In this document: in pieces, positions 1 through 64,000 of the stretch
How positions within the stretch are numbered: the first letter of the stretch is position 1
How the letters are laid out: the number at the start of each line of letters is the position of its first letter
NCBI GenBank assembly: GCA_965219495.1
Contig: OZ244777.1
Location: 690,837 to 754,836, forward strand
Direction of reading: 5' to 3'
Length of the DNA: 64,000 nt
Origin: Rhodobacterales bacterium
GTDB taxonomy: Bacteria; Pseudomonadota; Alphaproteobacteria; Rhodobacterales; CAZPXZ01
Position numbers and translations under genes: made by a program
Notes under the pieces: model-generated
What the model saw: the letters and a program-made list of their open reading frames with translations, nothing else
Database searches by the model: none
What the model was told of the DNA's origin: nothing

Positions 1-316
1 GGACCATCAATCAATCCAAGTCCGAAGTAACCGAGCGAACCGTCAAACGTCAGTTTAAGCCGGTTGAGGATGCCCACGCCAAGGGAATGTTTCGCGCCAG
101 GATTTCTCACCGTAACGGTTCCAAATCCTTGCTCCATCGCTTTCCGTATCTGGAGATTTACTTCGCCCGACTCCAGCTTTGCCGCATCGATTTCAATCGA
201 TTTTTCGATGTCCACATCGTAAGCCCACGGATAGCTGAATTTCTCCCCTTCGCTCGGGTCGAAAAAGGTTTCCAGACTGCGTCCGCGCAGCCGTTCCGCA
301 TGTAATCCCATCTCAT
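1..316 (-). CDS. GXGXG-motif glutamate-synthase-family protein (GlxC/MgsB-like), N-terminal part; the gene runs off the left edge
   Basis: Not in the ORF track. Hand translation of the minus strand from ATG 316 gives MRWDYMRNGCADAVWKPFFDPSEGEKFSYPWAYDVDIEKSIEIDAAKLESGEVNLQIRKAMEQGFGTVTVRNPGAKHSLGVGILNRLKLTFDGSLGYFGLGLIDG. This shows the repeated Gly pattern of glutamate synthase domain 3. It starts 18 nt after the stop of the upstream amidotransferase gene. The + ORF 87..305 is its shadow. Confidence 0.75.
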
Positions 317-334
317 GGGAGCGTTGGCTCCCGC

Positions 335-1270
335 TCACGCTTTCCATACCCGCACCTCCTCGTCATACGGATCGCTGGTATCGATCTCGTGCGGCAGGAC
401 CGAACGAATCGCCACCTCCTCGGAGGCCAGCGCGATCAGGTCATCGCTCTCGTAAAGAACCAGTGGCTTTGCGGCCATGGTATCCTTGGCCATGCCGAGT
501 TCGTCTTTGGTCGCCACCAGATAGGTGAACACTCCATCGATCTCTTCCACGGACCTGCTAAGGGATTCCTCCAGGCTGACGCCTTCGGACAGGTTGCGGG
601 CGGTGTAAACGGCAAGAAGTTCGGAATCGCAATTCGATACGAAGCGATGGCCCATGCGTTCCATTTCTCGGCGCATGGACCAGTAATTGGTGATCTGGCC
701 ATTGTGAACAACACAGATATCGCTGTAAGGAAACGCCCAATAGGGATGCGCGGACCGGATGTCGACATCCGACTCCGTCGCCATTCGCGTATGGCCCACC
801 GCATGGGTTCCGGAAAATCCGTTCAGTCCATAGGCGTCGGAGACTTCATTTGCGTCGCCGAGATCCTTGATCAACTCCAAGGCCCTGCCGAAGGACAGGA
901 TTTCCACTTGGTCAAGTTCTTCGAGATAACGAGCAAGCTCCGCCATATCCCCATCAAACTCCAGTACATACCGGCGAGCGTAAGGCGTCGCGACACTCGA
1001 GTCGGAAATAATTGCACCTTGATCCCTAATTCGCTTCTCCACCTCTTGCGCGCGCTCGGCGATCAGGGCCCGAATCACATGCCTTCCGTCGAAGTCTTCG
1101 CGTTCCGCCAGTTTCAGGCGAACTACGTAACTTGAGTCGCAAGGCGCACGGTAAAGCGCAAAGCCCGTTGAATCCGGACCGCGATGCTTCATGGCCTGCA
1201 ACATTGCGGTCATTTCGCGGCCTACCCCGGAAGTGGCGCCTCTGTGAATAACCCCTGCAATTCCGCACAT
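335..1270 (-). CDS. class-II (Ntn) glutamine amidotransferase, GlxB/MgsA-like
   Basis: The ORF 335..1327 contains MCGIAGVIHRG...HRGPDSTG...HTRMATES...HNGQITNY. A class-II GATase needs Cys directly after the initiator Met, so I place the start at ATG 1270 rather than 1327. This also removes the overlap with the upstream gene. Confidence 0.85.
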   Translation of the reverse strand: MCGIAGVIHRGATSGVGREMTAMLQAMKHRGPDSTGFALYRAPCDSSYVVRLKLAEREDFDGRHVIRALIAERAQEVEKRIRDQGAIISDSSVATPYARRYVLEFDGDMAELARYLEELDQVEILSFGRALELIKDLGDANEVSDAYGLNGFSGTHAVGHTRMATESDVDIRSAHPYWAFPYSDICVVHNGQITNYWSMRREMERMGHRFVSNCDSELLAVYTARNLSEGVSLEESLSRSVEEIDGVFTYLVATKDELGMAKDTMAAKPLVLYESDDLIALASEEVAIRSVLPHEIDTSDPYDEEVRVWKA

Positions 1271-1295
1271 GAGTCGGTCCTCCTCTTGCCGCGGC

Positions 1296-2762
1296 TCAGG
1301 GCAGGCAGTCGAGATAGGTCTCGACATCCCACTCGGTCACAGCGTGATTGAATCGTTCCCATTCGTCGCGCTTGTACTCGTCGTACAGGCGATACATTTC
1401 GCCCGGCATCGCGGACCGGATGACCTCATTTTCGGCGAGATGGTCGAGTGCTGCCTCCAGCGTCATTGGAAGCTTACGAACTTGCTTTCCTGCCTCCATG
1501 GCTTCGTAAATGTTCCGCTCTTCCGGCTCGCCCGGATCCAGGTCCCTTCGAATTCCGTCGTCCGCCGCCCGAATGAGCGCAGCCGCGATCAGATAGGGAT
1601 TCACCATCGAATCCACTGCACGGTATTCAAACCGCCCCGGCGCCGAAACGCGAAGGCCGGTGGTCCGGTTCTGGTAGCCCCAGTCCGCGAACACGGGCGC
1701 CCAAAATCCCGTGTCCCAAAGCCGGCGGTAGGAGTTGACCGTCGAGCAGCCAATTGCGGTGAGCGCGTAGAGATTTTCGACAATGCCGCCGATGACCTGC
1801 CGACCGACGTTTCCCGGCATCTGCGGATCATCGCTGTCCGGCAGGAACAGGTTCTCGCCGCCGGTCCGGTAGGTGAATACCTCGTCGGCAGCCGCCTTTT
1901 CTCCACGGGCGAAAGTGCCAACCCGATCTTCCCCTCCCTGCCAGAAGGAAATGTTGTGATGACAACCAGAGGCCGAAACCCCCATGAACGGCTTGGACAT
2001 GAAGCAGGCGATGAGGTCGAATTCCCGGGCGACCTGGGCACAGAGTTGGCGGTAGGTGGTCAGCCTGTCGGCAGTTCGTAGCGAATCGTCAAATACATAG
2101 TTCAGTTCCAGTTGCCCCGGAGCGTCCTCGTGGTCTCCCTGAATCATGTCCAGCCCCATGGCGGTAGCGTACTCGATCACCTTCATGTACACCGGACGTA
2201 GGCTTTCAAACTGGTCGATATGGTAGCAATAGGGGAGGGAGTATCCACCGGCAGGCTTGCCATCCGCATCACGTTTGAGCCACATCATTTCCGGTTCGGC
2301 GCCGTGGCGCATATGCATTCCGTCGTGGTCGGCCTGAAATTGCTCGTGAATTCTCCGCAGATTTCCGCGGCAGTCCGAGGTCAGGAATCCGCCAGGGTTT
2401 TCCCGTTCCTCACGATTGCGAAACAGCGTGCAGAAGAGGCGCGCCACGCGCTTGTCCCAAGGCAATTGGCAAAAGGTCTCGGTTTCCGGAATTCCAACCA
2501 GTTCCGACGCTTCCGGTCCATAACCCATGTAGTCGCCATGCCGATTGACAAACAAATTAACCGTCGCCCCGTAAACCAACTGGAAACCCTTTTCCGCGAT
2601 GCTCTCCCAGTGATGCGCTGGAATTCCCTTGCCGCAAATGCGGCCGGTTACGGAAACAAACTGAAGATACAAGTACTCGATTCCGAGTTCGTCAATCCGT
2701 TCGCGAATTTCTTTTACCGCTTCAGCCCTGCCCGGCGCCTCCACGAATCTCTCAATGTCCAT
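1296..2762 (-). CDS. glutamine synthetase family protein, type III (GlnT-like; GmaS-like function not excluded)
   Basis: The ORF 1296..2867 carries GS motifs (GIEYLYLQFVSVTGR, EPEMMWL, DHEDAPGQLELNY, FMSKPF..SGCHHNIS, NRTTGLRV). The likely start is MDIERF at 2762, preceded by GGAGGGGA. It is the first gene of a GS-GATase-GXGXG operon, as in rhizobial glnT-glxBCD or mgs/gmaS clusters. Confidence 0.8.
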   Translation of the reverse strand: MDIERFVEAPGRAEAVKEIRERIDELGIEYLYLQFVSVTGRICGKGIPAHHWESIAEKGFQLVYGATVNLFVNRHGDYMGYGPEASELVGIPETETFCQLPWDKRVARLFCTLFRNREERENPGGFLTSDCRGNLRRIHEQFQADHDGMHMRHGAEPEMMWLKRDADGKPAGGYSLPYCYHIDQFESLRPVYMKVIEYATAMGLDMIQGDHEDAPGQLELNYVFDDSLRTADRLTTYRQLCAQVAREFDLIACFMSKPFMGVSASGCHHNISFWQGGEDRVGTFARGEKAAADEVFTYRTGGENLFLPDSDDPQMPGNVGRQVIGGIVENLYALTAIGCSTVNSYRRLWDTGFWAPVFADWGYQNRTTGLRVSAPGRFEYRAVDSMVNPYLIAAALIRAADDGIRRDLDPGEPEERNIYEAMEAGKQVRKLPMTLEAALDHLAENEVIRSAMPGEMYRLYDEYKRDEWERFNHAVTEWDVETYLDCLP

Positions 2763-2943
2763 AGCAGCCACTGTCCCCTCCTTCCGCAGGTTTGCAAATG
2801 CTAGAAAGCGCGTGCGCGCCCGCTGATTGCCTCTATTCCCCGTGTACGCAAGTACGGGCGATTTCACCCAGCCTGAAAGGTGATTCTGTTACAGCTTTCT
2901 ACAAACTTCAACCAGACTGCAAGATATGGTATAATTTTGGGCG

Positions 2944-3696
2944 ATGTCCGTTCAGTTCAGCAAATCCGGAAAAGCCGCACTGGGAGGCGCGGTTGCGGCC
3001 CACCGAGGCGAAAGCCGCAGGCTCAGCGCCTCGGACATCGTAATCACGCTTCGCGAGGAAATCGCGTCGCTTCGCTACGTAGAACATGACAGATTGCCTG
3101 CAGAGCGTGAACTCGCGGCACGGTTTGAAGTCGCAAGAGGCACCGTTCGCGCCGCACTCGACCGACTCGCACACGTAGGGCTGGTCGAAAAACGGGGAAA
3201 AAGCGGAACCTATGTTCGGTACTCTCAGCTAACCGAGACCCAGTCTGTTATCCGGTCCACTGGACCCATGCAGCTAATCGACGCCCGCCTTGCGGTAGAA
3301 CCTCATGTCACCCGTCTCGCCGCCCTCCATGCAACCGGCAACGCCATTTACGAACTGGAGCGGGCGCTCCGCAAAGTGGAACGGTGCCGCAGCGAAGAGG
3401 AGGGGTTCTCCGCCGCAGACGAATCGTTTCATCGGGAAGTCGCGGCATGCACGCGCAACGAAATGCTGATCTGGATTTCCAAATGGATCAACCAGGTTCG
3501 CGGACACGGACAATGGACCGAGATGAAGCGTCTGACCCTGGCTCCGGCGGTCATCTCTACTTACAACATGCAGCACCGCACGATCTATGAAGCCATCCGC
3601 GGCCGGGACGCCGACGCGGCGGCGAAGGCTGCGACCGTCCACTTGCTGCGCGCCAGGGACTCGCTGGTCGACGCGGGAGCGCGACAGGCTCCGTAA
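2944..3696 (+). CDS. GntR/FadR-family transcriptional regulator (wHTH + FCD domain)
   Basis: LPAERELAARFEVARGTVRAALDRLAHVGLVEKRGKSGTYV is a GntR HTH. The C-terminal helical FCD-like domain is also present. The gene lies between, and is flanked by, two GS-family genes. Confidence 0.85.
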   Translation: MSVQFSKSGKAALGGAVAAHRGESRRLSASDIVITLREEIASLRYVEHDRLPAERELAARFEVARGTVRAALDRLAHVGLVEKRGKSGTYVRYSQLTETQSVIRSTGPMQLIDARLAVEPHVTRLAALHATGNAIYELERALRKVERCRSEEEGFSAADESFHREVAACTRNEMLIWISKWINQVRGHGQWTEMKRLTLAPAVISTYNMQHRTIYEAIRGRDADAAAKAATVHLLRARDSLVDAGARQAP

Positions 3697-3719
3697 TAAT
3701 TGCGAGCTCTATTTGATCT

Positions 3720-5036
3720 TCAGCAGTCCAGCGTATGTTCGCGCTCCCACTCCGTAAGGCAGCGTGCATACTCGTTCCAGTCGGCGTGCTTGAGCTTCAG
3801 GAACGCGGTGACTGTTTCTTCGCCCAACGACGCCTGGAGAATCCTGTCCGACTCCAGCGCGCGCAGTGCGTCCAACAGGTTGAGCGGCAGTTTCTTTGCG
3901 CCTCGCACCTTGTGTCCCTCTGCATACATATCGATGTCGACTCGGCGTCCCGGACCGGTTTGATTCCGCATTCCATCCAAGCCTGCCGAGAGCACGGCGG
4001 CAGGGAGGAGATACGGATTCGCGGAACCGTCGCCCAGGCGCAGCTCGAAGCGCCCATGATCCGGTACGCGCACCATATGCGTACGGTTGTTGCCACTCCA
4101 GGTGATCGTGTTCGGCGACCAGGTCGCACCCGAAGCGGTTGGGGGAGCGTTCAGCCGCTTGTAGGAATTCACCGTCGGATTCAGGATTGCACAGAGCCCC
4201 GGGGCATGCCTGACGATGCCACCCAGAAAATGGTAGCCGAGCGCCGAAATTCCGAGATCGTCTTTGAGATCAAGGAAGAGGTTCTTTTTACCCGCATTGT
4301 TCCAGAGGCTGATATGGACGTGACATCCGTTGCCGGTCAGATGCGAGAACGGCTTGGGCATGAACGTCGCGCGCAAGCCATGTTTCTCGGCAAGCGCCTT
4401 GACCATGTATTTGAAGAACGCATGACGGTCTGCGGTTATCAGTGCGTCAGCATAATCCCAGTTCATCTCGAACTGGCCGTTGGCGTCTTCATGGTCATTC
4501 TGGTACGGCCCCCAGCCCAGCTCCTGCATCGCATCGCAGATTTCAGAAATCACGTCGTAGCGACGCATTAACGCAGACTGGTCGTAACACGGCTTGGACT
4601 GGATATCCCGCGCATCCGAGAGCGCGGTTCCGTCCTCCGAGATCAGGAAATACTCGCACTCCACCCCATGCTTGAGGCGGTATCCTTCTTTTTCGGCCGC
4701 CGCCACTACCCTGCGAAGCGTATTGCGCGGGGCCTGCGCCACCTCGCTTCCCGACATGTGCAGGTCCGCCGCCAGCCAACCTACTTCGGGCTTCCAAGGC
4801 AACGGGATCAGGCTGTCCGGGTCGGGTACCGCAAACATGTCCGGATGCGCTGGCGTCATATCCAGCCAGGCAGCGAAGCCGGCGAATCCCGCGCCCTCCG
4901 CCTGCATATCCTCGATAGCGCTCGCCGGAACCAGTTTCGCGCGAACCACTCCGAACAGATCGACAAATGAAATCAGGAAATAACGAATTCCAAGACTCTT
5001 TGCCGCTCCCTTGAGAGAATTCCCTGCCTTGGCCAT
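3720..5036 (-). CDS. glutamine synthetase family protein (gamma-glutamyl-amine ligase type, PuuA/GmaS-like)
   Basis: The ORF 3720..5378 carries GS motifs (RYFLISFVDLFG, ECEYFLI, DHEDANGQFEMNW, FMPKPF..TGNGCHVHISLW, NRTHMVRVP). The start is set at MAKAGNS (ATG 5036), preceded by GGGAGGAAG. Confidence 0.8.
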   Translation of the reverse strand: MAKAGNSLKGAAKSLGIRYFLISFVDLFGVVRAKLVPASAIEDMQAEGAGFAGFAAWLDMTPAHPDMFAVPDPDSLIPLPWKPEVGWLAADLHMSGSEVAQAPRNTLRRVVAAAEKEGYRLKHGVECEYFLISEDGTALSDARDIQSKPCYDQSALMRRYDVISEICDAMQELGWGPYQNDHEDANGQFEMNWDYADALITADRHAFFKYMVKALAEKHGLRATFMPKPFSHLTGNGCHVHISLWNNAGKKNLFLDLKDDLGISALGYHFLGGIVRHAPGLCAILNPTVNSYKRLNAPPTASGATWSPNTITWSGNNRTHMVRVPDHGRFELRLGDGSANPYLLPAAVLSAGLDGMRNQTGPGRRVDIDMYAEGHKVRGAKKLPLNLLDALRALESDRILQASLGEETVTAFLKLKHADWNEYARCLTEWEREHTLDC

Positions 5037-5534
5037 TGGTTGCTTCCTCCCTGTCACCTTTGCGGGCACCTGCGCCCGAGCGTCTTGTAGCGGGTCTGCC
5101 CCTGGCAGTGGAGTCCCTGCGCCGGTTCCCGGTGCCGGAGCCTTGCGCAGGAATTTGAATCCGCCACCTGAGGGAATCCTTGTATACCATGCCCGTTGAG
5201 TCCAGAAACAGCCGCCTTCTCGACGAGATTTCCCGTGAGCGGTCTTGCTGCTCGCTTGAGCGCCAGCCCCACGTTGTTCCGCATACAGGAGTGAGGAGCT
5301 GCGGCATTTCCAACTACACGCAATTCTTTTCATCCCGGAATTGTCGCATACATGTTCACGGTTTCGACGTCCCAGCATTTTTGCATCTGTGCCGACGAGC
5401 GAATAGGGAATGCTTCCACAAGACTGAGCACGCCGAATGGACTACTCCGGGAAGTTACACAGACCGACTCCTCCTCGTATGGAACAAATTCCTGTCCGCG
5501 CGCAGCACCGGTTTCCTGCCGGTTGTCAGGCGGG

Positions 5535-6863
5535 CTAGGCAGATTGTTCGGTCGCGTTGAAGCCGAGTTCCCTTGCATGGCGTTTCAGGTGGAGCACCTT
5601 ACGCTTCCGGCGTTCGTTTTCGGCAGTCTGGATGCCGCGTTCGACGAAGGGCTGACCACGTGTCAGCATCAGGTAGGTCAGCTCCGCCATCTCGCGTGCC
5701 GTCGCTTTGATGGCCTTGGGCGTTTCGAGGCGCGCAAGCCGGGCGCGGTGCTTTGCGCCGATGCAGGTCTGGCTTCGCCGCGCATTGACGGCGGCCCTTT
5801 GAAGTGCCTGTCCGACCCGATTGACGGGTGCGAGGCCGTTCGGCCGCAGGCGTTTGTCGCCGCTGATGCGGGTGCCTGGCGGCAGGCCGAGCCAAGAGCA
5901 GAAATGCTGGACGCTCGGAAACGCCGAGAGATCGGCACCGAGTTTCGATTCAATGGAGAGCGCCGATTCGATACCCATGGTCGGGATGGCGGTGAGGTCG
6001 ACCCGCATCAGGCAGGTCAATTTCCGGCGTAAGTTTTCCTCCGGTTTCGCCCTGCGGTCCGTCGCCTCGCCCATATCCCCGTCGCCGAAACCTTCGGGAG
6101 AAAGGCAGGCATCCAGTTGGGCGTGGATGGCCGCTTCGCATTCGGCAATCTGGGCAGCGAAGAAATCGTAGCGCGCCAGTCCCTGCTTCAAGGCAAACAG
6201 ATGCTCGACCCGCCAGGTGCCCTCCAGGTTTCGCCGCTATCGTCGCTTCGATCGACCGCACTCGTGCGTCCCGGAGCCCGGCCAAAACCCGCGAATTCCG
6301 CTCTCCGACGACAATCGCCCGCAATATCCGCTGCCCGGTCTTGCCTATCAGTTCGCTGATCACCGCGTCTGGATGCACATTCGTTTCGGTCAGCGCGATT
6401 TCGATATGCAAGACGCTGCGCGAACGTTCCTCGATCAATCACCGATAATGCCGCACAAGCGAACGGAACGGGAACAACGCGTCCGCCCGGCGGAAGGAGC
6501 CGCACAACAATCCGTCGCTGAGCAACTGCCGAATCCACTGGCAGTCCAACATATCGCTCTTCCGCCCGCTGATCCGTCGGGCCATATTCGGCGAAACCAG
6601 CGGCACCCTAAGTCCCGCCCGCTCCAGAACCTCGTAGGCCGGGATCCATGACACCGATGTCGACTGCGTCGTTACCTGCCGCAGGCCGATAGCCACTTTG
6701 CCATCGCTTCGAAATCCCGGGGGGAGGTACCAAACTTCCGAACCGGATCAGTGTCCCGCGCCGAGTTAACCGCCACGGAATGATGCGACTTCCCTATCTC
6801 GATCCAGGCGCATTTCCAGTGGATCACTCGCAGCCGCTCCGACATTCGCTTCTTCCGCGCCAT
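5535..6863 (-). pseudogene. IS110-family transposase, disrupted (several frameshifts and an in-frame TGA)
   Basis: Four consecutive minus-strand ORF pieces (6672..6863, 6439..6696, 5950..6438, 5535..6191) together read like one IS110/IS1111-type protein: RVIHWKCAWIEIGKSHH...PVRKFGT, WIPAYEVLERAGL...GRKSDMLDCQWIRQL, GKTGQRILRAIVVGERN, LKQGLARYDFFAAQIAECEAAI...PSVQHFCSWLGLPPGTRISGDKR. There is an in-frame TGA at 6436-6438. Confidence 0.8.
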
Positions 6864-7224
6864 GACACCCTGCCAGAGGTCAACCAAATGGTGAAGCGCG
6901 GCAGCGAGGGGCCGCGCAGCAAACTTCAGTTTCCTATGCGGGGTCAAAGGCCGAATGCCCAAGCTACCGGTGTCCAGCGCCGACCGCGGCCCCGGTCAAA
7001 CTGGGAATCAAGAGACCAGACACGCCAATGAAGAAACGACCTCGGGTACACCACCAAAGCAGGTTCGTCTCGGCCGCTACACACGCGCGGAACAATCCAC
7101 ATGTTCAATTCCTGTCAGCGCACCCGCAAGCGGGGGTGAAAACTGGGAAAGAAATCGGCGCCACCCTATGAACCCGTAGGCGGCCGGTTGACGCTGGCGT
7201 GCGCAAGGTCTACCAACAGCATCG

Positions 7225-7300
7225 GGGCGGTTAGCTCAGTCGGTAGAGCACAGTGTTCACATCGCTGGGGTCACTGGTTCGAATCCAGTACCGCCCACCA
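7225..7300 (+). tRNA. tRNA-Val (anticodon CAC)
   Basis: Hand-folded cloverleaf. Acceptor GGGCGGT pairs with ACCGCCC. D arm is GCTC-AGTCGGTA-GAGC. Anticodon arm is CAGTG-TTCACAT-CGCTG. T arm is ACTGG-TTCGAAT-CCAGT. The 3' CCA is encoded. Confidence 0.9.
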
Positions 7301-7756
7301 CCGTCCGCGGGGCAGTTTCGTCCGACCGGTGCGGAAAAACCGGAAGCGCGTCATTGGCTTTCGCTAGCAGCATTTGGACCAGAATGCGCCGAGAATTGAC
7401 GGGAAGGAAGTTCCGGCCTGCAGCTGCCGAAGATCAGTGGCCGGACGCACGTTTGCTGTGCCGAATTTTGCACGTTGCTGAAAAGTTGCATGTATCCCTT
7501 GCATTGGTACGTCCAACGGCACATTCCAAAATTGTAGTCGCGCTGCAATTTGGGAGGCTCTATGCATCTAAACGCCTGCCAACTTGCAAGGAGTGCAAAT
7601 TCGGACCCAGATTCTATTGCAATCATTTTTGGATCATTGCAATTGGCGTCCGCGCACATCCAACCACAGCAATCGACCGACAAGACCTTTCCGGCCCGGC
7701 ATTTCGTGCGTTCTTCCGCATTGCCGACCTTTGGGGACTCTCAGTGTCCGATTCAA

Positions 7757-8573
7757 AAGCGATTTCCCCCTAACCGGCTGCTCCACAAACTCTTACGCGT
7801 CGTCCGAGGCGCCGCACCAGAACCCGAATGGCGGCCCTCAGGACCCACGCCGTGGAGTTCTGGATGGTTCGCTTGAAATCCTTCGCCAGGCGTCGGCAGC
7901 GGTCCAGCCAGGCGAAGGTACTCTCGATCCCCCGACGTCGCGGTAGAACTGCAAAACCCTTGTTTCCCTTGGGCTTGGAAACAATGATCAGGTCGATATC
8001 GAGGCCGCAGTCGTGCAGCGCCTGCTCGAGCTTAGCGCCGCTGTAGCCCCCATCCGCGAACAGCGCCCGCAGCGTCGGGCAGCGTGCCGCCACCTTTTGC
8101 AGCAGGTCCGGTGCCTCACCCCGATCCTAGATACTCGCAGCATGCACGTACGCCGCCAGCGGGTTCCCTTCTGTGTCCACAACAAGGTGGCGTTTGCGCC
8201 TCTTGACTATTTCGCCGGCATTGTACCCGCACGGGTCCCCCGCTTCGGTGGTCTGGGCGCTCTGGCTGTAGATCGCTCCCGTTGTCGGCTCTTCCGCGCG
8301 GCCTGCATCTCGTCGCGCCGGGCACCGGGGAATGCACAAATTTCCTTAAGCAAGTCCCGCTTCGACCACGCGTAGAAGTAGTTCTGAACTGTCGCAAAGG
8401 GTGGAATATCCGTGGGTCGGGCAGGCCACTGGCAGCCCGTGCTGGCTCTGTACAGGATGGCGTTCAAGACTTCCCGAATGTCCGTGCTGCGTGGACGAAC
8501 CCGCGCAGTTGGCGGCGGCAACGACCAATCCGCATCCGTAAAATCAGACTCGTAACGAGCCAAGGGGGCGCTT
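7757..8573 (-). mobile_element. IS5-family (IS427/IS1031-group) insertion sequence, about 0.8 kb
   Basis: Imperfect terminal inverted repeats: AAGCGATTTCCCCCTAACCGGCTGC at 7757 onward, versus the reverse complement of the right end, AAGCGCCCCCTTGGCTCG, ending at 8573. They enclose the two-frame transposase. Confidence 0.75.
7770..8563 (-). pseudogene. IS5/IS427-group transposase with a premature TAG
   Basis: The frame A piece at 8207..8563 reads ILYRASTGCQWP...YFYAWSKRDLL. The frame B piece at 8127..8339 reads SQSAQTTE..GYNAGEIVKRRKRHLVVDTEGNPL. The piece at 7770..8093 reads LFADGGYSG...VLPRRRGIESTFAWLDRCRRLAKDF. The A/B shift may be the programmed frameshift of this group. The TAG at 8127-8129 sits where homologues have Gln (I-Q-D-R), so I call it a nonsense mutation. 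Confidence 0.75.
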
Positions 8574-8831
8574 ATGCAGGCAGCGGAGTAGCTTCATTCC
8601 AGGACATGTGCGTTCTTCATATCATGCCTGACAATTCATGGAAAATACCACATATCGAAGCCACTCGGAAACTTCAGGTCGAACTCTCAGGGTCTTGGCA
8701 AGACCAAAATTGTGCGTGAGTGGGGCTTTGAAGGGAGATCTGTCGGTACTCACGAGCACCCGCACGGTCGATACGCTCTGCTAGGCGCACGCAATCGTGT
8801 TGCCGCCTCTTTCTCACATCTCCTCGCAAGA

Positions 8832-8907
8832 TGGTGGAGCCGAGGGGAGTCGAACCCCTGACCTCTGCATTGCGAACGCAGCGCTCTCCCAACTGAGCTA
8901 CGGCCCC
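8832..8907 (-). tRNA. tRNA-Ala (anticodon CGC)
   Basis: The reverse complement is GGGGCCGTAGCTCAGTTGGGAGAGCGCTGCGTTCGCAATGCAGAGGTCAGGGGTTCGACTCCCCTCGGCTCCACCA. It has the G3:U70 alanine identity pair, the anticodon loop TTCGCAA, and an encoded CCA. Confidence 0.9.
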
Positions 8908-9124
8908 GGAGGCATTTCAAGCGGGGATCGAACCTATAGCCGGCGCGAACTTGGCATCTGCTCCTTGCCGAAAGTCGTTTAGCGCCGGTCTATTGTAATT
9001 GCAACGTCGCGGTGAGAACATACGCGAACCGCGGTTGCGCGCGGTCCGGCGACGCTACGGAAACCGGCGCGGAAAATGCGCCGCGATGGACTGCGCGCGA
9101 CGAACAACACTTGGAGAGACGCGT

Positions 9125-9778
9125 ATGCTGACGCTTGCCGAAGAGCTCGTCCTGCTGGTTCTGGATGATAAGGATGGCACGATGTTGCCGATTCCTCAGC
9201 GTTCATTCGACTTTGCACTTTCGGGCGCAGTGCTGATGGATCTGGCTCTTCGCCGCAAGATCGATACCGACCCAGAGAAGATTTGGATTTGCGATACCCA
9301 TCCTACCGGCGAGCCGTTTCTGGACGCCTATCTGTCTGAGTTGCAAATGGAGGACACGAAGTCCGATAGAATTGGGGAATGGATCGAGTTCTTGGCGCAT
9401 CAGCCAAGCCGGATTCAGGAGGCTGCGTTGGCACGGCTGGTCGCACGGGGTGTTTTGCGCCGGGAAGACCGGCGCTTCTTCTGGGTTTTCGAAACCCGCC
9501 GCTACCCCGTCATCGACGACAAAGAAGAGCGTGAAGTCAAGCTTCGCATCATGAGCGTATTGTTTAGCGAGGAAATTCCGGACCCGCGGGATGTTGCGCT
9601 CATTTGCCTCGTGGATGCATGCCATCTAGTCGAGGAAATTCTCGGCGCCCGGGAGGCGGCCTCTGTCCGGGGACGCATCGCGGTGGTTCGCAAGCTGGAC
9701 CTGATTGGTCAGGTAACCCAGTCCACGGTACGTGAAATTGAGCGTGCGGTCAGTCAGATTCAACCGTTCCTGCATTAG
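9125..9778 (+). CDS. GPP34/GOLPH3-family protein
   Basis: MLTLAEELVLLVLDDKDG...ALSGAVLMDLALRRKI...LARLVARGVL...LRIMSVLF...D.RDVALICLVDAC is the typical bacterial GPP34 pattern. The start is moved to ATG 9125 within the ORF 8999..9778. Confidence 0.65.
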   Translation: MLTLAEELVLLVLDDKDGTMLPIPQRSFDFALSGAVLMDLALRRKIDTDPEKIWICDTHPTGEPFLDAYLSELQMEDTKSDRIGEWIEFLAHQPSRIQEAALARLVARGVLRREDRRFFWVFETRRYPVIDDKEEREVKLRIMSVLFSEEIPDPRDVALICLVDACHLVEEILGAREAASVRGRIAVVRKLDLIGQVTQSTVREIERAVSQIQPFLH

Positions 9779-10476
9779 TCTTCCAGCACCTGCCGACGGG
9801 AGCCGGGCACGCCGTCCAATTCCCTCCTGACCGCGGCAAGAACGCCTTCGAAGGCCGCCTCCGTGAGTCGTCCCGTATTTGTGTTGTAACGGGAACAGTG
9901 ATAACTGTCGAAGAGCACGAAACGCGATAGCAGGTATCTCGCGCCATGGTGAAACGGAAAATCCCTTTGCCGGGCGCCAAGCGTTCGAACAAGACTCTCA
10001 TGCGCGGTGCGTCCGAGCGCAAGGAGCACGCGCAAGCGGCGCATCGACCGGATTTCGTTGCTCAAGAATTCCGCGCAGTTGCGAATCTCTTGTGCAATCG
10101 GCCGGTTTTGCGGAGGAACGCAACGGACAGCGTTGGTGATTGCGCAATCCGTCAGCGCTAGGCCATCATCGGCCCTGCGCGAATAGGTCCCCGTCGAGAA
10201 ACCGAACTTTTCGAGCGCTGGATAAAGAAGCTCCCCCGCGCCATCCCCGGTGAAGGGCCTCCCGGTGCGATTCGCGCCGTTGAGTCCGGGCGCAAGCCCA
10301 ACGATCAGGAGGCGGCCTTGAGCGTCCCCGAAGCTCGGGACCGGAGCGTTAAACCAATCCGGTTGCACGTGGCAGATTTCGTGGCGGAAGGACTTCAGTC
10401 GCTCGCAAAGCGCGCAATTTGCCTGGGGATTCCCACTTTCGAAGGGGAGGGAGCTAGTCAAGGCCGCCCGGGACAT
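9775..10476 (-). CDS. uracil-DNA glycosylase, family 5 (UdgB-like)
   Basis: GLAPGLNGANRTGRPFTGDGAG and NAVRCVPP...HCSRYNTNTG motifs. The start is set at MSRAALTS (ATG 10476); the upstream part of the ORF 9775..10920 has no homology-like features. Confidence 0.8.
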   Translation of the reverse strand: MSRAALTSSLPFESGNPQANCALCERLKSFRHEICHVQPDWFNAPVPSFGDAQGRLLIVGLAPGLNGANRTGRPFTGDGAGELLYPALEKFGFSTGTYSRRADDGLALTDCAITNAVRCVPPQNRPIAQEIRNCAEFLSNEIRSMRRLRVLLALGRTAHESLVRTLGARQRDFPFHHGARYLLSRFVLFDSYHCSRYNTNTGRLTEAAFEGVLAAVRRELDGVPGSRRQVLED

Positions 10477-10569
10477 GTCCTGCACATTCTTACTTGGTTC
10501 GCGCTTCTGGCGCGAATCGGTGTGGCGAAACTCACGCCATTCGTGTAGCGAGACGATAGAGGCGGAACG

Positions 10570-11163
10570 GTGTTCCCAAGAAAATCGAAGGACAAGTCCA
10601 TTTTGGCGGCTCACTCCTGTCTCGTTGCGCTCGGCGCAAACCTGCCCTCCTGCATCGGGCCTCCTCAAGCCACCCTTAGGGCTGCGCTGAGGCGCCTCAA
10701 GGGCCGTGGCGTTGTTCTTTTGGCGCGAAGCCGGTTCTACGCAAATCCCGCCTTGCCCCCTGGTTCCGGACCTGAGTTTGTCAACGGCGTCGCATTGCTG
10801 CGGACAAGCTTGTCCCCAGGCAAGACGCTTCGCGCATTGCAAGCGGTAGAAGCGAGTTTTGGACGCGGTCGACTCGACAGAGCCGGCGCCCGCCCTGCGG
10901 ATCTCGACTTGCTCGCCCACGGGAACCGTATCCTGCCGGGTCGGGACGCATGGCGCCGTGCGGTAACTCGCGAGAATCGTGGCGGGACAGGGCGTCGCCT
11001 CTTAATCGTTCCGCACCCGTCTATGCATCTCCGATCATTTGTTCTCATACCATTAGGTGAAATAGATGACAAATGGGTTCATCCAGTCCTTGGCGCCCGT
11101 ACCCGGGACTTGATCCGCGTTCTACCGCTTGCAAGCGTGGCAAGCATGGCGCCGGTCGAATGA
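10570..11163 (+). CDS. folK: 2-amino-4-hydroxy-6-hydroxymethyldihydropteridine diphosphokinase
   Basis: VALGANLPS...SRFYANPALPPGSGPEFVNGVALLRT...LQAVEASFGR...RPADLDLL...IVPHPSMHLRSFVLIPLGEI matches the HPPK pattern. The exact start is uncertain (GTG 10570). Confidence 0.8.
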   Translation: MFPRKSKDKSILAAHSCLVALGANLPSCIGPPQATLRAALRRLKGRGVVLLARSRFYANPALPPGSGPEFVNGVALLRTSLSPGKTLRALQAVEASFGRGRLDRAGARPADLDLLAHGNRILPGRDAWRRAVTRENRGGTGRRLLIVPHPSMHLRSFVLIPLGEIDDKWVHPVLGARTRDLIRVLPLASVASMAPVE

Positions 11164-11900
11164 GCAACCCACGCGGAAAACGAGCCTCCGGAATTCGCGA
11201 AGCCATGCATGTCGAGTCCTCTCCGGCCATCCCGCGCGACGCCGCAGCAATGGTGCTGCTTCGACGCGGCCGGAACGCGGAGGAGGTCTTGATGGGCGTG
11301 CGCGGACGCCGGGCGGCATTCATGCCGGGGAGGAGAGTGTTTCCTGGCGGATCCGTAGACCCTGTAGACTGCAGCCTCTCCACGCATCGCGAGCTTGCCT
11401 GGAAATGCCTGGAACGACTGCGAAAGGAAATCAAGGATCCGGCGCTCCCCGTGCCGCTCGCGCTCGCCGGCATTCGCGAATTGTATGAGGAATCCGGCCT
11501 CGCAGTCGGCGTCCCCTCGGCACGGCCGGTTGGCGGACCGGGAGTCCAGGGCACCTGGAAATCGTTCTACGCGGCGGGCCTAGAACCGGCGCTGGATCAG
11601 CTCCAATTCTTTTTCCGAGCCATCACCCCACCGGATTATCCGATGCGCTTCGATGCACGATTCTTTCTTGTTTCCGCCACGGCCGTGCACGGGAGCATTG
11701 ACGATCTGTCGAAGGGATCCGGCGAATTGCAAGATCTCAAGTGGCTCCCGGTCGCGGAAGCGATTGATCTTGGAGATTTGCCATGCATCACCCGGGTCGT
11801 GCTCCGGGAAGTGCGCGAGATCATTACATCCGGAAACTCCAATCGTCCAGTTCCGTTTTACGGCGGCGGACGCTTCACCGGTAAAGTGGAATATCTCTGA
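11160..11900 (+). CDS. NUDIX hydrolase
   Basis: The Nudix box reads FPGGSVDP...GIRELYEESGL. ATG 11160 overlaps the folK stop (ATGA), suggesting translational coupling. Confidence 0.75.
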   Translation: MSNPRGKRASGIREAMHVESSPAIPRDAAAMVLLRRGRNAEEVLMGVRGRRAAFMPGRRVFPGGSVDPVDCSLSTHRELAWKCLERLRKEIKDPALPVPLALAGIRELYEESGLAVGVPSARPVGGPGVQGTWKSFYAAGLEPALDQLQFFFRAITPPDYPMRFDARFFLVSATAVHGSIDDLSKGSGELQDLKWLPVAEAIDLGDLPCITRVVLREVREIITSGNSNRPVPFYGGGRFTGKVEYL

Positions 11901-13084
11901 TGGATGTCCGGCCGGCGCAATTCGGCCGGTTCTGGACGGGCCACATTCAGGGAATCGCCGCCGCCATCCTCTACATTACTCTCACTGGGGTTAACTTTGG
12001 TCTGCAGTACCCGTTGCTCACCGTAATTCTTGAATCGCAAGGGGTTTCGGGGGCGATGATCGGTGCTTCCACGATGGCCCAGGCGGTGGGCGCAATCGCA
12101 ATCACCCCGTTCATGCCAGCGATGCTTCGCCGGTCGGGAATTTCCCGGTTGCTGGCTGCCGCCGCACTGATCTCAATCGCATGCCTCTGCCTGCTCAAGG
12201 CGAATCCCGATCCCTGGTTCTGGATGTTGGTTCGGCCGATTCTCGGTTCCGCAGGATCCATCGCATTTTACGGTGCCGAATACTGGATCGTTGCGCTTGC
12301 GCCAGGTGCATGGCGGGGACGGATCATTGGCGTCTACACTGTTTGCGTGGCCTCTGGATTTGGGGTCGGGCCCTTGATCCTCATCACGACGGGATTCTAC
12401 GGCTGGTTGCCGTTCCAGATTGCGATGCTGGTCCTCTTGGTATCGGTCATTCCCGTCACGCTGGCCCGGAAGTACGCCCCCTTTTTCGCTGGAGAGGTGA
12501 AGATCTCCGAAGTTCCGCGCTTCTTTCTGGCGAATCCGACGATCTGCGTCGCCGTATGCGTTTTTGGTTCGCTTGAATCCGGCTTTCTCGGCCTGGTTCC
12601 CGCCTGGGGCGTGCGGGCAGGCCTCATCGCCACGGCGGCGGTTACCCTGGTGGCGATCGCGGGATTTGGCAACATCGGCCTGCAGCTCTTTCTGGGGCCC
12701 GCGAGCGACCGGATGAATCGGCGTTTCCTTCTCGGATTCTGCGCCCTGGCGTGCGCGGCATGCACCCTGTCACTGCCGGCGCTCCTGGAAACCCGTTGGG
12801 CGCTCTGGCTGGCCGTGTTCCTGCTGGGAGGCCTGGCCGCCGGCCTCTATTCCATCTCCCTTGTTGAACTCGGGCACCGGTTCGAGGGCCGTGATCTGGC
12901 CGTCGGCAATGCCGCAATCATACTTTCCTACGGTATCGGAGCGGCAGCAGGGCCGCCTTTCGCGGGCGCGATGATGGATGCTATTCCGCCGCACGGACTC
13001 ATGTACGCGCTGGCCGCCATTTGCCTCGCGTTTCTCGCCTTGCTTGTCTGGCGCGGGAGCCTGCGCCAGCGCCCCGGACCCTGA
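11900..13084 (+). CDS. MFS transporter
   Basis: 394 aa and about 12 hydrophobic segments with typical MFS loop motifs. The ATG overlaps the NUDIX stop (TGATG). Confidence 0.8.
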   Translation: MDVRPAQFGRFWTGHIQGIAAAILYITLTGVNFGLQYPLLTVILESQGVSGAMIGASTMAQAVGAIAITPFMPAMLRRSGISRLLAAAALISIACLCLLKANPDPWFWMLVRPILGSAGSIAFYGAEYWIVALAPGAWRGRIIGVYTVCVASGFGVGPLILITTGFYGWLPFQIAMLVLLVSVIPVTLARKYAPFFAGEVKISEVPRFFLANPTICVAVCVFGSLESGFLGLVPAWGVRAGLIATAAVTLVAIAGFGNIGLQLFLGPASDRMNRRFLLGFCALACAACTLSLPALLETRWALWLAVFLLGGLAAGLYSISLVELGHRFEGRDLAVGNAAIILSYGIGAAAGPPFAGAMMDAIPPHGLMYALAAICLAFLALLVWRGSLRQRPGP

Positions 13085-13351
13085 ATCCCCCTGAGGCGCG
13101 ACGTTGCGAATATCCCAGCAACTGATTGAATGGAAAATTATATTGTCTGTGCCAAAATACCGGGTTTTGAACCCGGCGCGACGTTTCCGGCCCAGGCGCC
13201 CGGCGCGGAATTCGGCCTCTTGCGCCGTGAATGAGCGGTTGGGGACCGGTTTCGCACGAGTTTCGAGGTTGCCGGCGATCTTCCGCCATGGGGAGGGAGC
13301 CCAGGCCCAGACCGGGGCGCATGCCGACGGCATTGGCTCGGCCAGCCGCAG

Positions 13352-13543
13352 TCAGGCGGCGCGGCGGATGCCTCGGCGCCGCTGATTCTGGATTTTTTCC
13401 CGCTCGGCTCTCTGCAGCGCCAGGCCGATCCGGTGCAGATTGGCGGCAAGGATTGCGAGAGCGACCGTTCGAGCGAAGCCATCCCCGCCGTGTGCGCGGA
13501 CCCGGTCCAGGCCGCGGCATTCCAGGTTGTGGATGGCGGATTC
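13352..13543 (-). pseudogene. IS transposase, 3' exon-equivalent (63 codons)
   Basis: Hand translation gives ESAIHNLECRGLDRVRAHGGDGFARTVALAILAANLHRIGLALQRAEREKIQNQRRRGIRRAA, with a stop at 13352-13354. It continues the protein that breaks off at 16368. Confidence 0.7.
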
Positions 13544-13600
13544 GTCGCGGTAGGAGCGCTGGTTGCCCAGCGCCCCTCCGCACAGATCCGAGCGTGCGCG

Positions 13601-14638
13601 CTAACGCACTCGGCTCCTGCCTCGGGTGTGGACGGCACGAAACCGCTGATCCGGCCATGGGTGAAGGATCCTGATTGGTGGGAAGAAGCGCTGCGTCAAC
13701 TCCGCCAATTGCTCCCATATGCGAAGGGAATTCCCACGCTGGGAGCGACGGCGCAGTTGCTGGAACCAGAGGCTCCTGACGCTTCGCACGAACGCTTGGA
13801 GGAACGCATGGCTGGAGGGAACTGCATAGTATTGCAGCCACCCCCTGAGCACGCGTTGCAGCCATCCGGCTACCTCCTCCGGGTCGTCGTGGCGCCGACG
13901 GCGCAGGACCTCACCGATCCGCTGAAGCGTGCGCCGGGCGCGTTTCGCTGCCGGCTTCCGCCCGAGACTGAAACCGCCCTTTCTTGAGGTTCGGCAGTAA
14001 TGCGTGAACCCCGGAAAATCAAAGGTTTCGGGGCGCCGCTGACCGCGTGAGAGGCGGTCCGCCTTGGCGAAGCGTCCAAACTCGATGCAGCGGGTCTTCC
14101 CGGGATGGAGAGCCAGACCGAACTTGCCCAGCCTTCGTTCAAGGTCGTCAAGGAACTGTTCCGCATCCTGCCGGTGTTGAAATCCAACCACGAAGTCATC
14201 CGCGTAGCGCACGATAACCGCGTCTCCGTTCGCCTCCTGCGGACGCCATTTCCGGTCAAACCAGAGGTCGAGGACGTAGTGCAGGTAAATATTTGCCAAA
14301 ATTGGCGAAACAACCGCTCCCTGGGGAGTTCCCCTGAGGTCGTCCTTCCACTCGCCCCCGTCCATGACGCCAGCGTTCAGCCACTTGGTGATCAACCGAA
14401 TGACCCGCCGGTCTCCGATCCTGTGTTCCAGAAACCGGATCAACCAGTCTCGGTCCAAATTATCGAAGAAACCGCGGATATCGGCGTCAACAATCCAGTT
14501 GACCTTCCGCCGCGCTATACAGGTGGCAAGAGCGTCCAGAGCGTCGTGCGCCCCGCGCTCTGGCCGGAACCCATGGCTGAACCCGAGAAATTCGACCTCG
14601 TAAATCGGGGTAAGGATCGACTCCACCACTGCCTTCTG
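13601..14638 (-). pseudogene. group II intron reverse transcriptase/maturase, C-terminal segment
   Basis: QKAVVESILTPIYEVEFLGFSHGFRPERGAHDAL...GTPQGAVVSPILANIYLH...VRYADDFVVGF...FPGFTHY, plus the maturase X domain (RVLRGWLQYY). No HNH/En domain is present. The stop lies inside domain V. Confidence 0.85.
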
Positions 14639-14644
14639 GACGAT

Positions 14645-15221
14645 AAATGTTGCGCAGCAAGTTATGTTGCGTAGGCTGGGTAACTTGCTGAATGGCACAG
14701 ATAGAGCCCGACTCTCCGCAACATAATCTTTTACGCTCACAAAGATTTTCAGCCCCTTCTTCTCCTTCCACGGCCGGTTCGGACCCGGTTCAGCCACGTC
14801 GCAAAGCGCCAACGCCCTGGCCTTCATCTCGAGATCAATCTCGGCATAGATGTTGGTCGCGTTGATGTTGACGTGGCCAAGCCACGCGCGGACCGTGTTG
14901 ATGTCAACCTTCGCTCGCACCAAGGCGCAGGCGGCCGTGTGCCGAACCACGGGCGGAGTTATCTTCCGCCCGGCCAATGCCGGCATGCTGGCCGCACAAC
15001 GCTCGACAAGGCGATAGACCCCGAACCGGATATAGGCTCTTCGGTGCCTGCTATGGACTGTGTGAATAGTTCTTCGAACATTGTCGTGTCTCCTGATTGT
15101 TGGAGCCACGATCATGCAGACAGGGTGCCGTGAAAGAAATTATGTCGCGCAAAATATGTTTGAACTCTTACCAATCAACAGGTTCCGTACTCTCCGCAAC
15201 ATAACTTGCTGCGCAACATTT
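14645..15221 (-). mobile_element. 577-bp non-autonomous element with perfect 27-bp terminal inverted repeats and a 6-bp flanking direct repeat
   Basis: IR-L at 14645-14671, AAATGTTGCGCAGCAAGTTATGTTGCG, is the exact reverse complement of IR-R at 15195-15221. GACGAT is present at 14639-14644 and at 15222-15227. Removing the element plus one repeat copy restores the RT sequence LEDKIVQKAVVE. Confidence 0.8.
14672..14980 (-). pseudogene. tyrosine recombinase (phage-integrase family) C-terminal fragment inside the mini-element
   Basis: LAGRKITPPVVRHTAACALVRAKVDINTVRAWLGHVNINATNIYAEIDLEMKARALA contains the HxxR and GH boxes and the catalytic Tyr region. There is no N-terminal or core-binding part. 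Confidence 0.6.
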
Positions 15222-15584
15222 GACGATCTTGTCCTCCAGGGCGACAATGCCAAGCGGTCGTGTTCCCCCATCCGGCTTCGGGATTTCAACCCGCAGCGAT
15301 GGGAGCGCTCGATACGCTCCGCTGTGCACACGGTCATGGAGTGCGTGCAAATGCACGTCCAGTTCCTCGCCGTATGCCTCCCAGGTCATCCGGTCAACTC
15401 CGGCCGCAGAGTGCGGGTTCAAAGCATGAAAAGCCCCTCTCAGGACCTCCACCGTGATATGGTGCAGAAGCGCCGTGAGGCGTTCCTTCGGATTCCTCGT
15501 GGCTGCCTGCCGTATCCGGTCCGCCGCTTGTGACACGCTTGCCCGACCCTGCGTCACTTCGGGTTTTCCCCGGTACGGCTTCAA
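15222..15584 (-). pseudogene. group II intron reverse transcriptase/maturase, N-terminal segment
   Basis: MKPYRGKP...ERLTALLHHITVEVLRGAFHALNPHSAAGVDRMTWEAY...RVEIPKPDGGTRPLGIVALEDKIV (RT domains 0-2). It is cut after DKIV by the 577-bp insertion. Confidence 0.85.
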
Positions 15585-16367
15585 GCATCAGGCACCCCAC
15601 AGTTCGGTACGGAGCCTTCCGCAGGTGCGTCGAGGTGAAGACTGACCCGGCCCTACCCTCGATCGGATACTGCGTTTGCTCCGTCCTTCGATGATGCCGC
15701 CGCCAAACTGATGGGGGTTTCCGCCACCGTGTGCGGAGCCATCGGCTGCAGCATCGCCACCTGTGCCCTGAGGCCCTCGCTCCAGCCGGGTTGTGTTGTC
15801 CCGGCCATCAACGCTTATCGGCCTCATCCGCCAGTCTGGAGATCTCCGTTTCATTTCCCGGCACAGCCGGTTATAGACGCGGTCTTTGACATTCAAGGAT
15901 CATCCTGTCTGATCCCCAGACCTTCCGGACTTTCGCTGCTGTACTTTCGAGTATTGCCGCCTTCAATATGCCGGAAGCCCCGGTGCGCGCTCCTCAGTTC
16001 TTCCGCACCGACACTGGCCATCGGGTAGAAAGGAGACCCTTGGCAACTCCAATTACCCCGCAAATCAGCTTCATGCAGGAAGTCCTTTTCGACGCTTGAT
16101 CCGTTCACTCTCGTTACGGCCCTACTCTTTGCTCGCCCCCCGGGCTGATCAGACTCAAGCGGAACCATCTCCACTCCGTCTCCCAGGACTTTTACTTCCG
16201 GGCTTCCAGGTCACCGGGTCACCCCGTGCGCCTGCCGGATATGACTACGGCGCCAAACTGAGAATTGCGCCGGTGGGACTTGCACCCACTAGTACAGCAG
16301 CTAGTCTCGCTGCACCCTTTCCGCCGGACTTGCACCGGCTATCCACACCAGAGTTAGCCTGGCGTAC

Positions 16368-17518
16368 CACCGCCGGATGTTGCCGCCGCGCCGCGGCGAA
16401 CTCGGCGCGCGCCTCGTGCTCCCGCGCTTTCTGCGAAAGAGCGCCCTTCGCCGGCAGCGCGTTGCAGTCCAGCAGCGCGTCCAGCCGCACCCGGTTGGAC
16501 GGGCTGTGGAAGCCCCGGTCGAAGCTGCAGCCCCGCACCGACGGAAACAGGGCGAGGGTCTCCGACAGCAGCGGAACCGCCGCATCGACGTCGTCTTCCG
16601 CCCACGAGATGCGGTGGTGCAGGACCAATTGATGCGGGTCCTCGACGATGCACACCGGAACCCCGCGTTCGACCATGCGCCCGGCCTTGCCCTTCGCGCA
16701 CCAGCGGGTATGCGGCTCGAAGATGGAGAACACCTTCTCTTCATGCGGGATCGCTTCGCCCTGCAGCAGCCGCCGGTCGACCTGATCGATCTGGCGAAGC
16801 GCATGATCCATAAGTCCTTGCACGGCATCGATGTCCCATGTCTCCGCCCCGGCTGCCTCGAGTTCCCGCCGCAGCCGTTCCGCCCGCGCCACCAGCGACC
16901 GGCAAAGCCCCAGGTAAGCGCATACGCGGTCCGGATACCGCCTCTGCCGCCGGGAATTGCGGATCTTGTCGAACAGCCGCTTCACCTGCCGCCGCAGATT
17001 CCGGCTCTGCCGCCAGCCACCAAGCCCGAAGCCAGCTGTGCGGAAATCCGGATCAGGCGCCGCATCGCGTCCCACAGCAAGTTGACGTCGGTCGGATCGT
17101 GCACGTCGGTTTCCACCACAAAGGAATCGGCCCGCGCCCGGAGCGGCGCTTCCGGCGCCTGCCCGAACAACGCGTGGCCCGCCTTCACCACCAGTTCGTT
17201 GATCTCGTTCAGAAGCTCCGGCGTCAGCAGCGAGACATTGCGCACCAGCGTCCGGTGCTCGTACCGGCGATGGTCGTCAAGCCCCGAATGGCCGAGCATC
17301 TCCCGAACCGTCTCGTGGCAATTGGCAAGGTCCTGCAGACGGTCGTCGTCGCACCGGATGCCCTGCTTGAGGGTCGCCAGCACGAAAATCCGCCACAAAT
17401 CCATGCCCGGGCGCCCAAGCCCCCGGTCCACATCCGGAAGAAAATGCGCGTCCAGCAGGTCGAAAACCTGCCGGCGCAACGCTTCGTCGCAGTACAGGTG
17501 CTGGATGCCCCGCAACAC
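16368..17518 (-). pseudogene. IS transposase, 5' exon-equivalent (also carries a 1-nt frameshift near 17020-17035)
   Basis: The ORFs 16982..17518 and 16245..17075 are two frames of one protein. They would join if one G were restored in ...GGCTTGG|TGGCTGG..., giving SAQLASGLGGWRQSRNL. Homology-like sequence stops at ...ARRQHPAV (16368). The N-terminus may extend upstream to about 17650. Confidence 0.7.
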
Positions 17519-18083
17519 CGCCGGGATGTCATCCCGGCAGACCGGGTCAATCGCAATGTCCTCGATGGCGATTTCGCCAAGCCGAACAAACGGCTCCTGG
17601 ATTGCCCTCGCCCTCGTCTCTGCTCCGCCGGAACCAGCGATCCATCGCGAAGATTCCGCCCATCCGACCGATTTCGCCTGAATTTTGCCTGGAATTATAC
17701 GCTTGGGACCAATCTTCGCAACCCAAAACCGACCACAACCTGTTGATATGTAACGAAATTCGGCCTTTTTGCACAGGCACTATATACTAAAGTAACAATA
17801 TCCTTGAATTGGCGCTTCGGCGCCTCTATACTCAGTTGTACTGGAAACAAGGCCGAAAGTGCCGGCTCCGGTGATACGTCTTGCAGCGGGTATTAGCCCG
17901 TTCACGGGTGGGAAATGGCGGGAAACCGCTTCCCGTGGTGCCGGCAAGGGGAAGGCGAAGGATTGGGGGTTGCCCCGCCTCGGCGTGGAACAGTGTCGGG
18001 AGCCCATTGTGACTCTCGTATATAAGTCCCATTAAAGGGAATCCGAAGACCGCGCAAAGAGCGCGGCGCCAAGGAGAAGTTCG

Positions 18084-18251
18084 ATGGCAAAGCCAACCAC
18101 CGTGAAGATCCGCCTCAATTCTACGGCTGACACCGGGTTTTTCTACGTCACCAAGAAGAATCCTCGGAATCTGACCGAGAAGCTTTCACTTCGAAAATTC
18201 GATCCGGTGGCGCGCAGGCACGTGGAGTTCCGCGAAGGCAAGATCAAGTAA
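18084..18251 (+). CDS. rpmG: 50S ribosomal protein L33
   Basis: Below the ORF-track size cutoff. Hand translation gives [55 protein letters not shown] (55 aa, alphaproteobacterial L33 pattern). An AAGGAG RBS lies 8 nt upstream. Confidence 0.9.
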
Positions 18252-18273
18252 GCGCTTCGAACGCGTTCCAGCG

Positions 18274-18702
18274 CTACCAGTTGCCGGAATTCTCCATGCT
18301 CGCCCAAGGTTCTTTCGGGGGAAGCGCCGCGCCCATCTGAATCAATTCGATTGAGATGCCGTCTGGCGATTTCACGAATGCCATGCGGCCGTCGCGCGGG
18401 GGACGGTTGATGGTGACGCCCACGTCGCTGAATCTCTGGCACGCTTCGTATATATTCTCGACGCCGTAGGCGAGATGTCCGAAATTGCGCCCCCCGTCGT
18501 ACGTCTCCTCCGAATCCCAGTTGTATGTGAGTTCGACCGCAGCTTCGTCCTGGCCGGGAGGTGCAAGAAAAACGAGCGTGTAATTCCCGCTCGGATTTTC
18601 GCTGCGCCGTATTTCCTCAAGACCGAGAAGGCCGCAATAAAATTGCAGTGATTCGCCGATATCCCTCACGCGCACCATGGTGTGCAAGTATCGAATATCC
18701 AT
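18274..18702 (-). CDS. gloA: lactoylglutathione lyase (glyoxalase I)
   Basis: LHTMVRVRDIGESLQFYCGLLGL...ELTYNW...GHLAYGVENIYEAC...GRMAFVKSPDGISIELIQ. Confidence 0.85.
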   Translation of the reverse strand: MDIRYLHTMVRVRDIGESLQFYCGLLGLEEIRRSENPSGNYTLVFLAPPGQDEAAVELTYNWDSEETYDGGRNFGHLAYGVENIYEACQRFSDVGVTINRPPRDGRMAFVKSPDGISIELIQMGAALPPKEPWASMENSGNW

Positions 18703-18815
18703 TTCTCCATTCCCCTGTTATGTTCTGAACCGGCCCGCGTAAGCAACACGTCCGGCGAAACGCACAGAGTTCATGGTAATGCTATGCGAACTCGCGCAAC
18801 AGAACCTGCCCCGCA

Positions 18816-19745
18816 ATGACCACATCGCCCGAACAAGAGCATGAGATCCGCGCGCAGCGCGAAAGAAAAACGGATACCGCGCGAGTGTGCGTGACGGCGC
18901 TTGACCAGCGTCTCTACGAGGTCTTGCCTGTTCTGGATCACGGTTTTGTCCGTGTCGTCGACTACATGGGAGATGATGGCGCCGTGGTTCAGGCCGCTCG
19001 CGTGTCGTATGGGCAGGGGACCCGTAAGGCGCGGGAAGACGAGAACCTCATCCGTTATCTCATGCGGCATCGCCACTCTACGCCGTTCGAGATGTGCGAA
19101 ATCAAGCTTCATGTGAAACTGCCAATTTTCGTGGCGCGCCAGTGGATTCGTCACCGCACGGCAAATGTCAACGAGTATTCCGCCCGGTACTCCATTCTCG
19201 ACAGCGAGTTCTACGTGCCGACGGCGGAAGACCTTGCCGCACAGTCCGCCATCAACGCGCAAGGACGCGGCGAAGGAATTGAGGGAAGGGAGGCCGACCG
19301 AGTTCTTGAAGTGTTGCGCGAAGGCGGAGCCAGGGCGTACTCGGAATACGAGGAATTGCTGAACGAACGCGGAGGCCAGAAGCTCGATCATTGTCGCAGG
19401 GGAATCGCGCGTGAACTTGCGCGAATTCACCTGCCGCTCGGAGTCTATACGCAGTGGTACTGGAAGACCGACCTCCACAACCTGTTGCATTTCTTGGAGT
19501 TGCGGGGCGATACCCATGCGCAACATGAGATCCGCGTGTACGCCCAAGCGATCGGGAAGATCGTGGAAGCCTGGACGCCAATGGTCTGGCGCGCATTCGT
19601 GGACTATCGCCTCAACGCCGAGACCCTGTCGGGGCCAGCACTTGCTGTGCTTCGGAGAATGCTGGACGGGGAAGAAGTGACGCGCGAAAATTCCGGGATG
19701 TCCATTGGCGAATGGAGGGAATTCCGGAAGGTCTTCTCCGAATGA
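18816..19745 (+). CDS. thyX: FAD-dependent thymidylate synthase
   Basis: The ThyX signature RHRHSTPFE...ARQWIRHRTANVNEYSARYS is present. Confidence 0.9.
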   Translation: MTTSPEQEHEIRAQRERKTDTARVCVTALDQRLYEVLPVLDHGFVRVVDYMGDDGAVVQAARVSYGQGTRKAREDENLIRYLMRHRHSTPFEMCEIKLHVKLPIFVARQWIRHRTANVNEYSARYSILDSEFYVPTAEDLAAQSAINAQGRGEGIEGREADRVLEVLREGGARAYSEYEELLNERGGQKLDHCRRGIARELARIHLPLGVYTQWYWKTDLHNLLHFLELRGDTHAQHEIRVYAQAIGKIVEAWTPMVWRAFVDYRLNAETLSGPALAVLRRMLDGEEVTRENSGMSIGEWREFRKVFSE

Positions 19746-19761
19746 GCTTCACCCGTCCAGG

Positions 19762-20244
19762 TCAGGAGCCGCTTCCCGCGGGAATTGCCGGAACCGCATT
19801 GCGCAGGACAAGCGCGAGGCCGGCGACAACCAGCACAACTCCCAAGATACCCATGGCGCTCATGCGTTCTCCAAGCGCAAATACTGCGAACAGCGTGCTG
19901 AGCAGTACGGTTCCGCCTACGATGATTGCAATCGTCATCCCCGCGTTTGGCCGCGGTTCCATCACTCCGAACACATAGAAATACGCGATCTCAGCGGCGC
20001 CGATGCAAATGCCCGCAAGCGCAGCCCATAGAAATGCGCCGGTTCCCATTCGGAAAACGTGGCCGCCTTCCATCGCCTGCCAACCGAGGAACAGAGCGGA
20101 TGTTCCCAATGCAAATACCTGCAATGTGATCGTCGCGAAAATGGTGGTGCTCGCGATCTCCGGCATGGCGCCGCCCGAGAGGCGAATGCAAACATTGTAG
20201 CCGGCATAGAACACGGTCACCGCGAGAATGAGCCAGACAACCAT
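19762..20244 (-). CDS. small EamA/DMT-superfamily membrane protein
   Basis: 160 aa, 5 hydrophobic helices, and a single-EamA-domain-like pattern. Function unknown. Confidence 0.55.
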   Translation of the reverse strand: MVVWLILAVTVFYAGYNVCIRLSGGAMPEIASTTIFATITLQVFALGTSALFLGWQAMEGGHVFRMGTGAFLWAALAGICIGAAEIAYFYVFGVMEPRPNAGMTIAIIVGGTVLLSTLFAVFALGERMSAMGILGVVLVVAGLALVLRNAVPAIPAGSGS

Positions 20245-20523
20245 GAAACGATCTCCAATCTGCGGAAGGATGCCCGGGATGGTACTGCTTCGCGGGTGCG
20301 CCGGCCACAGAAGCGAGAAATATCAACCAGGCGGGATGCAGAGGGCGCCAAGTCCTGATCATCCGGCAAGAAAGCAGCCGAACGGGCTGGCGAGAATCCG
20401 GGCGGGGGATCTGGTCGCGAACTGGACCGGGCGCTTCTCGCTCCGCTGCGGTTGGTTCCGGCGGACGCGAGGAAATCGCCTACAGCCGCGGTTTCCTCAT
20501 CCGTTCCCTCATCTGGTGCGGGA

Positions 20524-21216
20524 ATGACAGGGGTGATTCGGAATTCCGAAAAGCTGGTTTTTGACCAGCCCGTAACGCTGGTGGGGGCGGGAGCGCTTCG
20601 AAGGAGCACTCTGAAACTTGCGCTTTCGGTCGCGCCGATGGCCGTTGCGGTGGACGGCGGAGCCAACTGCCTGCGGGCCTGGAGCGCCGACGCGGCGGCC
20701 GTTCTCGGGGACTTTGATTCGATTGAAATGCTTGCCTACTGGAAGGAGCGCGGAACGCCGGTCTTTCATATTCCGGAACAGGATACAACCGATCTCGAAA
20801 AATGCATGGAGTTCGTGTCCGCGCCGGCCTACGTCCTTGCGGGATTCTTGGGGAGCCGACTGGACCATTCATTGTCCGCTTTCGGAATCATCGCAGACCG
20901 GACGGACGCCAACCTGATCCTTCTGGGAGGCGCGGATCTTGCATTCGCGCCTCCCCTTCGTTGGTCGGCGAAACTGGTTTCGGGTTCGCGCCTTTCGATG
21001 CATGCGACCCGTCCAGTTCGGATCGTCGAAGGCCGTGGACTGCACTGGCCGCCGGAGGGATTGACGCTGGAACCCGGATCAACCCGCGGGATCGCGAACC
21101 GCGTAACTGGCAGCGAAGTGCAGCTAGCCTTCGACCGAAACGGAGTCATCATTGTCACGGAGCGTTCCGGCCTGCCGGCGATCATGCGTTCCATGCTTCC
21201 CGCAAGTGGAACGTAG
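20524..21216 (+). CDS. thiamine diphosphokinase
   Basis: VAVDGGAN...GDFDS...EQDTTDLEKC...GFLGSRLDHSLS motifs. The start is set at the internal ATG 20524 of the ORF 20452..21216. Confidence 0.7.
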   Translation: MTGVIRNSEKLVFDQPVTLVGAGALRRSTLKLALSVAPMAVAVDGGANCLRAWSADAAAVLGDFDSIEMLAYWKERGTPVFHIPEQDTTDLEKCMEFVSAPAYVLAGFLGSRLDHSLSAFGIIADRTDANLILLGGADLAFAPPLRWSAKLVSGSRLSMHATRPVRIVEGRGLHWPPEGLTLEPGSTRGIANRVTGSEVQLAFDRNGVIIVTERSGLPAIMRSMLPASGT

Positions 21217-21697
21217 TAAGTCCGGCAGTCCGCTTCGCGGATTCATTTATCTTTACAGATTTTTTTGCCTTGCGAGCATCTCTTCCCTACGAAGAAACCC
21301 TCGTTATCGCGTCGACCCGTCCCAACAGCCGCACCCACTCTTATCTGTGGACCGCAAACCCAGCCTTGAAGACTGGCGCGGCCCCTGCGTCAAGGACGCA
21401 ATGGCCGGGATGAAACACTGCAATTCGAGCACGGCATTTCGCAAACACGCCACCCAGCGCGGGAGTTGTCCCTTCATGCGGCAGTGCGCGTCGCGAACCC
21501 TCTTGGCGCGCGCTTCTTTGAGTGAAGCGAAAGGTGTGTTGAGCTGTGCAACAGCTTGCTATTTCCGCTTGACGAAACCACTGCCTTTCTCCACCATGCC
21601 GGACGAGCGCCACGTGGGCGCGTAGCCGTCGCAACCGGAACCTGCCGCCGAAAGGGGACGTGTTTCGGTCAAGACAATTTCAACAGGAGGGCATAAT

Positions 21698-23260
21698 ATG
21701 ACCCAGTCTGAACTAAGAGCGTTCGGCAATCCAAGCCGCCGGCGCTTCATGCAGGGCTCGGCGCTGATCGCCGGCGCTACCGCTTTGCCAGCGGCCGGGC
21801 TCTCTGCCGAGCCCATGCGCGGAGGAACACTCCGCTATGGCTGTGCCCATGGCGCAACCACGGATTCTCTTGACCCGGGAACGTTTGAAAACGACTTCTC
21901 GATTGGATTATCGCATCTCACGCACAACTTCATCTTTGAAATTGGAACGGATTCCGGGCTCCTCCCCGAAGTCGCCGCCAGTTGGGATGTGCTCGAAGGC
22001 GGAAAGGTGTGGTCCATTGAGTTACGCCAGGGAATCGAATTCCATAACGGCAAGACCCTTACCGCCGAAGACGTAATCGCGTCGCTGAACCACCATCGCG
22101 GGGACGAAGCGACATCGGCCATGAAGACGCAAATTTCCACCATCGTGGACATGCAGGCGGATGGTCCCAATCGAGTGATCCTCACTCTCGATGCCCCGAA
22201 CGTGGATTACGGTTATGTTCTTGCCGACTACCACATTCCGATCATGCCCTCCAAGGACGGGATGGCAGAGATCGACTCCGGTATCGGATGCGGACCCTAT
22301 GTCTTGGACGACTTCGATCCCGGCGTGCGCTACACGGGAAGCCGCAATCCCAATTATCACAAGTCGGACCGTGCGCATTTCGACGCCATCGAGATGCTGT
22401 CGATCGTCGACCCTGCGGCGCGTACAAATGCGCTCACTTCCGGTGACATCGATGCGATGGGACGTGTTGACCTCAAGACGGTTCACCTCCTGGAACGGAA
22501 CAACTCAATCGATATCAAGTCGGTTGCGGGCTTCCAGCACTACACATTCCCGATGCGCACCGATACACCGCCATTCGACAACAACCATGTCCGATTAGCT
22601 TTGAAATTCGTAATTGACCGGCAGGAAATTGTTGAAAAGATCCTGCGCGGATACGGAACTGTCGGCAACGATCATCCGATTAGTCCGGCCGTCGCATTTT
22701 TCAATGCTGAACTGCCAATTCGCGAATACGATCCGGAACAGGCGAAGTGGCACCTGCAGCAGGCGGGAATGACCAGTATCAAGGTGCAGTTAAGTGCGGC
22801 GGATGCGGCGTTTGTCGGAGCCGTGGATGCATCGGTTCTCATTGCCGAGAGCGCAAAGGCGGCAGGAATCGACATCGAAGTCATTCGCGAACCGAACGAT
22901 GGATACTGGGACAATGTGTGGCTTCAGAAGCCTTGGTGCGCCTGCTACTGGGGCGGACGCGTGACGCCGGACGCGATGTTCTCCGTCGCGTATGCGGCAG
23001 GCTCGAACTGGAACGACACCTATTGGGAACACGATCGTTTCAACGAGCTCCTGGTGCAGGGAAGGGCCGAAACCGATAACGCCCTCCGGGCAGAAATCTA
23101 CGGCGAAATGCAACAGATTGTCCGCGATGAGGGTGGGGTTGTCGTACCCATGTTCACGAACCACGTGTACGCCACAAGCAAGAACGTCATGCACGGCGAG
23201 CTCGCGCCGAACTGGGATATGGACGGCCAGCGCTTTGGCGAACGCTGGTGGTTTGGCTGA
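21698..23260 (+). CDS. ABC transporter substrate-binding protein, family 5 (peptide/nickel, DppA-like) with a Tat-type signal
   Basis: SRRRFMQGSALIAGATALPAAGLSA is a twin-arginine signal. The body is family-5 SBP (RYGCAHGATTDSLDP, WEHDRFNELL). No intact permease or ATPase genes follow it. Confidence 0.85.
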   Translation: MTQSELRAFGNPSRRRFMQGSALIAGATALPAAGLSAEPMRGGTLRYGCAHGATTDSLDPGTFENDFSIGLSHLTHNFIFEIGTDSGLLPEVAASWDVLEGGKVWSIELRQGIEFHNGKTLTAEDVIASLNHHRGDEATSAMKTQISTIVDMQADGPNRVILTLDAPNVDYGYVLADYHIPIMPSKDGMAEIDSGIGCGPYVLDDFDPGVRYTGSRNPNYHKSDRAHFDAIEMLSIVDPAARTNALTSGDIDAMGRVDLKTVHLLERNNSIDIKSVAGFQHYTFPMRTDTPPFDNNHVRLALKFVIDRQEIVEKILRGYGTVGNDHPISPAVAFFNAELPIREYDPEQAKWHLQQAGMTSIKVQLSAADAAFVGAVDASVLIAESAKAAGIDIEVIREPNDGYWDNVWLQKPWCACYWGGRVTPDAMFSVAYAAGSNWNDTYWEHDRFNELLVQGRAETDNALRAEIYGEMQQIVRDEGGVVVPMFTNHVYATSKNVMHGELAPNWDMDGQRFGERWWFG

Positions 23261-23272
23261 TCAAGAAGCGTT

Positions 23273-23297
23273 CAGGGCGGGCCAACGGCCCGCCCTG
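23273..23297 (+). terminator. candidate intrinsic terminator hairpin after the SBP gene
   Basis: CAGGGCGGGCC-AAC-GGCCCGCCCTG has a perfect 11-bp GC-rich stem, 13 nt after the stop. No clear U-tract follows. Confidence 0.35.
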
Positions 23298-23510
23298 TCG
23301 TGAACTACACAGGTAGTACCTGAAACCTCGGGAAAATAGTTTTAAATAGGGATCTCTTGGCGGGGTGCCTGAAGGTGTTGCTGGATCGTTAGATCAGAAG
23401 GGGGTTCCGGGGGGATATTCCCGCTAAAATTACCAGAAAGGCCTGGTTGGAGGCGAAGACTGAAACCCGATCATCAGGCTAGAGAAGTACAGGGACAAAG
23501 AACCAGGATC

Positions 23511-23729
23511 ATGTCCCATCCCTGTGCTCTTGACGCTCTTGCGGCCGCCCGCCGCCTCGAACAAGCCGAGTTTGACCGCAAGCAGGCGGAAGCGGCCGCT
23601 TCCGAAATGCGTAGCGTCGCCACTGCCGATACCGAGCACCTGGCTACCAAGGCCGATCACTACCAGACCGCTCTTGCGATCGTACTCGCGAATGCCGCAA
23701 TCACGTTTGGCCTGATCAAACTGATTTGA
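23511..23729 (+). CDS. hypothetical small coiled-coil/TM protein (DUF1640-like)
   Basis: ALDALAAARRLEQAEFDRKQAEAAASEM...LATKAD... followed by a C-terminal hydrophobic tail AIVLANAAITFGLIKLI. Weak resemblance only. Confidence 0.3.
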   Translation: MSHPCALDALAAARRLEQAEFDRKQAEAAASEMRSVATADTEHLATKADHYQTALAIVLANAAITFGLIKLI

Positions 23730-24571
23730 ACCGTGCCATACTGCGCCGCCTATCTTGCCGCTTGTCTTCTCTGTCTTCCCGGGATGGCCGCCGCGCAATC
23801 CGACAGTTCCTCGTCGATTGTGTGGAGCGAAGCGGAAACCCTGACCGGGCTCTCAGGTTTCGACGTGTTATCCACCTATCGGAACCCAAGACCGAAGGCT
23901 TAACGGAGGAGATACTGCAAAATTTGGCGGAATTGGAGTTGCGGCGCAATGCAGTTCCAGTCCACCAATCCAACGCAGGCATCGGGATAGCGTTGCGCGT
24001 ATCTGTGAATCTTCTTCCGCTTGAGCATCAACCCTCAACAATTTGCGTGATCCAAGCGTAATTTCAACTATGGGTCAAGCTCCTTCTCGATGTCGATCCA
24101 GCGAACCGTCACACGTTTGCAATTACTTGGAACAAATCTAAAGTCGGCCTCTCTCCAAACAACAACTTGGCAAACGTATTGCGACAGGTCGTCCTGGAAT
24201 CGATTGATGAGTTTTCTCTCGACCACTTGCGGGCCAACACCCCCGATCCCTGAGCGTCAGCAAGTCGCGCACCATGCGCTTACTCGGTGGGCAGTCGTTC
24301 GCCGATCTGCCATGCTGACACCCGCAAGCATTCCAAGATTTATTGCAAATTCAGCCACGGACGCCGCGACCCGCGCCAGAATGGCCCTCAATAAGCGCAA
24401 TAGCTCGCATGGAGTAGCCGCCCGTAGCCTGACGATCTCTCGAAATTGCTTAGAATCGCCCCCAGAAACCGCCGGGAGCGCGGAATCGCGGTATTCTGCC
24501 CCCACCACAACGGCACTCTTGACAAACAGGCCTCTGCGGGCCGCTAAATCGCCGCTCCGGCAAATGCGAAT

Positions 24572-24952
24572 TCACCGTTCGAAGCCTCGATCCCTCCTGC
24601 GTTGCGCCTGGCCTGCCCGCTCGTCCTGTGCCACGTGCATCCGTTTGGTTTCCATCTGTTTTTCCCATTGATAGTTACTAGCCCCCATTTCCTTTCTCTC
24701 AGCTACCTCCTTGGTCATTTCGTCTCCATACGCCGGCTTCATCTCCCGCCGGATGAACTCCACGAACCGATCCAGAGGTATGCGCTTGGTCTGGAGGAAT
24801 TTGCCTACATTCACCAACGCCCTTCCGAGCTCTAGCCCGAGTTTACCGAGTTCAGACCGGATTGAAGGCGTAGCACTCGGTAGGGATCGGCGGTTTGTTG
24901 TCGTATCGTTTTGCATTGAATGAGTTTTTTCGAGCGTCCGAAGGGCTGCCAT
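24572..24952 (-). CDS. hypothetical protein
   Basis: A 126-aa ORF with no recognisable motif. Its start abuts or overlaps the left end of the IS1634-family element. Confidence 0.25.
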   Translation of the reverse strand: MAALRTLEKTHSMQNDTTTNRRSLPSATPSIRSELGKLGLELGRALVNVGKFLQTKRIPLDRFVEFIRREMKPAYGDEMTKEVAERKEMGASNYQWEKQMETKRMHVAQDERAGQAQRRRDRGFER

Positions 24953-24974
24953 GCCGCGTGCACGGACGAGCGGG

Positions 24975-26781
24975 TGTATGACCTAAGCGGTGCGGAATCG
25001 CTCGAGGTTCAGGCTGTCATAGAGGGCCTTTTCGGTTTCTGACATTTGTGACAGGGTGATTTCGATCGCGGGGGTCTTGCGCTTGCGAAGGGTGGTTTGC
25101 AGAACGCCGACCTCTCGAATGTTGGCGAGGGTGTCGAGCAGGCTCGCGCCGGAGAGGTCGAAGCCACGCTGTCGGGTTTCGCGTTGCAGGAGGGAGCACA
25201 GCATCAGGGCAAGCACACAGCAGCATACGTGGACCCGGATTTTCTGGTCGGTCCAATGGTATTGCGGTCGGATGGCGATATGGCTGGTGTCCTTCCTGTT
25301 CTGGAATGCGTGTTCGACGTGGTGCTGCGCCCGGTAGCCACGGACGATTTCCAGGTCGTTCCAGTGGTGGTTGTCCGTGAAGATCAGGGTTTTGCCGAGC
25401 AGCGTGTCCTGCAGCTTCTTCCAGGCTTTCCGGTCGAAGCGGAATGTCAGTCTTGGAGCCGGGTCGCCGGGTTCGAGCTGGAACCGGAACAAGTCGGCCA
25501 TGTGCCGGGCGCCGAGCCATCCTTCGATCTTCTTCCGCGTGCCTTCGAGGGTTGGCGGCCTCCCCTTGCGGATGGCGCCCTTGCGCCACTGCTGGAGTCG
25601 CCGCTGCAGCTCGCGCAGGCACTGGCGACGCTTGGCGATCTCCCGTAGCAGGGTGGCGGTCTGGGCATCGAACAGGTTCTGGTTCCATGTGACCAGAACG
25701 GTGCGCTCGGCACCGTAAACGGTGCGCAAGGTCCGCCAGACCTTCACGCCTTCGATCCCGTCGAGGGGTTGCAGGCGGCGGTTCGGGGTCGCCAGCAACT
25801 CGGGGTGCTGCGTGGGCGCGAGGGAGCCGACGAAGTGGTAGGGGCTCCCCTCGAGTGCGACGAGATTGGCGGCCGAGTTGTTCCCCTTGTCCAGAACCAG
25901 TGTGATGTCCTCGCTGCGGAGGGCGAACAACTCTCGCCAGCGGGCCGCAAGAGCGTCGAGAAGGCTGGAGAAGGTCGGGGCGTCCGGCTGGTTTCCCGGA
26001 TAGACGCTGTGCAGCAGGGGCAGGTGGCTGTCGGCAGCCACCAGCAGGGCAAGGCCGACGATGCGTAGCGACTTGCGTCCCTCCTTGCTGTGGCCGCGCT
26101 GTGCGAGGGGGGCCCTGTCGTTGAAGCTGTCGATGAAAGTGAAGAAGTTGGTGGCATCGTACAGTACCTGCCGCAGATCTACTGCAAACCGGTCGATCAT
26201 CGTTGCGACGATGTCGCGCTCGATGTCGGCAATGGCGGCCTCCGGGACCCGGTTCATGTTGTCCCAGAATCGCTGGCTGGTGAGTTGCCGCGCCTGAACG
26301 CCCAACCAATGCGGCAGGATGGTACCCTCGAACCAGTCAGCGATGCTGGCTTTCGAGCAGGGGGCCACACAACGGTTGAGGATGGCGATCAGCAGATAGG
26401 TGCCGACGGAGACTTCGCCGGCACGCTTGGGGACATGCCGATCAATGTGTTCCACGATGCGCAACTGACATGCGATGTCATACAGCGCCGCAATCGCGCC
26501 GAATTCCCGGACGATGGCGTGTTCAGGCTTGATCCCTTGCACGGCCTGAACAATGTCCTCGGCGCGCCCCAGGTATTTCTGCCAGACGATCCTGGGCTTG
26601 CCATTGACGCGTTTGCACTGCCGCGCGTAGTAGTAGGCGTTGCCGTTGATGGATTTCTTGACGATGCTCACCATGACTTAGGTCATACATTGCTCTTTCA
26701 GTGCACAAATTGTAGCACATAATCTCCTTTCATACAATAAGTTACGGCTATCCTCGGTTGATCACTATATTAGGTCATACA
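24975..26781 (-). mobile_element. IS1634-family insertion sequence (IS4-related), apparently intact
   Basis: A perfect 12-bp IR core TGTATGACCTAA lies at 24975-24986, paired with 26770-26781. Weaker inverted similarity continues outward to about 24944 and 26816, so the true ends may lie there. Confidence 0.75.
24983..26674 (-). CDS. IS1634-family transposase (563 aa)
   Basis: MVSIVKKSINGNAYYYARQCKRVNGKPRIVWQKYLG (typical N-terminus), LYDATNFFTFI, RGHSKEGR..LRIVGLALLV, VLDKGNNS, IEHAF motifs. The frame is uninterrupted. Confidence 0.85.
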   Translation of the reverse strand: MVSIVKKSINGNAYYYARQCKRVNGKPRIVWQKYLGRAEDIVQAVQGIKPEHAIVREFGAIAALYDIACQLRIVEHIDRHVPKRAGEVSVGTYLLIAILNRCVAPCSKASIADWFEGTILPHWLGVQARQLTSQRFWDNMNRVPEAAIADIERDIVATMIDRFAVDLRQVLYDATNFFTFIDSFNDRAPLAQRGHSKEGRKSLRIVGLALLVAADSHLPLLHSVYPGNQPDAPTFSSLLDALAARWRELFALRSEDITLVLDKGNNSAANLVALEGSPYHFVGSLAPTQHPELLATPNRRLQPLDGIEGVKVWRTLRTVYGAERTVLVTWNQNLFDAQTATLLREIAKRRQCLRELQRRLQQWRKGAIRKGRPPTLEGTRKKIEGWLGARHMADLFRFQLEPGDPAPRLTFRFDRKAWKKLQDTLLGKTLIFTDNHHWNDLEIVRGYRAQHHVEHAFQNRKDTSHIAIRPQYHWTDQKIRVHVCCCVLALMLCSLLQRETRQRGFDLSGASLLDTLANIREVGVLQTTLRKRKTPAIEITLSQMSETEKALYDSLNLERFRTA

Positions 26782-27378
26782 TTTTCGCTGTGCCGTGCCT
26801 GCTCGCCTGGCATCCATCGCAGGGGGAAACACGCGCAGAATCAACGGGTTACGAAACAGGCGATCACAGTGGAAAATGCCGTTCCGGCGCCATACCGGCC
26901 CGAACTCGGTAAACTCGGGCTAGCGCCTCTCTAAGGAACTTCCCCTGAACTTGCCTGTGCCACGTGCCCGCTGCAGATAGAACTACATGCGCCTGATCGC
27001 GTTCAGCGCGAACTTCGTCCCGGTCCCGACACGTCTGGTCTCGCTTCGGCTCCTCAATCTCACGCAACCGCGCCGACCGGTTCCAAATATAGGTGTCCAT
27101 TGTACAGAGCCTTACTTGGAATTCGCGATTTCATTTCAGACATATAACGCATTTGCAATTATGAAGCTGATCCCATTCCGTCCCTCTTCCATTCTCAATG
27201 GAGGCGATGGGCAGTAAAAGGACATCGGCCAACCGCAAGAGTCACAACAGAACAAATCGAATCCCCGACCACTTGATACGAGAGGGCGAGGGACCAATGC
27301 TGTAACCCGCTGATGCGCATTGCGTTTGCCGCCAGCAGGGCGTATCACCCGAAGGCGAACAGACCAAGGAGAAACACC

Positions 27379-28488
27379 ATGGAGAGCCGCGCCGCAGTGG
27401 CGGTTGCCGCAGGCAAGCCACTTGAGATCACGACCGTCGAACTCGAAGGCCCCAAGCAAGGAGAGGTGCTCGTTGAAATTCACGCGACGGGCATCTGCCA
27501 TACCGACGAATTCACCCTGTCAGGCGCCGACCCGGAGGGAGCGTTTCCCGCCATTCTCGGACACGAAGGAGCCGGCGTTGTCGTAGACATCGGTTCCGGG
27601 GTGACTTCGGTGGCACCGGGGGACCATGTGATTCCGCTCTACACGCCGGAATGCCGTGAGTGCGAGTATTGCCTTCACCCAAAGACCAATCTCTGTCAGG
27701 CGATTCGCGAGACTCAGGGCAGGGGAGTCATGCCGGACGGCACATCGCGGTTTTCCACCAACGGTGAAACCATCCTGCACTACATGGGCACCTCCACCTT
27801 CTCAAATTTTACGGTGCTTCCGGAAATCGCAGTTGCAAGAATTCGCAAGGACGCTCCGTTCGAAAAGGTTTGCTACATCGGCTGCGGTGTAACCACCGGT
27901 CTTGGCGCGGTCATGACAACCGCCAAGGTCGAGCCCGGTTCCCGATGCGTCGTGTTCGGCCTCGGGGGTATCGGACTGAACGTAATCCAGGGCCTCCGCC
28001 TAGTTGGCGCGCGTCAGATCGTGGGAGTGGACATCAATCCTGGTAAACGGCAAATGGCCGAGCAGTTCGGAATGACGGAATTTGTGAATCCAAATGAGGC
28101 GGAAGGTGATCTTGTCTCCTACATCGTGAACCAAACTCGGGGAGGAGCCGACTACTCGTTTGACTGCACCGGAAACGTGGAAGTCATGCGCGCGGCGCTC
28201 GAAAGCTGTCACAAGGGTTGGGGCGAATCCGTGATTATCGGAGTCGCGCCGGCAGGAGCGGAGATTGCGACCCGGCCTTTCCAATTGGTCACTGGACGGG
28301 TCTGGCGTGGCACTGCTTTCGGCGGCGCGAGGGGGCGTACGGACGTACCGAAGATCGTTGACTGGTATATGGAAGGGAAAATCGAAATTGACCCGATGAT
28401 AACCCACACCATGCCCCTGGATGACATCAACAGCGCGTTTGACTTGATGCATGCGGGCGAGAGTATTCGCAGCGTCGTCCTGTATTGA
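27379..28488 (+). CDS. adhC: S-(hydroxymethyl)glutathione dehydrogenase / class III alcohol dehydrogenase
   Basis: [41 protein letters not shown]...[15 protein letters not shown]...[10 protein letters not shown]. The start is ATG 27379 after AAGGAGA. Confidence 0.9.
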
Positions 28489-28517
28489 ATCAACACGACT
28501 TAGAGGCAAGAAACATC

Positions 28518-29972
28518 ATGAATCTGAAAGACAGCAGCCTACTCGCGGAAAATGCTTATGTCGACGGCGCCTGGTGCGGAGCCGGGTCCAACTCCACTTT
28601 TGCAGTGACGAATCCAGCGACGGGAGAAACCATCGCCAGAGTCCCCGATCTCGAAGCGGAAGATGTGAGGCGCGCAATTGACGCAGCGCACGCAGCGCAA
28701 CCGGGCTGGGCAGCAAGGGTGGCCAAGGAACGCTCCGTGCTTCTGAAGGCGTGGAACGACCTGATCCTGGAAAACGCTGACGATCTCGCCGCCATCCTGA
28801 CGGCAGAAATGGGAAAGCCTCTCGCGGAAGCAAAGGGTGAGATCATCTACGGTGCCAGCTTTGTCGAGTGGTTCGCGGAGGAAGCCAAACGCGTGTATGG
28901 CGACGTGATTCCGCAAAACCAAGCCGACCGCCGCCTGCTGGTGATCAAGCAACCCGTCGGCGTAACCGCCTCGATCACACCCTGGAATTTTCCGACCGCC
29001 ATGATCACGCGCAAACTTGCGCCCGCACTCGCGGTGGGCTGCACAGTTGTTGCGAAGCCGGCGGCAATGACCCCGCTCTCCGCCACGGCGCTTGCCGTGC
29101 TTGCAGAGCGCGCCGGATTCCCCAAGGGCGTATTCAATGTTGTGACATCTACCCGGGCGCGGGAAGTCGGCACAGAGTTTTGCGCCAACGAAAAGGTCCG
29201 GAAACTCACTTTCACCGGCTCCACCGAAGTTGGTCGCATTTTGATGGCGCAGTGCGCGAATGACATCAAGAAGGTGAGCCTGGAACTCGGCGGAAACGCA
29301 CCGTTCATCGTGTTCAACGACGCCGATATCGAAGCCGCGGTCGACGGAGCGATGATCTCCAAATTTCGGAACGCCGGGCAAACCTGCGTGTGCGCCAACC
29401 GGATCTACGTCCAGAGCGGCGTGCATGACGCATTCGCCGAAAAGTTCGCCGACCGCGTTGCAAAGCTCCGCCTCGGAAATGGTGCCTCCGAGGGCGTGGA
29501 GCAGGGACCGCTGATCGAGCCCGCCGCGCTCAAGAAAGTGGAAGAGCACGTAGCGGACGCAATCGGGAAGGGGGCGAATGTCTTGCTCGGCGGAGAGCGA
29601 TCCTCCCTCGGCGGAACCTTTTACGAGCCTACGGTTCTCACCGGAGTAACCAAGGAAATGCGCATTACACGGGAAGAAACCTTCGGACCTGTTGCGCCGC
29701 TCTATCGTTTCGAGGATGAAGCGGATGTGGTCGCACAGGCCAACGACACGGAATTCGGCTTGGCGGCGTATTTTTACGCCCGTGATCTCGGCCGGGTCTG
29801 GAGGGTCGCCGAACAGCTTGAATATGGAATCGTCGGTATCAATACCGGGTTGATTTCAACGGAAGTCGCTCCGTTCGGCGGAGTCAAGCAATCGGGGCTG
29901 GGGCGTGAGGGTTCCAAGTACGGGACCGAGGAATTCCTCGAGGTCAAATATCTCTGCATGAGCGGCGTCTAA
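28518..29972 (+). CDS. gabD: NAD(P)-dependent succinate-semialdehyde dehydrogenase
   Basis: The aldehyde dehydrogenase family is indicated by ITPWNFP, FTGSTEVGR, ELGGNAP and EETFGP. The N-terminus AYVDGAWC...FAVTNPATGE is typical of GabD. The start is ATG 28518. Confidence 0.85.
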   Translation: MNLKDSSLLAENAYVDGAWCGAGSNSTFAVTNPATGETIARVPDLEAEDVRRAIDAAHAAQPGWAARVAKERSVLLKAWNDLILENADDLAAILTAEMGKPLAEAKGEIIYGASFVEWFAEEAKRVYGDVIPQNQADRRLLVIKQPVGVTASITPWNFPTAMITRKLAPALAVGCTVVAKPAAMTPLSATALAVLAERAGFPKGVFNVVTSTRAREVGTEFCANEKVRKLTFTGSTEVGRILMAQCANDIKKVSLELGGNAPFIVFNDADIEAAVDGAMISKFRNAGQTCVCANRIYVQSGVHDAFAEKFADRVAKLRLGNGASEGVEQGPLIEPAALKKVEEHVADAIGKGANVLLGGERSSLGGTFYEPTVLTGVTKEMRITREETFGPVAPLYRFEDEADVVAQANDTEFGLAAYFYARDLGRVWRVAEQLEYGIVGINTGLISTEVAPFGGVKQSGLGREGSKYGTEEFLEVKYLCMSGV

Positions 29973-29986
29973 CGCCGAACCGCTGC

Positions 29987-31593
<1,607 letters not shown>

Positions 31594-31756
31594 ACAGCGA
31601 AACGAAACGCGGGTTGACCCCGCGCGAATCCCCATCGGCGTGTCTTGCCAAGCGACACGTTTCAGCCGGAAAATTCTTTCGCACGCGAATTGCGAAAAAA
31701 TCTATTACTCCGTATTTTCTTCGAACCAGACGACAAAACGTCCCGATTTCCATCCC

Positions 31757-32128
31757 TCAGCAATTGGTCGCGTCTCCGGGCCCCGACCCTCGATACGCCT
31801 CGCGCATCCAGTCGATGTCGATCTGATGATGCAGGGACGTGAACACTTGATCCGGGTGCCACCTCGCCTGTTCGGTCATCCACTGCTGTTTCGTGTACGT
31901 GTTGGCGGAACCCAGGGTTTCCTCCATCGTCGCCCATCAGTGGGTCTGAACAAGTGATGCCTACATTTCCTCCAGGGCGGGTCCCGGCGGACCCGGTTCC
32001 CCGCCTGCCGCGGTACCATGAAGGCACCACGACTACCTGCCCTGCATGTCCTTTGGCTTATTGTTTCGCCAGCCGGGTCCATGACCGCCTGCCGGTTCGT
32101 GTCCTCTAACCGGAACTTCATGGGATCA
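31757..32128 (-). mobile_element. relic of a second, different group II intron (ribozyme 5' part plus the first ~40 RT codons)
   Basis: Hand translation of the minus strand gives MTEQARWHPDQVFTSLHHQIDIDWMREAYRGSGPG, which is the RT domain 0 pattern (FTSL.H....L..A). It then loses homology. Upstream is GC-rich structured sequence. The boundaries are rough. Confidence 0.45.
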
Positions 32129-34030
32129 ATTCGCATATATCCTTTGCCAAACAGATGCTTAGGCAGGATTCAAACTGCCCCGTTCATGGAGTCAGTTTGG
32201 TCGGGTCGATTTGCAGGAGTTCGAACGCTTTGGCTTGCAGTTCCGTCGGTTCGGCGAGCAGCGGGAACGCCAGATCCGGGTTCGCCGACAGCGTCACTTC
32301 ATTGCGGGTCAGCGTGGCGAGGTCCGACAACAGCGTCTCCATGCTGTGCACCGGCAGACCTTCCGGGTTTTCCTTTGTGGCGGCTTTGAACCTGGCGCGG
32401 TCGGAGACGTCGGACTTCGCGACCGGGGAAGATCGCTTCCGTCTTGCGCCATCGCGGTCGTCGTCCTCGAACAGGATCGGGGCGAGGCACTTGCGCATGC
32501 GCCATTCGACGTGCCAGGCCAGCATGCACAGGAAGACGTGGGCGCGGACGTGGTCCTCGCTGTAGACGTAAACCGGGCGCACGTCGAGGTTGGATTTCAT
32601 CCCTCGGAACGCGCGTTCCACCGTGGACAACGATTTATAGGCCTCCACCGCCTCCGGCGCGGCGAGGGCGCCGGCCTCGAGGCTGGTGCGGATCACGTAG
32701 ACGCCGTCGAGGCGTGCTTCGTCGGCGATCCGCTCCGCGTTGCGCGCCCAGGCGATGTGGCCATCCGAGATCTCGATATCGAAGTGCTTGGCCACCTTGC
32801 GGCGGTTGATGTCCCGGCCGACCCGGCGGTTGATCGCGTCGCGTCCATGCAAGCGCGCGCGCGGGCTGCGGACGGCCTTGGCGATGTCTTCCAGGACGCG
32901 TTCGGTGGCCCGCAGCAGATCCTCCCGCTTGCGCGCCCGCTCCGCCTTCAGGCGCGGATTGAAGCACACGATCAGGCGCTCGCCCGGAAAGTCCGGACTG
33001 GAAACCTCCGCCACCCCGTCGGCGACCAGCTCCTCCGGACGAAGCGGTGCCTTCCCGTGGGTTCCGTTCGGGTTCTCCGGACCGGGGGCGCGCGTCAGTT
33101 GGCGGATGTGAGGGGTGCGCAGCGCCGAGATCCAGTCCAGCCCGGCCGGAAGCAGGTCGTCGCGGATGCGCGCCGCCGTCACCATGCCGCGATCGCCGAC
33201 AAAGGCGATGCGGGAGAGCCCGAACCGCTGCTTGACCTTCGCCACCTGGACGGCGACGGTCGCCGGATCCCCGGTACCGCCTGCGAACACCTCCACCGCC
33301 ACCGGGCAGCCGTTGGCGGCGCACAGCAGCCCGTAAACGATCTGCTTCTTGCCCTTCTTTCCGTCACGGTTGTGGCCGAACCCGGCAAGCGGACAGCAGC
33401 GTCCCTCCAGAAAACTCGACGTCACGTCATACAAGAGGAGCGTCCCGTCCCGGAGGTGCCGGGCGGCGAGGCTGCGCTCGATCCATCGCTGGCGGGCCCG
33501 CAGCCAGTCCAGCATGCCCAGCATGCCCAGCATCTCGTTGCCGGTGACCGCCCCGAGGCCAAGAACGGCGCCCAGGCTGGAGGAGGCGGTCGCCGGCGAC
33601 AGCCGCCTTGCGGTGGCCAGTTTCGAGCAGGGTTCGACGACCCGCGCGGCGACCGCAGCGAACGCCAGGCTGCGCTCCCGGCCCGGCTTGCGGTGCAGCA
33701 GCCGCTCGAAACCGAGTTTCCGCATGGTGCCGGCCACCGCCGCCACATGTCCATGCGGTAGCGAACGGCGCAGGGACACGGCGTCGTGGATGTCCGGGAA
33801 AACGGCGCCACCTTTAAGCACAAGGCGGATGCCCTCGACGAGGTGGGGCTCCAGTTTGGAGAGATTGCAGAGGGTGCGTCGTTTGACGCGTCCGTTTTCC
33901 CTCCAGGACTGCCGGATGAGCGGCGTGGGGACGCTTCCGTGGTTGGGAATGTATTCGACGTAGGTTGACTTCATGGAGTCAGTATACGTGAAATGAAAGG
34001 CTATATCAAGGGAACCTATCCAGGAAATCA
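32129..34030 (-). mobile_element. second IS1634-family insertion sequence; ends poorly defined
   Basis: Encloses an intact transposase. The only IR candidates are weak: TGGGATCAATTCGCATATATCCTTTG near 32120-32150, versus the reverse complement of 33996-34030. Confidence 0.5.
32184..33974 (-). CDS. IS1634-family transposase (596 aa)
   Basis: MKSTYVEYIPNHGSVPTPLIRQSWRENGRVKRRTLCNLSKL, LYDVTSSFLEG, GHNRDGKKGKKQIVYGLL, FVGDRGM and VERAFR motifs. The start is set at ATG 33974. Confidence 0.85.
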   Translation of the reverse strand: MKSTYVEYIPNHGSVPTPLIRQSWRENGRVKRRTLCNLSKLEPHLVEGIRLVLKGGAVFPDIHDAVSLRRSLPHGHVAAVAGTMRKLGFERLLHRKPGRERSLAFAAVAARVVEPCSKLATARRLSPATASSSLGAVLGLGAVTGNEMLGMLGMLDWLRARQRWIERSLAARHLRDGTLLLYDVTSSFLEGRCCPLAGFGHNRDGKKGKKQIVYGLLCAANGCPVAVEVFAGGTGDPATVAVQVAKVKQRFGLSRIAFVGDRGMVTAARIRDDLLPAGLDWISALRTPHIRQLTRAPGPENPNGTHGKAPLRPEELVADGVAEVSSPDFPGERLIVCFNPRLKAERARKREDLLRATERVLEDIAKAVRSPRARLHGRDAINRRVGRDINRRKVAKHFDIEISDGHIAWARNAERIADEARLDGVYVIRTSLEAGALAAPEAVEAYKSLSTVERAFRGMKSNLDVRPVYVYSEDHVRAHVFLCMLAWHVEWRMRKCLAPILFEDDDRDGARRKRSSPVAKSDVSDRARFKAATKENPEGLPVHSMETLLSDLATLTRNEVTLSANPDLAFPLLAEPTELQAKAFELLQIDPTKLTP

Positions 34031-34669
34031 CACCACATCGTGTTATTACATGGAGTCCAATGTCAGGAGGAAACGACGTCGCTTCCGTAGAAAACCGTGA
34101 AACCTCAATCGAATAGGGTCGTGCTGACAGTTATTTCCTAAACGAAGTTCCGTCTAACGCGGTCCCGCCGCCATGCAGGCCCGGCGACGGGCTTGATGCT
34201 TTTGTTCAGCCGGCGCTCCGGTTCCGGCTCCTCGCCCATGAGCAAGTGCAGGTTCTCCCAGGTTTTCTGGCGACCCTTTCCGTGGCTCTGCGCCGGCCTT
34301 CGACACCGGACGACCCTTGACGCCTCGCCGGTGGTGTCGCTGCCGGTGCTGCCCCCAAGTGGTTGAAGGTTGAAAAGGCGTCATCATTGTGCATGTCGAG
34401 GCTGGTTATCGCCTTTCATCTCCCGCTGTCTACGCTTCACAACGCACGTCGCCATGCGCCATGCAAGACTCGCTCCCGGCTGGCGGGCTGCGCCGTTGCC
34501 GAGCGGGCGTCGGTCCCGCTGGGTCGCGTTGAATGGATTCAGCTCATGTCATCCCCCTCCCCAGGACTTATCCTGGCGCAATCAACTATTGCAAGTAATC
34601 CCCAATGGAAAAGCCGGCGTCGCACCGGTACTTGTCAAACACATCGATGGCGGAACCGTTGCGCCGCGG

Positions 34670-35020
34670 GTCGCGGTACGCCATGGCCAATTCAATCTCA
34701 TCTCTTCGCGGGCGTATCCTCCGATGCTGTTTGATCTGGAGGGCGACCCGTTGGAACTGAGCAACATCGCCGGATCTGTTGAGGCCACGGATGCCGAATC
34801 GCACCTCCTTGATCTCGCAAATCACGCCTGGGATCTGGATTCGCTCGCTGAAACGGTGAAACGTGATCTAATCTCGCGGAGAATTGTCCATGAAGGGCTG
34901 GGGCAGCGCAGGCGGGAATTTGGGACTTGGTCCCGCGCGCGCTCATCCAGTACACGAACTATGTGCTGCGCGGCGACTCGCTGCCGGTGGCAGAGCGCCA
35001 AGAATACTTGCCCTACGCGT
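34670..35020 (+). pseudogene. sulfatase (choline-sulfatase-like) C-terminal fragment, frameshifted
   Basis: VAVRHGQFNLISSRAYPPMLFDLEGDPLELSNIAG...HAWDLDSLAETVKRDLISRRIV, then a frame change (WDLVPRALIQYTNYV...). No catalytic N-terminal domain is present. Confidence 0.5.
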
Positions 35021-35210
35021 GGAACCGGGAATCGGCCCCCAACGCCGTCTCGGTACCGACGATAACGCTCAACGCTATCTTCCTAGTTTACTTGTTCGAA
35101 AAGCGGTTCTAAACGTGACCCACTGCGACCGCTGAATTGGCGGACAGGCGGCACCCACGAATTGGCGCGGGCGGAAACGCCGAAACAACAGAAACGAGGA
35201 AAGGGCGGCA

Positions 35211-36188
35211 ATGATCAAACTCGCGATTGCCGGGATGGGCCGGTGGGGTCAGACGCTCGTGGAATCCGTACAGGGCAAGAGCGGGCGTGTTAAATTTACC
35301 CATGTAGTTTCCCGCTCGCCGGTCCAAGTGCAGCCGCGCGCGGACCGCTTTGGCCTCGCCATCCTCGCCGACCTTGACAGTGCGCTTGCGGCCCGGGACA
35401 TCGATGGCGTGGTCCTCGCGACGCCCCATTCCCTGCACGCCGATCAAGTTGTGGCTTGTGCCCAGGCCGGCAAGCCGGTCTTCGTAGAAAAGCCCTTCAC
35501 ACTTACCGTCGCGGATGCCGAGCGGGCACTGGTTGCGGTCTCGGCCGCAGGCACCGTGTGTGCGGCGGGGCACAACCGCCGGTTCCTGCCGGCTACGGCC
35601 GTTCTCGCCAATTCCATTGAGGCCGGACGACTTGGCAAGATCACGTTTGTGGAATGCAATTACTCTGGAAACGTTGCCGGGCGTTATCACGAAGGCATGT
35701 GGCGCGTCGCGCCAAGCGAGAGCCCGGCCGGCGGACTCGCGGGCGCGGGAATTCACTTGATCGACCTGATCGTACATCTCCTAGGCCCGGTCGCGAAGGT
35801 GACCGCCATCTCTTCGCGGCAAGTGCTGGATGTGCCCATCGATGATACCACCGCAGCGCTTCTGATGTTGAGGATGGGAACTCGCGCTTCGCTGGTAATG
35901 CTGATGGCTTCGGCGCCCGATTTTCGCCTCAAGTTCTTTGGCACAAGAGGAAACGTGGAACTGCCTGATCCAAACACCCTCCGTTTTACCTCCCTCGACG
36001 GCGAGACGGAATCGCGCTCATTCGATCCCGTTGACACGGAACGGGCCGAACTTGAAGCTTTTGCGAGCGCCATCTCCGGGGTCTCCACATTTCCGGTCTC
36101 GCACGAGGAGATACTCTGGGGAATTGCGGCGTTCGAAGGCATTTGCCGTTCGGTGAATGAACGAAGGCCGGTTGCGCTTGAGCAGTAG
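35211..36188 (+). CDS. Gfo/Idh/MocA-family oxidoreductase
   Basis: MIKLAIAGMGRWGQ (Rossmann), VVLATPHSLHADQVVACAQAGKPVFVEKP, AGHNRRF. Confidence 0.85.
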   Translation: MIKLAIAGMGRWGQTLVESVQGKSGRVKFTHVVSRSPVQVQPRADRFGLAILADLDSALAARDIDGVVLATPHSLHADQVVACAQAGKPVFVEKPFTLTVADAERALVAVSAAGTVCAAGHNRRFLPATAVLANSIEAGRLGKITFVECNYSGNVAGRYHEGMWRVAPSESPAGGLAGAGIHLIDLIVHLLGPVAKVTAISSRQVLDVPIDDTTAALLMLRMGTRASLVMLMASAPDFRLKFFGTRGNVELPDPNTLRFTSLDGETESRSFDPVDTERAELEAFASAISGVSTFPVSHEEILWGIAAFEGICRSVNERRPVALEQ

Positions 36189-36446
36189 CTGCGACGGAGA
36201 TGCACGCGATTCTCTTCCGGCTGTCTTTGGACGCTGGCCACGGTTGCGGTAATTCTCTCCAGGACGCGCTGGATTTCTTTTGCTTCTGTTCGAACCGGAA
36301 ATGCTATAGAGACCGGCGTCATTGATATTCGAACTGGCAACCTGCCTTCAGGTCACGCGGCCTGGCCGCAGCCTGACTCGGCGAGCGTTGGTCTCGGAAG
36401 CGACTCCCGCCCATCCTGACGTCTGAGAGAGACAGGGAACCACGCC

Positions 36447-36700
36447 ATGTTGAGTTTTCTCGCCCGCAGGTTCGATCAGGCGATCATCTTCATGCTGGCC
36501 ACGACCGCTATTGCGTTTGTCGTGTTGCGCTATCTCACCGATCCGATGGTCGCCATACTGGCGTGGATTCGACCGAAGCGCAGCGGCGAGCTTTGCGTGC
36601 GGAATCGGGCCTCGACCGGAGCCTGCTCGTGCAATTACTTGCCTATCTCGGCAACATTCTTCATGGTGATCGCGGCGCGTTGACGCGTCCGCCCGCCAGC
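36447..36700 (+). pseudogene. ABC peptide permease (DppB-like) N-terminal fragment, frameshifted
   Basis: MLSFLARRFDQAIIFMLATTAIAFVVLRYLTDPMVAIL, then in another frame ...EAQRRALRAESGLDRSLLVQLLAYLGNILHGDRG. Together these match the first ~85 residues of DppB/OppB-type permeases. Nothing follows. Confidence 0.6.
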
Positions 36701-37129
36701 GCGAATTGCGAGCCAACCAGCACAATGGAACCGCCTCCACGCTTGCGCATTGAGCGCACCGCTTCACGGCTCCAAAGGAGGCTACCGGTGAAATTTGTGA
36801 TAAGTACACCCTCCCATTCGGTTAGCGAAGATTTTGCTACTCCCTTGTCCGTAGAACAGCTGGCGCAAGCAACCAGAACGTCGAATCCCCAAAACGTTCT
36901 TCTATTGCCTTGGCATGGCGGCGCACTGTGGCTTCCTCGCCAATATCGCCTCAAGCAGTACCGGCGCACGGCGCGAAACCCTGCATTTCCCACGCAGAAA
37001 CTCGGCAATTCTTTGGTCGATGATCGCCACTTCAATTCCTTCGCTCACGAACAACCGCGCGCAGGCCAAGCCAATTCCGGAGCACACACCGGCAATCGCC
37101 GAGACCTTGCCCTCAAGTTGCTTTGACAT
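36661..37129 (-). pseudogene. SDR-family oxidoreductase, frameshifted and truncated
   Basis: MSKQLEGKVSAIAGVCSGIGLACARLFVSEGIEVAIID (TGxxxGIG), then a frame change to ...VLITNFTGSLLWSREAVRSMRKRGGGSIVLVGS. Confidence 0.6.
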
Positions 37130-37260
37130 GCCGCACACCTCCCGTATTAACCGATCGCTCTCTTGTAAGAGGTAACGGGTACTGCTACCAGAGAACGGAT
37201 TTCGGACCGACCGAATGAGATGTCCGCCCTTCAAGGGCGCCAATAGCGTCAGGAATTGAC

Positions 37261-38040
37261 ATGGCAGGAGAACTTGAGGGCAAACTGGCGCTTGTCTTGG
37301 GCGCCAGCAAGGGAATCGGATTTGGAATTGCGAAAGCGTTCGATTCGAACGGAGCGCGAGTAGCCATCGCCAGCAGGAACAGCGAGGGACTGCAACAGGC
37401 CGTGGCGTCGCTCGGGCGAGGAACAGAAGCGTTTGTATGCGATACCGGTTCCCTCAAGCAAATTGACGCGCTTCATAAGGCGGTTGTTGCAAGCATGGGC
37501 CATCCCGATATACTCGTGCTGAACAGCGGGGGGCCGCCTCCTGGTCCGGCAACGGGCGTCGACTCCGAGAAATGGCGCAAAAACTTCGAGTTCATGTTCG
37601 TTGGACTTGTCCGCCTCGCCGATCTGACGCTGCCGGCAATGATACAAGGCGGCTATGGCCGAATTCTCTCGGTTGTCTCTTCAGGCGTCATCGAACCCAT
37701 TCCGAACCTCTCCATTTCCAACACCATTCGTCCAGCGCTGGTCGGCTGGGGAAAGTCTCTCGCACGAGAAGTCGCGGCTCACGGTGTCACGGTAAATGCA
37801 ATTGTTCCCGGTAGGATCGAAACGGATCGTCTGAGATCGTTGGATGCTTTGAATGCCAAACGGCGGGGACTCAGCGTGGAAGACGTAAAACGCGACTCTT
37901 GCGCCCGCATTCCCGCCGCCCGCTACGGCGGGACGGACGAGTTTGGCGAAGTCGCCTCGTTCCTCGCGAGCCCGCGTGCTTCGTATGTAACCGGGTCGTT
38001 GGTGCGCGTAGACGGCGGATTGGTCGCTGCCACGAGCTAA
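37261..38040 (+). CDS. SDR-family oxidoreductase (FabG-like)
   Basis: LVLGASKGIGFGIA, LVLNSGGPP, S...NTIRPALVGWGKSLA, VNAIVPGRI, YVTGSLVRVDGG. Confidence 0.85.
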   Translation: MAGELEGKLALVLGASKGIGFGIAKAFDSNGARVAIASRNSEGLQQAVASLGRGTEAFVCDTGSLKQIDALHKAVVASMGHPDILVLNSGGPPPGPATGVDSEKWRKNFEFMFVGLVRLADLTLPAMIQGGYGRILSVVSSGVIEPIPNLSISNTIRPALVGWGKSLAREVAAHGVTVNAIVPGRIETDRLRSLDALNAKRRGLSVEDVKRDSCARIPAARYGGTDEFGEVASFLASPRASYVTGSLVRVDGGLVAATS

Positions 38041-38229
38041 TTCACATTTTCGAAGACTGCGGTGCGCGAAGGTTTGCCGGGGCAACGATCTCGGATTTAT
38101 CTTGTTCCGCCAACCGTCAAATCAAGTGAGCGTAACGGCTGAATAACGTCGATTTCCTGAAATCTGATATCAAGAGCGCGCAATGCGTCAAGGGGAAGAC
38201 CCCATAACTAGGGCACAGCCGTGATGCTT

Positions 38230-38582
38230 TTAACCAACGATTTGGGAGGAGTAGCGGAGACTGCGCCGCGGCCATGTATGCCGGACGAATTGTCGACATC
38301 GACCACGTAGCGGCGCTGATTGAAGATCCCCTGCACCCGTAAGGCAAGGGTGCCATGGGCGCCGTACCGTCTTTGGATCAGAAAGAGGAATGCCTCGCGC
38401 AATTTCCCGGCTCCACGCCAAGGCTTGCATCGCTCCCGTACGGATGCGCATTCCATCCGCGCTGCCCGCACCAGATCGAGGCATGCGAACGCATCCGTCT
38501 GCTATCGAGTGAGATTCGCGACCGACGAGTCGCGTGCCATGTATACGGACAATCAGGAAGACCCCAAGCAAATGAATCCTGA
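38230..38582 (+). pseudogene. ABC peptide ATPase (DppD/OppD-like) C-terminal fragment
   Basis: AMYAGRIVDIDHVAALIEDPLHP(TAA)GKGAMGAVPSL...LPYGCAFHPRCPHQIEACE...RVACH. It has the oligopeptide-ATPase C-terminal domain with an internal stop. The N-terminal ABC domain is missing. Confidence 0.65.
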
Positions 38583-39002
38583 CCCGGTCGTACAGTTGGA
38601 CAAGAGCAGCCGTACGTTTCGAAACCGTGCTGACACGCATAATGGCGCGGGAGCCGAACCAGTGACTGCGCGCCGTACAGGACGTGACCTTTGAGATACC
38701 GCAAAGCGAGACATTTGAGCTGGTAGGCGAACCCAATTCTGGAAAACCACGCTCGCCTGCATGGCGGTAGGCTTCCTGCCACCGATGAATTTACATGCTT
38801 TTCAAGGACCCCTGCGCGAGTGTGAACCCGCGTTGACGGATTGAACGAATCGTTGCCGAGCCTGTCCGGGCATTTGGCCTGGTAGATTCGGACGAGGCGG
38901 TCAGCACCCGTGTCGACGAACTTCTCCACTTGGTGGAAATTTGCACCCGGCGGACCAGTCACCTTATCCCCACCAGTTCTCCGGCGGCCAGTTATAGAGC
39001 GG
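38572..39002 (+). pseudogene. ABC peptide ATPase (DppF/OppF-like), 5' part, multiply frameshifted
   Basis: MNPDPVVQLDKSSRTF..., ...VGEPNSGKTTLA (Walker A region in another frame), ...YPHQFSGGQ (signature) just before the IS. Confidence 0.6.
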
Positions 39003-40877
39003 GCGGCGATCGCCCAGATCCGCGAGCTAAATTCTGTGAGATACCCGGTTGACCCTTTGTTTACAAAGGGTCATAGAAGGAATGAACATCCCAATTTCTT
39101 CACCAACCGGGTGCGATTATGGTCGCAAATCCGAATTCCCCCGTCAACTACCAATTTGCCGCGACTGGACCGGTCTCGACAGCCTATGGCGGCGCCGGGC
39201 TGTGGCTTGAGGCGCTCTGGCGCAGCGGCGCGCTGCGCGCTCTTCCGCGGGGTGTGTCGGGCGGTCAGGGCTGGACCGACGGCCAGATGCTGCTTTCGAT
39301 CGTGTTGCTGAACGTGCCGGGGTTTGATTGCGCGGAAGACCTGGAGCGAATGGAAGCGGACCCGGGGCTTTGCGGGATGGTTCGGCGGTATGAGCCGCGG
39401 ATTCTGGGCGTGGGGAGGAAATGGCTGGCGCGCCGCCAGCGTGGCGGCCGTCGTCGGACGTTGCCATCTCCGCGGGCCTTGCTCGATTGGCTGCACGGCC
39501 ACCAGGATGCGGAAGCGGGGCAGGAGCGGCGCAAGGGCGAGGCGATTGTGCCGCGCCCGGCGGCCTCGCTGGCGGTGTTTTGGGAAGCCTCCCGGCGGCT
39601 GTTTTCGCAACTGGTGGACCGGCATGGCCTGCGCCGCATCACCCTGGACCTGGATGCGACGATTGTTGCCTCGGGCAAGCGCGAAGCGCTGCCGACTTAC
39701 CGGGCTTCGACCGGGGTGTGTCCGGGGGAGACGGGGTACCAGCCGCTGAACGTGTTTTGCGCGGAACTGGGGCTGATGGCGCATTCGGAGATGCGCGACG
39801 GCAACGTGCCGGCCAGGGAAGGCAACGCCCGGGTGCTGCTGGAGGCGCTGGAACGGCTGCCCGGCGCGGTCGAAGAGGTGACGGTGCGCAGCGACAGCGC
39901 CGGACATGCAGTCGGGGTGATCCGGCTCTGCAACCGTCCGGAGGCCGGCGGCGCCCGGCGCCTGGGGGTGGTCGGCTTGGTGATTTCGGCGGTGCATTCC
40001 GAGGCGCTGATGAACCAAGTGATGCGAACCCCGGAGACCGCATGGAAGCCGCTCGGGGAGAAGCCGAAAGAACCGGAGGCCGAAGTGGCCTCGATTGAAG
40101 GAGCCCGAGATCCTTCGCTACATTGCCGTGCGAAGGCCCCGGCCCGGATCGCTCGGAGTGAAGGCCAACGAGATCCCCGCCCGTGACGGCCACCCAGCCT
40201 ACGGCATTCGGGCGCTGCTGACCAGCATCCCGGCGCCCGGCGCCCGGCGGCGAGCGGCCGGACGGCCTCGGACCGAAACCGATGCCGGCAGAAGAAGTCC
40301 TGTCCTTCGCCAACCGCCGCTGCGGCGACGCCGGGCAGGTCCACGATACGCTCAAGAACAGCCTCGCCGGCGGCATCCTGCCCTGCGGCCGGTTCGGCAG
40401 CAACGCGGCCGGGTGGCACGGCGCCATCCTGGCGTTGAACGTCCACGTCTGGCTCGGCCATGGCGCCCTCGAAGCCGACTTGCGCCGGGCCCATTGGAAA
40501 CGGCTGCGGGCGGTGATCCTGGTCCACGCCGCGCGCCTGGTCTGGCACGCGCGGAGATGGATCCTGGTGTTGCGGCAAGCCGGAACCGAAGAACTTCGCG
40601 CCGCCCTGGAACGCCTTTCCAGATGCTCCGCTCCCGGCTGACGCCGGGAGCTCCTCGCTGCAACCGCCGGCAAATCCGAGCCGCCGTCGAACCGTGACTG
40701 GAAGCGGGGCGCGCCACCGAGATTCTGCGCAAACGCTCGATGCGTTACGCCTCGGTGATCGCCCGGGGCGCCGGAAATCGAATCACCCGGCTTCTCCGCG
40801 CAATTCGCGCCAAAATCTCCGCCAGAACCTCCTCAGACCCCGTTCCATAGCCGTAGCTCGCGGATTTGGGATCGCGC
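39003..40877 (+). mobile_element. IS1380-family insertion sequence, transposase frameshifted
   Basis: Imperfect IRs: GCGGCGATCGCCCAGATCCGCGAGCTA (39003-39029), versus the reverse complement of 40854-40877, GCGCGATCCCAAATCCGCGAGCTA. A 9-bp-stem hairpin lies at 39051-39072, upstream of the transposase ATG. Confidence 0.65.
39119..40641 (+). pseudogene. IS1380-family transposase in three frames
   Basis: The ORF 39119..40186 reads RITLDLDATIVASGKREALPTYRASTG..GYQPLNVFCAELGLMAHSEMRDGNVPA...VTVRSDSAGH. It continues in 40095..~40290 and 40282..40641 (FANRRCGDAGQVHDTLKNSLAGGILPCGRFGSNAAGW...LRAVILVHAARLVWHARRWIL). Confidence 0.7.
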
Positions 40878-41337
40878 GATCACTTGCCCCGGGCGCGGAA
40901 TTTGTCGTATACGACGAACCGACATCGTCCCCCGATATTTCTGTGTGGACGAAAGTCCTGAATCTGATGCGAGACTAGCAGGAACGATTCGAACTCACGT
41001 ATCTCTTCATCAACCACAAATTCACAGTCGTCCGCCACGTGGCGAAACGCATTGGCGTCATGTACGTCGGGTACGTTTGGAAATCGACAACGCCCGATCG
41101 CTCTTTCGCTCTCCCCGTCATCCGTATACGCGCATGCTGCTCGACGCCGTACCGGACATCACGATGCGAAATCGCCCTGACCGCGAAATCACTGGGGAAA
41201 TTCCCAACCCCATCGATCCTCCGAAGGGGTACCCGTTCCACCCTCGTTGTCCGCTCGCTTTCGACCGGTGCCGCGTCGAAATGCCGAGGCTTGTCAGCGG
41301 AGTGGCCTGCCACGCAGTTCATGAGGGCAAGCACTGA
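40878..41337 (+). pseudogene. ABC peptide ATPase (DppF/OppF-like), 3' part
   Basis: ...RSLAPGAEFVVYDEPTSS.DISV..KVLNLM (Walker B), LTYLFINHKFTVVRHVAKRIGVMYVG, then frame-shifted LFRSPRHPYTRMLLDAVP...PPKGYPFHPRCPLAFDRC...VACH. Confidence 0.65.
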
Positions 41338-41746
41338 TTCTTGCTGCGCTGCCAAACAAGGATCAGGGGTTGCCCGGATCCCGAAAGACCCAGGTGAATT
41401 AGAACTAGAATACCCTTTTGTACTGAGTGTTATCATTGATTATTTATGTTCTACATGAACATTCAACCGCCTCTCGGACCTTTGTGCGAAGGCGCTCCGG
41501 CCGTCAGGTTCGGTTTCATCGAATGACGGAATACGTTTTCGAATTGCAAAGCGTATTAGGAGGCAGCGCCTTGCAATTCTTGGCAATACCAACTCGAATT
41601 CTGGTGCCGCTTCGGTATACTCCCTTTCCTGCGAATGCCTTGACAGGAGAGGTAGGGGATCCTGTGGAACGCATTGGGAAGACCGCGGCAAGGATGATCA
41701 GTCCGGCCGCGGGGGAAATGTCCCTCAGCCCATAGGACGAACCGAC

Positions 41747-42727
41747 TTGCGCGACCGCTTTTTTGAACCGGTATCCGGTCTGGAAATTCCCAGATTTGCA
41801 GGTGTGCCTACGTTCATGCGCCTGCCTCACACACCGCCGGACCACGCGCGCTTCTCTGACGTGGAAGTCGGTCTGGTTGGCGTGCCGTGGGACGGCGGCA
41901 CAACGAACCGGCCGGGCGCCCGCCATGGCCCGCGCCATCTCCGCGACGCATCCACCATGGTGCGAAGGCTTCACCCGGCAACTGGCCAAGATCCATTCCT
42001 GACGGCCGCCTGTGCGGACCTTGGCGATGTCGGGGTCAATCCGGCCAATGTTGACGACACGCTGGAGAGGGTCACGAAGTTCTATCGCGAACTTTCTGAA
42101 TCGGGAATCTTTCCGTTGAGCGCGGGAGGGGACCATCTGGTTTCCCTTCCGGTATTGCGCGCGCTTGCCGCGGACCGGCCGCTAGGAATGATTCACTTCG
42201 ACGCACACACGGATCTGTTCGAAGGATATTTCGGCGGCTTTCGATTCACGCATGGTACGCCGTTCAGGCGAGCGGTCGAGGAAGGTCTTCTCGATCCGAA
42301 ACGCGTTGTTCAGATCGGAATTCGTGGCACTTGCTACGATCTGGACGATGTTCAATGGGGAACGGAACGGGGTGTCCGCATAGTTCGCATCGAAGAATTT
42401 CGGGAGAAGGGTGGCGCCAGAATCATGGAAGAAGCGCGGACCATCGTCGGCTGCGAGCCGATTTACGTCAGCTTTGATATCGACGTTCTGGACCCCTCTT
42501 GCGCACCCGGAACCGGAACACCGGAAATCGGGGGACTGAACACATACGAAGCCCAGGAACTGATCCGCGATCTTCATGGCCTCGACATCGTGGCAGCAGA
42601 CCTTGTCGAGGTTTCGCCTCCATTCGACTCCGCCGGGATTACCGCCTTTGCCGGAGCGTCGCTAATGTTCGAACTCTTGTGCCCGATCACGGAATCCGTA
42701 TCCGCGCGGCGAATCAGACAGGTCTGA
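41747..42727 (+). CDS. ureohydrolase (agmatinase / guanidinobutyrase family)
   Basis: GVPWDGGTTNRPGARHGP, SAGGDHLVSLP, IHFDAHTDL, VSFDIDVLDPSCAPGTGTPE, DLVEVSPPFD show the Mn-binding arginase-fold motifs. The start is TTG 41747. Confidence 0.85.
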   Translation: MRDRFFEPVSGLEIPRFAGVPTFMRLPHTPPDHARFSDVEVGLVGVPWDGGTTNRPGARHGPRHLRDASTMVRRLHPATGQDPFLTAACADLGDVGVNPANVDDTLERVTKFYRELSESGIFPLSAGGDHLVSLPVLRALAADRPLGMIHFDAHTDLFEGYFGGFRFTHGTPFRRAVEEGLLDPKRVVQIGIRGTCYDLDDVQWGTERGVRIVRIEEFREKGGARIMEEARTIVGCEPIYVSFDIDVLDPSCAPGTGTPEIGGLNTYEAQELIRDLHGLDIVAADLVEVSPPFDSAGITAFAGASLMFELLCPITESVSARRIRQV

Positions 42728-42733
42728 TTGAAA

Positions 42734-43450
42734 ATGCGCTTTCTCGTCTTTCAACACATTGCCTGCGAACATCCAGGGTCGTTTCGCGAGTTCATGGTAG
42801 AAGCAGGGGTTAATTGGGACCCGGTGGAACTTGATGAAGGAGAGCCCATTCCCAGCCTCGAAGGGTACGATGCGTTGATCGTCATGGGCGGTCCCATGGA
42901 TGTCTGGGACACCGAGGATTACCCGTGGCTGATCGCGGAAAAGGATGCGATCCGGCACTGGGTGCGGAACCTTGCCCGTCCTTTCCTCGGCGTGTGTCTG
43001 GGCCATCAGTTGCTGGCAGACGCGCTCGGCGGATCGTGCCGAAAAATGGAAACGCCCGATGTCGGGATCACCGAAATTGCGTTGACCCCAAGCGGACAAA
43101 CGGATCCGCTATTCTCTGGCCTCGAACCGGTAACTCCTACGCTGCAATGGCACGGCGTCGAAGTCGCGGACTTGCCGCCAAACTCCGCCGTCCTGGCAAA
43201 ATCGCAACAATGCAGCGTTGAAGCGTTCTGCGTAGCCGGCAACGCCTACGGAATTCAGGGGCACGCCGAAGTAACACCAAGCACGGTTCGCGAATGGGGT
43301 GAAGTTCCGGCGTACTCGCGTGCGCTGCAAAGCACCCTGGGTCCCGGCGCGCTTGCGCAATTCGACCAGCGCTGCGCCGCCTCCATGCATGCGTTCCGTG
43401 ACACGGCGCGAAAGATCTTTGCCAACTTCCTGTCCATAGCACAAGACTAA
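42734..43450 (+). CDS. class-I glutamine amidotransferase-like protein
   Basis: FLVFQHIACEHPG, LIVMGGPM, PFLGVCLGHQLLA (nucleophile elbow), IQGHAE. ATG 42734 is preferred over TTG 42728. Confidence 0.8.
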   Translation: MRFLVFQHIACEHPGSFREFMVEAGVNWDPVELDEGEPIPSLEGYDALIVMGGPMDVWDTEDYPWLIAEKDAIRHWVRNLARPFLGVCLGHQLLADALGGSCRKMETPDVGITEIALTPSGQTDPLFSGLEPVTPTLQWHGVEVADLPPNSAVLAKSQQCSVEAFCVAGNAYGIQGHAEVTPSTVREWGEVPAYSRALQSTLGPGALAQFDQRCAASMHAFRDTARKIFANFLSIAQD

Positions 43451-43462
43451 GCTCCTTCCGAC

Positions 43463-45058
43463 ATGGTCATGCGTTCCTATCCAGTATTCCCACGTTCTAC
43501 GGCGCTTGCGAAACATGGAATGGCGGCGACCTCGCATCCCGCAGCAAGCCTCGCCGCGATCGACATGCTTCGGGCAGGCGGCAACGCGATGGATGCGGCA
43601 ATCGCCGCTTCCGCAGTTCTGGGTGTCGTGGAACCGATGTCCACCGGGATCGGCGGAGATGCCTTCTGCCTTTATGCACCCGCGGGGGCGGAGCAACCGG
43701 TTGCCTTCAATGGTTCCGGACGTGCGCCTGGCAGGATCAGCCCTGAACGGCTGCTTTCCAACGGCATGTTGGAAATCACTCCGGAAAGTCCGCATGCAGT
43801 TACGATTCCGGGGGCCGTAGACGCCTATTGCAGGCTCCTGCACGATCATGGACGACTGGATATCGCTGAAGTTCTGGAGCCCGCCATCAAGTGCGCCGAG
43901 GAAGGATTTGCCGTAACACCGGTCATCGCCCGGGCCTGGGCGGGATCGACCCAGAGGCTGCAGGCAGATGCAGGGGCCAAGTCGATCTTCCTGCGCGACG
44001 GCACGGCTCCGAATGCGGGTGATATGCACAGCCAGCCGGAACTCGCCGCCACACTTCGAGAAATTGCGTCGAAGGGGAAGGTCGGTTTCTACGAAGGACG
44101 GGTTGCGGAGGAACTGGTCGAATGCCTGGCGACGCGGGGCGGCATGCACTCCTTGGAGGATTTTGCGAACGCGGCGGGGGAGTACGTATCACCCGTTTCG
44201 ACAACACTCGCCGGTTACCAGGTGTTCGAGTGTCCCCCGAATGGGCAGGGAATAATTGCGCTTCTCATGCTCAACATTCTTACCGGCTTCGATCTCTCCG
44301 AAATGGACCCGCTCGGTGCGGACCGGCTGCACCTGACCCTCGAAGCCGGGCGCTTTGCATTTCGCGACCGGGAACTTTACCTGGCGGATCCCGATCATGC
44401 GGAGGTACCAACCAGCGCACTCCTGTCGGAGGATTATGCTGCCCGAATTCGGGAGCGTATTTCTCTCGGCCGAGCCGTTGGGAGTTTGCCGGATACCAGC
44501 CTGCCAGTTCATCGGGACACCGTATACATTTCGGTAGTCGATCAGGAGAGAAACGCTGCAAGTTTCATCAGTTCGCTCTACTACGCTTTCGGTTCGAGCA
44601 TTGTGGCTCCGCAGTCCGGAGTCGCCCTCCACTGCCGCGGCGTGGGTTTCGTTCTGAAACCAGGGCATCGCAATTGTCTCGCACCTGGAAAGCGCCCGAT
44701 GCACACCATCATTCCCGGCATGCTCTACAGGGAGGGACGAGCCGTCATGCCGTTTGGAGTCATGGGGGCAGATTACCAGCCCTGGGGACATGTACAGTTA
44801 CTTCACAACCTGTTGCTGTATGGAATGAACCCTCAGGAGGCGCTTGACTTGCCCCGATTCACACATGATGGCGGAGTTGCAATTGTCGAAGACGGCGTAC
44901 CGGACGCCGTCGCAATTGAGCTGGCGCGGCGAGGCCATACGGTGGCTACGGCGGTAGAGCCGCTGGGGGGAGGGCAGGCAATTCTGATCGACTGGGAGCG
45001 CGGAACTCTCGCCGGTGGATCTGAACCTCGCAAGGACGGTATCGCGCTTGGCTATTGA
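43463..45058 (+). CDS. gamma-glutamyltransferase family protein
   Basis: GMAATSHPAASLAAIDMLRAGGNAMDAAIA, GIGGDAF, DTVYISVVDQERNAAS (Thr nucleophile), MPFGVMGADYQ. Confidence 0.85.
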   Translation: MVMRSYPVFPRSTALAKHGMAATSHPAASLAAIDMLRAGGNAMDAAIAASAVLGVVEPMSTGIGGDAFCLYAPAGAEQPVAFNGSGRAPGRISPERLLSNGMLEITPESPHAVTIPGAVDAYCRLLHDHGRLDIAEVLEPAIKCAEEGFAVTPVIARAWAGSTQRLQADAGAKSIFLRDGTAPNAGDMHSQPELAATLREIASKGKVGFYEGRVAEELVECLATRGGMHSLEDFANAAGEYVSPVSTTLAGYQVFECPPNGQGIIALLMLNILTGFDLSEMDPLGADRLHLTLEAGRFAFRDRELYLADPDHAEVPTSALLSEDYAARIRERISLGRAVGSLPDTSLPVHRDTVYISVVDQERNAASFISSLYYAFGSSIVAPQSGVALHCRGVGFVLKPGHRNCLAPGKRPMHTIIPGMLYREGRAVMPFGVMGADYQPWGHVQLLHNLLLYGMNPQEALDLPRFTHDGGVAIVEDGVPDAVAIELARRGHTVATAVEPLGGGQAILIDWERGTLAGGSEPRKDGIALGY

Positions 45059-45246
45059 AATCCTGATCAAGATCGCTTCGGAAACGCCAACGCCGTCATC
45101 CTCAGTCTCGCTGGCCGCCCGGCCCGTAAGCGGGTGAAGACCCCGTCCGGGCGTCGGGCAACCGGACCCAGATGATCGGATCACGACGCCGTTTCGTCCC
45201 TCGACAAGCTTGTTGCTCAATTGCGTGTGCGCTCGCTTCGTGACGG

Positions 45247-45275
45247 TTGACTCGGCCGGCATCTTACACTATGCT
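45247..45275 (+). promoter_or_regulatory. candidate sigma-70 promoter upstream of the imelysin cluster
   Basis: TTGACT, then a 17-nt spacer, then TATGCT, about 90 nt upstream of ATG 45366. Sequence match only. Confidence 0.3.
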
Positions 45276-45365
45276 ATCGGTAACAGGCGCTGCGAGCGCG
45301 CCTTCCCGACAACTGTGCAGCTTGCCACCGGACTTGTGACGGTGAGCACAAGGGAGATTCCAACC

Positions 45366-46625
45366 ATGAGAAAGTTACTGCTCGCGGCAGGCCTACTGGT
45401 CCTGCCGTTCGCCGCCACTGCGGATGCGCAGGAGCGGGAAGTGCTAACGCATTACACGGCAATCGCTCACGCCATTTACGAGGACTCGCTGACCGCAGCG
45501 CACGATTTGGGCGATGCCGTTGATCAATTCCTCGCCAAGCCAACGGAAGAAAACCTGGCCATCGCGCAGACCGCATGGAGGGCTGCACGTGTTCCATACC
45601 AGCAGAGCGAGGTCTATCGATTTAGCAATGCGGTCGTTGACGACTGGGAAGGCAAGGTAAACGCATGGCCCCTTGACGAGGGTTTGATAGATTATGTTGC
45701 GGCGAGCTACGGAGAACAATCGGAAGAGAATCCAGGATACACCGCAAACGTCATTGCCAGCGCGAACTTCAGTTTTTCCGGCCGAGAAATCGATGCCAGT
45801 GTCATTTCCAAGGAATTCCTGTCCGACACGCTTCACGAACTGGGCGGAGTAGAGGCCAACGTCGCAACCGGCTACCACGCCATAGAATTCCTGCTGTGGG
45901 GACAAGACCTGAACGGAACATGAGCCGGCGCCGGCGAACGTCCGGCGAGTGACTTCGACTTGGCGAACTGTTCTTCGGGCAATTGCGATCGCAGGGCTGC
46001 TTACTTGATGGCGGCTACGGATCTCCTGATCGACGATCTGGAATGGATAACCGCTCAGTGGGCGCCTGAAGGCGATGCGCGCGAAGGATTGCTTGCCGGC
46101 GACATCGTTGCAGGTCTTTCCGCCATTGTGACGGGAATGGGCAGCTTGTCTTACGGCGAACTCGCCGGAGAACGCATGCAGCTTGGGCTGCTGCTGAACG
46201 ATCCGGAGGAAGAACACGACTGCTTCAGCGATAACACGCATTTCTCTCACTATTACGACGCGCTCGGCATCCGAAATGTCTATCTCGGAGAATATCGACG
46301 GATAGATGGTTCGGTAGTATCGGGACCGGGGCTGTCGAGCCTCGTCGCCGCCGCTGCGGCGGATGTGGACAATGCCTTGCGTGGTCAGCTCGATGCTACG
46401 ATCTCGGCCATGGATGAAATCGTGGCAGCAGCAGAGGGTGGAGAAGCGTATGATCAGATGATCGGCGATGGCAATGCGGCGGGCAACGCCCGGGTGCAGG
46501 CTGCGATCGACGGCCTCACGGCGCAAACTCGTGAAATCGAAAATGTGGTTGCCGCCCTTCAACTGGATGCGATCGAATTCGAAGGCTCCGATAGCCTGGA
46601 CGATCCCGAGGCGGTGTTCCAGTAG
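45366..46625 (+). pseudogene. imelysin (peptidase M75, IrpA-like) interrupted by one in-frame TGA
   Basis: The signal peptide is MRKLLLAAGLLVLPFAATADA. The GYHAIEFLLWGQDLNGT(TGA 45921-45923)AGAGERPASDF sequence continues in the same frame to 46625. The ORF track shows the two halves as 45210..45923 and 45960..46625. Confidence 0.8.
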
Positions 46626-46875
46626 GCTAACGTGAAGGTTATCGGCGAGTCCGCCCGACTCTCCGCCTCAGCCTGCCCGGTGGCAGGTTTGAGTGTCGTT
46701 GCCGGGCTCGCCGTGGCCACCATCTGCAAAAGACAATTCTTCGCAATTCGAATTGCCATCGTTCCGAGTTGATTGAGATTTCGATATTTCAACGCTGCCC
46801 TTTTGCGTGGATGCGCTTCGTGGAGGGAGGTGTGAATTGAAACTGCTCCGGTCGGGAACCCGTAGGTGTTCTTTC

Positions 46876-47049
46876 GTGAAGTGCTTATTCGGATTCGTGG
46901 GACTGTCCGCCGTTGCCACTTGCTCTTGGGTTTCCTCGTTCGCCGTGCTCGTGGCGGAAACGGAAAGTGAATGGGCGCGAATTGAGCGAGTCACACGTCC
47001 CACGACATCCTTTTCCCAGGTTGAACGATTTGAACTCCGGCCTGGCGGC
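46876..47049 (+). pseudogene. DUF1111 di-haem oxidoreductase-like gene, 5' fragment
   Basis: VKCLFGFVGLSAVATCSWVSSFAVLVAE is signal-like. ...RPTTSFSQVERFELRPGG ends exactly at the IS target duplication. The start is uncertain (GTG 46876, or 46807). Confidence 0.65.
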
Positions 47050-49556
47050 CTGCCCATTAGTCAGTTTTTAACTGGACGTATCCAATTGTACAGCGGGCTT
47101 TCCTCGCCATTCTTGATCAGGCGCTCCATTGCCTGCGTCGCGACAGCCAGGCGGGTGTAGCCTTCCCAGATCACCTGATGACCGGGTGGTGCGTCATGCT
47201 TCCGGTTGAGGTAGCCGCCCAGCCGCGCGATCAGCAGGATCGCGCAGCCAAGCGACAGCGGTGGAACCTCCCGGCCTTTGGCAACCGCCGTTGGAGCGCG
47301 GTCGCCGGGTTGCGCGGCAGTCGAGGGAAGAGCAATCCCGCGTTCGATCGCAAAATCGCACAACACCGCGATTTCAACCTTCGAGAACATGGTTTCGGCA
47401 AGCAGTTCCGGGGTCTCGCGCCCGAGCAGGGTCAGCGCGGCCAGCCGGTAGGCGATGATCGCGTTGATGGTGACCGCGCGCTTGATCCGTTCCGCTGTCG
47501 TATGGGCAATCTTCTCGACATCGCAACCGCTCTTGAGGATCCGGTGATAGTCCTCGATGCGCCAGCGAAGGCCATACAGATCCACCACCTCCCGGGCCTG
47601 TTGGTCGGTCGTCACCGACACGGTGGTGATCAAGAGCCATTCGATCCCCTCCGCGCCTTTCGGCGGTTCCGCCTCGTGCACATGGACCACCGACAGCGGC
47701 GCCGGCGCCGCGCCAAGGCGCGCTTTCTGTTTCGCCGGCATCGGCATCTCGATGCGCTCCCAGCGCAGCGCGACGCGCGCCAGGCGCGCCTCGCGGCCCG
47801 CGAACGCTTTCTGACCGCGCGCCGCCTTGCGCGCAGAGGCCCGGTCAACCTTGACCTCCAGCGCCGCCCGAACCGGCGTCGCACGCATCGTCGCGAACAG
47901 CTTGCCGCCATCGCCGAGAACACGGTCGTGCTTCGCCCGCACGAGCAGCGCCGCGCCACCCTCATCGCGATGCGCCGCGAACAGTTCAGCCAAGTCACCC
48001 TCGCGATCCATGACCGAAATCACCCGCGTATCCGCGAGATCCGCCACCAGCGCATTGGTGTCGCGCCAGCCCCGCAGCCAGCGCTGCGTCTTCTTCTCCG
48101 CCGCCGGCTTGTTCTTGTCCGACTTCCCGTCCGGGGCATCGAATTCGATGCGCGGGATGCCGAGCGGCACCCCCTCCGCGTTCACTGCAAAGGTCGTGTG
48201 CATATGCAGCCCCAACGTGCCCGAAGCCCCCTTGTTCTTCGAGATCACCCCGAGACCCGAACAGCCATGATGGGTCGCGAAGTTCAGGTCGCTGCCGTCC
48301 TGGATGCAAAGCACCGTCGGGTGTCCCCGCATGCGACGCAGCGTCCGCCCCCGGTGCGTCGCCAGCATCGCCTCCGGCGTCAACGCCGACTCGTCAGGCC
48401 GCTCGATCATTCGATAATATCCCTGCACCGCCGCCGCATCGCCACAGGCGGCGGAAAAGAACGTCTTCGCCGGCGCCGCCGCCTGGATTGCGGCGCTTTT
48501 CACCAGCCGCTTGCACAGCGCCGCATTGCCGACCGGCGCAGCGCCGAATTCATTTGCCGCCCAGTTCTCCCGGTCCAGCCCGTCACCCGGGCCAAGTACC
48601 CGCGGGGTCGGCCGCGGCGGCGCAGCGCCCAGCCCGGCAACCCCCAACTGCCGTCGCCAGTTCCGGGCCAGCGGGTACATGTAGATCGCCTTCGCCGGCA
48701 CGCGGGCGCCCGCCGCAGCGCGCCGGCCGCGGCCCGCCGTCTCGCCGACATAGGTCCAGTTCGCCGCCCGCAGGCTGACCCCGCTCTGTCCCGGCCCGAC
48801 AAAGGTCTCGACCAGAAGCGGTGCGACACCATAGCGCGCCGCGTAGTCACCGGCCATCGCACGCAGGCACAGGCTGAGCGCCTTCGAGGCCAGGTTCCGG
48901 CACCCGGTCCCGGGACGGACAAGAAAACGTGACAGCCCCACTACCCGGTCAAGATGCGCCTCGCGGCGGCCCGCGTCCCATCCGATCCAGCGGTCGCGCG
49001 GCTGCAGCGCCAGCGCCGAGGCGGCGAACAGGCAGCCGCCGAGCCAGCCGTGCTCCGAGCCGATCAGATACCGAAGCTGCCGCCCCACATGCACAACCGC
49101 CCCCTGCGGATGTTCCCGCCGCATCATCTCGTTGAACCGGCGCCGATCCGCTTCCTCATCGACCCGCAGCGCCACAAGACCGTCGATCCGGTCGACACGA
49201 TCCGGAACATCGACCGCCGCCGGAACCGGCTCGGCCAAGCCTTGCGCCGTCCGCCCGACACCGGAACCGGGACCTGGCGGCGGCAGCACAATACCCCCCG
49301 CACGCTCAAGCTCCCGCAGCGCCGACAGGCATCCCGCCTCCTGCAGCCGGCCACGCGGATCGCGGAAATCGAAACGCGCGCAAACCTCGCGCACCAAAGC
49401 CGAGCGACCGGAAAACACATCCGGCGCCGGAAGCGCCGCCAATGTCTCCCGTCCTGCTTCCGAAAACAGGGTGCGGCGAATCAAATTCTGTGCAAGCATG
49501 CACCCTGATAACAGGTGAATTAAAAAAAGTCCAGCAGCAAAAAGCGCAATGGGCAG
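47050..49556 (-). mobile_element. IS4-family (Tn5/IS50-like) insertion sequence, 2507 bp, encoding a DUF4338-transposase fusion
   Basis: 28-bp imperfect IRs starting with CTG: CTGCCCATTAGTCAGTTTTTAACTGGAC (47050-47077) versus the reverse complement of 49529-49556, CTGCCCATTGCGCTTTTTGCTGCTGGAC (19/28). An 8-bp direct repeat CTGGCGGC lies at 47042-47049 and 49557-49564. Confidence 0.85.
47061..49499 (-). CDS. DUF4338 (DruA-type) domain fused to a Tn5-like DDE transposase, 812 aa, uninterrupted
   Basis: The N-terminal ~340 aa read LRELERAGGIVLPPP, HVGRQLRYLIGSEHGWLGGCLFAASALALQPRDRWIGW, VVGLSRFLVRP, NLASKALSL, LLVETFV...SLRAANWTYVGETAGRGR. The C-terminal ~465 aa read FGAAPVGNAALCKRLVKSAA, YYRMIERPD, VLCIQDGSDLNF, VMDREGD, YGLRWRIEDYHRILKSGC. 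The start is set at ATG 49499, inside the IS; the track ORF extends to 49613 only because there is no stop. Confidence 0.8.
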   Translation of the reverse strand: MLAQNLIRRTLFSEAGRETLAALPAPDVFSGRSALVREVCARFDFRDPRGRLQEAGCLSALRELERAGGIVLPPPGPGSGVGRTAQGLAEPVPAAVDVPDRVDRIDGLVALRVDEEADRRRFNEMMRREHPQGAVVHVGRQLRYLIGSEHGWLGGCLFAASALALQPRDRWIGWDAGRREAHLDRVVGLSRFLVRPGTGCRNLASKALSLCLRAMAGDYAARYGVAPLLVETFVGPGQSGVSLRAANWTYVGETAGRGRRAAAGARVPAKAIYMYPLARNWRRQLGVAGLGAAPPRPTPRVLGPGDGLDRENWAANEFGAAPVGNAALCKRLVKSAAIQAAAPAKTFFSAACGDAAAVQGYYRMIERPDESALTPEAMLATHRGRTLRRMRGHPTVLCIQDGSDLNFATHHGCSGLGVISKNKGASGTLGLHMHTTFAVNAEGVPLGIPRIEFDAPDGKSDKNKPAAEKKTQRWLRGWRDTNALVADLADTRVISVMDREGDLAELFAAHRDEGGAALLVRAKHDRVLGDGGKLFATMRATPVRAALEVKVDRASARKAARGQKAFAGREARLARVALRWERIEMPMPAKQKARLGAAPAPLSVVHVHEAEPPKGAEGIEWLLITTVSVTTDQQAREVVDLYGLRWRIEDYHRILKSGCDVEKIAHTTAERIKRAVTINAIIAYRLAALTLLGRETPELLAETMFSKVEIAVLCDFAIERGIALPSTAAQPGDRAPTAVAKGREVPPLSLGCAILLIARLGGYLNRKHDAPPGHQVIWEGYTRLAVATQAMERLIKNGEESPLYNWIRPVKN

Positions 49557-50896
49557 CTGGCGGCGCTGCAACAGTGATCCGGGCAGCAACGAAAAACGCC
49601 TTCTCGCATCCATCCGCGAATATGCCGTTCGAACGCCAGCTCGATTTCAAAGTGGGCAATGGAATATTCAAGAAAGTGTGGGTTTCATCCCCGAGTTCGA
49701 CAAGGTCCTCCGATGGCCTCGGCCCACTGTTCAATGCACGGGCCTGTCAGAGATGCCACCTCAAGGACGGCCGCGGTCACCCACCGGAGCCGGGGGAGCG
49801 AGCGGAGTCGATGGTTCTTCAGCTGTCAATCCAACCTCGAAACGCGGATGAACTGGCAGCGCTTCGCGTTCGCCGGAAGGCCGGCGCTCCCGAGCCGACA
49901 TACGGTGGCCAACTGCAGAACTTTTCCATTCAAAATATTCGCGCAGAAGGTGAAATGACCATTTCCTACCAGGAAGTCCGCGTCCTTTTGGCCGATGATG
50001 AAATGGTATTTCTTCGCCAGCCGACTTACGGCATTGCCGGCCTTCACTATGGTCCTCTCCACCCCGATACCACGTTGTCTGCGCGCATCGCTCCACCCAT
50101 CATCGGAATGGGACTGCTCGAAGCCATCCCGGAATCCGACATCTTGGAACACGCCGATCCGCATGACAGCAACGGTGATGGCATTTCCGGTCGGCCGAAC
50201 CAGGTATGGAGCGACCAACTCGAACATGTTGTGCTCGGTCGATTTGGATGGAAGGCGGGGCAGCCGACAATTGCGCAACAGGCAGCGAACGCATTCCAGA
50301 AAGACATGGGAATTTCCACCCCGATCTACGCGAACCCGTACGGCGACTGCACGGAAACGCAGAACGAATGCCTTTCCGCCGCGCATGGTGGCCCGTCCGC
50401 GGACAACACAGTCGAAGCGGGCGCCAAGCTCTTTGAATTGCTCGAGTTTTATGCCCGTAATCTTGGAGTGCCGGCTCGCCGTGACGTTGGCGATACCCAA
50501 GTGCTGAAAGGTAAGCAACTCTTTTACGAGTCCAACTGCGTCGGCTGCCACGTCCCCAAATTTGTCACCCGCCGCGATTCGATCGGCGAAGAACAGTCTT
50601 TCCAGTTGATCTGGCCGTACACAGATCTCCTGCTTCACGACATGGGCGAGGGACTGGCGGATTCCCGTCCCGAAGGCGAAGCCACGGGCCGCGAGTGGCG
50701 TACGCCACCGCTATGGGGCATTGGTCTGACGCAAATGGTAAGCGGTCACACCAGGTTTCTTCATGACGGACGCGCACGCAATCTCCTTGAAGCGGTAATC
50801 TGGCATGGAGGTGAGGCCGAGGCGGCAAGGCAACACGTCATTCAAATGACCAAAGAGGAACGTGCGGCGCTACTGACGTTTCTTGGTTCGTTATGA
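49557..50896 (+). pseudogene. DUF1111 di-haem oxidoreductase-like gene, 3' fragment
   Basis: AATVIRAATKNAFSHPSANMP...DGLGPLFNARACQRCHLKDGRG (haem 1), GRFGWKAGQPTIAQQ, CVGCHVP (haem 2), FLHDGRARNLLEAVIWHGGEA. The frame is continuous with 46876..47049 once the IS and one repeat copy are removed. Confidence 0.8.
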
Positions 50897-50912
50897 CGAA
50901 CGAACCGTTCCC

Positions 50913-52019
50913 ATGAGGTTGGGCATTCTTCCATTTTGCTGGGCGTTTCTTGTTGTCCTCGCCGCCCCGCCTGTGCCGAGTGCGGGAGAGATTTCGCAGG
51001 ACGCCTACGCCCGGGTAAACACGGCTCTGGTAACTGCTCATGTGCTGCCGCGATATGCGCGATTATCAGGAGCGACCGGTTCGTTCGCCGACGCTGTTAA
51101 GACGCTTTGTGATAGCGTCGACGAAGCTGGGACTGCACAGGCTCGGGAGGATTTTCATCTGGTAATGGATGCCTGGATGGCGGTCCAACACCTGAAATTC
51201 GGCCCCATCGAGTGGAACTACCGCTTATTTCGGTTCCATTTCTGGCCTCAGGCGCGTGGAAAGGTCACACGGGCAGTGCGTGCGTTAGTGGAAGCGGGCG
51301 ATGAAACCGCATTGCAAGTTTCCAGCATCCGGGAAGCCAATGTCGCCCTTCAAGGTTTGCTGGCGGCGGAAGCGCTCTTGTTCGACCACGAATTCCTCGG
51401 CGTGGGAGACATACCGGGCGCCGCAGAATGCAGGTTCCTTGTGGCGGTTTCGGAAAACATGCGCGTGATGGCGGACGAGATCGTCACGGAATGGCAGGAT
51501 GGCGAGCGCCCGTTTTCCACGACGGTTGCAGAACCCGGGCCCGACAACGGATACTTCCAAGATCACAGCGAAGCGACGCTCGCGTTTTTCAGAAGCCTGC
51601 ACGACGGTCTTCAATTGATCGCAGACGTGAAGTTGAAGCCAATTGTCGGCGATTCGCTTGAGACGGCTCGGCCGTCCTTCGTGGAATCCCGACTGAGCGA
51701 ACGCTCCCTTCGCAACGTCATCCTAAACCTCGAGGCGCTGGAAGCACTATATGCCGGTTCCGGAGGATTGGGCATCGACGATCTCGCCAAATCCGTCGAT
51801 CCCAAGCTGGACCGATTGTTGCACAAGGCGTTTCGTCTGACATTGGAAAATGCGCGCTCGTTCGAAATCACCTTGGAGCACGCCGTCACCAATCCAAAAG
51901 TTTGGCCCAAGGCCAAGAAACTCGCAACCCAAGTTCAAGCGCTGAGACAGATCGTGAGGGACCGCCTCGCCTCGAAACTTGCCCTGCAAGTCGGATTCAA
52001 TGCGCTCGACGGAGATTAG
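50913..52019 (+). CDS. imelysin-like protein (second copy of the cluster)
   Basis: Signal peptide MRLGILPFCWAFLVVLAAPPVPSAG. It is helical and imelysin-like, and sits in the position typical of the imelysin/DUF1111/imelysin/DUF1513 cluster. Confidence 0.65.
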   Translation: MRLGILPFCWAFLVVLAAPPVPSAGEISQDAYARVNTALVTAHVLPRYARLSGATGSFADAVKTLCDSVDEAGTAQAREDFHLVMDAWMAVQHLKFGPIEWNYRLFRFHFWPQARGKVTRAVRALVEAGDETALQVSSIREANVALQGLLAAEALLFDHEFLGVGDIPGAAECRFLVAVSENMRVMADEIVTEWQDGERPFSTTVAEPGPDNGYFQDHSEATLAFFRSLHDGLQLIADVKLKPIVGDSLETARPSFVESRLSERSLRNVILNLEALEALYAGSGGLGIDDLAKSVDPKLDRLLHKAFRLTLENARSFEITLEHAVTNPKVWPKAKKLATQVQALRQIVRDRLASKLALQVGFNALDGD

Positions 52020-53154
52020 CCGCAGAAGCCTGATTTCGCGGCTGGCCAGCGGGTTTCTTGTTCCGCTACTGCCTCAATCGGTAGGCGCCACGCCTACCGG
52101 ACGGATATATCTCAGCGCCCGGGCCGATGCCACGGGAGAGTTCAGAGTGAGCGGGTTCTGGGCCTCTGGCGCCAGGGCATTTGACTTGCCGTTGCCGGTG
52201 CGCGGCCATTCCTTCGCCTTGCATCCGCGCCGGCCGCTTGCGGTGCATTTCGCCCGTAGAAGTGGCCGATTTGGCTACGTCATCGATTTGGAGCGCGGAC
52301 TTATCGTGCAGGAGTTCGGTACATCTGACAGCCGTCACTTTTACGGGCACGGCGTATTCGGAAGCGATGGAAAGTTCTTGTATGCCAGCGAAAACGATTT
52401 CGAAGGAGAACGCGGCGTAATCGGGATCTACGATGCGTTGGGCGATTACTCGCGCGTTGGCGAGTTCTCCACGCATGGGATTGGCCCCCACGACATCCGG
52501 TTGCTTTCTGACGGCAATACTCTTGCCGTCGCAAACGGCGGAATCCTCACACGGCCCGAGTTTCCTCGCGTGAAACTCAACCTGCCGACGATGGCGCCCA
52601 GCCTTTGCCTGATTGACCGCCGCGATGGCGCCTTGTTGAGAAAGCTTGCGTTCGACCGTGAGCTGCACCAACTCAGCATCCGTCATCTCGCGGTCGGCCG
52701 TGACGACACGATTGCAGTCGCGATGCAATATCAGGGACCCGGCGGCGACCTTGTCCCATTGGTTGCCGTGGACCGACAGAAGGCAGAATTGCATCCACTG
52801 GAGGGTCCGCCCGGGATTTTGCGCGATTTGAAGCAATATTCCGGAAGCGTTTGCTTCGATTCGAGTGGCGAGGTGATTGCCGTATCAGCTCCACGCGGAG
52901 ATCGGATCACGTTTTGGAACGCTGAGGCCCGCACCTTCCTTTCGTCCACACGCCTGCGTGACGGTAGCGGCGTTGCGCCGGGAGTCCGCGCGGGCGAGTT
53001 CCTTGCGAGCAGTGGCGCCGGCGGTGTAGTCGCCATTGACGCATTGTCGAACGCAACGCGGCCGGTTGCAACCGACTTCCTCGAGGCCGGCAAATGGGAC
53101 AATCACCTGGTTGCGGCAGCGGGAGAATCGGGCCGAAAGCCGGGAAAACAATGA
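52000..53154 (+). CDS. DUF1513 domain protein (beta-propeller-like, Tat signal)
   Basis: MRSTEISRRSLISRLASG is Tat-like. GHSFALHP, FYGHGVFSxDGKFLYASEND, GIGPHDIRLLSDGNTLAVANGG. Confidence 0.7.
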   Translation: MRSTEISRRSLISRLASGFLVPLLPQSVGATPTGRIYLSARADATGEFRVSGFWASGARAFDLPLPVRGHSFALHPRRPLAVHFARRSGRFGYVIDLERGLIVQEFGTSDSRHFYGHGVFGSDGKFLYASENDFEGERGVIGIYDALGDYSRVGEFSTHGIGPHDIRLLSDGNTLAVANGGILTRPEFPRVKLNLPTMAPSLCLIDRRDGALLRKLAFDRELHQLSIRHLAVGRDDTIAVAMQYQGPGGDLVPLVAVDRQKAELHPLEGPPGILRDLKQYSGSVCFDSSGEVIAVSAPRGDRITFWNAEARTFLSSTRLRDGSGVAPGVRAGEFLASSGAGGVVAIDALSNATRPVATDFLEAGKWDNHLVAAAGESGRKPGKQ

Positions 53155-53251
53155 CCGGGCGCAGGATTTCGATGCGTGAAGCGCAACCGGCGCTGCATTC
53201 CCGATAATTCCCGTTTTCCCGGGATCGAACGGATTACAGGGGCAGAACTCT

Positions 53252-56056
53252 CTACGATGGCTGGTCATACATGGCGACAGGCGGGCATGCGCAAACGACA
53301 TTCCGATCGCCATGCACATTGTCGACTCGCGCAACCGGCGGAAGATATTTGCGGGCCGGGTCTACGCCCGGCGGGCACAGCGCCAGCCCGCGAGGGTAGG
53401 GGCGGTCCCAATGCTCCGCTAGTGCGTCCGCCAGCGTATGAGGCGCATTGACAAGCGGATTATTTTCCTTTGGCCAGAAACCGGATTCCACCTGTTCGAT
53501 TTCCCGCGCAATTTCGAGCATTGCATCGCAAAACCGATCCAATTCAGCCTTGGATTCACTCTCAGTGGGCTCCACCATGAGCGTTCCGAGCACCGGCCAT
53601 TCCATCGTCGGAGCATGAAATCCGTAATCGATCAACCGCTTGGCAATGTCCTCCGCAGTAATGCCCGCGCGTTCGCGAAACTGTCTCGGATCGAGGATGC
53701 ACTCGTGGGCAACCAATTTCCCATCACCGTGAAATGCGGTTGGAAATACCGACGCCAGTCGCCTGGAAACATAGTTGGCGTTCAGCATGGCCGTGGCGCT
53801 TGCGCGCCGAAGTCCCTTGGCCCCCATCATGCGGATGTACATCCAGGTGATGGGAAGAATCCCCGCCGAACCCAGCGCTGCGGCGGACACCGCGCCGGAC
53901 GTGCCCAGCGTCCAGTGGCCGGGAAGAAACGGCGCGAGATGCTGCTTGACTCCGATCGGCCCGACCCCGGGACCACCTCCTCCATGCGGAATGCAAAACG
54001 TCTTGTGGAGATTCATGTGGCAGACATCCGCCCCAAAATCTCCCGGCCGGGCAATCCCGGCCATTGCGTTCAGGTTCGCCCCGTCGAGATAGACTTGGCC
54101 GCCGTTCCGGTGAACCACTTCGCAGAGTTGCTCGATTCCTGCCTCGAACACGCCGCGAGTGGAAGGGTAGGTGACCATGCAGGCCGCAAGCCGGTCCGCG
54201 TGCAACTCTGCCTTCACCCGCAAGTCCTTCATATCGATTTCACCGGAATCCTGACTTGCAACAACCACGACCTCCAGCCCCGCAAGTACTGCGCTTGCGG
54301 GATTGGTTCCGTGCGCGGAATCCGGAATCAGACACACATTTCGTCCAGATTCGCCCCTGGCTTCATGATATTGGTGGATCACGGCGAGCCCTGCATACTC
54401 CCCTTGGCTTCCGGCGTTCGGTTGCAAGGAAACCGCGTCGAACCCGGTAATCTCCGCAAGCCAGGTTTCCAGGTCCCCGGCAAGTTTTCGGTAGCCCTGC
54501 GCGCTTTCTTCGGGAACGAAGGGATGGATGTCGGCAAACTCCGGCCATCCGACCGGCTGCATTTCGGCGGCGGCGTTGAGTTTCATCGTGCACGACCCGA
54601 GCGGGATCATGGTCCGGTCCAGCGCCAGATCTTTGGCCGCCAGTCCCTGCAGGAAGCGCATCATGTCGGTCTCGGAGCGATGATCGTGAAACACGGATTG
54701 AGACAGGAATTGGCTATTGCGTCGTCCCTCCGGCAACATCGAAGCGGCATGACCCGGCGGACGGAATCCCAAGCAATTGGCCACGGCTTGCAAATCTTCT
54801 TCCGTCGTAGTCTCGTCAAACGTGACAGATACCCGGTTCGGGTCGAGGGCACGAATCTGATAACCGCTTCGGAGAAACTCCTGGGCCGTTGATTCGCTAT
54901 TTGCCGTCTTCAGCGACACGGTATCGAACAATGGGCCTGGTTCTGCCAGAATCCCCGCGTCCCGGGCTCCCGAGGCGAGTCGCGCGGCGAATCCGTGCAC
55001 CCGCCCCGCGATGGCGGCAAGCCCCTCCGGTCCGTGCCAAATCGCGTAGGCGGCTGACATCTCCGCGAGCAACGCCTGCGCCGTGCAAATGTTCGAAGTG
55101 GCCTTTTCCCGGCGTATATGTTGCTCCCGTGTCTGAAGTGCGAGCCGATAGGCGACATTTCCGCGCACATCCAACGATTCTCCGACGATTCGGCCGGGAA
55201 TCAGGCGCACATTCTTTTCGCTGGTCGCGATATACGCTGCGTGCGGTCCTCCAAACCCCATTGACACCCCAAACCGCTGCATGGACCCGACAACAATGTC
55301 AGCGCCCCAAGCCGCCGGCGCTTCGAGCAATACCAGCGCAAGCGGGTCGGCCACCGCTATCACGAGCGCGCCCACAGCACGCGCCGCGCCCACGGCGAAT
55401 TGCGGATGGCGGAAGACTCCACCGGTGTCCGGCCAAGGCAATACAATCGCGGCCGTTTCTTCATCGGGGGGACCATCGGTCAGCTGCAACCCCAGACTCG
55501 AAACTCGAGTCTTCATCACATCCAGGTCCTGGGGATGCAGGGCGCCGAGAACCGCAATGCGTTTGCGCCTGCCCCGGAAACGCCGAACGGCCACCATCGC
55601 CCCTTCCGCCAAAGCGGTCGCTTCATCCAGCAGAGAGGCATTGGACACGGCGTGACCGGAAAGTTCGCAGACCAGCGTCTGGAAATAGAATAGCAGTTCC
55701 AGCCGACCCTGGCTGATTTCGGGTTGGTAGGGCGTATAGGAGGTGTACCAAGCGGGATTCTCGAACAGGTTCCGCTGGATGACCGGGGGCACTATGCAAT
55801 TGTGATAGCCCAGCCCGATCAACGGTTTCCGAAGCAGATTCTTTGCCGCATGCTGGCGCAGTTCCCGGAGGGCTTCCGCTTCCGTTGCCGGCTCCGGAAG
55901 GCGAAGGTCGCTGCGCAATCGAATCCCTTCAGGGACAATTCTGTCGACCAGTTCGTCAAGTGAGGTACAGTCCACTTCCTTGAGAAGCGCCTTCTCGTCA
56001 TCGCCCCTTGGGCCAATGTGACGATCGGAGAATCCTGGTGCGGCCACGACCGGCAT
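53252..56056 (-). CDS. gcvP: glycine dehydrogenase (aminomethyl-transferring), single-chain P protein
   Basis: 934 aa. [25 protein letters not shown] and [16 protein letters not shown] (PLP Lys region). Confidence 0.95.
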
Positions 56057-56059
56057 CGA

Positions 56060-56431
56060 CTAGCCTCCGATGAGTTCCTGATAAGACGACTGCTCCAACA
56101 ACTGCCCGCACTCGGAAGGATCGTGCATGCGCATCCGAAATAGCCACCCTTCGTCAAGCGGGCTCTCGTTGATCAATTGGGGATTATCCACGAGAAGTTC
56201 ATTTACCGCGAGAATCGTACCGGAAACGGGAGCATAGACTTCCGAAGCTGCCTTTACCGACTCTAGAACGCCGGATTCATCGCCCATCGAAACCTCCGAA
56301 CCGACTTCGGGCAAGTCGACATAAACCAATTCGCCCAGTGCATCCTGTGCATAGTGGGTGATGCCCACAATCACTTCTTCACCATCCACTCGCAGCCATT
56401 CATGATCTTCCGTAAACCGTAACTCGTTCAT
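56060..56431 (-). CDS. gcvH: glycine cleavage system H protein
   Basis: LRFTEDHEWLRVDGE...VGITHYAQDALGELVYVDLPEVG...ESVKAASEVYAPVSG (lipoyl-Lys motif). Confidence 0.95.
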   Translation of the reverse strand: MNELRFTEDHEWLRVDGEEVIVGITHYAQDALGELVYVDLPEVGSEVSMGDESGVLESVKAASEVYAPVSGTILAVNELLVDNPQLINESPLDEGWLFRMRMHDPSECGQLLEQSSYQELIGG

Positions 56432-57522
56432 CTTGCTGTTCCCTTGTTGTATCGATGTCGTACAAAAGGCATTCCCGTCACGTGGCAGGCGATACGCTTT
56501 CCCCGAACTTCCGCGTCAATGGTTGTGCCGGGTTCTCCGTAAGCGTGCGAAACATATCCCATTGCGACAGGCGCCCGAAGGCTTGGCGCGAACCCTCCAG
56601 ACGTAACATGCCCGATTACCTTATCGTTCGGCCCATAAAGGAGGGCGCCGGGACGAACCGGCACGCGACCCGCCGGCGTCATTCCCACGCGAATCCTCCC
56701 AGGTTCCTCCTTGCTGGTCGCCCTCAGCGCCTCTGCGCCGATGAACTCCCCGGATTCCAGTATTCTTCGAGGAACCGTCCACATGAGCCCTGCTTCAACC
56801 GGATTGGTCTCCTCCGTCAAGTCCTGACCGTACAAACATAGACCGGCTTCAAGCCGAAGCGTATCTCTTGCGCCCAACCCAATCGGCTTGAGCAGTGGAT
56901 TCGCAAGAATGGAATTAACAAAATTCGCCGCTTCGCTGCGAGGCAGGGCAAGTTCAAATCCGTCCTCTCCCGAATAACCTGTCCGACTGATCACCCGGTC
57001 GCCATCGAGTCGTGAGGCCGTCATGAAACGCAGTGTGCCGGCTTCGGGAACTTTGGAACTGAGGACTTCTTCAGCGCGGGGCCCTTGTACGGCGATCATG
57101 GCCCGTCCGGGAACAACGATTTCGATGTCAAGGTCATTTGAGTTCGAGCACATTCTCGCAAGGTCGGCTTCCTTTCGGGCTGCATTGCAGATGATCAAGT
57201 AACCATCCTCGCTGAGGCGCATAACGACGGCATCGTCCAGGATCCCGGCATCATCGTTGAGGAAGAACGAATACTTGGAGCTCCCTACGATCATGCCTGC
57301 GGCATCGATGGGGCAAAGTCGCGCCAGCAGCTTGGCCGAATCGGGTCCCCGGAATTCCACCTGCCCCATATGGGATACATCAAAGAACCCGGCAGAATCG
57401 CGAACCTGAAGGTGTTCCGCGATAATTCCCGCAGGATAATTCAGCGGCAGTCGGTACCCGGCGAACGGCACCATTTTTGCGTCTAGTCGCCTGTGAAGGT
57501 CGAAAAGCGGTGTCTTTTGCAT
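56428..57522 (-). CDS. gcvT: glycine cleavage system aminomethyltransferase T
   Basis: MQKTPLFDLH..GAKMVPFAGY.LPLNY, FDVSHMG, TGYSGEDGFE. An alternative TTG start lies at 57537. It overlaps gcvH by 4 nt. Confidence 0.9.
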   Translation of the reverse strand: MQKTPLFDLHRRLDAKMVPFAGYRLPLNYPAGIIAEHLQVRDSAGFFDVSHMGQVEFRGPDSAKLLARLCPIDAAGMIVGSSKYSFFLNDDAGILDDAVVMRLSEDGYLIICNAARKEADLARMCSNSNDLDIEIVVPGRAMIAVQGPRAEEVLSSKVPEAGTLRFMTASRLDGDRVISRTGYSGEDGFELALPRSEAANFVNSILANPLLKPIGLGARDTLRLEAGLCLYGQDLTEETNPVEAGLMWTVPRRILESGEFIGAEALRATSKEEPGRIRVGMTPAGRVPVRPGALLYGPNDKVIGHVTSGGFAPSLRAPVAMGYVSHAYGEPGTTIDAEVRGKRIACHVTGMPFVRHRYNKGTAR

Positions 57523-58272
57523 TATCGGTAGAAGCAATTGAGAAGAACCGGAGAGTTAACGGCGAACTCGATTCCAGTCAATCCCTTCGCGGCTTCTAGC
57601 AGTTCGCAGCGCCCCAGCGACGCGGCCTAGAATCAACCGGGGAAAAGCCGTAAGGAGTATCTCGCATGCTGCAAGCAGCAGGCTTGGTCGGCTGACTGAA
57701 ACTGAATGAAATTCGACGACCTCTCCAGAACAACGATAATGGCGTTCCCCTGATCTGCGAAGAATGACGGTCAGACGAACTAAAAAGAGATAGATTTGCA
57801 GTTCGATTGACGGTCAGGAATTCTTACCGTCGGGTCGGCGCGAGAATCAGATCCAGAACGATAACTTGACCAAACCCGAGAGTCGCAACAGAGCCGAACT
57901 TCCCCGCACGCAACCAGATGACACCTGCTCTGCACGATCAACATCCTTCAGTTCAGAGCCCGACCTACAACACGAGACTTCCGTTGCGGATTCCGTCAAA
58001 GGCACATACCATTGCGCCGAGACGATTGCGCGCCATGGCTGACCGAGGTCCCCTGGAATTCCGCGAGCGGGGCAGGTTCGATCGCGGATCGGCCGAAACA
58101 GGGCGCGGAGCGTACGACCTGCGCGTCACCGTTCCCGCAACTTAAACGTATGGCGAGGCGTCGCAACATCTAGACCGAAATTCTTCTCGGTCAGGCTCAT
58201 GGAACGGTCTATCCTGTCGGATCCGAGCTACATACAGGCGGCTGCAAACATTTCAAAGAAGAAAGGCGAATC

Positions 58273-58713
58273 GTGACTTCAGAAAGCCTGGACATTTCTT
58301 GCACTAACGACCTGCAGGAACTCGCGTTTGTTGCGGAAAGAATTGACGAGTTCTGTGAAGCGCACGACATCGGTTCAGAAATCGCGTTTGCCGTCAACCT
58401 GTCTATCGATGAACTGCTGACCAACACCATCAGTTATGGATACGCGGATGACGAACCACACCAGATCGACATTTCGGTTCGCCTGGACAGCAGCGACATG
58501 ATTATCGAGATCGCCGATGACGGCTTGCCATTTGAATTGTCCAGCGTCGCAAAACCGAATACCGACGCCGATCTCGAAGACCGCCCGGTAGGCGGGCTCG
58601 GCGTCTTCCTAGTGTACGAGATGATGGATAGCGTCGAATATCGGCGCAACGAGGATCGAAACGTCGTAACCCTGATCAAGAAGGCGGCGAACGCGAGAAT
58701 CGCTGGGACATGA
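58273..58713 (+). CDS. anti-sigma regulatory factor-type Ser/Thr kinase (RsbW/SpoIIAB-like, HATPase_c_2)
   Basis: AVNLSIDELLTNTISYGY (N box), IEIADDGLPF (G1), DRPVGGLGVFLVYEMMD (G2). GTG start at 58273. Confidence 0.75.
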   Translation: MTSESLDISCTNDLQELAFVAERIDEFCEAHDIGSEIAFAVNLSIDELLTNTISYGYADDEPHQIDISVRLDSSDMIIEIADDGLPFELSSVAKPNTDADLEDRPVGGLGVFLVYEMMDSVEYRRNEDRNVVTLIKKAANARIAGT

Positions 58714-58924
58714 TCGAATATTCCGTGTTCAAGACCGGGGAAAAACTCGGGTCACGCCGTCTTGGGGCGAGAGTGATCTGGATAAAGGACCACTTGATCC
58801 GGCCCAGTCACTCGCCGTATTGTGCCAAACCCTGAAAGGATTTATCGTTTTGTCTCGCCAAACCGGCGAATGAAGCCCCGTGTCAACAGTACCGGACGGA
58901 GCGAAGAGGGGTCCAACCAAGGTG

Positions 58925-60328
58925 ATGATCTTCAATATGAACGTGAAGGGCCGCAATCTTCCGGATCGTGGTGCTCAATTCCACAGCTTTATCGGCCCAG
59001 GCAGCATTGCCGCCGTTCTCGCGCTGGTTTGCTTGCCTTCAGAGGCGCATGCCGCCTTGAACAATGAAACGCAGTTCGTCCTGAACAGCTTTTCGTTCTT
59101 GATCTGGGGCGCGCTGGTAATGTGGATGTGCGCGGGCTTCACGATGCTCGAAGCCGGATCGGTGCGGACGAAAAATGCTTCGGTCATCTGCCTCAAGAAT
59201 ATTGGCCTCTATTCCATTGCCGGCCTGGCTTTCTACTTCATCGGCTACAACATCATGTATGTCGGTGTTGAAGAGGGAGGTTGGTTCGGTTCGGTCCAGT
59301 TCCTGTATGGGTCCTCCAGCGACGAGATCGCGCTCTTGCGTGGCAACGAAGAGGCCAGTTCCGCCGTTATCGAGAAGGGCTTTTCCACGATGTCGGATTG
59401 GTTCTTTCAGATGGTGTTTGTGGCAACTACCGCGTCGATCGTATCCGGAACGTTGGCCGAGCGTGTGAAACTCTGGTCATTCTTTTTGTTCATCTTGCTT
59501 CTGACGGCGGTAATTTACCCGGTAATTGGGTCTTGGACCTGGGGCGGCGGTTGGCTTTCCGTCATGGGATTCCAGGATTTCGCAGGATCAACAATTGTTC
59601 ATTCCACCGGTGGTTGGGCAGCGCTTGCAGGCGCGCTGATAGTAGGGGCGCGAAAGGGCAAGTTTCGTGAAGACGGTAGCGTCAAGTCGACGCCGCCTTC
59701 GAATGTTCCGGCCGTAACACTAGGGGTCTTTATCCTGTGGCTGGGTTGGTTCGGATTCAACGGCGGTTCGCAACTCGCATTGGGCGGAGCATTCGATGCC
59801 GTTGCGATCAGCAATATCCTCGCAAACACCAACCTCGCAGCTGCTGCCGGGGTGATGACTGCCATAATACTTTCACGTCCGATCTTGGGTCGCGTAGACT
59901 TGCTCGCCGGCCTGAACGGCGCGATTGCGGGACTTGTTGCCATTACTGCAGGACCGGATATTGTCGAACACTATTGGGCTGTTATCATTGGAGCAATCGG
60001 CGGGGGCATATGTGTCCTTGGACTTAGAGTCCTGGACTATTTGAAAATTGATGATGTGGTTGGGGCCATCCCAGCGCATCTGTTCGCCGGCATATGGGGG
60101 ACAATCGCAGTTTCAATCGCTGCCGGGGGGAATTTCCTCGTTCAGCTTCTCGGAGTCCTCGCAATCGGTGCTTTTGTATTCGCGACTTCACTGATAATTT
60201 GGTTCATCATTTCGAGGACCATGGGAGCACGAATATCGGCGGTTCACGAGGAATTGGGGCAGGATGTTGCGGAACTGGGTATCGAGGCCTACCCGGAATT
60301 TGTACTGATGCCGGAGGTGGACGATTGA
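58925..60328 (+). CDS. amt: ammonium transporter (Amt family)
   Basis: LIWGALVMWMCAGFTMLEAGSVRTKN, FFQMVFVATTASIVSGTLAER, GSTIVHSTGGWAALAGALIVGAR, GWFGFNGGS, AIPAHLFAGIWG. An N-terminal signal-like segment is present. The start is uncertain (58925 or 58937). Confidence 0.9.
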   Translation: MIFNMNVKGRNLPDRGAQFHSFIGPGSIAAVLALVCLPSEAHAALNNETQFVLNSFSFLIWGALVMWMCAGFTMLEAGSVRTKNASVICLKNIGLYSIAGLAFYFIGYNIMYVGVEEGGWFGSVQFLYGSSSDEIALLRGNEEASSAVIEKGFSTMSDWFFQMVFVATTASIVSGTLAERVKLWSFFLFILLLTAVIYPVIGSWTWGGGWLSVMGFQDFAGSTIVHSTGGWAALAGALIVGARKGKFREDGSVKSTPPSNVPAVTLGVFILWLGWFGFNGGSQLALGGAFDAVAISNILANTNLAAAAGVMTAIILSRPILGRVDLLAGLNGAIAGLVAITAGPDIVEHYWAVIIGAIGGGICVLGLRVLDYLKIDDVVGAIPAHLFAGIWGTIAVSIAAGGNFLVQLLGVLAIGAFVFATSLIIWFIISRTMGARISAVHEELGQDVAELGIEAYPEFVLMPEVDD

Positions 60329-60419
60329 GCAACAAGCGGCATTGACCACCGGGAAGCATGGCCAATCGGCGAAGTTCGGCGTATCATGGCCACAGTCTTG
60401 AGCATTGGAGACGCAGGAA

Positions 60420-60758
60420 ATGGATTTGAAAACTGAACGGCAGGACGGTGTGCTATCCGCTCGGGTTGGGGGACGGATTGACGGCTCGAACGTGGCCGAA
60501 TTCGAAGAGGCAATCAGAAACGCTATTGGGCAAGAAGATCGAGCTCTGATCATGGACTTCGAAGAGCTTGTCTACATTAGCAGTGCGGGCCTTCGCGCCA
60601 TTCTGATGACCGCCAAGAGTCTTTCTGGACGAGGTGCGAAGTTCGCCCTTTGCTCTCTCTCTCAGCAAATCCGTAAAGTTTTTGAAATCAGTGGATTCGA
60701 TAAATTCATTGCGATCCATCCCAACCAAGTGGAAGCACTCGCTTCGTTCGAAAAATAG
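60420..60758 (+). CDS. STAS-domain anti-sigma-factor antagonist (RsbV/SpoIIAA-like)
   Basis: LIMDFEELVYISSAGLRAILMTAK contains the conserved phosphorylatable Ser context. ...RKVFEISGFDKFIAIHP. ATG 60420 follows GGAG. Confidence 0.8.
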   Translation: MDLKTERQDGVLSARVGGRIDGSNVAEFEEAIRNAIGQEDRALIMDFEELVYISSAGLRAILMTAKSLSGRGAKFALCSLSQQIRKVFEISGFDKFIAIHPNQVEALASFEK

Positions 60759-60952
60759 TACGCGCCCGCACGTTTCTTTAGCGACCGGCGGTTAGCCGCC
60801 AAACAAAGGAAAACGCGAGCCCCAGCGCTATCCGGCAAGCGGTGTTTCGACATTGCGCCGCATATGTGGCGGAATTCACGGGCTGTGCGACCTGATACCT
60901 GACCTCTGAAACTGGCGGCCGGTCCATTTGCTTCAAGTATCGGGCGTCGTCG

Positions 60953-61888
60953 TCACGAAGCCACAACCTTGCCAATATCCTGCAAATCAAACGGGGTCTT
61001 CTGATAGACTTCATTGACCCAATTGCCGAGAAGAAGATGGGCATGAGATCGCCACCTGTTCTCAGGTGCCTTCTCGGGATCATCTCCTGGATAATAATTC
61101 ACCGGAACCGTGATCGGCAGATTCTCTTTGAGATCGCGCCGATACTCGCGGTCGAGGGTGTCCGTGTCGTATTCAATATGGTTGAACATGTACAGTTTGT
61201 GCCGGTCAGTTTCCTGCACCAGGCACAATCCGACCTGATCCGATTCGATCAGGACTTCCAGACCCGTCGATTCCGGCACTTCTACGCTGCGTACCTCGGT
61301 ATGGCGCGAAACCGGGATCAGAAAATCGTCCGAAAATCCCCGAACAAACGGCGAAGTTCGATTCAATATGCGATGTCGAAAGCAACCGAATGCCTTCGCC
61401 GAAAGCCGGTGCTTCGGTACTTGGTGACGGTGGTAGAGGAGCGCCTGCGCACCCCAGCATATACCAAGCGTCGCATGCACATGCGTCTCTGCCCAATCGA
61501 ATAGCTCAGTCAACTCTTCCCAATAGTAAACATCCTCAAATGGAAGGGTCTCGACGGGCGCTCCCGTCACGATCAATCCATCAAACTTCTCGTCACGTAT
61601 TTCTGTAATCGTTGAGTATGCGCTCAGCACGTCTTCCGGCGGAGGACTCTTCGGCCTGTGCGTGGCCATGCGGAGCAACGTCAGTTCAATCTGCAGAGGC
61701 GTTGCGCCGAGAAGGCGGGCGAACTGCGTTTCCGTTCTGGTCCGGGTCGCGGTCGGCATCAGGTTTGCGAGCACGATGCGAAGCGGTCGAATATCCTGAC
61801 GGACCGCTTCATCCTCGGTCATGACTATGACGCCTTCTTCGATTAGGACATCCTTCGTAGGCAAGTCTTCGGGAATCTTGATGGGCAT
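60953..61888 (-). CDS. metA: homoserine O-acyltransferase (MetA family)
   Basis: MPIKIPEDLP...RPLRIVLANLMP, GLIVTGAPVE, GICWGAQA, SRHTE. Confidence 0.9.
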   Translation of the reverse strand: MPIKIPEDLPTKDVLIEEGVIVMTEDEAVRQDIRPLRIVLANLMPTATRTRTETQFARLLGATPLQIELTLLRMATHRPKSPPPEDVLSAYSTITEIRDEKFDGLIVTGAPVETLPFEDVYYWEELTELFDWAETHVHATLGICWGAQALLYHRHQVPKHRLSAKAFGCFRHRILNRTSPFVRGFSDDFLIPVSRHTEVRSVEVPESTGLEVLIESDQVGLCLVQETDRHKLYMFNHIEYDTDTLDREYRRDLKENLPITVPVNYYPGDDPEKAPENRWRSHAHLLLGNWVNEVYQKTPFDLQDIGKVVAS

Positions 61889-61894
61889 GAGCTT

Positions 61895-62782
61895 CTACTT
61901 GCCGACGGTGTTTTCATTTCGAGTGTCTCCACGCCCGGCAATAGCTGCGGCGGTCAGATCGTCGAATTTGGTAGCGCTTGCAATTCTTGCGAGATCATCA
62001 CCTTCGATGCAAACACCCCAGCGCATTGCGAGCGCCTCATATCGGGGCAACCGCCAGTCCAGCAGTCGCTCAAAGGCAAAAACCAGGAAATCTGATGGGT
62101 CCACAGCGCACTCCTCCCGGTCACCCAGATACGCCTTCCAAATTTTGTCAAGAAAATTCTCATGAAAGTACATGGGTTTCGGTGCCTTGCGAAATCGATC
62201 GATCAGAGTGCTCCGATGCTGCTCGGAAACACGTATGTAGATGGGCAGCATATGTCGCGAGACATGCGTAAATACCGGATCCTCCGGATCCAGATGGTCT
62301 GCAAGTTCGCATATGCTGCCACTCGAATCGCAGACGAAATGTTCGTATCCATAAACCCTCCGGGCGCGCTCGATAAATTCTTCCGCGTCCTTCGTGGCGG
62401 CTAGCTCGGCGGTCGCGTGTTTGCGTTGCCTCCGACGATACTCTTCGAATGTAAGTCCCCCCTTCGCCGGATCTCCGGGCGCCCCGACGTATTTTGAAAG
62501 GGGCACAAGGTTCTCAAACGCAAGTTTCGACCGCACGACAATGGAGTCCGAGCGGAGGAGATCTCGCAGCAACGGCACCTGCATCGCCGCAAGCTTCACC
62601 GTATCGGTTATGCGTTCGCCCAAATAGCGCGTTCCGATGCGATAATCGACCGAATAGTGGTACCAGTTCGCGGCTTCGCGGAGCAGAGCGGCCGCGCGGG
62701 TCTTGCCCACTCCGGACATCCCGAAGAGTAAGACAGATTTGCGCTTGGAAGCGCGATACGCTTCGCCCGACTCGTAGAGCAT
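61895..62782 (-). CDS. P-loop NTPase of unknown function
   Basis: The Walker A motif is LFGMSGVGKT. 295 aa, 6 nt upstream of metA, and apparently co-transcribed with it. Confidence 0.55.
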   Translation of the reverse strand: MLYESGEAYRASKRKSVLLFGMSGVGKTRAAALLREAANWYHYSVDYRIGTRYLGERITDTVKLAAMQVPLLRDLLRSDSIVVRSKLAFENLVPLSKYVGAPGDPAKGGLTFEEYRRRQRKHATAELAATKDAEEFIERARRVYGYEHFVCDSSGSICELADHLDPEDPVFTHVSRHMLPIYIRVSEQHRSTLIDRFRKAPKPMYFHENFLDKIWKAYLGDREECAVDPSDFLVFAFERLLDWRLPRYEALAMRWGVCIEGDDLARIASATKFDDLTAAAIAGRGDTRNENTVGK

Positions 62783-62891
62783 ATCAACCCCTGCACCTTA
62801 CTGATGTCCAGCTAGTCAATTGGTGGAATGCACTTTAGGAACCTGAATCATTGAAGACCAGTATTGTAGAGGGGGTCTTCGGTTTTCTCGT

Positions 62892-63158
62892 TCAAGTCAA
62901 GAACCGCCGCCACGGGAAGCGAGCGCATCCCGCCACTCCCCACCCGTGAACGGGACAAGTCCGATCGCAGAATATTCCCGCATTGACATCTCGATCCAGC
63001 ACCAACTCGCAGGCCGGACAGGCGTGGACGCGAACAGCTAGATCAGCGCCTCGGCGCAGCATCCCGAATTGCGCGAATTCCCGCTCGGGCACCGAACCGA
63101 GAGCCACTTGGCCATAGGCAAGGTATGCTTTGCAAGAATGCCAGAAACCAACAAGCAC
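62892..63158 (-). pseudogene. TnpB (IS200/IS605 OrfB) C-terminal relic
   Basis: ...AYGQVALGSVPEREFAQ...VHACPACELVLDRDVNAGI shows the zinc-ribbon plus DRD.NA motif of the TnpB C-terminus. The RuvC N-terminal parts are absent. Confidence 0.5.
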
Positions 63159-63252
63159 GGAGGGCCACAGCCCAAGCGATCTCTTGATCTGTTACACGCC
63201 CATATGCGATGCATCAATCGCGATTACCCCCAAAAAGCATGTGCGAAAATCG

Positions 63253-64000
63253 CTAGATTTCGGCGATGGAACTCCGGCGCCTGCCGACGACGATTGTAAC
63301 TGCCCACATGACCAATACGGCCACCACCCAAGTGCCAGTGACGCTCGCCCATGGTATGGACCCATCCGGTCCGCCGATCAAAAGCGTTCGCGTACCCACG
63401 GCAATCTCGGGAAGCGGCAACACATTATTCATCCAGGTTGCCCATTCAGGAGCCGCACCAACCGGAACCACTATCCCGGACGCCAGTCCTTGATAAAACG
63501 CGAGCGGAAGGGCAACGACCAATGCGAACCAACCAAGAACAGAAAAGAGCGCCGTAAAGAGGGCCATCGCTGCGGCCCCCACTAATCCGCGAAACGCCCA
63601 GATTTCCCAGAAGCCGTCCCAGGCTCCTGACACGACTCCGAGGACGAGCACAACCGCAAGTCCAGACAACAAGGAAGCCAACACCGGAACCGACCCTCGA
63701 ACGGCGGCGATTAGCGGGGCACTTCCACGGTGCAGTTCCGCCTGTGTTCCCTGGAACAGCAAGACTGCGCCCACGAGGCCGGCGAGCCAAGAAGCAAAAC
63801 CGATGACAATGGGTGCCTGCAGAATCCTCGTGTTCACCACAGTGTGCAGGGATTCCCCCGAAATTTGCACAGGCGGGAGCGGAGGACCCGTGCTTGCGGC
63901 GCTCGCACTGGCTGAGCCAGCTGCGGATAGTTGCGCACGGGCAGCAAGAACGGCGGTACTCAGTCCCAATTGAATTTGCGCCGGAAGCGCCCGCGCAAAC
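63253..64000 (-). CDS. polytopic membrane protein (YhgE/Pip or ABC-2-like C-terminal domain), 5' end outside the window
   Basis: Six hydrophobic segments in the ORF 63253..63969. The frame stays open to position 64000 (FARALPAQIQLGLSTAV...), so the gene continues beyond the window. Confidence 0.55.
   Translation of the reverse strand, partial: FARALPAQIQLGLSTAVLAARAQLSAAGSASASAASTGPPLPPVQISGESLHTVVNTRILQAPIVIGFASWLAGLVGAVLLFQGTQAELHRGSAPLIAAVRGSVPVLASLLSGLAVVLVLGVVSGAWDGFWEIWAFRGLVGAAAMALFTALFSVLGWFALVVALPLAFYQGLASGIVVPVGAAPEWATWMNNVLPLPEIAVGTRTLLIGGPDGSIPWASVTGTWVVAVLVMWAVTIVVGRRRSSIAEI

Follow-up and report, generated by a model that had tools for sequence, protein, structure and literature searches.

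RmInt1 of Sinorhizobium meliloti is reportedly an endonuclease-less group II intron whose homing site lies in the transposase gene of the insertion sequence (IS) ISRm2011-2; many copies of this IS are said to be occupied, with an EBS1/IBS1 pairing that fits the IS sequence. In the twintrons of bacteria and archaea (Methanosarcina, Thermosynechococcus), ORF-less group II introns home into other group II introns. RIT ("recombinase in trio") elements, which carry three tyrosine recombinases, are known from Van Houdt 2009 and Ricker 2013 through citing papers; details are given in PMC3414803 and PMC10214605, and the latter lists the way they move and their target specificity among the points not tested. 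The minus strand of the window (the whole stretch of DNA analyzed, 64,000 nucleotides) very probably holds four stacked mobile elements, none of which is active any longer (Table 1). Every element is of a known kind and dead here, and the region is a cleanly resolved mobile-DNA graveyard. A first-pass annotation had proposed a three-level nest of an IS, a group II intron and an inverted-repeat mini-element; all of its coordinates were reproduced, and the nest was recovered with a matching empty site elsewhere for each level.

Table 1 Features of the stacked mobile elements in the window.
Feature	Position	Strand	Remark
IS left flank TATATA, 6-bp	17781..17786	-	putative target-site duplication
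IS left arm: IRL (GTGCCTGTGCAAAAAGG...), leader, transposase codons to ...RRQHPAV	16368..17780	-	
Intron B nt 1-52: 5' end GUACG, then first two domain I stem-loops	16316..16367	-	
5' 760 nt of ORF-less group II intron C	15556..16315	-	RF02003 match; similarity to L006/L009
Intron B RT gene, ~codon 46 to ...ALEDKIV	15222..15555	-	97.3% identical to B copies; aligned with P0121
Mini-RIT, 577 bp	14645..15221	-	repeats; PF00589; matches to L010 RIT and pEJ01
Remaining intron B: second ATCGTC, RT from QKAVV through YADD to maturase domain, domains V/VI	13544..14644	-	
IS right arm: transposase C-terminus ESAIHNLECRGLD...GIRRAA, 3' untranslated part, IRR (...GGCACAGACAA)	13143..13543	-	
IS right flank TATAAT, 6-bp	13137..13142	-	positional homology with L001 and L013; family rule

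The outermost element is an IS of the ISNCY family with termini at 17780 and 13143 of the minus strand and 6-bp TA-rich flanks. An MFS transporter gene and the gene that follows it border the IS, which would have measured about 1.83 kb when intact. The repaired, spliced transposase matches the NCBIfam profile NF033593 (ISNCY transposase) with 421.7 bits (cutoff 325) over profile positions 1-443 of 444. The left and right arms each show 93% nucleotide identity to the copies in L001 and L013, and the intact transposase ORF of L013 has an end identical to that of the window copy, where the stop codon lies at 13354-13352. The relatives in four MAG genomes have GTG...CAC termini, as does the window copy, and are enclosed by 6-bp duplications that are perfect and follow the pattern TAnnTA. 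The L001 copy has TATGTA on each side. The flanks in the window (TATATA and TATAAT) match imperfectly, at 4/6 positions. In contrast to its family, the window copy is a pseudogene that has lost its start codon, carries a 7-nt deletion and is interrupted by an intron.

The transposase frame (...AEFAAARRQHPAV) ends at 16368, and ESAIHNLECRGLDRVRAHGGDGFARTVALAILAANLHRIG picks up at 13543, with HPAV and ESAI on the two sides of the cut. Twelve intact homologues aligned to the spliced transposase read RRxHPA(V/I)ESAI free of gaps and of extra residues, and the DNA of the intron-free IS copies in L001 and L013 continues directly from CATCCGGCGGTA into GAATCCGCC (...GCGGTA/GAATCC..., where the slash marks the junction). 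The window reads CATCCGGCGGTG/GTACGCC...CCGCGAC/GAATCCGCC at the same site. Comparison of the empty sites with the window thus defines an insert of 2824 nt (16367-13544), with a shared G that permits a 1-nt shift at both boundaries, and the precise, in-frame excision point proposed earlier is confirmed. Mapping of indels against L001 placed two further lesions in the left arm: near 17615-17609, 8 nt are lost and with them the ATG of MRAIQ, and a deletion of 7 nt at about 17031 shifts the frame by a net -1. The frameshift noticed earlier near 17020-17035 is therefore real, but it is not a 1-nt indel and not the only lesion beyond the intron. The IS is disabled and the maturase dead, as the first-pass annotation had held; the RT is truncated and interrupted, and the transposase mRNA is beyond rescue by splicing. 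The 7-nt deletion is common to another defective IS copy, P0241, and such copies are found in several places.

Both ends of the insert belong to a group II intron (named B), of which twelve near-identical full copies of 1921 nt define both boundaries. Nt 1-52 in the window are 98% identical to these twelve copies, and the portion 13544..14644 is 96.3% identical to B copies; the 5' boundary is set by the empty sites in L001 and L013, and the 3' end reads ...CCGCGAC. The 5' sequence GUACG deviates from the GUGYG consensus and is common to all copies. The RT gene has its YADD motif at 14206-14195 and its stop codon at 13603-13601, and the repaired RT matches TIGR04416 (347.8 bits, cutoff 300) as well as Pfam RVT_1 and GIIM. 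Domains V (13616-13585) and VI (13581-13547) fold with -49.5 kcal/mol (z = -4.84), and a bulged A at 13551 is followed by 7 nt, which agrees with the domains, bulge and spacing described earlier. The Rfam model RF00029 matched them with E = 3.8e-4 in 5.4 kb searched and 34.6 bits, below the gathering score of 40.

Similar to RmInt1, B is endonuclease-less and has a natural homing site in an IS transposase gene, many copies of which are occupied, with an EBS1/IBS1 pairing that fits the IS. This comparison, already drawn by the first-pass annotation, is apt, since at least five other copies of this IS (P0002, P0244, P0248, P0249 and L013 copy 1) hold the same intron at the same codon. The HPAV/ESAI codon would be a recurrent homing site of one B sublineage, where B is inserted just ahead of the conserved glutamate and would recognize GCGGUG via EBS1. 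The EBS1 candidate CACCGC in L004, a contig of the same locus, is a perfect complement of the IS sequence GCGGTG, and eleven B copies located elsewhere pair CTCCGT with GCGGGG; this evidence comes from few independent contexts and two target types. In contrast to RmInt1, the host IS here is of the ISNCY type, B starts with its deviating 5' sequence, most of the related B copies recovered either lie in the domain VI of a different intron or form head-to-tail arrays, and the window copy has been gutted by two more insertions and a deletion.

Nor is B otherwise intact. The window copy lacks B nt 53-492, and with them domains I-III, the ribozyme core and the first ~45 codons of the RT. Their place is taken by 760 nt from another group II intron (named C), which is ORF-less. 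C starts with GUGCAGCGAG and stops within a domain V-like hairpin (...GAAGCCGUACCGGGGAAAACCCGAAGU). RF02003 (Rfam group-II-D1D4-4) matches at 16291-16109 with 54.8 bits (gathering score 49), and C is 77-78% identical to L006 387-1149 and L009 2670-3425, the similarity beginning at one base in three different upstream contexts. The candidate EBS1 of C, CCUUUC (16033-16028), complements GAAAGG in the 5' flank, and in L006 and L009 its loop varies together with the flank, giving three contexts in all. L004 has a normal 441-nt B segment instead of C, with a core that matches Rfam D1D4-6 (163 bits), and is 98.3% identical to the window on both sides of the C segment. P0002, on the window's own 4.68-Mb contig, represents a second IS copy in which B passes into C at the same point (...CKSGGK/GAARLAAVLVGESPTGAILSLAP), which argues against a local assembly error. 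RF00029 did not detect the domain V-like hairpin of C in L006 even at E <= 1, and none of the C copies recovered is complete with clean boundaries, so that the 3' end of C and ORF-less status rest on two related loci.

We infer that C would have retrohomed into domain I of B after nt 52, with CCUUUC pairing with GAAAGG on entry, and that a single later deletion would have removed C from the middle of its domain V to its 3' end, along with nt 53-492 of B. As in twintrons, an ORF-less intron lies within a group II intron and its EBS1 fits the host-intron sequence; the difference is that C is 3'-truncated and the core of B deleted, so neither is able to splice. Splicing, which the first-pass annotation held to be probably lost with the maturase, fails because the ribozyme is absent and not only because the maturase is dead.

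The innermost element (named mini-RIT) cuts the RT gene between DKIV and QKAVV, as first described; the intact RT P0121, 97% identical, reads ALEDKIVQKAVVE gap-free at this site. Its 27-bp terminal inverted repeats are perfect (AAATGTTGCGCAGCAAGTTATGTTGCG; 100 shuffles gave 0 matches), and it is flanked on both sides by ATCGTC (15227-15222 and 14644-14639), the 6-bp duplication with which it would have inserted. The element is not an anonymous MITE but an internally deleted derivative of a three-tyrosine-recombinase RIT. It consists of the ritA ribosome-binding site and first codons, the internal deletion, the last ~85 ritC codons and a subterminal repeat. Its sequence matches both the 5' and the 3' portion of the L010 RIT, the hit to Pfam PF00589 is to the C-terminal part only, and what remains of its coding sequence corresponds to gene three of the recombinase trio annotated on the Rhodobacter plasmid pEJ01. 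Like RITs, the mini-RIT has the terminal motif ATGTTGCG-N8-TATGTTGCG, of which it also carries a third, inverted copy internally. It differs from the RITs in its small size, in lacking an intact recombinase gene, in its presence in at least two copies (the second, 588 bp and 97.8% identical, in L215/L216) and in its known empty and filled target sites with a visible 6-bp duplication. These matched sites make it the most useful by-product of the analysis. The mini-RIT keeps both RIT termini and all subterminal repeats but, lacking an intact recombinase, would move only with RitABC supplied from elsewhere. A full RIT has independently inserted in the domain V loop of B, with a 6-bp duplication (CGTTAA) and a known empty site.

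Since this is a metagenome-type assembly with many repeated introns, the consensus at 16315 and 15556 may be chimeric, and the 760-nt segment could instead reflect such chimerism, or a recombination event or template switch involving B and a related intron, which would leave one mosaic intron rather than a twintron remnant. The two ribozymes indeed look alike at the 5' junction (B ...GGAAAGG/AAGGUGUAACGAG versus the start of C), the source genomes are full of intron repeats, and L004 is without the segment despite its near-identity on both sides. However, we consider a mosaic quite unlikely: the upstream contexts that share the first base of C are unrelated, the hypervariable loop of every copy complements the 5' flank of that copy, as it should in an intron that homes independently, the 3' junction from domain V of C to the RT gene of B is without homology, and the same B/C junction recurs in a second IS copy of this genome. 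A twintron remnant might still splice as a hybrid if the 5' splice site and domains I-IV of C, whose 5' end and domain I motifs are intact, worked with the intact domains V/VI and 3' splice site of B, leaving 52 nt of B in the mRNA. This is hardly credible, for no maturase is encoded, the extra fifty-two nt would shift the frame, and the two further transposase lesions mean that no function would be restored.

Perfect terminal inverted repeats and a 6-bp direct duplication are also the signature of a MITE, and the full RITs examined in metagenome contigs are without obvious duplication; the mini-element could then be an ordinary MITE moved by a DDE transposase, its duplication the transposase footprint and the recombinase fragment captured passenger DNA. 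This is very improbable given that the paired termini and third internal copy match the three-recombinase elements exactly, that the interior is collinear with the ritA start and ritC end of a RIT, that a 6-bp duplication also flanks the full RIT for which an empty site is known, and that no DDE element with the ends of the mini-element was found. For a RIT derivative, the time of entry is less firmly set. The junctions are resolved at each level, as the first-pass annotation noted, but the insertion order is not strictly given by the nesting order, and the chronology is weaker than it claimed. The same mini-RIT/RT junction (CAACATTT/ATCGTCCAG) adjoins the 3' half of another B copy in L215/L216, where the 3' exon is an IS4-like transposase gene, and the window's own contig also carries P0258, which comes from that copy. 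Entry of the mini-RIT into B may therefore have preceded the entry of B into this IS copy, and B with its mini-RIT could have reached the IS through retrohoming with an RT supplied in trans, through IS transposition or through gene conversion. In the general literature, domain IV of group II introns tolerates cargo, and the spread of defective IS copies with the 7-nt deletion indicates that dead copies were still duplicated. Such a reversed order is possible, although we regard it as somewhat unlikely. In L215 the mini-RIT lies in inverted orientation with unrelated DNA on its other side, which marks the locus as rearranged, and RIT-family elements may be site-specific for this RT sequence, allowing independent insertions; full RITs occupy one fixed position in domain V of B in L006, L007 and L011.

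The region is a nest of four elements, all of known kinds, and is a well-resolved example rather than a new system; in genomes rich in repeats, elements often insert into one another. The first-pass annotation described three levels, namely an insertion sequence (IS) split by a group II intron whose reverse transcriptase (RT) gene is split by a mini-element. The core of that interpretation stands, but a second, ORF-less group II intron segment (named C) must be added inside the first intron (named B).

The transposase frame, as translated, reaches ...AEFAAARRQHPAV at 16368 and picks up with ESAIHNLECRGLDRV... at 13543. With one frameshift repaired and 16367-13544 taken out, the protein matches positions 1-443 of the 444-position NF033593 profile (NCBIfam ISNCY-family transposase) (421.7 bits, cutoff 325). 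Among 5.8 billion proteins searched, 2471 relatives were found; in an alignment that included the repaired protein, 12 intact ones show RRxHPA(V/I)ESAI across the junction without a gap. Over these 13 sequences the D of VVETDVH, the D of SFDRGF, and the E of AVESAI are invariant or nearly so; they are the acidic residues of the DDE motif, with a putative catalytic role. At the DNA level, insert-free copies of the IS were found in L001 (an ENA metagenome contig, 93% nucleotide identity) and in L013 (a Paracoccaceae MAG, with an intact transposase ORF and the same C-terminus as in the window). Both empty sites read CATCCGGCGGTA followed directly by GAATCCGCC, at the point where the window has CATCCGGCGGTG, then GTACGCC...CCTACCGCGAC, then GAATCCGCC. 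These sites define the insert, with an ambiguity of 1 nt from a shared G, and together with the gap-free homologues they bear out the precise in-frame split that had been proposed for the transposase.

Coordinates of the features in the window
Feature	Position	Length	Strand	Remark
IS (ISNCY family)	17780 to 13143		minus	limits set by homology with relatives
Loss near the IS start	near 17615-17609	8 nt (6 + 2) missing	minus	relative to L001 and L013
Loss in the transposase frame	about 17031	7 nt missing	minus	relative to L001 and L013
Insert in the transposase gene	16367-13544	2824 nt	minus	from empty sites
B, nt 1-52	16367-16316		minus	5' end of intron B
C segment	16315-15556	760 nt	minus	less secure reading
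B, nt 493 on	15555 downstream		minus	
mini-RIT	15221-14645	577 bp	minus	perfect 27-bp terminal inverted repeats, ATCGTC each side
B domain V hairpin	13616-13585		minus	AGC triad, 2-nt bulge
B domain VI hairpin	13581-13547		minus	single bulged A at 13551, then 7 nt
Another group II intron, 5' part	34294-34570		minus	5' end near 34570
DDE transposase ORF	32184-34031	615 aa	minus	directly follows the intron part
Short repeat beside the IS	17879-17946			
Short repeat, distant copy	62904-63067			45 kb off

The window IS ends in the inverted repeats GTGCCTGTGC... and ...GGCACAGACAA, and its flanks, TATATA and TATAAT, match at 4 of 6 positions. L001 carries TATGTA on both sides of the IS, and a perfect 6-bp duplication of the form TAnnTA, with termini GTG...CAC, was found in four sets of multi-copy relatives in MAG genomes. 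The 8-nt loss removes the ATG of the conserved MRAIQ start. The other lesion, first annotated as a 1-nt frameshift near 17020-17035, is real but proves on comparison with L001 and L013 to be the loss of one 7-nt unit of the direct repeat CTTCGGC/CTTCGGG. The same 7-nt frameshift is found in another IS copy on the window's own contig (P0241). As the many IS copies in the window's genome and its relatives are in differing states (within the P0002 cluster, intact in P0245, with the 7-nt deletion in P0241, internally deleted in P0242), defective copies evidently keep being duplicated.

When repaired across the mini-element, the RT of intron B scores 347.8 bits with TIGR04416 (group II RT/maturase, cutoff 300) and matches Pfam RVT_1 and GIIM; the YADD motif and the X/maturase domain are present, and an endonuclease domain is absent. 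In the window this gene is N-terminally truncated and interrupted. The last 82 nt of the intron fold into the domain V and domain VI hairpins (-49.5 kcal/mol, z = -4.84). The first-pass assignment of these two domains is partly backed by Rfam RF00029, which aligns the same 75 nt with E = 3.8e-4, although the 34.6 bits lie below the gathering score of 40. Both ends of B are fixed by twelve full, nearly identical copies of 1921 nt fetched from related metagenome contigs (GUACGCCAGG...CCUACCGCGAC). The 5' end, GUACG in all 13 copies, is non-canonical against the consensus GUGYG, and the 3' end is ...GAC (consensus AY). The window copy lacks nt 53-492 and with them ribozyme domains I-III, whereas L004 (the window's locus in a related strain) and all other copies have 440-441 nt there, comprising the ribozyme core and the first ~45 RT codons. 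On that core, RF02005 scores 157-163 bits in the full B copies and L004. The window B is therefore a defective copy of a genuine intron: it had been considered dead through its maturase, which holds, but loss of the ribozyme core had been missed. A plasmid search with the 5' 812 nt of the intron gave no useful match.

Intron B occupies the identical IS codon in P0244, P0248, P0249, P0002, and copy 1 of L013, and was found in 0 of 79 more distant ISNCY loci. Because the same intron lies at the same codon in several IS copies, the HPAV/ESAI codon appears to be a recurrent homing site of one B sublineage. The likeness to RmInt1 drawn in the first-pass annotation gains from these copies, and B with this IS constitutes a second RmInt1-like intron/IS pairing. 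L004 lies at the same chromosomal locus as the window and shares 98.3% nucleotide identity with it; there, nt 188-193 of B read CACCGC and complement GCGGTG of the IS by 6/6 Watson-Crick pairs (EBS1 candidate). In copies at other sites the hexamer is CTCCGT, paired with GCGGGG, and between L004 and the other B copies it takes 2 of about twelve substitutions in 500 nt. The candidate EBS1 of B thereby seems to have changed to match the IS codon; visual inspection gave no convincing IBS2/EBS2 pairing at the IS site. Most full B copies lie within domain VI of a different intron, where they follow GGAUCUGYGCGGGG. Head-to-tail tandem arrays of B were also seen, in L008 (3422-7263, three copies), in L009/L010, and at L005 5343. 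Since intron and 3' exon both begin with G, such arrays fit re-insertion at an occupied site, with the new copy entering between the 5' exon and the resident copy.

The segment that replaces the missing core is unrelated to B. RF02003 matches it at 54.8 bits (gathering score 49) and is the only intron model above threshold in the region. Stretches in the metagenome loci L006 and L009 are 77-78% identical to it, and the three copies, whose upstream contexts differ, share the base at which the similarity begins (GUGCAGCGAG). Its 5' end, GUGCAG, is GUGYG-like, and its first 45 nt echo the 5' end of B, with GUxxG, a stem-loop, and a second stem-loop capped by GGUGCAAGUCC. Furthermore, a hypervariable loop complements each copy's own 5' flank: CCUUUC pairs with GAAAGG in the window (6/6 Watson-Crick, EBS1 candidate), GCCCCC lies with flank GGGGGU in L009, and a U-rich loop with flank GAGGGA in L006. 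In L006 and L009, C has no RT gene and extends, over ~750 nt, as far as a domain V-like hairpin that is complete; in the window it ends within this hairpin and is joined to the RT gene of B without homology. We propose that an ORF-less intron C homed into domain I of B, and that a later deletion took the 3' end of C together with nt 53-492 of B. This reading is less secure than the rest of the analysis, because RF00029 misses the domain V-like hairpin in L006, where it is complete by eye, and the loci compared yielded no copy of C that is both complete and bounded. The hairpin folds no better than shuffled sequence, and a convincing domain VI was not found in L006. P0002, encoded on the contig that holds the window, runs out of the transposase, across nt 1-52 of B, and into the same C sequence (...CKSGGK followed by GAARLAAVLVGESPTGAILSLAP), so that the B/C junction is present twice in the window's genome.

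The mini-element within the RT gene has an empty site in other B copies, a single ATCGTC, and P0121, a 97% identical RT, reads ALEDKIVQKAVVE there without a gap; with the empty IS sites, uninterrupted copies thus agree with the proposed boundaries. The 577-bp element is as real as first described, and its ends and gene remnants now identify it as a derivative of a recombinase-in-trio (RIT) element (named mini-RIT). Compared with a three-recombinase element in L010, its left part corresponds to the beginning of the first recombinase gene and the region upstream, and its right part to the end of the third. What remains is the beginning of ritA, as a 40-codon ORF, and the final ~85 codons of ritC; the trio of adjacent, overlapping tyrosine recombinase genes (ritA, ritB, ritC) is absent. 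The best plasmid matches are third genes of overlapping recombinase trios, e.g., in Rhodobacter xanthinilyticus pEJ01; Cupriavidus necator pHG1, described as rich in RIT elements (PMC3414803), is also among the plasmid matches. Both ends carry ATGTTGCG-N8-TATGTTGCG, with a third, inverted copy ~60 nt inside. A degenerate RIT-terminus pattern scan found the same arrangement in over 120 contigs from JGI metagenomes; both RIT ends, 3.1-5.6 kb apart, occur in about 20 of these. The arrangement is likewise present in L010 and pEJ01; an exact 25-nt scan of the JGI metagenomes for the mini-RIT inverted repeat gave no match. By sequence comparison, the mini-RIT is an internally deleted RIT that keeps every repeat and no recombinase, that is, a derivative and not a RIT.

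A second mini-RIT copy, 588 bp and 97.8% identical, was found in L215/L216, and P0258, its product, is also encoded on the contig that holds the window. The mini-RIT is thus short, bounded by inverted repeats and a duplication, present in more than one copy, and devoid of a transposition gene, as is a non-autonomous (MITE-like) element. Tentatively, it might represent a class of non-autonomous RIT derivative that has not been described before and that RitABC would mobilise in trans. Its matched empty and filled sites, together with those of a full RIT in the same intron, would then be the first base-pair evidence that tyrosine-recombinase elements of the RIT family insert with a 6-bp target duplication; we lean slightly against this reading as a whole. 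If true, the mini-RIT would be a minimal substrate for a RIT transposition assay, which has never yet been achieved. The 577-bp two-ended derivative delimits the cis-acting sequences likely to suffice for movement. Of the leads from this region, the mini-RIT and its 6-bp footprint are of most use.

A full 3.7-kb RIT lies in the domain V loop of B in L006, L007, and L011, with a 6-bp duplication, CGTTAA, relative to uninterrupted B. For two RIT-family insertions the empty site is known and the duplication is 6 bp, and the 6-bp rule rests on these two insertions. Six base pairs is the usual stagger between tyrosine-recombinase cleavage sites. No flanking duplications were evident in eight two-ended full RITs without empty sites, and the inverted repeats of these often run 8 nt further, with an extra outward-facing motif. 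An extra outward-facing TTATGTTG lies 8 nt past one terminus in many RITs (L095, L103, L127, L010 12134-12170, L093 360-392), and the CAACAT-N8-TTATGTTG palindrome so formed resembles a complete tyrosine-recombinase core site. The full RIT of L006, L007, and L011 (7205-10913 in L011) has recombinases of 515, 307, and 336 aa. The insertion point is the palindromic loop of domain V (GCGTTAACGC), at the same position in three separate loci, and in L009 (9127 onward) and L010 a second RIT is nested within that RIT. RIT transposition had never been reproduced, and target specificity was untested, as of 2023 (PMC10214605); our literature search found no paper treating RITs together with group II introns. 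A general link between the two was rejected, as an RT gene lies near only 1 of 120 RIT-terminus contigs; the association reflects ascertainment bias, because our loci were fetched via the RT.

Short two-ended derivatives with RIT termini were observed in unrelated JGI contigs: L100 2898-3302 and L119 218-622 (405 bp each), L165 3851-4256 (406 bp), L158 661-930 (270 bp), and L184 196-1779 (1584 bp). Such derivatives of 270, 405, and 1584 bp suggest that non-autonomous RIT derivatives may be widespread. The 106 relatives of the RitC fragment (P0258-P0363) are all short, 64-200 aa. A large mini-RIT family was considered from these proteins and rejected, as the four loci checked, L217-L220, proved to be one-ended right-end remnants, not two-ended elements; two of these remnants adjoin IS66 transposase genes.

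The first-pass annotation also derived a relative insertion chronology from the nesting, of which only the latest step can be dated. The IS, the 7-nt deletion, B, and the mini-RIT are common to the window and L004, while C and the core deletion are in the window only, and this change is therefore the latest; it arose either at this locus or through conversion by the P0002 copy. For the earlier events the nesting sets no order. The junction CAACATTT followed by ATCGTCCAG recurs in L215/L216 beside a 3' half of B whose 3' exon is another transposase gene, an IS4-like one. In that locus the mini-RIT is inverted, and unrelated DNA lies on its other side. That B already carried the mini-RIT on reaching one of these sites fits the shared junction, and so does repeated targeting of this RT sequence by the mini-RIT. 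Since the same intron/mini-RIT junction exists at another genomic site, a chronology read from nesting needs care.

Elsewhere in the window, the 5' part of another group II intron (...UUGAU followed by UGCGCCAGGAUAAG) scores 92.8 bits with RF02005. No RT gene lies behind it and a DDE transposase ORF directly adjoins, which suggests the remnant of an intron that a different IS has cut. A short repeat of ~70-170 nt, 80-84% identical, lies both beside the nested IS and at the distant position listed in the table, and the same repeat adjoins the IS in the Paracoccaceae MAG contig (L013 3257-3430).

Follow-up and report, generated by a model that had tools for sequence, protein, structure and literature searches.

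The 577-bp element that interrupts the intron-borne ltrA gene of a Rhodobacterales bacterium (contig OZ244777.1) is very probably a miniature, non-autonomous relative of the RIT (recombinase-in-trio) elements, which would be moved by tyrosine recombination in trans with the 6 bp at its borders as the crossover region. We refer to the whole 64,000-nucleotide stretch of DNA that was analysed as the "window", and the features of the element and its host intron are listed in Table 1. RIT elements were described in the years 2009-2013 as multicopy elements with inverted repeats of 34 to about 50 bp, and work by Ricker (2013) reportedly also deals with RIT elements bounded by terminal inverted repeats. 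The genes ritA-ritB-ritC are enclosed by these repeats, and multiple copies can occur in one genome (Van Houdt 2009/2012, PMC3414803; Nielsen 2017, PMC5737581). The transposition of RIT elements has never been reproduced experimentally, and a table published in 2023 gives their properties as "not tested" (PMC10214605).

Table 1. The 577-bp element and its host intron, with positions numbered from the first nucleotide of the window
Feature	Position	Strand	Remarks
Element, 577 bp	14645-15221		both tips are 27-bp inverted repeats
Left direct-repeat copy GACGAT, 6 bp	14639-14644		target DNA, ltrA codons Ile-Val (minus strand)
Right direct-repeat copy GACGAT, 6 bp	15222-15227		
ritC-side terminal inverted repeat	14645-14671	+	sequence AAATGTTGCGCAGCAAGTTATGTTGCG
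Two direct ATGTTGCG motifs inside ritC-side repeat	14647-14654, 14664-14671		
ritA-side terminal inverted repeat	15195-15221	-	exact reverse complement of 14645-14671
Third, inverted motif, ritC-side end	14711-14726	-	CGCAACAT at 14717-14724, 70 nt from tip
Third, inverted motif, ritA-side end	15140-15149	+	TTATGTCGCG, 1 mismatch, 70 nt from tip
ritC 3' fragment, ~residues 224-328 of 331	14735-15052	-	Arg, GH and Tyr boxes
ritA'::'ritC deletion junction	15053-15058		between end of ritC homology (15052) and start of ritA-side homology (15059)
First 23 nt of ritA	15059-15081	-	ATG at 15081-15079; homology to L006 1357-1379
Junction ORF, 40 aa	14959-15081		opened by ritA start, out of frame with ritC fragment
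ritA leader	15082-15125	-	predicted stem-loop pairing the GGAG ribosome-binding site
Host group II intron	13542-16315	-	homology breakpoints at 13542 and 16315
Split ltrA halves	15584-15222 and 14644-13601	-	Pfam RVT_1, GIIM
Intron D1-D4	16109-16291		Rfam group-II-D1D4-4

An earlier note on this DNA had described perfect 27-bp inverted repeats, the hexamer GACGAT on both flanks and a 16-bp subterminal repeat, and each of these observations stands. The inverted repeats can be extended imperfectly to 51 nt at 82% identity. With up to 3 mismatches allowed, they are the window's only two matches to this sequence, and 100 shuffles of the sequence gave no match. The 16-mer ACTCTCCGCAACATAA occurs at 14711-14726 and again at 15189-15204. 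The flanking repeat is exactly 6 bp long, as the bases next to the two GACGAT copies differ. The same note had found in the interior only the last ~100 codons of a recombinase, with HxxR, GH and Tyr boxes and no DDE transposase. The element interior has no DDE domain, and a Pfam profile search matched the minus strand to Phage_integrase at profile positions 121-169 of 172 only; the GH box, the Tyr and the Arg are retained, but the HxxR box reads PVVRHT and has thus exchanged its His for Pro. The fragment aligns to residues 224-328 of a 331-aa RitC with tblastn identities of 64-76%. Between 14748 and 14749 the element lacks 11 bp that are present in sister copies, and with them the ritC stop codon, so that the frame continues into ltrA as a chimeric ORF of 504 aa. 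The ritC tail in the window is frameshifted, and the protein of a sister copy (P0004) ends in ...KGLMAFLKSL, as RitC does. The RitC subgroup of recombinases has an extra C-terminal helix (PMC8138268). The predicted stem-loop in the ritA leader has an energy of -16.6 kcal/mol (z = -2.65), and equivalent leader hairpins are found in the RIT loci L001 (z = -4.4) and L002 (z = -3.9). With 23 nt of ritA, ~105 codons of ritC and no ritB, the element is without an intact trio and falls outside a strict definition of an autonomous RIT, which calls for three tyrosine-recombinase genes that are adjacent and overlap; its 577 bp, its perfect 27-bp inverted repeats and its content of nothing other than gene fragments are those of a miniature inverted-repeat element (MITE).

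The descent of the element from a RIT can be read from its similarity to longer relatives. The annotated DNA sequences that it matches best are "tyrosine-type recombinase" genes in the third position of trios of 1245, ~950 and 996 nt, which is the ritA-ritB-ritC layout of RIT elements. In L006, a complete trio of the same metagenome sample, element positions 64-408 have their counterpart in the ritC 3' end with its downstream DNA, and positions 415-472 in the ritA leader with the first 23 nt of ritA. This collinearity identifies the element as a RIT from which ritA codon 8 to ~ritC codon 224 is absent, that is, ~2.9 kb of a 3.4-3.5-kb RIT. Both ends also carry the terminal set of RIT elements, ATGTTGCG-N9-ATGTTGCG together with a third, inverted copy at +70. 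Inverted ATGTTGCG-N9-ATGTTGCG bounds the trios of L001, L002 and L006, and a scan of one genome per species for this pattern added about 20 such end pairs among the matches listed; the same end set bounds the trios of L006, L018, L050, L054, L093, L114, L119, L134, L135 and others. The first two end motifs were imposed by the search pattern, and the third was not; it lies at +65 to +74 nt in 82/87 of the ends having one, among the matches listed. These statistics describe a sample selected by pattern, and the counts cover the matches listed only. The N9 spacer varies freely and the 8-mers are invariant, a pattern that would be that of putative binding sites. The earlier note had taken the additional hairpin-forming copy of the repeat core to be peculiar to the left end, which was mistaken, since both ends have the inverted third motif 70 nt from the tip. 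Its suggestion of an internally deleted, non-autonomous derivative of a recombinase-in-trio element is borne out by the ritC homology, the ritA leader and start and the RIT end motifs.

The small size, the perfect terminal inverted repeats and the short flanking direct repeat would also be expected of an ordinary MITE of some DDE-transposase insertion sequence that had captured a fragment of a recombinase gene. We regard this explanation as extremely improbable in view of an interior that follows the order of a RIT throughout, with the ritA side and then the ritC side collinear with it, and of a three-motif architecture that is common to about 150 RIT-type ends among the matches listed. Every longer element with ends of this architecture encodes tyrosine recombinases only, again among the matches listed.

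The insertion can be undone on paper with a precise result. Removal of 14645-15227, which leaves one GACGAT, gives a 467-aa ORF reading ...RPLGIVALEDKIVQKAVVESIL... that aligns to another intron reverse transcriptase with no gap at the junction, and the restored DNA aligns in a single piece to annotated plasmid ltrA genes. As ltrA is restored unbroken, the element is a true insertion, and the hexamer is target sequence that was single before the insertion took place. The insertion has inactivated the ltrA gene of the intron, and the window thereby holds at least two nested mobile layers, the intron and the mini-RIT inside it.

Sister copies were traced by means of the 40-aa ORF, which runs across the deletion junction and was used as a tag, in long-read metagenome assemblies of 2-11x coverage (several of them at 2-4x). 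The earlier note had named other copies with coinciding ends as a check, and those found, every one, end exactly at the inverted-repeat tips. The junction ORF is present twice on one metagenome contig of 1.03 Mb, at ~246 kb (L138) and at ~618 kb (L003/L139). L138 is the locus of the window itself, and its element is 100% identical to that of the window. The copy in L003/L139, ~370 kb from L138, is 588 bp long and does not have the 11-bp deletion. Another copy (L142) measures 554 bp and shares the ritA'::'ritC junction, together with a further 35-bp deletion; with 92.8% identity to the window copy, it resides, in the same orientation, at the homologous codons of an ltrA gene (PTFEYKVA/QRAIL versus VALEDKIV/QKAVV, the slash marking the insertion site) whose flanks are only 56-64% identical to those in the window. 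This copy is flanked by an exact 6-bp repeat of its own, GTGGCG, and its removal restores the ltrA ORF across the insertion site. There are, in addition, a remnant with one end (L143), which abuts ATGGCG/CAG in a umuC-like gene, and a remnant in which more of ritC but a single end is preserved (L005). In all, at least 4 different target genes are represented.

The existence of truncated remnants such as L005 and L143, which have other breakpoints, together with the lack of an autonomous partner in the window and in the contig and metagenome searches, might be thought to indicate decay in situ, whereby a full-length RIT inserted into this ltrA, lost its interior at the locus and never moved in its small form. 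This is very improbable, as one and the same ritA'::'ritC junction is found in no fewer than 3 contexts (window/L138, L003/L139 and L142) with differing flanks, one of them a different ltrA with a 6-bp repeat of its own. The same junction in different contexts, a deletion shared by several copies as in a multicopy MITE, implies instead that the mini element has moved after the deletion was formed.

The movement might have been passive, with the element as a passenger of the group II intron that was carried along by retrohoming (with the reverse transcriptase of another intron copy) and by homologous recombination, its RIT ends being inactive. The introns are multicopy, and the intron 3' flank of L003 matches that of the window at 99.4% over 1130 bp, with GACGAT meeting the tip at an identical junction. 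In L003, however, the whole element is flipped relative to this intron flank, and the other tip adjoins GTTGAC and a 5'-truncated adh_short gene that begins exactly at the repeat tip. A simple homologous inversion between two copies was considered for L003 and rejected, the element being flipped right up to the tip; we interpret the unmatched 6-mers at its ends, GACGAT and GTTGAC, as the product of a rearrangement. Passive carriage is also difficult to reconcile with the divergent flanks and different 6-mer of the L142 ltrA insertion, with a remnant (L143) that adjoins a umuC-like gene, and with the presence or absence of a 26-bp module, described below, at one and the same insertion. All of these events are placed precisely at the tips of the element, and we therefore hold the passenger explanation to be improbable.

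We return to the reading of the element as a RIT derivative moved through its own ends, and to the 6 bp that accompany it. The two simple insertions, in the window and in L142, are each flanked by exactly 6 bp, a length that is constant as it is in MITE insertions; the sequence differs (GACGAT versus GTGGCG), which makes the 6-mer variable and derived from the target. A matching flanking repeat is not universal, since the end 6-mers differ in L003 and in the full-length L006. The earlier note had considered that the 6 bp could be a crossover core, which is also partly right, since in the relatives they lie between inverted half-sites. Among the RIT relatives (about 20 listed) the hexamer is found immediately outside a terminal 10-bp half-site, WWATGTTGCG, and on one side of most of these relatives it is preceded by a perfect inverted half-site, ACATWW. 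The resulting arrangement, ACATWW-N6-WWATGT with inverted half-sites, resembles a core site of tyrosine recombinases in which the overlap is 6 bp long, and would be one if the likeness in sequence extends to function.

It is also conceivable, if rather unlikely, that the element is a RIT derivative whose 6 bp represent a classical target-site duplication, made by staggered cuts that are filled or segregated with no matching of sequences. The 6-mers of the two ltrA insertions differ at 4/6 positions, yet the insertion sites have the context ACAAG-N6-CA in common, and the half-sites of the targets barely resemble that of the element, as this explanation would have it. Established enzymology speaks against it, as tyrosine recombinases leave no gaps to fill. 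Where the 6-mers around module-bearing elements differ, moreover, they do so by 1-2 nt only, as would be expected after segregation of a heteroduplex formed with a near-identical partner, and the 6-mers of L142 and L143, in unrelated genes, are 1 nt apart and are both followed by CA.

Most of the RIT relatives, among the matches listed, have at one end a 26-bp palindromic module with 6-mers that co-vary. The outer half-site of these relatives belongs to a 20-bp palindrome that consists of two abutted half-sites, and the locus is laid out as x-O-[element]-rcO-[palindrome]-O-y, in which O stands for the 6-mer and rcO for its reverse complement, the flanks being written as x and y. In the 14 module-bearing pairs listed, the inner hexamer is the reverse complement, and the outer and far 6-mers agree at 6/6 positions in 7 pairs; 4 pairs agree at 5/6 and the other 3 at 4/6. 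Among the matches listed, the palindrome accompanies the ritA side 7 times and the ritC side 6 times. The mini elements with 6/6 direct repeats, in the window, L142 and L084, are free of the palindrome; that of L084 is 99 bp long and has the repeat CGGGTC. No palindromic module was found anywhere in the 64-kb window.

A subfamily of RIT elements that was recognized in a metagenome scan for the palindrome is inserted in IS66 transposase genes, assigned with Pfam, at DHLPL/YR/Q. The 6-mers of these targets vary at wobble positions (TATCGC, TATCGA, TATCGT and TACCGC), and in every case the copy on the other side of the palindrome changes with them. Such co-variation is impossible by independent point mutation, and the 6-mers at the IS66 sites must thus have been written or homogenised by recombination. 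At the same IS66 site, L153 has the palindrome alone, with direct 6-mers around it that agree at 5/6 positions. L033 and L114 occupy the same istA codon in opposite orientations.

The module also distinguishes two forms of the insertion in the window. The metagenome contig L140 (3x coverage) represents this insertion in another sample, with an additional 26 bp, ATCGTC + AAATGTTGCGCGCAACATTT, between 15221 and 15222. The form with the module in L140 and that without it in the window can be regarded as alleles of one insertion. The 26 bp are bounded by a 10-bp direct repeat, CGCAACATTT, so that they might easily be lost by replication slippage. As for the origin of the module, the models considered were reinsertion after a footprint had been left, an inverted dimer that later underwent deletion, synthesis by fold-back, and intermediates resembling hairpin telomeres. 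None of them fits all of the observations.

These results suggest the following course of events. A RIT of ~3.4-3.5 kb would have lost the DNA from ritA codon 8 to ~ritC codon 224 and kept both termini, each with three presumed recombinase-binding motifs at 0, +17 and, inverted, +70. With no intact recombinase of its own, the mini element would move only through a cognate RitABC acting in trans on the three-motif ends. The 6 bp would be the crossover (overlap) region of a core site with WWATGTTGCG as its inner half-site, and strand exchange across these 6 bp would place the target 6-mer at both junctions. We infer that a junction with its 6-mer prefers, as partners for recombination, target 6-mers that are nearly identical and lie in a favourable context. 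The junction of an excision circle would read CGCAACATTT-N6-AAATGTTGCG; Nielsen et al. found RIT DNA that was protected from exonuclease and no circle junctions, and suggested hairpin forms (PMC5737581). The differences of 1-2 nt among the three hexamers of some relatives would fit the segregation of a heteroduplex overlap, as compared with Tn554 and the SEs (PMC10214605). In the form with the palindrome, the internal site, which consists of half-site, rcO and half-site, repeats the far junction in inverted orientation, and recombination between the two might flip the element. Such flipping would explain the flipped element of L003, the random side of the palindrome and the opposite orientations of L033 and L114.

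One point runs counter to this scheme. If an element that carries a 6-mer underwent plain double-strand exchange, a foreign 6-mer on one side and a native one on the other would be expected, except where the two match; yet the 6-mers of the window and L142 ltrA genes, as noted above, have only two of six positions in common. We put forward no more than tentatively, as a reading that could well prove incorrect, the wider proposal that RIT elements exchange strands over a 6-bp overlap, prefer near-matching 6-mers in conserved motifs of the genes of other mobile elements, and carry or generate a 26-bp palindromic module that enables flipping and leaves solo palindromes behind, and that mini-RITs of 99-590 bp form a cross-phylum class of tyrosine-recombinase MITEs. 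The motifs that appear in this connection are EDK[IV][VA]/Q in ltrA, DHLPL/YR/Q in the tnpC gene of IS66 and a site in IS21-like istA.

The earlier note had also pointed to a full-length parent as a means of verification. Longer relatives with the same end architecture were found, as described above, but none has identical ends. The exact 27-mer of the inverted repeat has no match in the genome contigs, and a 25-mer with one degenerate base has none in the JGI metagenomes. A comparison of the whole element with plasmids gave only matches of 66-77% to ritC genes and no copy of the element, and tblastn detected no rit genes within the 64-kb window. A search of 5.8 billion proteins gave the sister copies at 96%, the truncated remnants at 87% and 83% and trios at no more than 76%, the nearest intact trio found being that of L006, with a RitC identity of 76%. 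The genome-contig, JGI metagenome and protein searches have thus not yielded a full-length RIT with exactly these ends. The generic end motif was encountered in viral contigs as 11 single ends. Several other candidates were set aside. The short protein hits might be taken for a family of truncated proteins, and at least some of them are genes split by frameshifts in low-coverage long-read assemblies (L006). A recombinase pair beside L142 was considered as a partner and is only ~32% identical to RitA, with a different repeat motif, and an isolated TTATGTTGCG at window position 45692, considered as a solo end, has none of the surrounding architecture.

The element combines properties of several known systems. 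With RIT elements it shares the ritC 3' end, the ritA leader and start and the end architecture; unlike them, it has missing or truncated recombinase genes, is non-autonomous and measures ~0.58 kb as compared with ~3.4 kb. Like MITEs, it is small, has terminal inverted repeats, no working transposase, a direct repeat and an internal deletion, and is present in several copies. It differs from them in that its parent uses tyrosine recombinases and not a DDE transposase, in that its copies are few (2 on a 1-Mb contig) and in that its flanking repeat probably stems from an overlap crossover and not from gap repair. Tn554, the SEs and GInt resemble the RIT elements in bringing several tyrosine recombinases together and in having a 6-bp junction unit that is central to movement, and the 1-2-nt differences between the 6-mers around RIT relatives are reminiscent of the 6 bp that these elements carry over. 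They are without terminal inverted repeats, are strongly site-specific and carry the donor 6 bp to one side only, in contrast to the perfect inverted repeats of the present element and to the native target 6-mer on both sides in the window and in L142. Integrases of the Tn916/CTnDOT type, with their coupling sequences, and Xer/dif-type systems use core sites in which inverted half-sites enclose a 6-8-bp overlap, and a heteroduplex overlap segregates at replication. The present arrangement of inverted half-sites around an overlap core is similar; unlike in those systems, there is no sign of conjugative functions or of the use of host Xer, and the recombinases that would act here are presumptive.

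RIT elements are widespread, and the mini-RIT described here offers a clean insertion with an empty site that can be reconstructed, sister copies that fix its exact ends, a 6-bp junction unit that varies with the target, and two alleles of one insertion, with and without the palindromic end module. We found no description of miniature or non-autonomous RITs in the literature searched, the scope of which did not extend to Ricker 2013; the palindrome or the flanking repeats may have been mentioned before, for example in that work. For the annotation of genomes, the results mean that the 86-aa and 125-aa calls, and short "integrase" ORFs like them, are not genes but what is left of such elements. 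The observations suggest that conserved motifs within genes of other mobile elements are homing targets of RIT elements. The element provides a minimal substrate of ~0.58 kb and a concrete, falsifiable model for the action of RitABC, and, if the reading of flipping and homing is true, the window copy would be a ready-made substrate for the first assay of RIT transposition.

Mini-RITs that are independent of the one in the window, and that come from other lineages, were found in three of the retrieved comparison sequences (L072, L078 and L084; coordinates are collected in the table below). The Longimicrobiales example (L078) is likewise a deletion derivative, composed of a ritA leader and a ritC tail. 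A conserved stem-loop in which the GGAG ribosome-binding site is paired (z = -2.7 to -4.4) lies directly upstream of the ritA start codon and is still present in the mini-RIT of the window; this structure may provide translational control of ritA. The best 120 protein matches to the ritC fragment (P0001-P0120) are all 78-227 aa long, including those encoded on megabase contigs. Some of these short matches are real remnants, and others are genes split by frameshifts in low-coverage long-read assemblies. The ritC of the full trio L006 is called as two pieces, of 151 and 200 aa.

Comparison of the RIT relatives showed that a 26-bp module adjoins one end in most elements of the family. In the module, the flanking 6-mer recurs in reverse-complemented form and is joined to a 20-bp palindrome in which two terminal half-sites abut; the three 6-mers around module-bearing elements co-vary. 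For the insertion in the window, one metagenomic version (L140, the same insertion in another sample) has the module, and the window itself lacks it. Palindromes AAATGTTGCGCGCAACATTT also occur solo, with no RIT alongside (L153, L151, L157, L144 and L146); besides L153, there are solo palindromes with inverted, co-varying 6-mers on their two sides. Such solo palindromes are possibly footprints left by excision, or else minimal elements.

Some RIT trios (L002, L001, L064, L096 and L137) are bracketed by kilobase-long inverted repeats, each of which has a toprim-domain gene inside and the RIT terminal motif at its end. A separate observation concerns L142, which carries a 554-bp sister copy of the mini-RIT in a different ltrA: positions 1-2152 hold two genes with a 4-bp overlap, one RitB-like and the other coding for a RitA-like protein of 518 aa (~32% identity). 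Repeats of a different motif (TTATGGGAACC) adjoin this pair, which may represent a distant family of RIT-like elements whose end sequences differ.

The intron 5' region (window 15556-16315) has a structure in the window unlike that in both metagenome versions (L138 1-1642 and L140 792-1234): in L138, the metagenome version of the locus itself, 15556-16313 is present as several partial tandem copies, and L140 is without 15556-16315. A Pfam search of the 276-aa and 178-aa ORFs upstream returned no match.

Features of the window and of the comparison sequences
Feature	Location	Strand	Remarks
ritA-leader stem-loop	window 15084-15117	minus	
ritA-leader stem-loop	L001 9149-9198; L002 9146-9195		
Overlapping ORFs, 276 aa and 178 aa	window 16245-17518	minus	upstream of intron 5' end
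26-bp module	L140 1568-1593		equivalent point in window between 15221 and 15222
26-bp module, further loci	L001, L002, L033, L050, L054, L072, L078, L093, L096, L114, L119, L134, L135		
Solo palindrome	L153 2765-2796		at IS66 DHLPL|YR|Q site; direct 6-mers TACCGG and TACCGC either side
Long inverted repeats	L002 4790-5927 and 9261-10398		1138 bp, 100% identity; Rhodobacter pEJ01
Mini-RIT	L072 2327-2904		578 bp; Paracoccaceae MAG
Mini-RIT	L084 1504-1602		99 bp; Paracoccaceae MAG; only the two ends
Mini-RIT	L078 1282-1732		451 bp; Longimicrobiales MAG
Target IS66 tnpC	L155; L147, L154, L156		last three assigned by flank sequence only
Target IS21-like istA	L033, L114		
Target group II intron ltrA	window, L142		

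RIT elements of different subfamilies are located at fixed codon positions within conserved motifs of the transposase or RT genes of other mobile elements. In the examples examined (L114 and L155), removal of the element restores the interrupted ORF. Together, the fixed codon sites and this restoration suggest that RIT elements home to other mobile elements.

Follow-up and report, generated by a model that had tools for sequence, protein, structure and literature searches.

Three genes lie on the plus strand of the 64-kb stretch of DNA that was analyzed here (the window) in the order kinase, Amt, and STAS, and their coordinates and spacers are collected in Table 1. A check of the open reading frames (ORFs) confirmed these positions, and gene calling done independently on the source contig found the same genes again, with products of 146, 467, and 112 amino acids. 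Possible alternative starts are a GTG at 58880 for Amt and a TTG at 60405 for STAS. The domain calls and the same-strand order proposed in the initial annotation thus hold in the ORF check and in Pfam and NCBIfam searches. The trio is flanked on its 5' side by gcvT-gcvH-gcvP on the minus strand and on its 3' side by a convergent metA gene. A terminator scan found no terminator-like site in the kinase-Amt or the Amt-STAS gap, and a sigma70 promoter scan of both gaps gave nothing informative.

Table 1. Features of the kinase-Amt-STAS locus, with positions counted from the first letter of the window
Feature	Position	Strand	Basis or remark
RsbW/SpoIIAB-like serine protein kinase, 146 aa	58273..58713	+	HATPase_c_2
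Kinase-Amt spacer, 211 bp	58714..58924	+	no recognisable regulatory element
Amt ammonium transporter (predicted), 467 aa	58925..60328	+	PF00909, marine subtype, clade without adjacent glnK
Amt cytoplasmic C-terminal tail, clade-specific, AYPEFVLMPEVDD	60287..60325	+	translation
Amt-STAS spacer, 91 bp	60329..60419	+	Shine-Dalgarno-like GGAGAC upstream of the STAS ATG
Single-domain STAS protein, 112 aa	60420..60758	+	PF01740, anti-sigma-antagonist family, Amt-proximal core partner
Ser55 codon, putative phosphorylated serine in Y-I-S-S-A-G-L-R	60582..60584	+	translation

The longer of the two spacers, between the kinase and Amt, showed no sigma54-like or sigma70-like site and had an unexceptional fold energy (z = -0.09), and an Rfam search of positions 57400-58950 returned no match at the gathering threshold or at E<=1. 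A sigma54/NtrC promoter upstream of the kinase or Amt was rejected as a candidate, the window containing 26 matches versus ~30 expected, none of them usefully placed. A 41-aa ORF was called in this spacer; it was dismissed as a conserved gene because the kinase-Amt gap of another locus with the same gene order (L174) measures 6 bp and leaves no room for it.

The kinase matched the Pfam family HATPase_c_2 (PF13581) over its full length (E = 5.9e-25, 88.2 bits versus 27.4). Unlike RsbW and SpoIIAB themselves, it scored far below the equivalog cutoffs, with 42.6 bits against the RsbW model NF003144 (cutoff, 145 bits) and 32.8 bits against the SpoIIAB model TIGR01925 (cutoff, 135). In the alignment of its family, the N-box residues E47 and N51, D82, and the G107-G108-L109-G110 stretch are invariant. 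Searching the Protein Data Bank with the kinase profile yielded independent matches to SpoIIAB at ~1e-11; the match to RsbW (1e-37) was discarded as circular, since Bacillus subtilis RsbW was part of the alignment.

Amt aligned over its full length with Ammonium_transp (PF00909; E = 9.6e-96, 321 bits versus a cutoff of 23.2) and exceeded the cutoff of NCBIfam TIGR03644, "probable ammonium transporter, marine subtype" (523.2 versus 514 bits). Seven AmtB residues of the recruitment site, the Phe gate, and the twin-His pore (F107, W148, D160, H168, F215, S219, and H318) are all kept in the window Amt and in 15 relatives. By its family models, the protein is a predicted ammonium transporter. Conservation of the pore did not serve to separate transporters from sensors, as the sensor Ks-Amt5 has the same residues. 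The protein carries PF00909 only and stops after 13 residues of tail, with no fused signaling domain; PF00909 was likewise the only domain in all 120 listed Amt homologues. The closest Amt among the genome representatives scanned was 84% identical.

The STAS protein matched PF01740 (E = 1.6e-20, 73.2 bits versus a cutoff of 22.6) and the anti-sigma-factor antagonist model TIGR00377 (79 bits versus 53.45), and its family profile matched SpoIIAA structures at 6e-15. The motif YISSAGLR, encoded at 60573-60596, contains Ser55, which is invariant in an alignment of 44 family members and which we take to be the equivalent of SpoIIAA Ser58 and RsbV Ser56 at the start of helix 2. The motif is retained in nearly all STAS loci, be they adjacent to Amt, part of a signaling module only, or solo. 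By these matches, the protein belongs to the anti-sigma-antagonist family and has a putative phosphorylatable serine.

The usual companions of these proteins were sought around the locus. Homologues of PII/GlnK, PP2C, the binding protein, and the sensor kinase were absent from the entire 64-kb window, no sigma-like ORF was detected in it, and the source contig gave no Sigma70 or SpoIIE family match in the 10 kb to either side. Absence of glnK, which had been noted at the outset, is thereby confirmed for PII homologues throughout the window. The initial annotation had also stated that no sigma factor is encoded nearby, and this extends to the contig within 10 kb and to the loci with close relatives of the module. 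For a role of the STAS protein as a sigma-releasing antagonist, there is accordingly no sigma gene in cis in the window, within 10 kb on the contig, or in the close-module loci, although one may be encoded farther away.

We then compared the neighborhoods of related Amt genes, which were scored by profile searches and on gene-called contigs in place of clustering of greedy ORFs. None of the 52 loci in the clade of the window Amt had an adjacent glnK, whereas 19 of 28 loci in the sister clade had one directly upstream (Fisher p = 6e-12). Conversely, a STAS gene of the same subfamily lay within ~6 to 6.5 kb of Amt in 13/52 loci of the clade versus 1/28 in the sister clade (p = 0.016), and the single sister-clade exception (L062) is without glnK too. 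A glnK neighbor and a STAS neighbor are mutually exclusive across the Amt tree. The remaining PII-less clade members (39/52) have no STAS gene within 6 kb. When the search was anchored on STAS instead, Amt was found directly upstream in 6 of 21 metagenome loci with a close STAS and for 4 of 6 close STAS proteins that were looked up; within the group of the window STAS, 10 of 13 sampled members sit immediately downstream of Amt. All-versus-all clustering of greedy longest ORFs, which is confounded by spurious high-GC ORFs, revealed no other strongly recurrent Amt neighbor.

Five or more gene orders show the linkage, which spans four phyla (Pseudomonadota, Acidobacteriota, Gemmatimonadota, and Chloroflexota) and is kept in unrelated flanking contexts. 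Lack of conservation in other genomes, which had been put forward as the sign of chance adjacency, was not what we found: many lineages have Amt and STAS linked, in varied gene orders. The adjacency of Amt and STAS is not due to chance, and the constant part of the locus is Amt with STAS after it. Could it nevertheless be without function, one ancestral Amt-STAS junction having spread on a mobile cassette, with modules assembled by chance in switch-rich genomes? The Amt clade is prone to transfer (62 to 84% identity across ~8 phyla), the loci are rich in insertion sequence (IS) elements, and Amt and the adjacent STAS are co-inherited, their pairwise identities being correlated (Spearman 0.62). 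Yet Amt-adjacent STAS proteins have diverged to 43 to 82% identity while keeping their position, and a single frozen junction cannot explain proximity through at least five architectures in four phyla. The significant enrichment of STAS over the sister clade and the fact that all 64 kb of the window contain just one STAS gene also speak against hitch-hiking, which we regard as very unlikely.

The position of the kinase is less constant. The initial annotation had described Amt as sandwiched between kinase and STAS; such a sandwich is present in the window, but the unit that is conserved is Amt then STAS, with a kinase of variable position. The exact kinase-Amt-STAS order was found at only four other loci (L003, L087, L174, and L172, the last with a divergent kinase). 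In the window the kinase is separated from STAS by Amt, whereas in many relatives it directly adjoins STAS (L014, L024, L037, L048, and L054), and in others the Amt-STAS pair has no nearby kinase (L001, L006, L044, L088, and L089). A near-identical strain has a transposase at the position of the kinase and keeps the Amt-STAS pair. Kinase homologues are mostly unlinked to Amt and in some cases solo, and three that were sampled had no Amt nearby. These contexts led us to focus on the Amt-STAS pair and no longer on the sandwich.

Relatives revealed a larger sigma-less system composed of Amt, STAS, a receiver-PP2C phosphatase, the kinase, a Peripla_BP_6 binding protein, and a TorS-like histidine kinase. 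The window holds a reduced form of this recurrent six-part system, whose receiver-PP2C was found in L168-170, L172, L106, L097, L092, L095, and L101 and is absent, as a combination of Response_reg and SpoIIE/PP2C, both from the window and from the 10 kb to each side. The earlier statement that no PP2C is encoded nearby was therefore right for the locus itself and does not extend to the systems of its relatives. The receiver-PP2C matched NF045505, the NCBIfam model of Pseudomonas-type RssB (E = 1.5e-35), with a score well short of the cutoff. The binding protein is of the LivJ/UrtA kind, and the histidine kinase resembles the N-terminal sensor/HAMP region of TorS (TIGR02956, E = 2.7e-49, below cutoff), with a weak match to Pfam TorS_sensor_domain. 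No sigma factor was found in any close-module locus, so that Amt is the only nonsignaling protein of the conserved cluster.

These features bear on the possibility that the genes are merely co-expressed, amt sharing a transcript or a location with a switch that responds to nitrogen or nutrients, whose target lies elsewhere (RpoS stability, for example, as with RssB/RssC and HsbR/HsbA of Pseudomonas) and which makes no contact with the transporter. The receiver-PP2C has the architecture of Pseudomonas-type RssB, and connected partner switches of Pseudomonas control RpoS (PMC6482189). The same five-gene signaling module (STAS, kinase, PP2C, binding protein, and histidine kinase) often occurs with no nearby Amt, as in L091-L096, L100, L101, and L104, and kinase and STAS are often dispersed as solo genes, so their targets need not be nearby. 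A LivJ/UrtA-like binding protein would also fit a nitrogen-compound signal that co-regulates ammonium uptake. However, co-expression leaves unexplained why the STAS gene stays at the 3' end of amt without the rest of the module and why the linkage is confined to a clade without adjacent glnK, and no sigma factor is near any locus. We consider this explanation rather unlikely.

Together, the Amt gene and its STAS/kinase set suggest an undescribed control or read-out of ammonium uptake. For a read-out, Amt would be the input, an ammonium sensor or transceptor that, depending on its conformation or transport state, sequesters STAS or the kinase at the membrane or releases it; the partner switch would pass the ammonium status on to an unlinked sigma factor, enzyme, or protease adaptor. 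STAS proteins are dephosphorylated by PP2C-type phosphatases, and InterPro IPR001932 is presumably the PPM/PP2C-type domain. Natural Amt-HAMP-phosphatase fusions carrying IPR001932 occur in SAR11, and a sensor role was suggested by the authors (PMC11796062). Further precedents for sensor Amts are Ks-Amt5, fused to a histidine kinase (PMC5764959), and Sd-Amt1, connected via HAMP to a diguanylate cyclase (PMC11152129). The minimal kinase-Amt-STAS cassette of the window has no other input device, and the comparative-genomic linkage fits sensing as well as gating. Against this, the six-gene clusters already possess a dedicated input (binding protein, histidine kinase, and receiver), and with Amt as a second input the cluster would be left without any output. 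Moreover, the window Amt is a protein of its own without fusion partners, scores above the cutoff of a model for a transporter subfamily, and has kept its pore residues (as has Ks-Amt5). On balance, Amt as the input is improbable in our view.

GlnK is commonly cotranscribed with amtB and inhibits AmtB transport rapidly and reversibly (PMC3870248), and an Amt without glnK is therefore expected to need a substitute. Our preferred reading, to which we give a probability of about 0.38, is that the STAS protein is a phospho-switchable counterpart of GlnK that acts directly on Amt, a sigma-less partner switch having been coupled to a glnK-less Amt clade. The kinase would phosphorylate STAS on Ser55, using ATP, and a PP2C phosphatase, encoded elsewhere in this genome if present, would remove the phosphate; in relatives, the PP2C would be driven by a periplasmic ligand sensor. 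One form of STAS would dock on the Amt trimer from the cytoplasmic side and gate ammonium entry, doing for this Amt what GlnK does for AmtB.

Docking might take place at the hydrophobic-acidic tail AYPEFVLMPE(D/E)n. All sampled Amts of the PII-less clade end in AYPEF-[VIM][LV][ML][PV][ED] followed by an acidic run, whereas those of the PII-linked clade end in AYPEF-GxGSQ or are shorter. The clade-specific tail is present with or without an adjacent module and is therefore not specific evidence for STAS docking, and we treat it as a putative docking site. In the fullest version of the proposal, a phosphorylatable STAS protein truly replaces GlnK: in one of its phospho-states it would bind the cytoplasmic face or the acidic tail of Amt and gate it, under the control of an RsbW-like kinase (reading ATP or energy) and a receiver-PP2C driven by a periplasmic sensor of nitrogen compounds, and horizontal transfer would have carried the system through several phyla of marine bacteria that appear to be host-associated; taken whole, it is rather doubtful.

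The carriers of the Amt-STAS module are marine bacteria of four phyla, and the genomes that carry the module appear to be host-associated. Control of ammonium entry by GlnK is regarded as occurring in nearly all prokaryotes and as an energetic necessity, and SAR11 bacteria are reported to be without any PII proteins (PMC3870248). For the restraint of a large marine glnK-less Amt clade, STAS coupling provides a concrete, directly testable candidate. The known targets of partner switching are sigma factors and some enzymes, few in number, and we know of no classical partner-switching system with a membrane transporter as its target. If the preferred reading is correct, partner switching would extend to membrane transport, with the first such system to have a membrane transporter as output; it would also provide a link to the unexplained SAR11 Amt-PP2C fusions and bear on nitrogen exchange in dense host-associated communities. 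The initial annotation knew of no characterisation of such a module, and we likewise found no paper linking Amt to a STAS partner switch.

Comparison with known systems places the module between several of them. As in GlnK-AmtB, a small cytoplasmic signaling protein under covalent modification (predicted here) is encoded beside amt, and most loci of the sister clade (19/28) have a glnK-amt pair. The neighbor has a STAS fold in place of a PII trimer, however; an RsbW-like kinase would phosphorylate it on a serine, in place of uridylylation, and its gene is downstream of amt whereas glnK is upstream. A STAS protein with a conserved serine and a HATPase_c_2 kinase with intact N and G boxes are shared with RsbV/RsbW and SpoIIAA/SpoIIAB, which differ in that the loci sampled here have no sigma factor in cis and that the only nonsignaling gene of the cluster is a transporter. 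Bacillus cereus RsbK-RsbY is a partner switch with a receiver-PP2C phosphatase, and the receiver-PP2C of the relatives would similarly be driven by a sensor histidine kinase.

The Pseudomonas systems HsbR-HsbA and RssB-RssC (PMC6482189; also PA3346/PA3347, PMC8256260) are Gram-negative partner switches and combine a receiver-PP2C, a serine-phosphorylated STAS, and a phosphorelay input; their output is not a sigma factor encoded alongside in the classical way. In contrast, kinase and phosphatase are fused in HsbR and separate here, the input here is a Peripla_BP_6 protein with a TorS-like kinase, and no Amt is associated with the Pseudomonas systems. A TorS-like histidine kinase encoded beside a periplasmic binding protein recalls TorT-TorS, although the relevant genes occur in the relatives and are absent from the window, the binding protein is a LivJ/UrtA-like Peripla_BP_6 and not TorT, the kinase is without the hybrid receiver and Hpt parts of TorS, and the downstream partner is a receiver-PP2C and not TorR.

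Among transporters, SLC26/SulP proteins have a STAS fold attached to a membrane protein (PMC8256260). They are anion transporters with a fused C-terminal STAS domain that is outside any kinase/phosphatase switch, whereas the STAS described here is encoded by a separate gene next to Amt and clusters by sequence with SpoIIAA-type antagonists. The sensor Amts Ks-Amt5, Sd-Amt1 (Amt-HAMP-GGDEF), and SAR11 Amt-GI5 (Amt-HAMP-PPM phosphatase) join Amt to cytoplasmic signaling and have no nearby glnK (PMC5764959, PMC11152129, PMC11796062), and in Amt-GI5 the partner belongs to the phosphatase class of partner switching. These proteins are covalent fusions, unlike the stand-alone 467-aa Amt and its separate partner genes, and our literature search found no report of a STAS protein or serine kinase with any of the three.

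The two closest STAS relatives that were looked up are solo genes amid IS elements, with no upstream remnant of Amt. Amt pseudogene remnants were likewise absent upstream of the solo STAS genes of L163-167, L084, and L085, and a truncated Amt lies upstream of the solo STAS in L171. Across 13 loci with the same order, the Amt-STAS gap ranges from 49 to 186 bp, and its sequence is unconserved except for a purine-rich, ribosome-binding-like block before the ATG.

The amt gene lies between genes for an RsbW-like kinase and a STAS protein, all three on the + strand as the initial annotation had described, and gene calls on the 1.03-Mb source contig returned the same three genes. The Amt scored 523.2 bits on the NCBIfam model TIGR03644 ("probable ammonium transporter, marine subtype"; curated cutoff, 514) and the STAS protein scored 79 bits on TIGR00377 (cutoff, 53.45). 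The intergenic gaps measure 211 bp (kinase-Amt) and 91 bp (Amt-STAS), and a scan of both found no terminator-like site. Upstream, the neighbors are gcvT-gcvH-gcvP on the opposite strand; downstream is the convergent metA. The reported absence of glnK beside amt was confirmed, as no PII homologue was found within the 64-kb window, nor were homologues of the PP2C, binding-protein, or sensor-kinase types discussed below. No sigma-like ORF was detected in the window, and no Sigma70 or SpoIIE family matches occurred within 10 kb on either side on the source contig. GlnK, AmtB, RsbW, SigB, and RpoE sequences served as queries, of which GlnK and AmtB behaved as expected.

Coordinates of features in the window and in homologous loci sampled for comparison (L numbers, each with its own coordinates)
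Locus	Feature	Position	Strand	Details
Window	HATPase_c_2 kinase	58273-58713	+	146 aa, Pfam E 5.9e-25
Window	Amt	58925-60328	+	467 aa, PF00909 E 9.6e-96
Window	STAS protein	60420-60758	+	112 aa, PF01740 E 1.6e-20
Window	Non-coding gap, gcvT/kinase	57538-58272		735 bp
Window	ORF directly downstream of metA	61895-62782	-	295 aa
Window	Group II intron domain RF02005	34294-34512	-	92.8 bits
Window	Group II intron domain RF02003	16109-16291	-	54.8 bits
L163-L167	Solo STAS gene	~7001-7339
L171	Dismantled module copy	2556-7339
L179-L181	Kinase homologue and phosphatase	~7001-11651
L184	Amt-STAS-metA, near-identical strain	1-3339
L087	Two tandem STAS genes after Amt	2280-3168
L174	Two tandem STAS genes after Amt	7001-7711
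L175	Two tandem STAS genes after Amt	108-818
L104	Three STAS genes in a row	4956-6263
L090	PII-like gene	751-996
L091	PII-like gene	4261-4569
L168-L170	GAF-GAF-ANTAR regulator	1147-2397

Homologues of the Amt number in the thousands, the best 120 being 75 to 100% identical. A scan restricted to one genome per species yielded 80 loci, which profile searches of all ORFs and a neighbor-joining tree split into two clades. The sister clade (28 loci, mostly from free-living marine Alphaproteobacteria) has Amts 51 to 62% identical to that of the window; in 19 of its loci, glnK immediately precedes amt, whereas none of the 52 loci of the window's clade has glnK (Fisher P = 6e-12). Within ∼6.5 kb of amt, 13/52 loci of the window's clade contain a STAS gene belonging to the same subfamily as the window's, usually accompanied by an RsbW-like kinase gene, versus 1/28 in the sister clade (P = 0.016). 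That single exception, L062, lacks glnK, and its STAS gene and two PP2C genes precede amt. The initial annotation had named chance adjacency as the outcome to expect if related genomes did not share the arrangement; instead, the Amt-STAS linkage recurs in them, and the core idea of that annotation stands.

The window's clade (L001 to L050, L054, and L060; Amts mostly 62 to 84% identical to the window's) covers ∼8 phyla as labeled in the records: Pseudomonadota, Chloroflexota, Acidobacteriota, Gemmatimonadota, Actinomycetota, Nitrospirota, Spirochaetota, and Binatia. Many names of metagenome-assembled genomes among these loci (Poriferisocius, Spongiisociaceae, Palauibacter), together with one paper on Palauibacterales, suggest a sponge or coral habitat, and the distribution looks like extensive horizontal spread of the ammonium transporter within host-associated communities. 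The Amt-STAS adjacency could be mere hitchhiking by horizontal transfer, which we regard as very unlikely. Pairwise identities of Amts and of their adjacent STAS proteins correlate (Spearman 0.62, the pairs not being independent), which fits the two genes having been inherited as a unit over substantial divergence, with STAS identity down to 43%.

The sampling of loci was partly anchored on STAS. The STAS family is tight, nearly all members having 112 to 113 residues and 64 to 82% identity, with an invariant Ser55 in the motif YISSAGLR. Among the 80 loci from a metagenome scan with this family, Amt was immediately upstream of close STAS relatives (45 to 67% identity) in 6 of the 21 with enough flanking sequence, including one (L087) with the exact kinase-Amt-STAS order; distant STAS genes (<45%) were in ordinary adjacent kinase/STAS pairs without Amt. 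For closer relatives (69 to 80%), Amt was directly upstream in four of six looked-up cases (L168 to L170, L171, L172, and L174), and the other two were solo genes amid transposases, with no Amt remnant found upstream. These solo genes (L163 to L167) include the closest looked-up relatives (78 to 79%), with several transposase families flanking and 0.9 to 1.6 kb of uncalled DNA upstream of STAS that holds no detectable Amt remnant. L171, from the window's own sample, is a module copy undergoing disruption by IS elements: a kinase gene, a 50-aa SpoIIE fragment, integrase genes, and a truncated Amt (residues 214 to 459) accompany an intact STAS gene. In the STAS tree, the window's protein falls in a group with 10 of 13 members directly downstream of Amt, and the Amt-STAS gap spans 49 to 186 bp in 13 loci.

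The kinase behaved differently. Three sampled kinase homologues, among the closest (54 to 62% identity), had no Amt or STAS gene within 7 kb and were solo or beside a HAMP-PP2C gene. One of them (54%; L179 to L181) adjoins a gene for a 649-aa HAMP-SpoIIE phosphatase and SBP_bac_3 binding-protein genes, another input architecture for possibly the same switch. A near-identical strain (L184; STAS 100% identical) retains the order Amt-STAS-metA, with a transposase in place of the kinase. Because kinase homologues are unlinked and the kinase is replaced in this strain, the robust unit is Amt followed by STAS; of the kinase-Amt-STAS "sandwich" proposed initially, the Amt-STAS pair is conserved but the kinase position is not part of that unit. 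Besides gene content and motif conservation, the comparison shows a clade-specific linkage of Amt with the STAS module, in place of glnK, that withstands rearrangement.

Complete co-directional clusters were present in L168 to L170, L106, and L172. They encode Amt, STAS, a Response_reg-SpoIIE (PP2C) protein of 389 to 402 aa, a HATPase_c_2 kinase, a Peripla_BP_6 binding protein that is weakly LivJ/UrtA-like, and a ∼740-aa histidine kinase that combines a TorS-like periplasmic sensor domain with HAMP, HisKA, and HATPase_c. The five signaling genes recur elsewhere with Amt attached differently: downstream of the histidine kinase (L040 and L012), convergent with a histidine kinase-binding protein-kinase-PP2C unit (L097 and L098), after divergent cores (L014, L037, and L054; Gemmatimonadota), or convergent with STAS/kinase/PP2C genes (L020, Dehalococcoidia; L024, L048, and L050, Vicinamibacterales). 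The five signaling genes occur without any Amt in L091 to L096, L100, L101, and L104. The smallest versions comprise either kinase-Amt-STAS(-STAS) (the window, L003, L087, and L174) or just the Amt-STAS pair (L001, L006, L044, L088, and L089). No sigma-factor gene was found in any of these full, rearranged, Amt-less, or minimal loci. What the window carries is thus a pared-down form of a partner-switching system without a sigma factor. The annotated lack of PP2C and sigma genes holds near the window genes, but the system is not PP2C free, since relatives add that phosphatase and a periplasmic sensor; if the window organism has a phosphatase and periplasmic input, they are encoded elsewhere.

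Tandem STAS paralogues follow Amt in L087, L174, and L175, three STAS genes stand in a row in L104, and L089 has one on each side of Amt. All keep the YISSAGLR serine. In the STAS tree, the second copies of kinase-Amt-STAS-STAS loci cluster separately, together with the genes of L003 and L044, and this group is always Amt adjacent.

In the kinase family, N-box E47 and N51, G1-box D82, and the G2-box GGLG are all invariant, features shared with RsbW, and the kinase looks catalytically competent. Practically all STAS members retain the serine motif, even Amt-adjacent ones that lack a nearby kinase. In the reading that we favor, the kinase would phosphorylate STAS at Ser55 and the PP2C would return it to the unphosphorylated form; in full systems, the binding protein and TorS-like kinase would control the PP2C through its receiver domain. 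Either the phosphorylated or the unphosphorylated STAS would then act directly on Amt as a gate, a reading to which we assign a probability of about 0.38. Gating is favored because Amt is the sole non-signaling gene of a cluster already equipped with a dedicated input, because the STAS gene specifically stays attached to amt, and because an Amt presumably requires a brake, the usual one being absent beside amt in this clade. Alternatively, the genes might only be coexpressed and the switch directed at a distal target, for example, RpoS control; the RssB-like architecture of the module's PP2C protein and the many modules without Amt point that way, yet we consider it unlikely.

A third possibility, that Amt is a sensor feeding the partner switch, has precedents in sensor Amts and in SAR11 Amt-HAMP-phosphatase fusions, but we judge it unlikely. 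Seven AmtB pore/recruitment residues are all conserved in the window's Amt; as a proven sensor Amt keeps the same seven, they do not discriminate between transporter and sensor. Regarding gating, every Amt of the PII-less clade has a C terminus consisting of AYPEF-VLMPE plus acidic residues, versus AYPEF-GxGSQ in the PII-linked clade. This acidic tail is only a candidate docking site, since it marks the clade rather than module adjacency.

By sequence, the window's STAS protein belongs to the SpoIIAA/RsbV superfamily and its kinase to the RsbW/SpoIIAB superfamily, but both missed the equivalog cutoffs and the defining sigma-factor partner is absent in cis. The locus does not qualify as a GlnK-AmtB system because it has no PII gene, as a sensor-Amt fusion because Amt stands alone, or as an SLC26-STAS transporter. 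No paper connecting Amt with STAS or a partner-switching module emerged from full-text searches, and the link is unmentioned in the reviews and primary papers checked, which dealt with STAS-only proteins, Amt transporters, sensor Amts, and nitrogen regulation in SAR11. What comes closest in print is a SAR11 Amt-PPM fusion. The Amt-STAS feature is a real, conserved one and, within the reach of our literature search, undescribed; it concerns both partner switching and accessory regulation of Amt.

Several further observations were made. Glycine riboswitches are often present in gcvT operons; the stretch separating gcvT from the divergently oriented kinase gene matched no glycine riboswitch or other Rfam family, even at E ≤ 1. 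The 295-aa ORF, kept beside metA in L184 and L185, has no Pfam or NCBIfam family and only a weak AAA_16 P-loop match. The two group II intron matches fit the mobile-element-rich genomes of related loci. In L090 and L091, a gene for a divergent PII-like protein (Pfam P-II E 1.4e-10; 40% identical to E. coli GlnK, T-loop region altered) lies ∼390 bp upstream of a same-family STAS gene, and a histidine kinase-binding protein-kinase unit follows downstream in convergent orientation; the position that Amt occupies in other loci is taken in this case by the PII-like gene. Finally, a gene for a GAF-GAF-ANTAR RNA-binding protein, possibly another nitrogen-related regulator, lies ∼3 kb upstream of the full cluster in L168 to L170.
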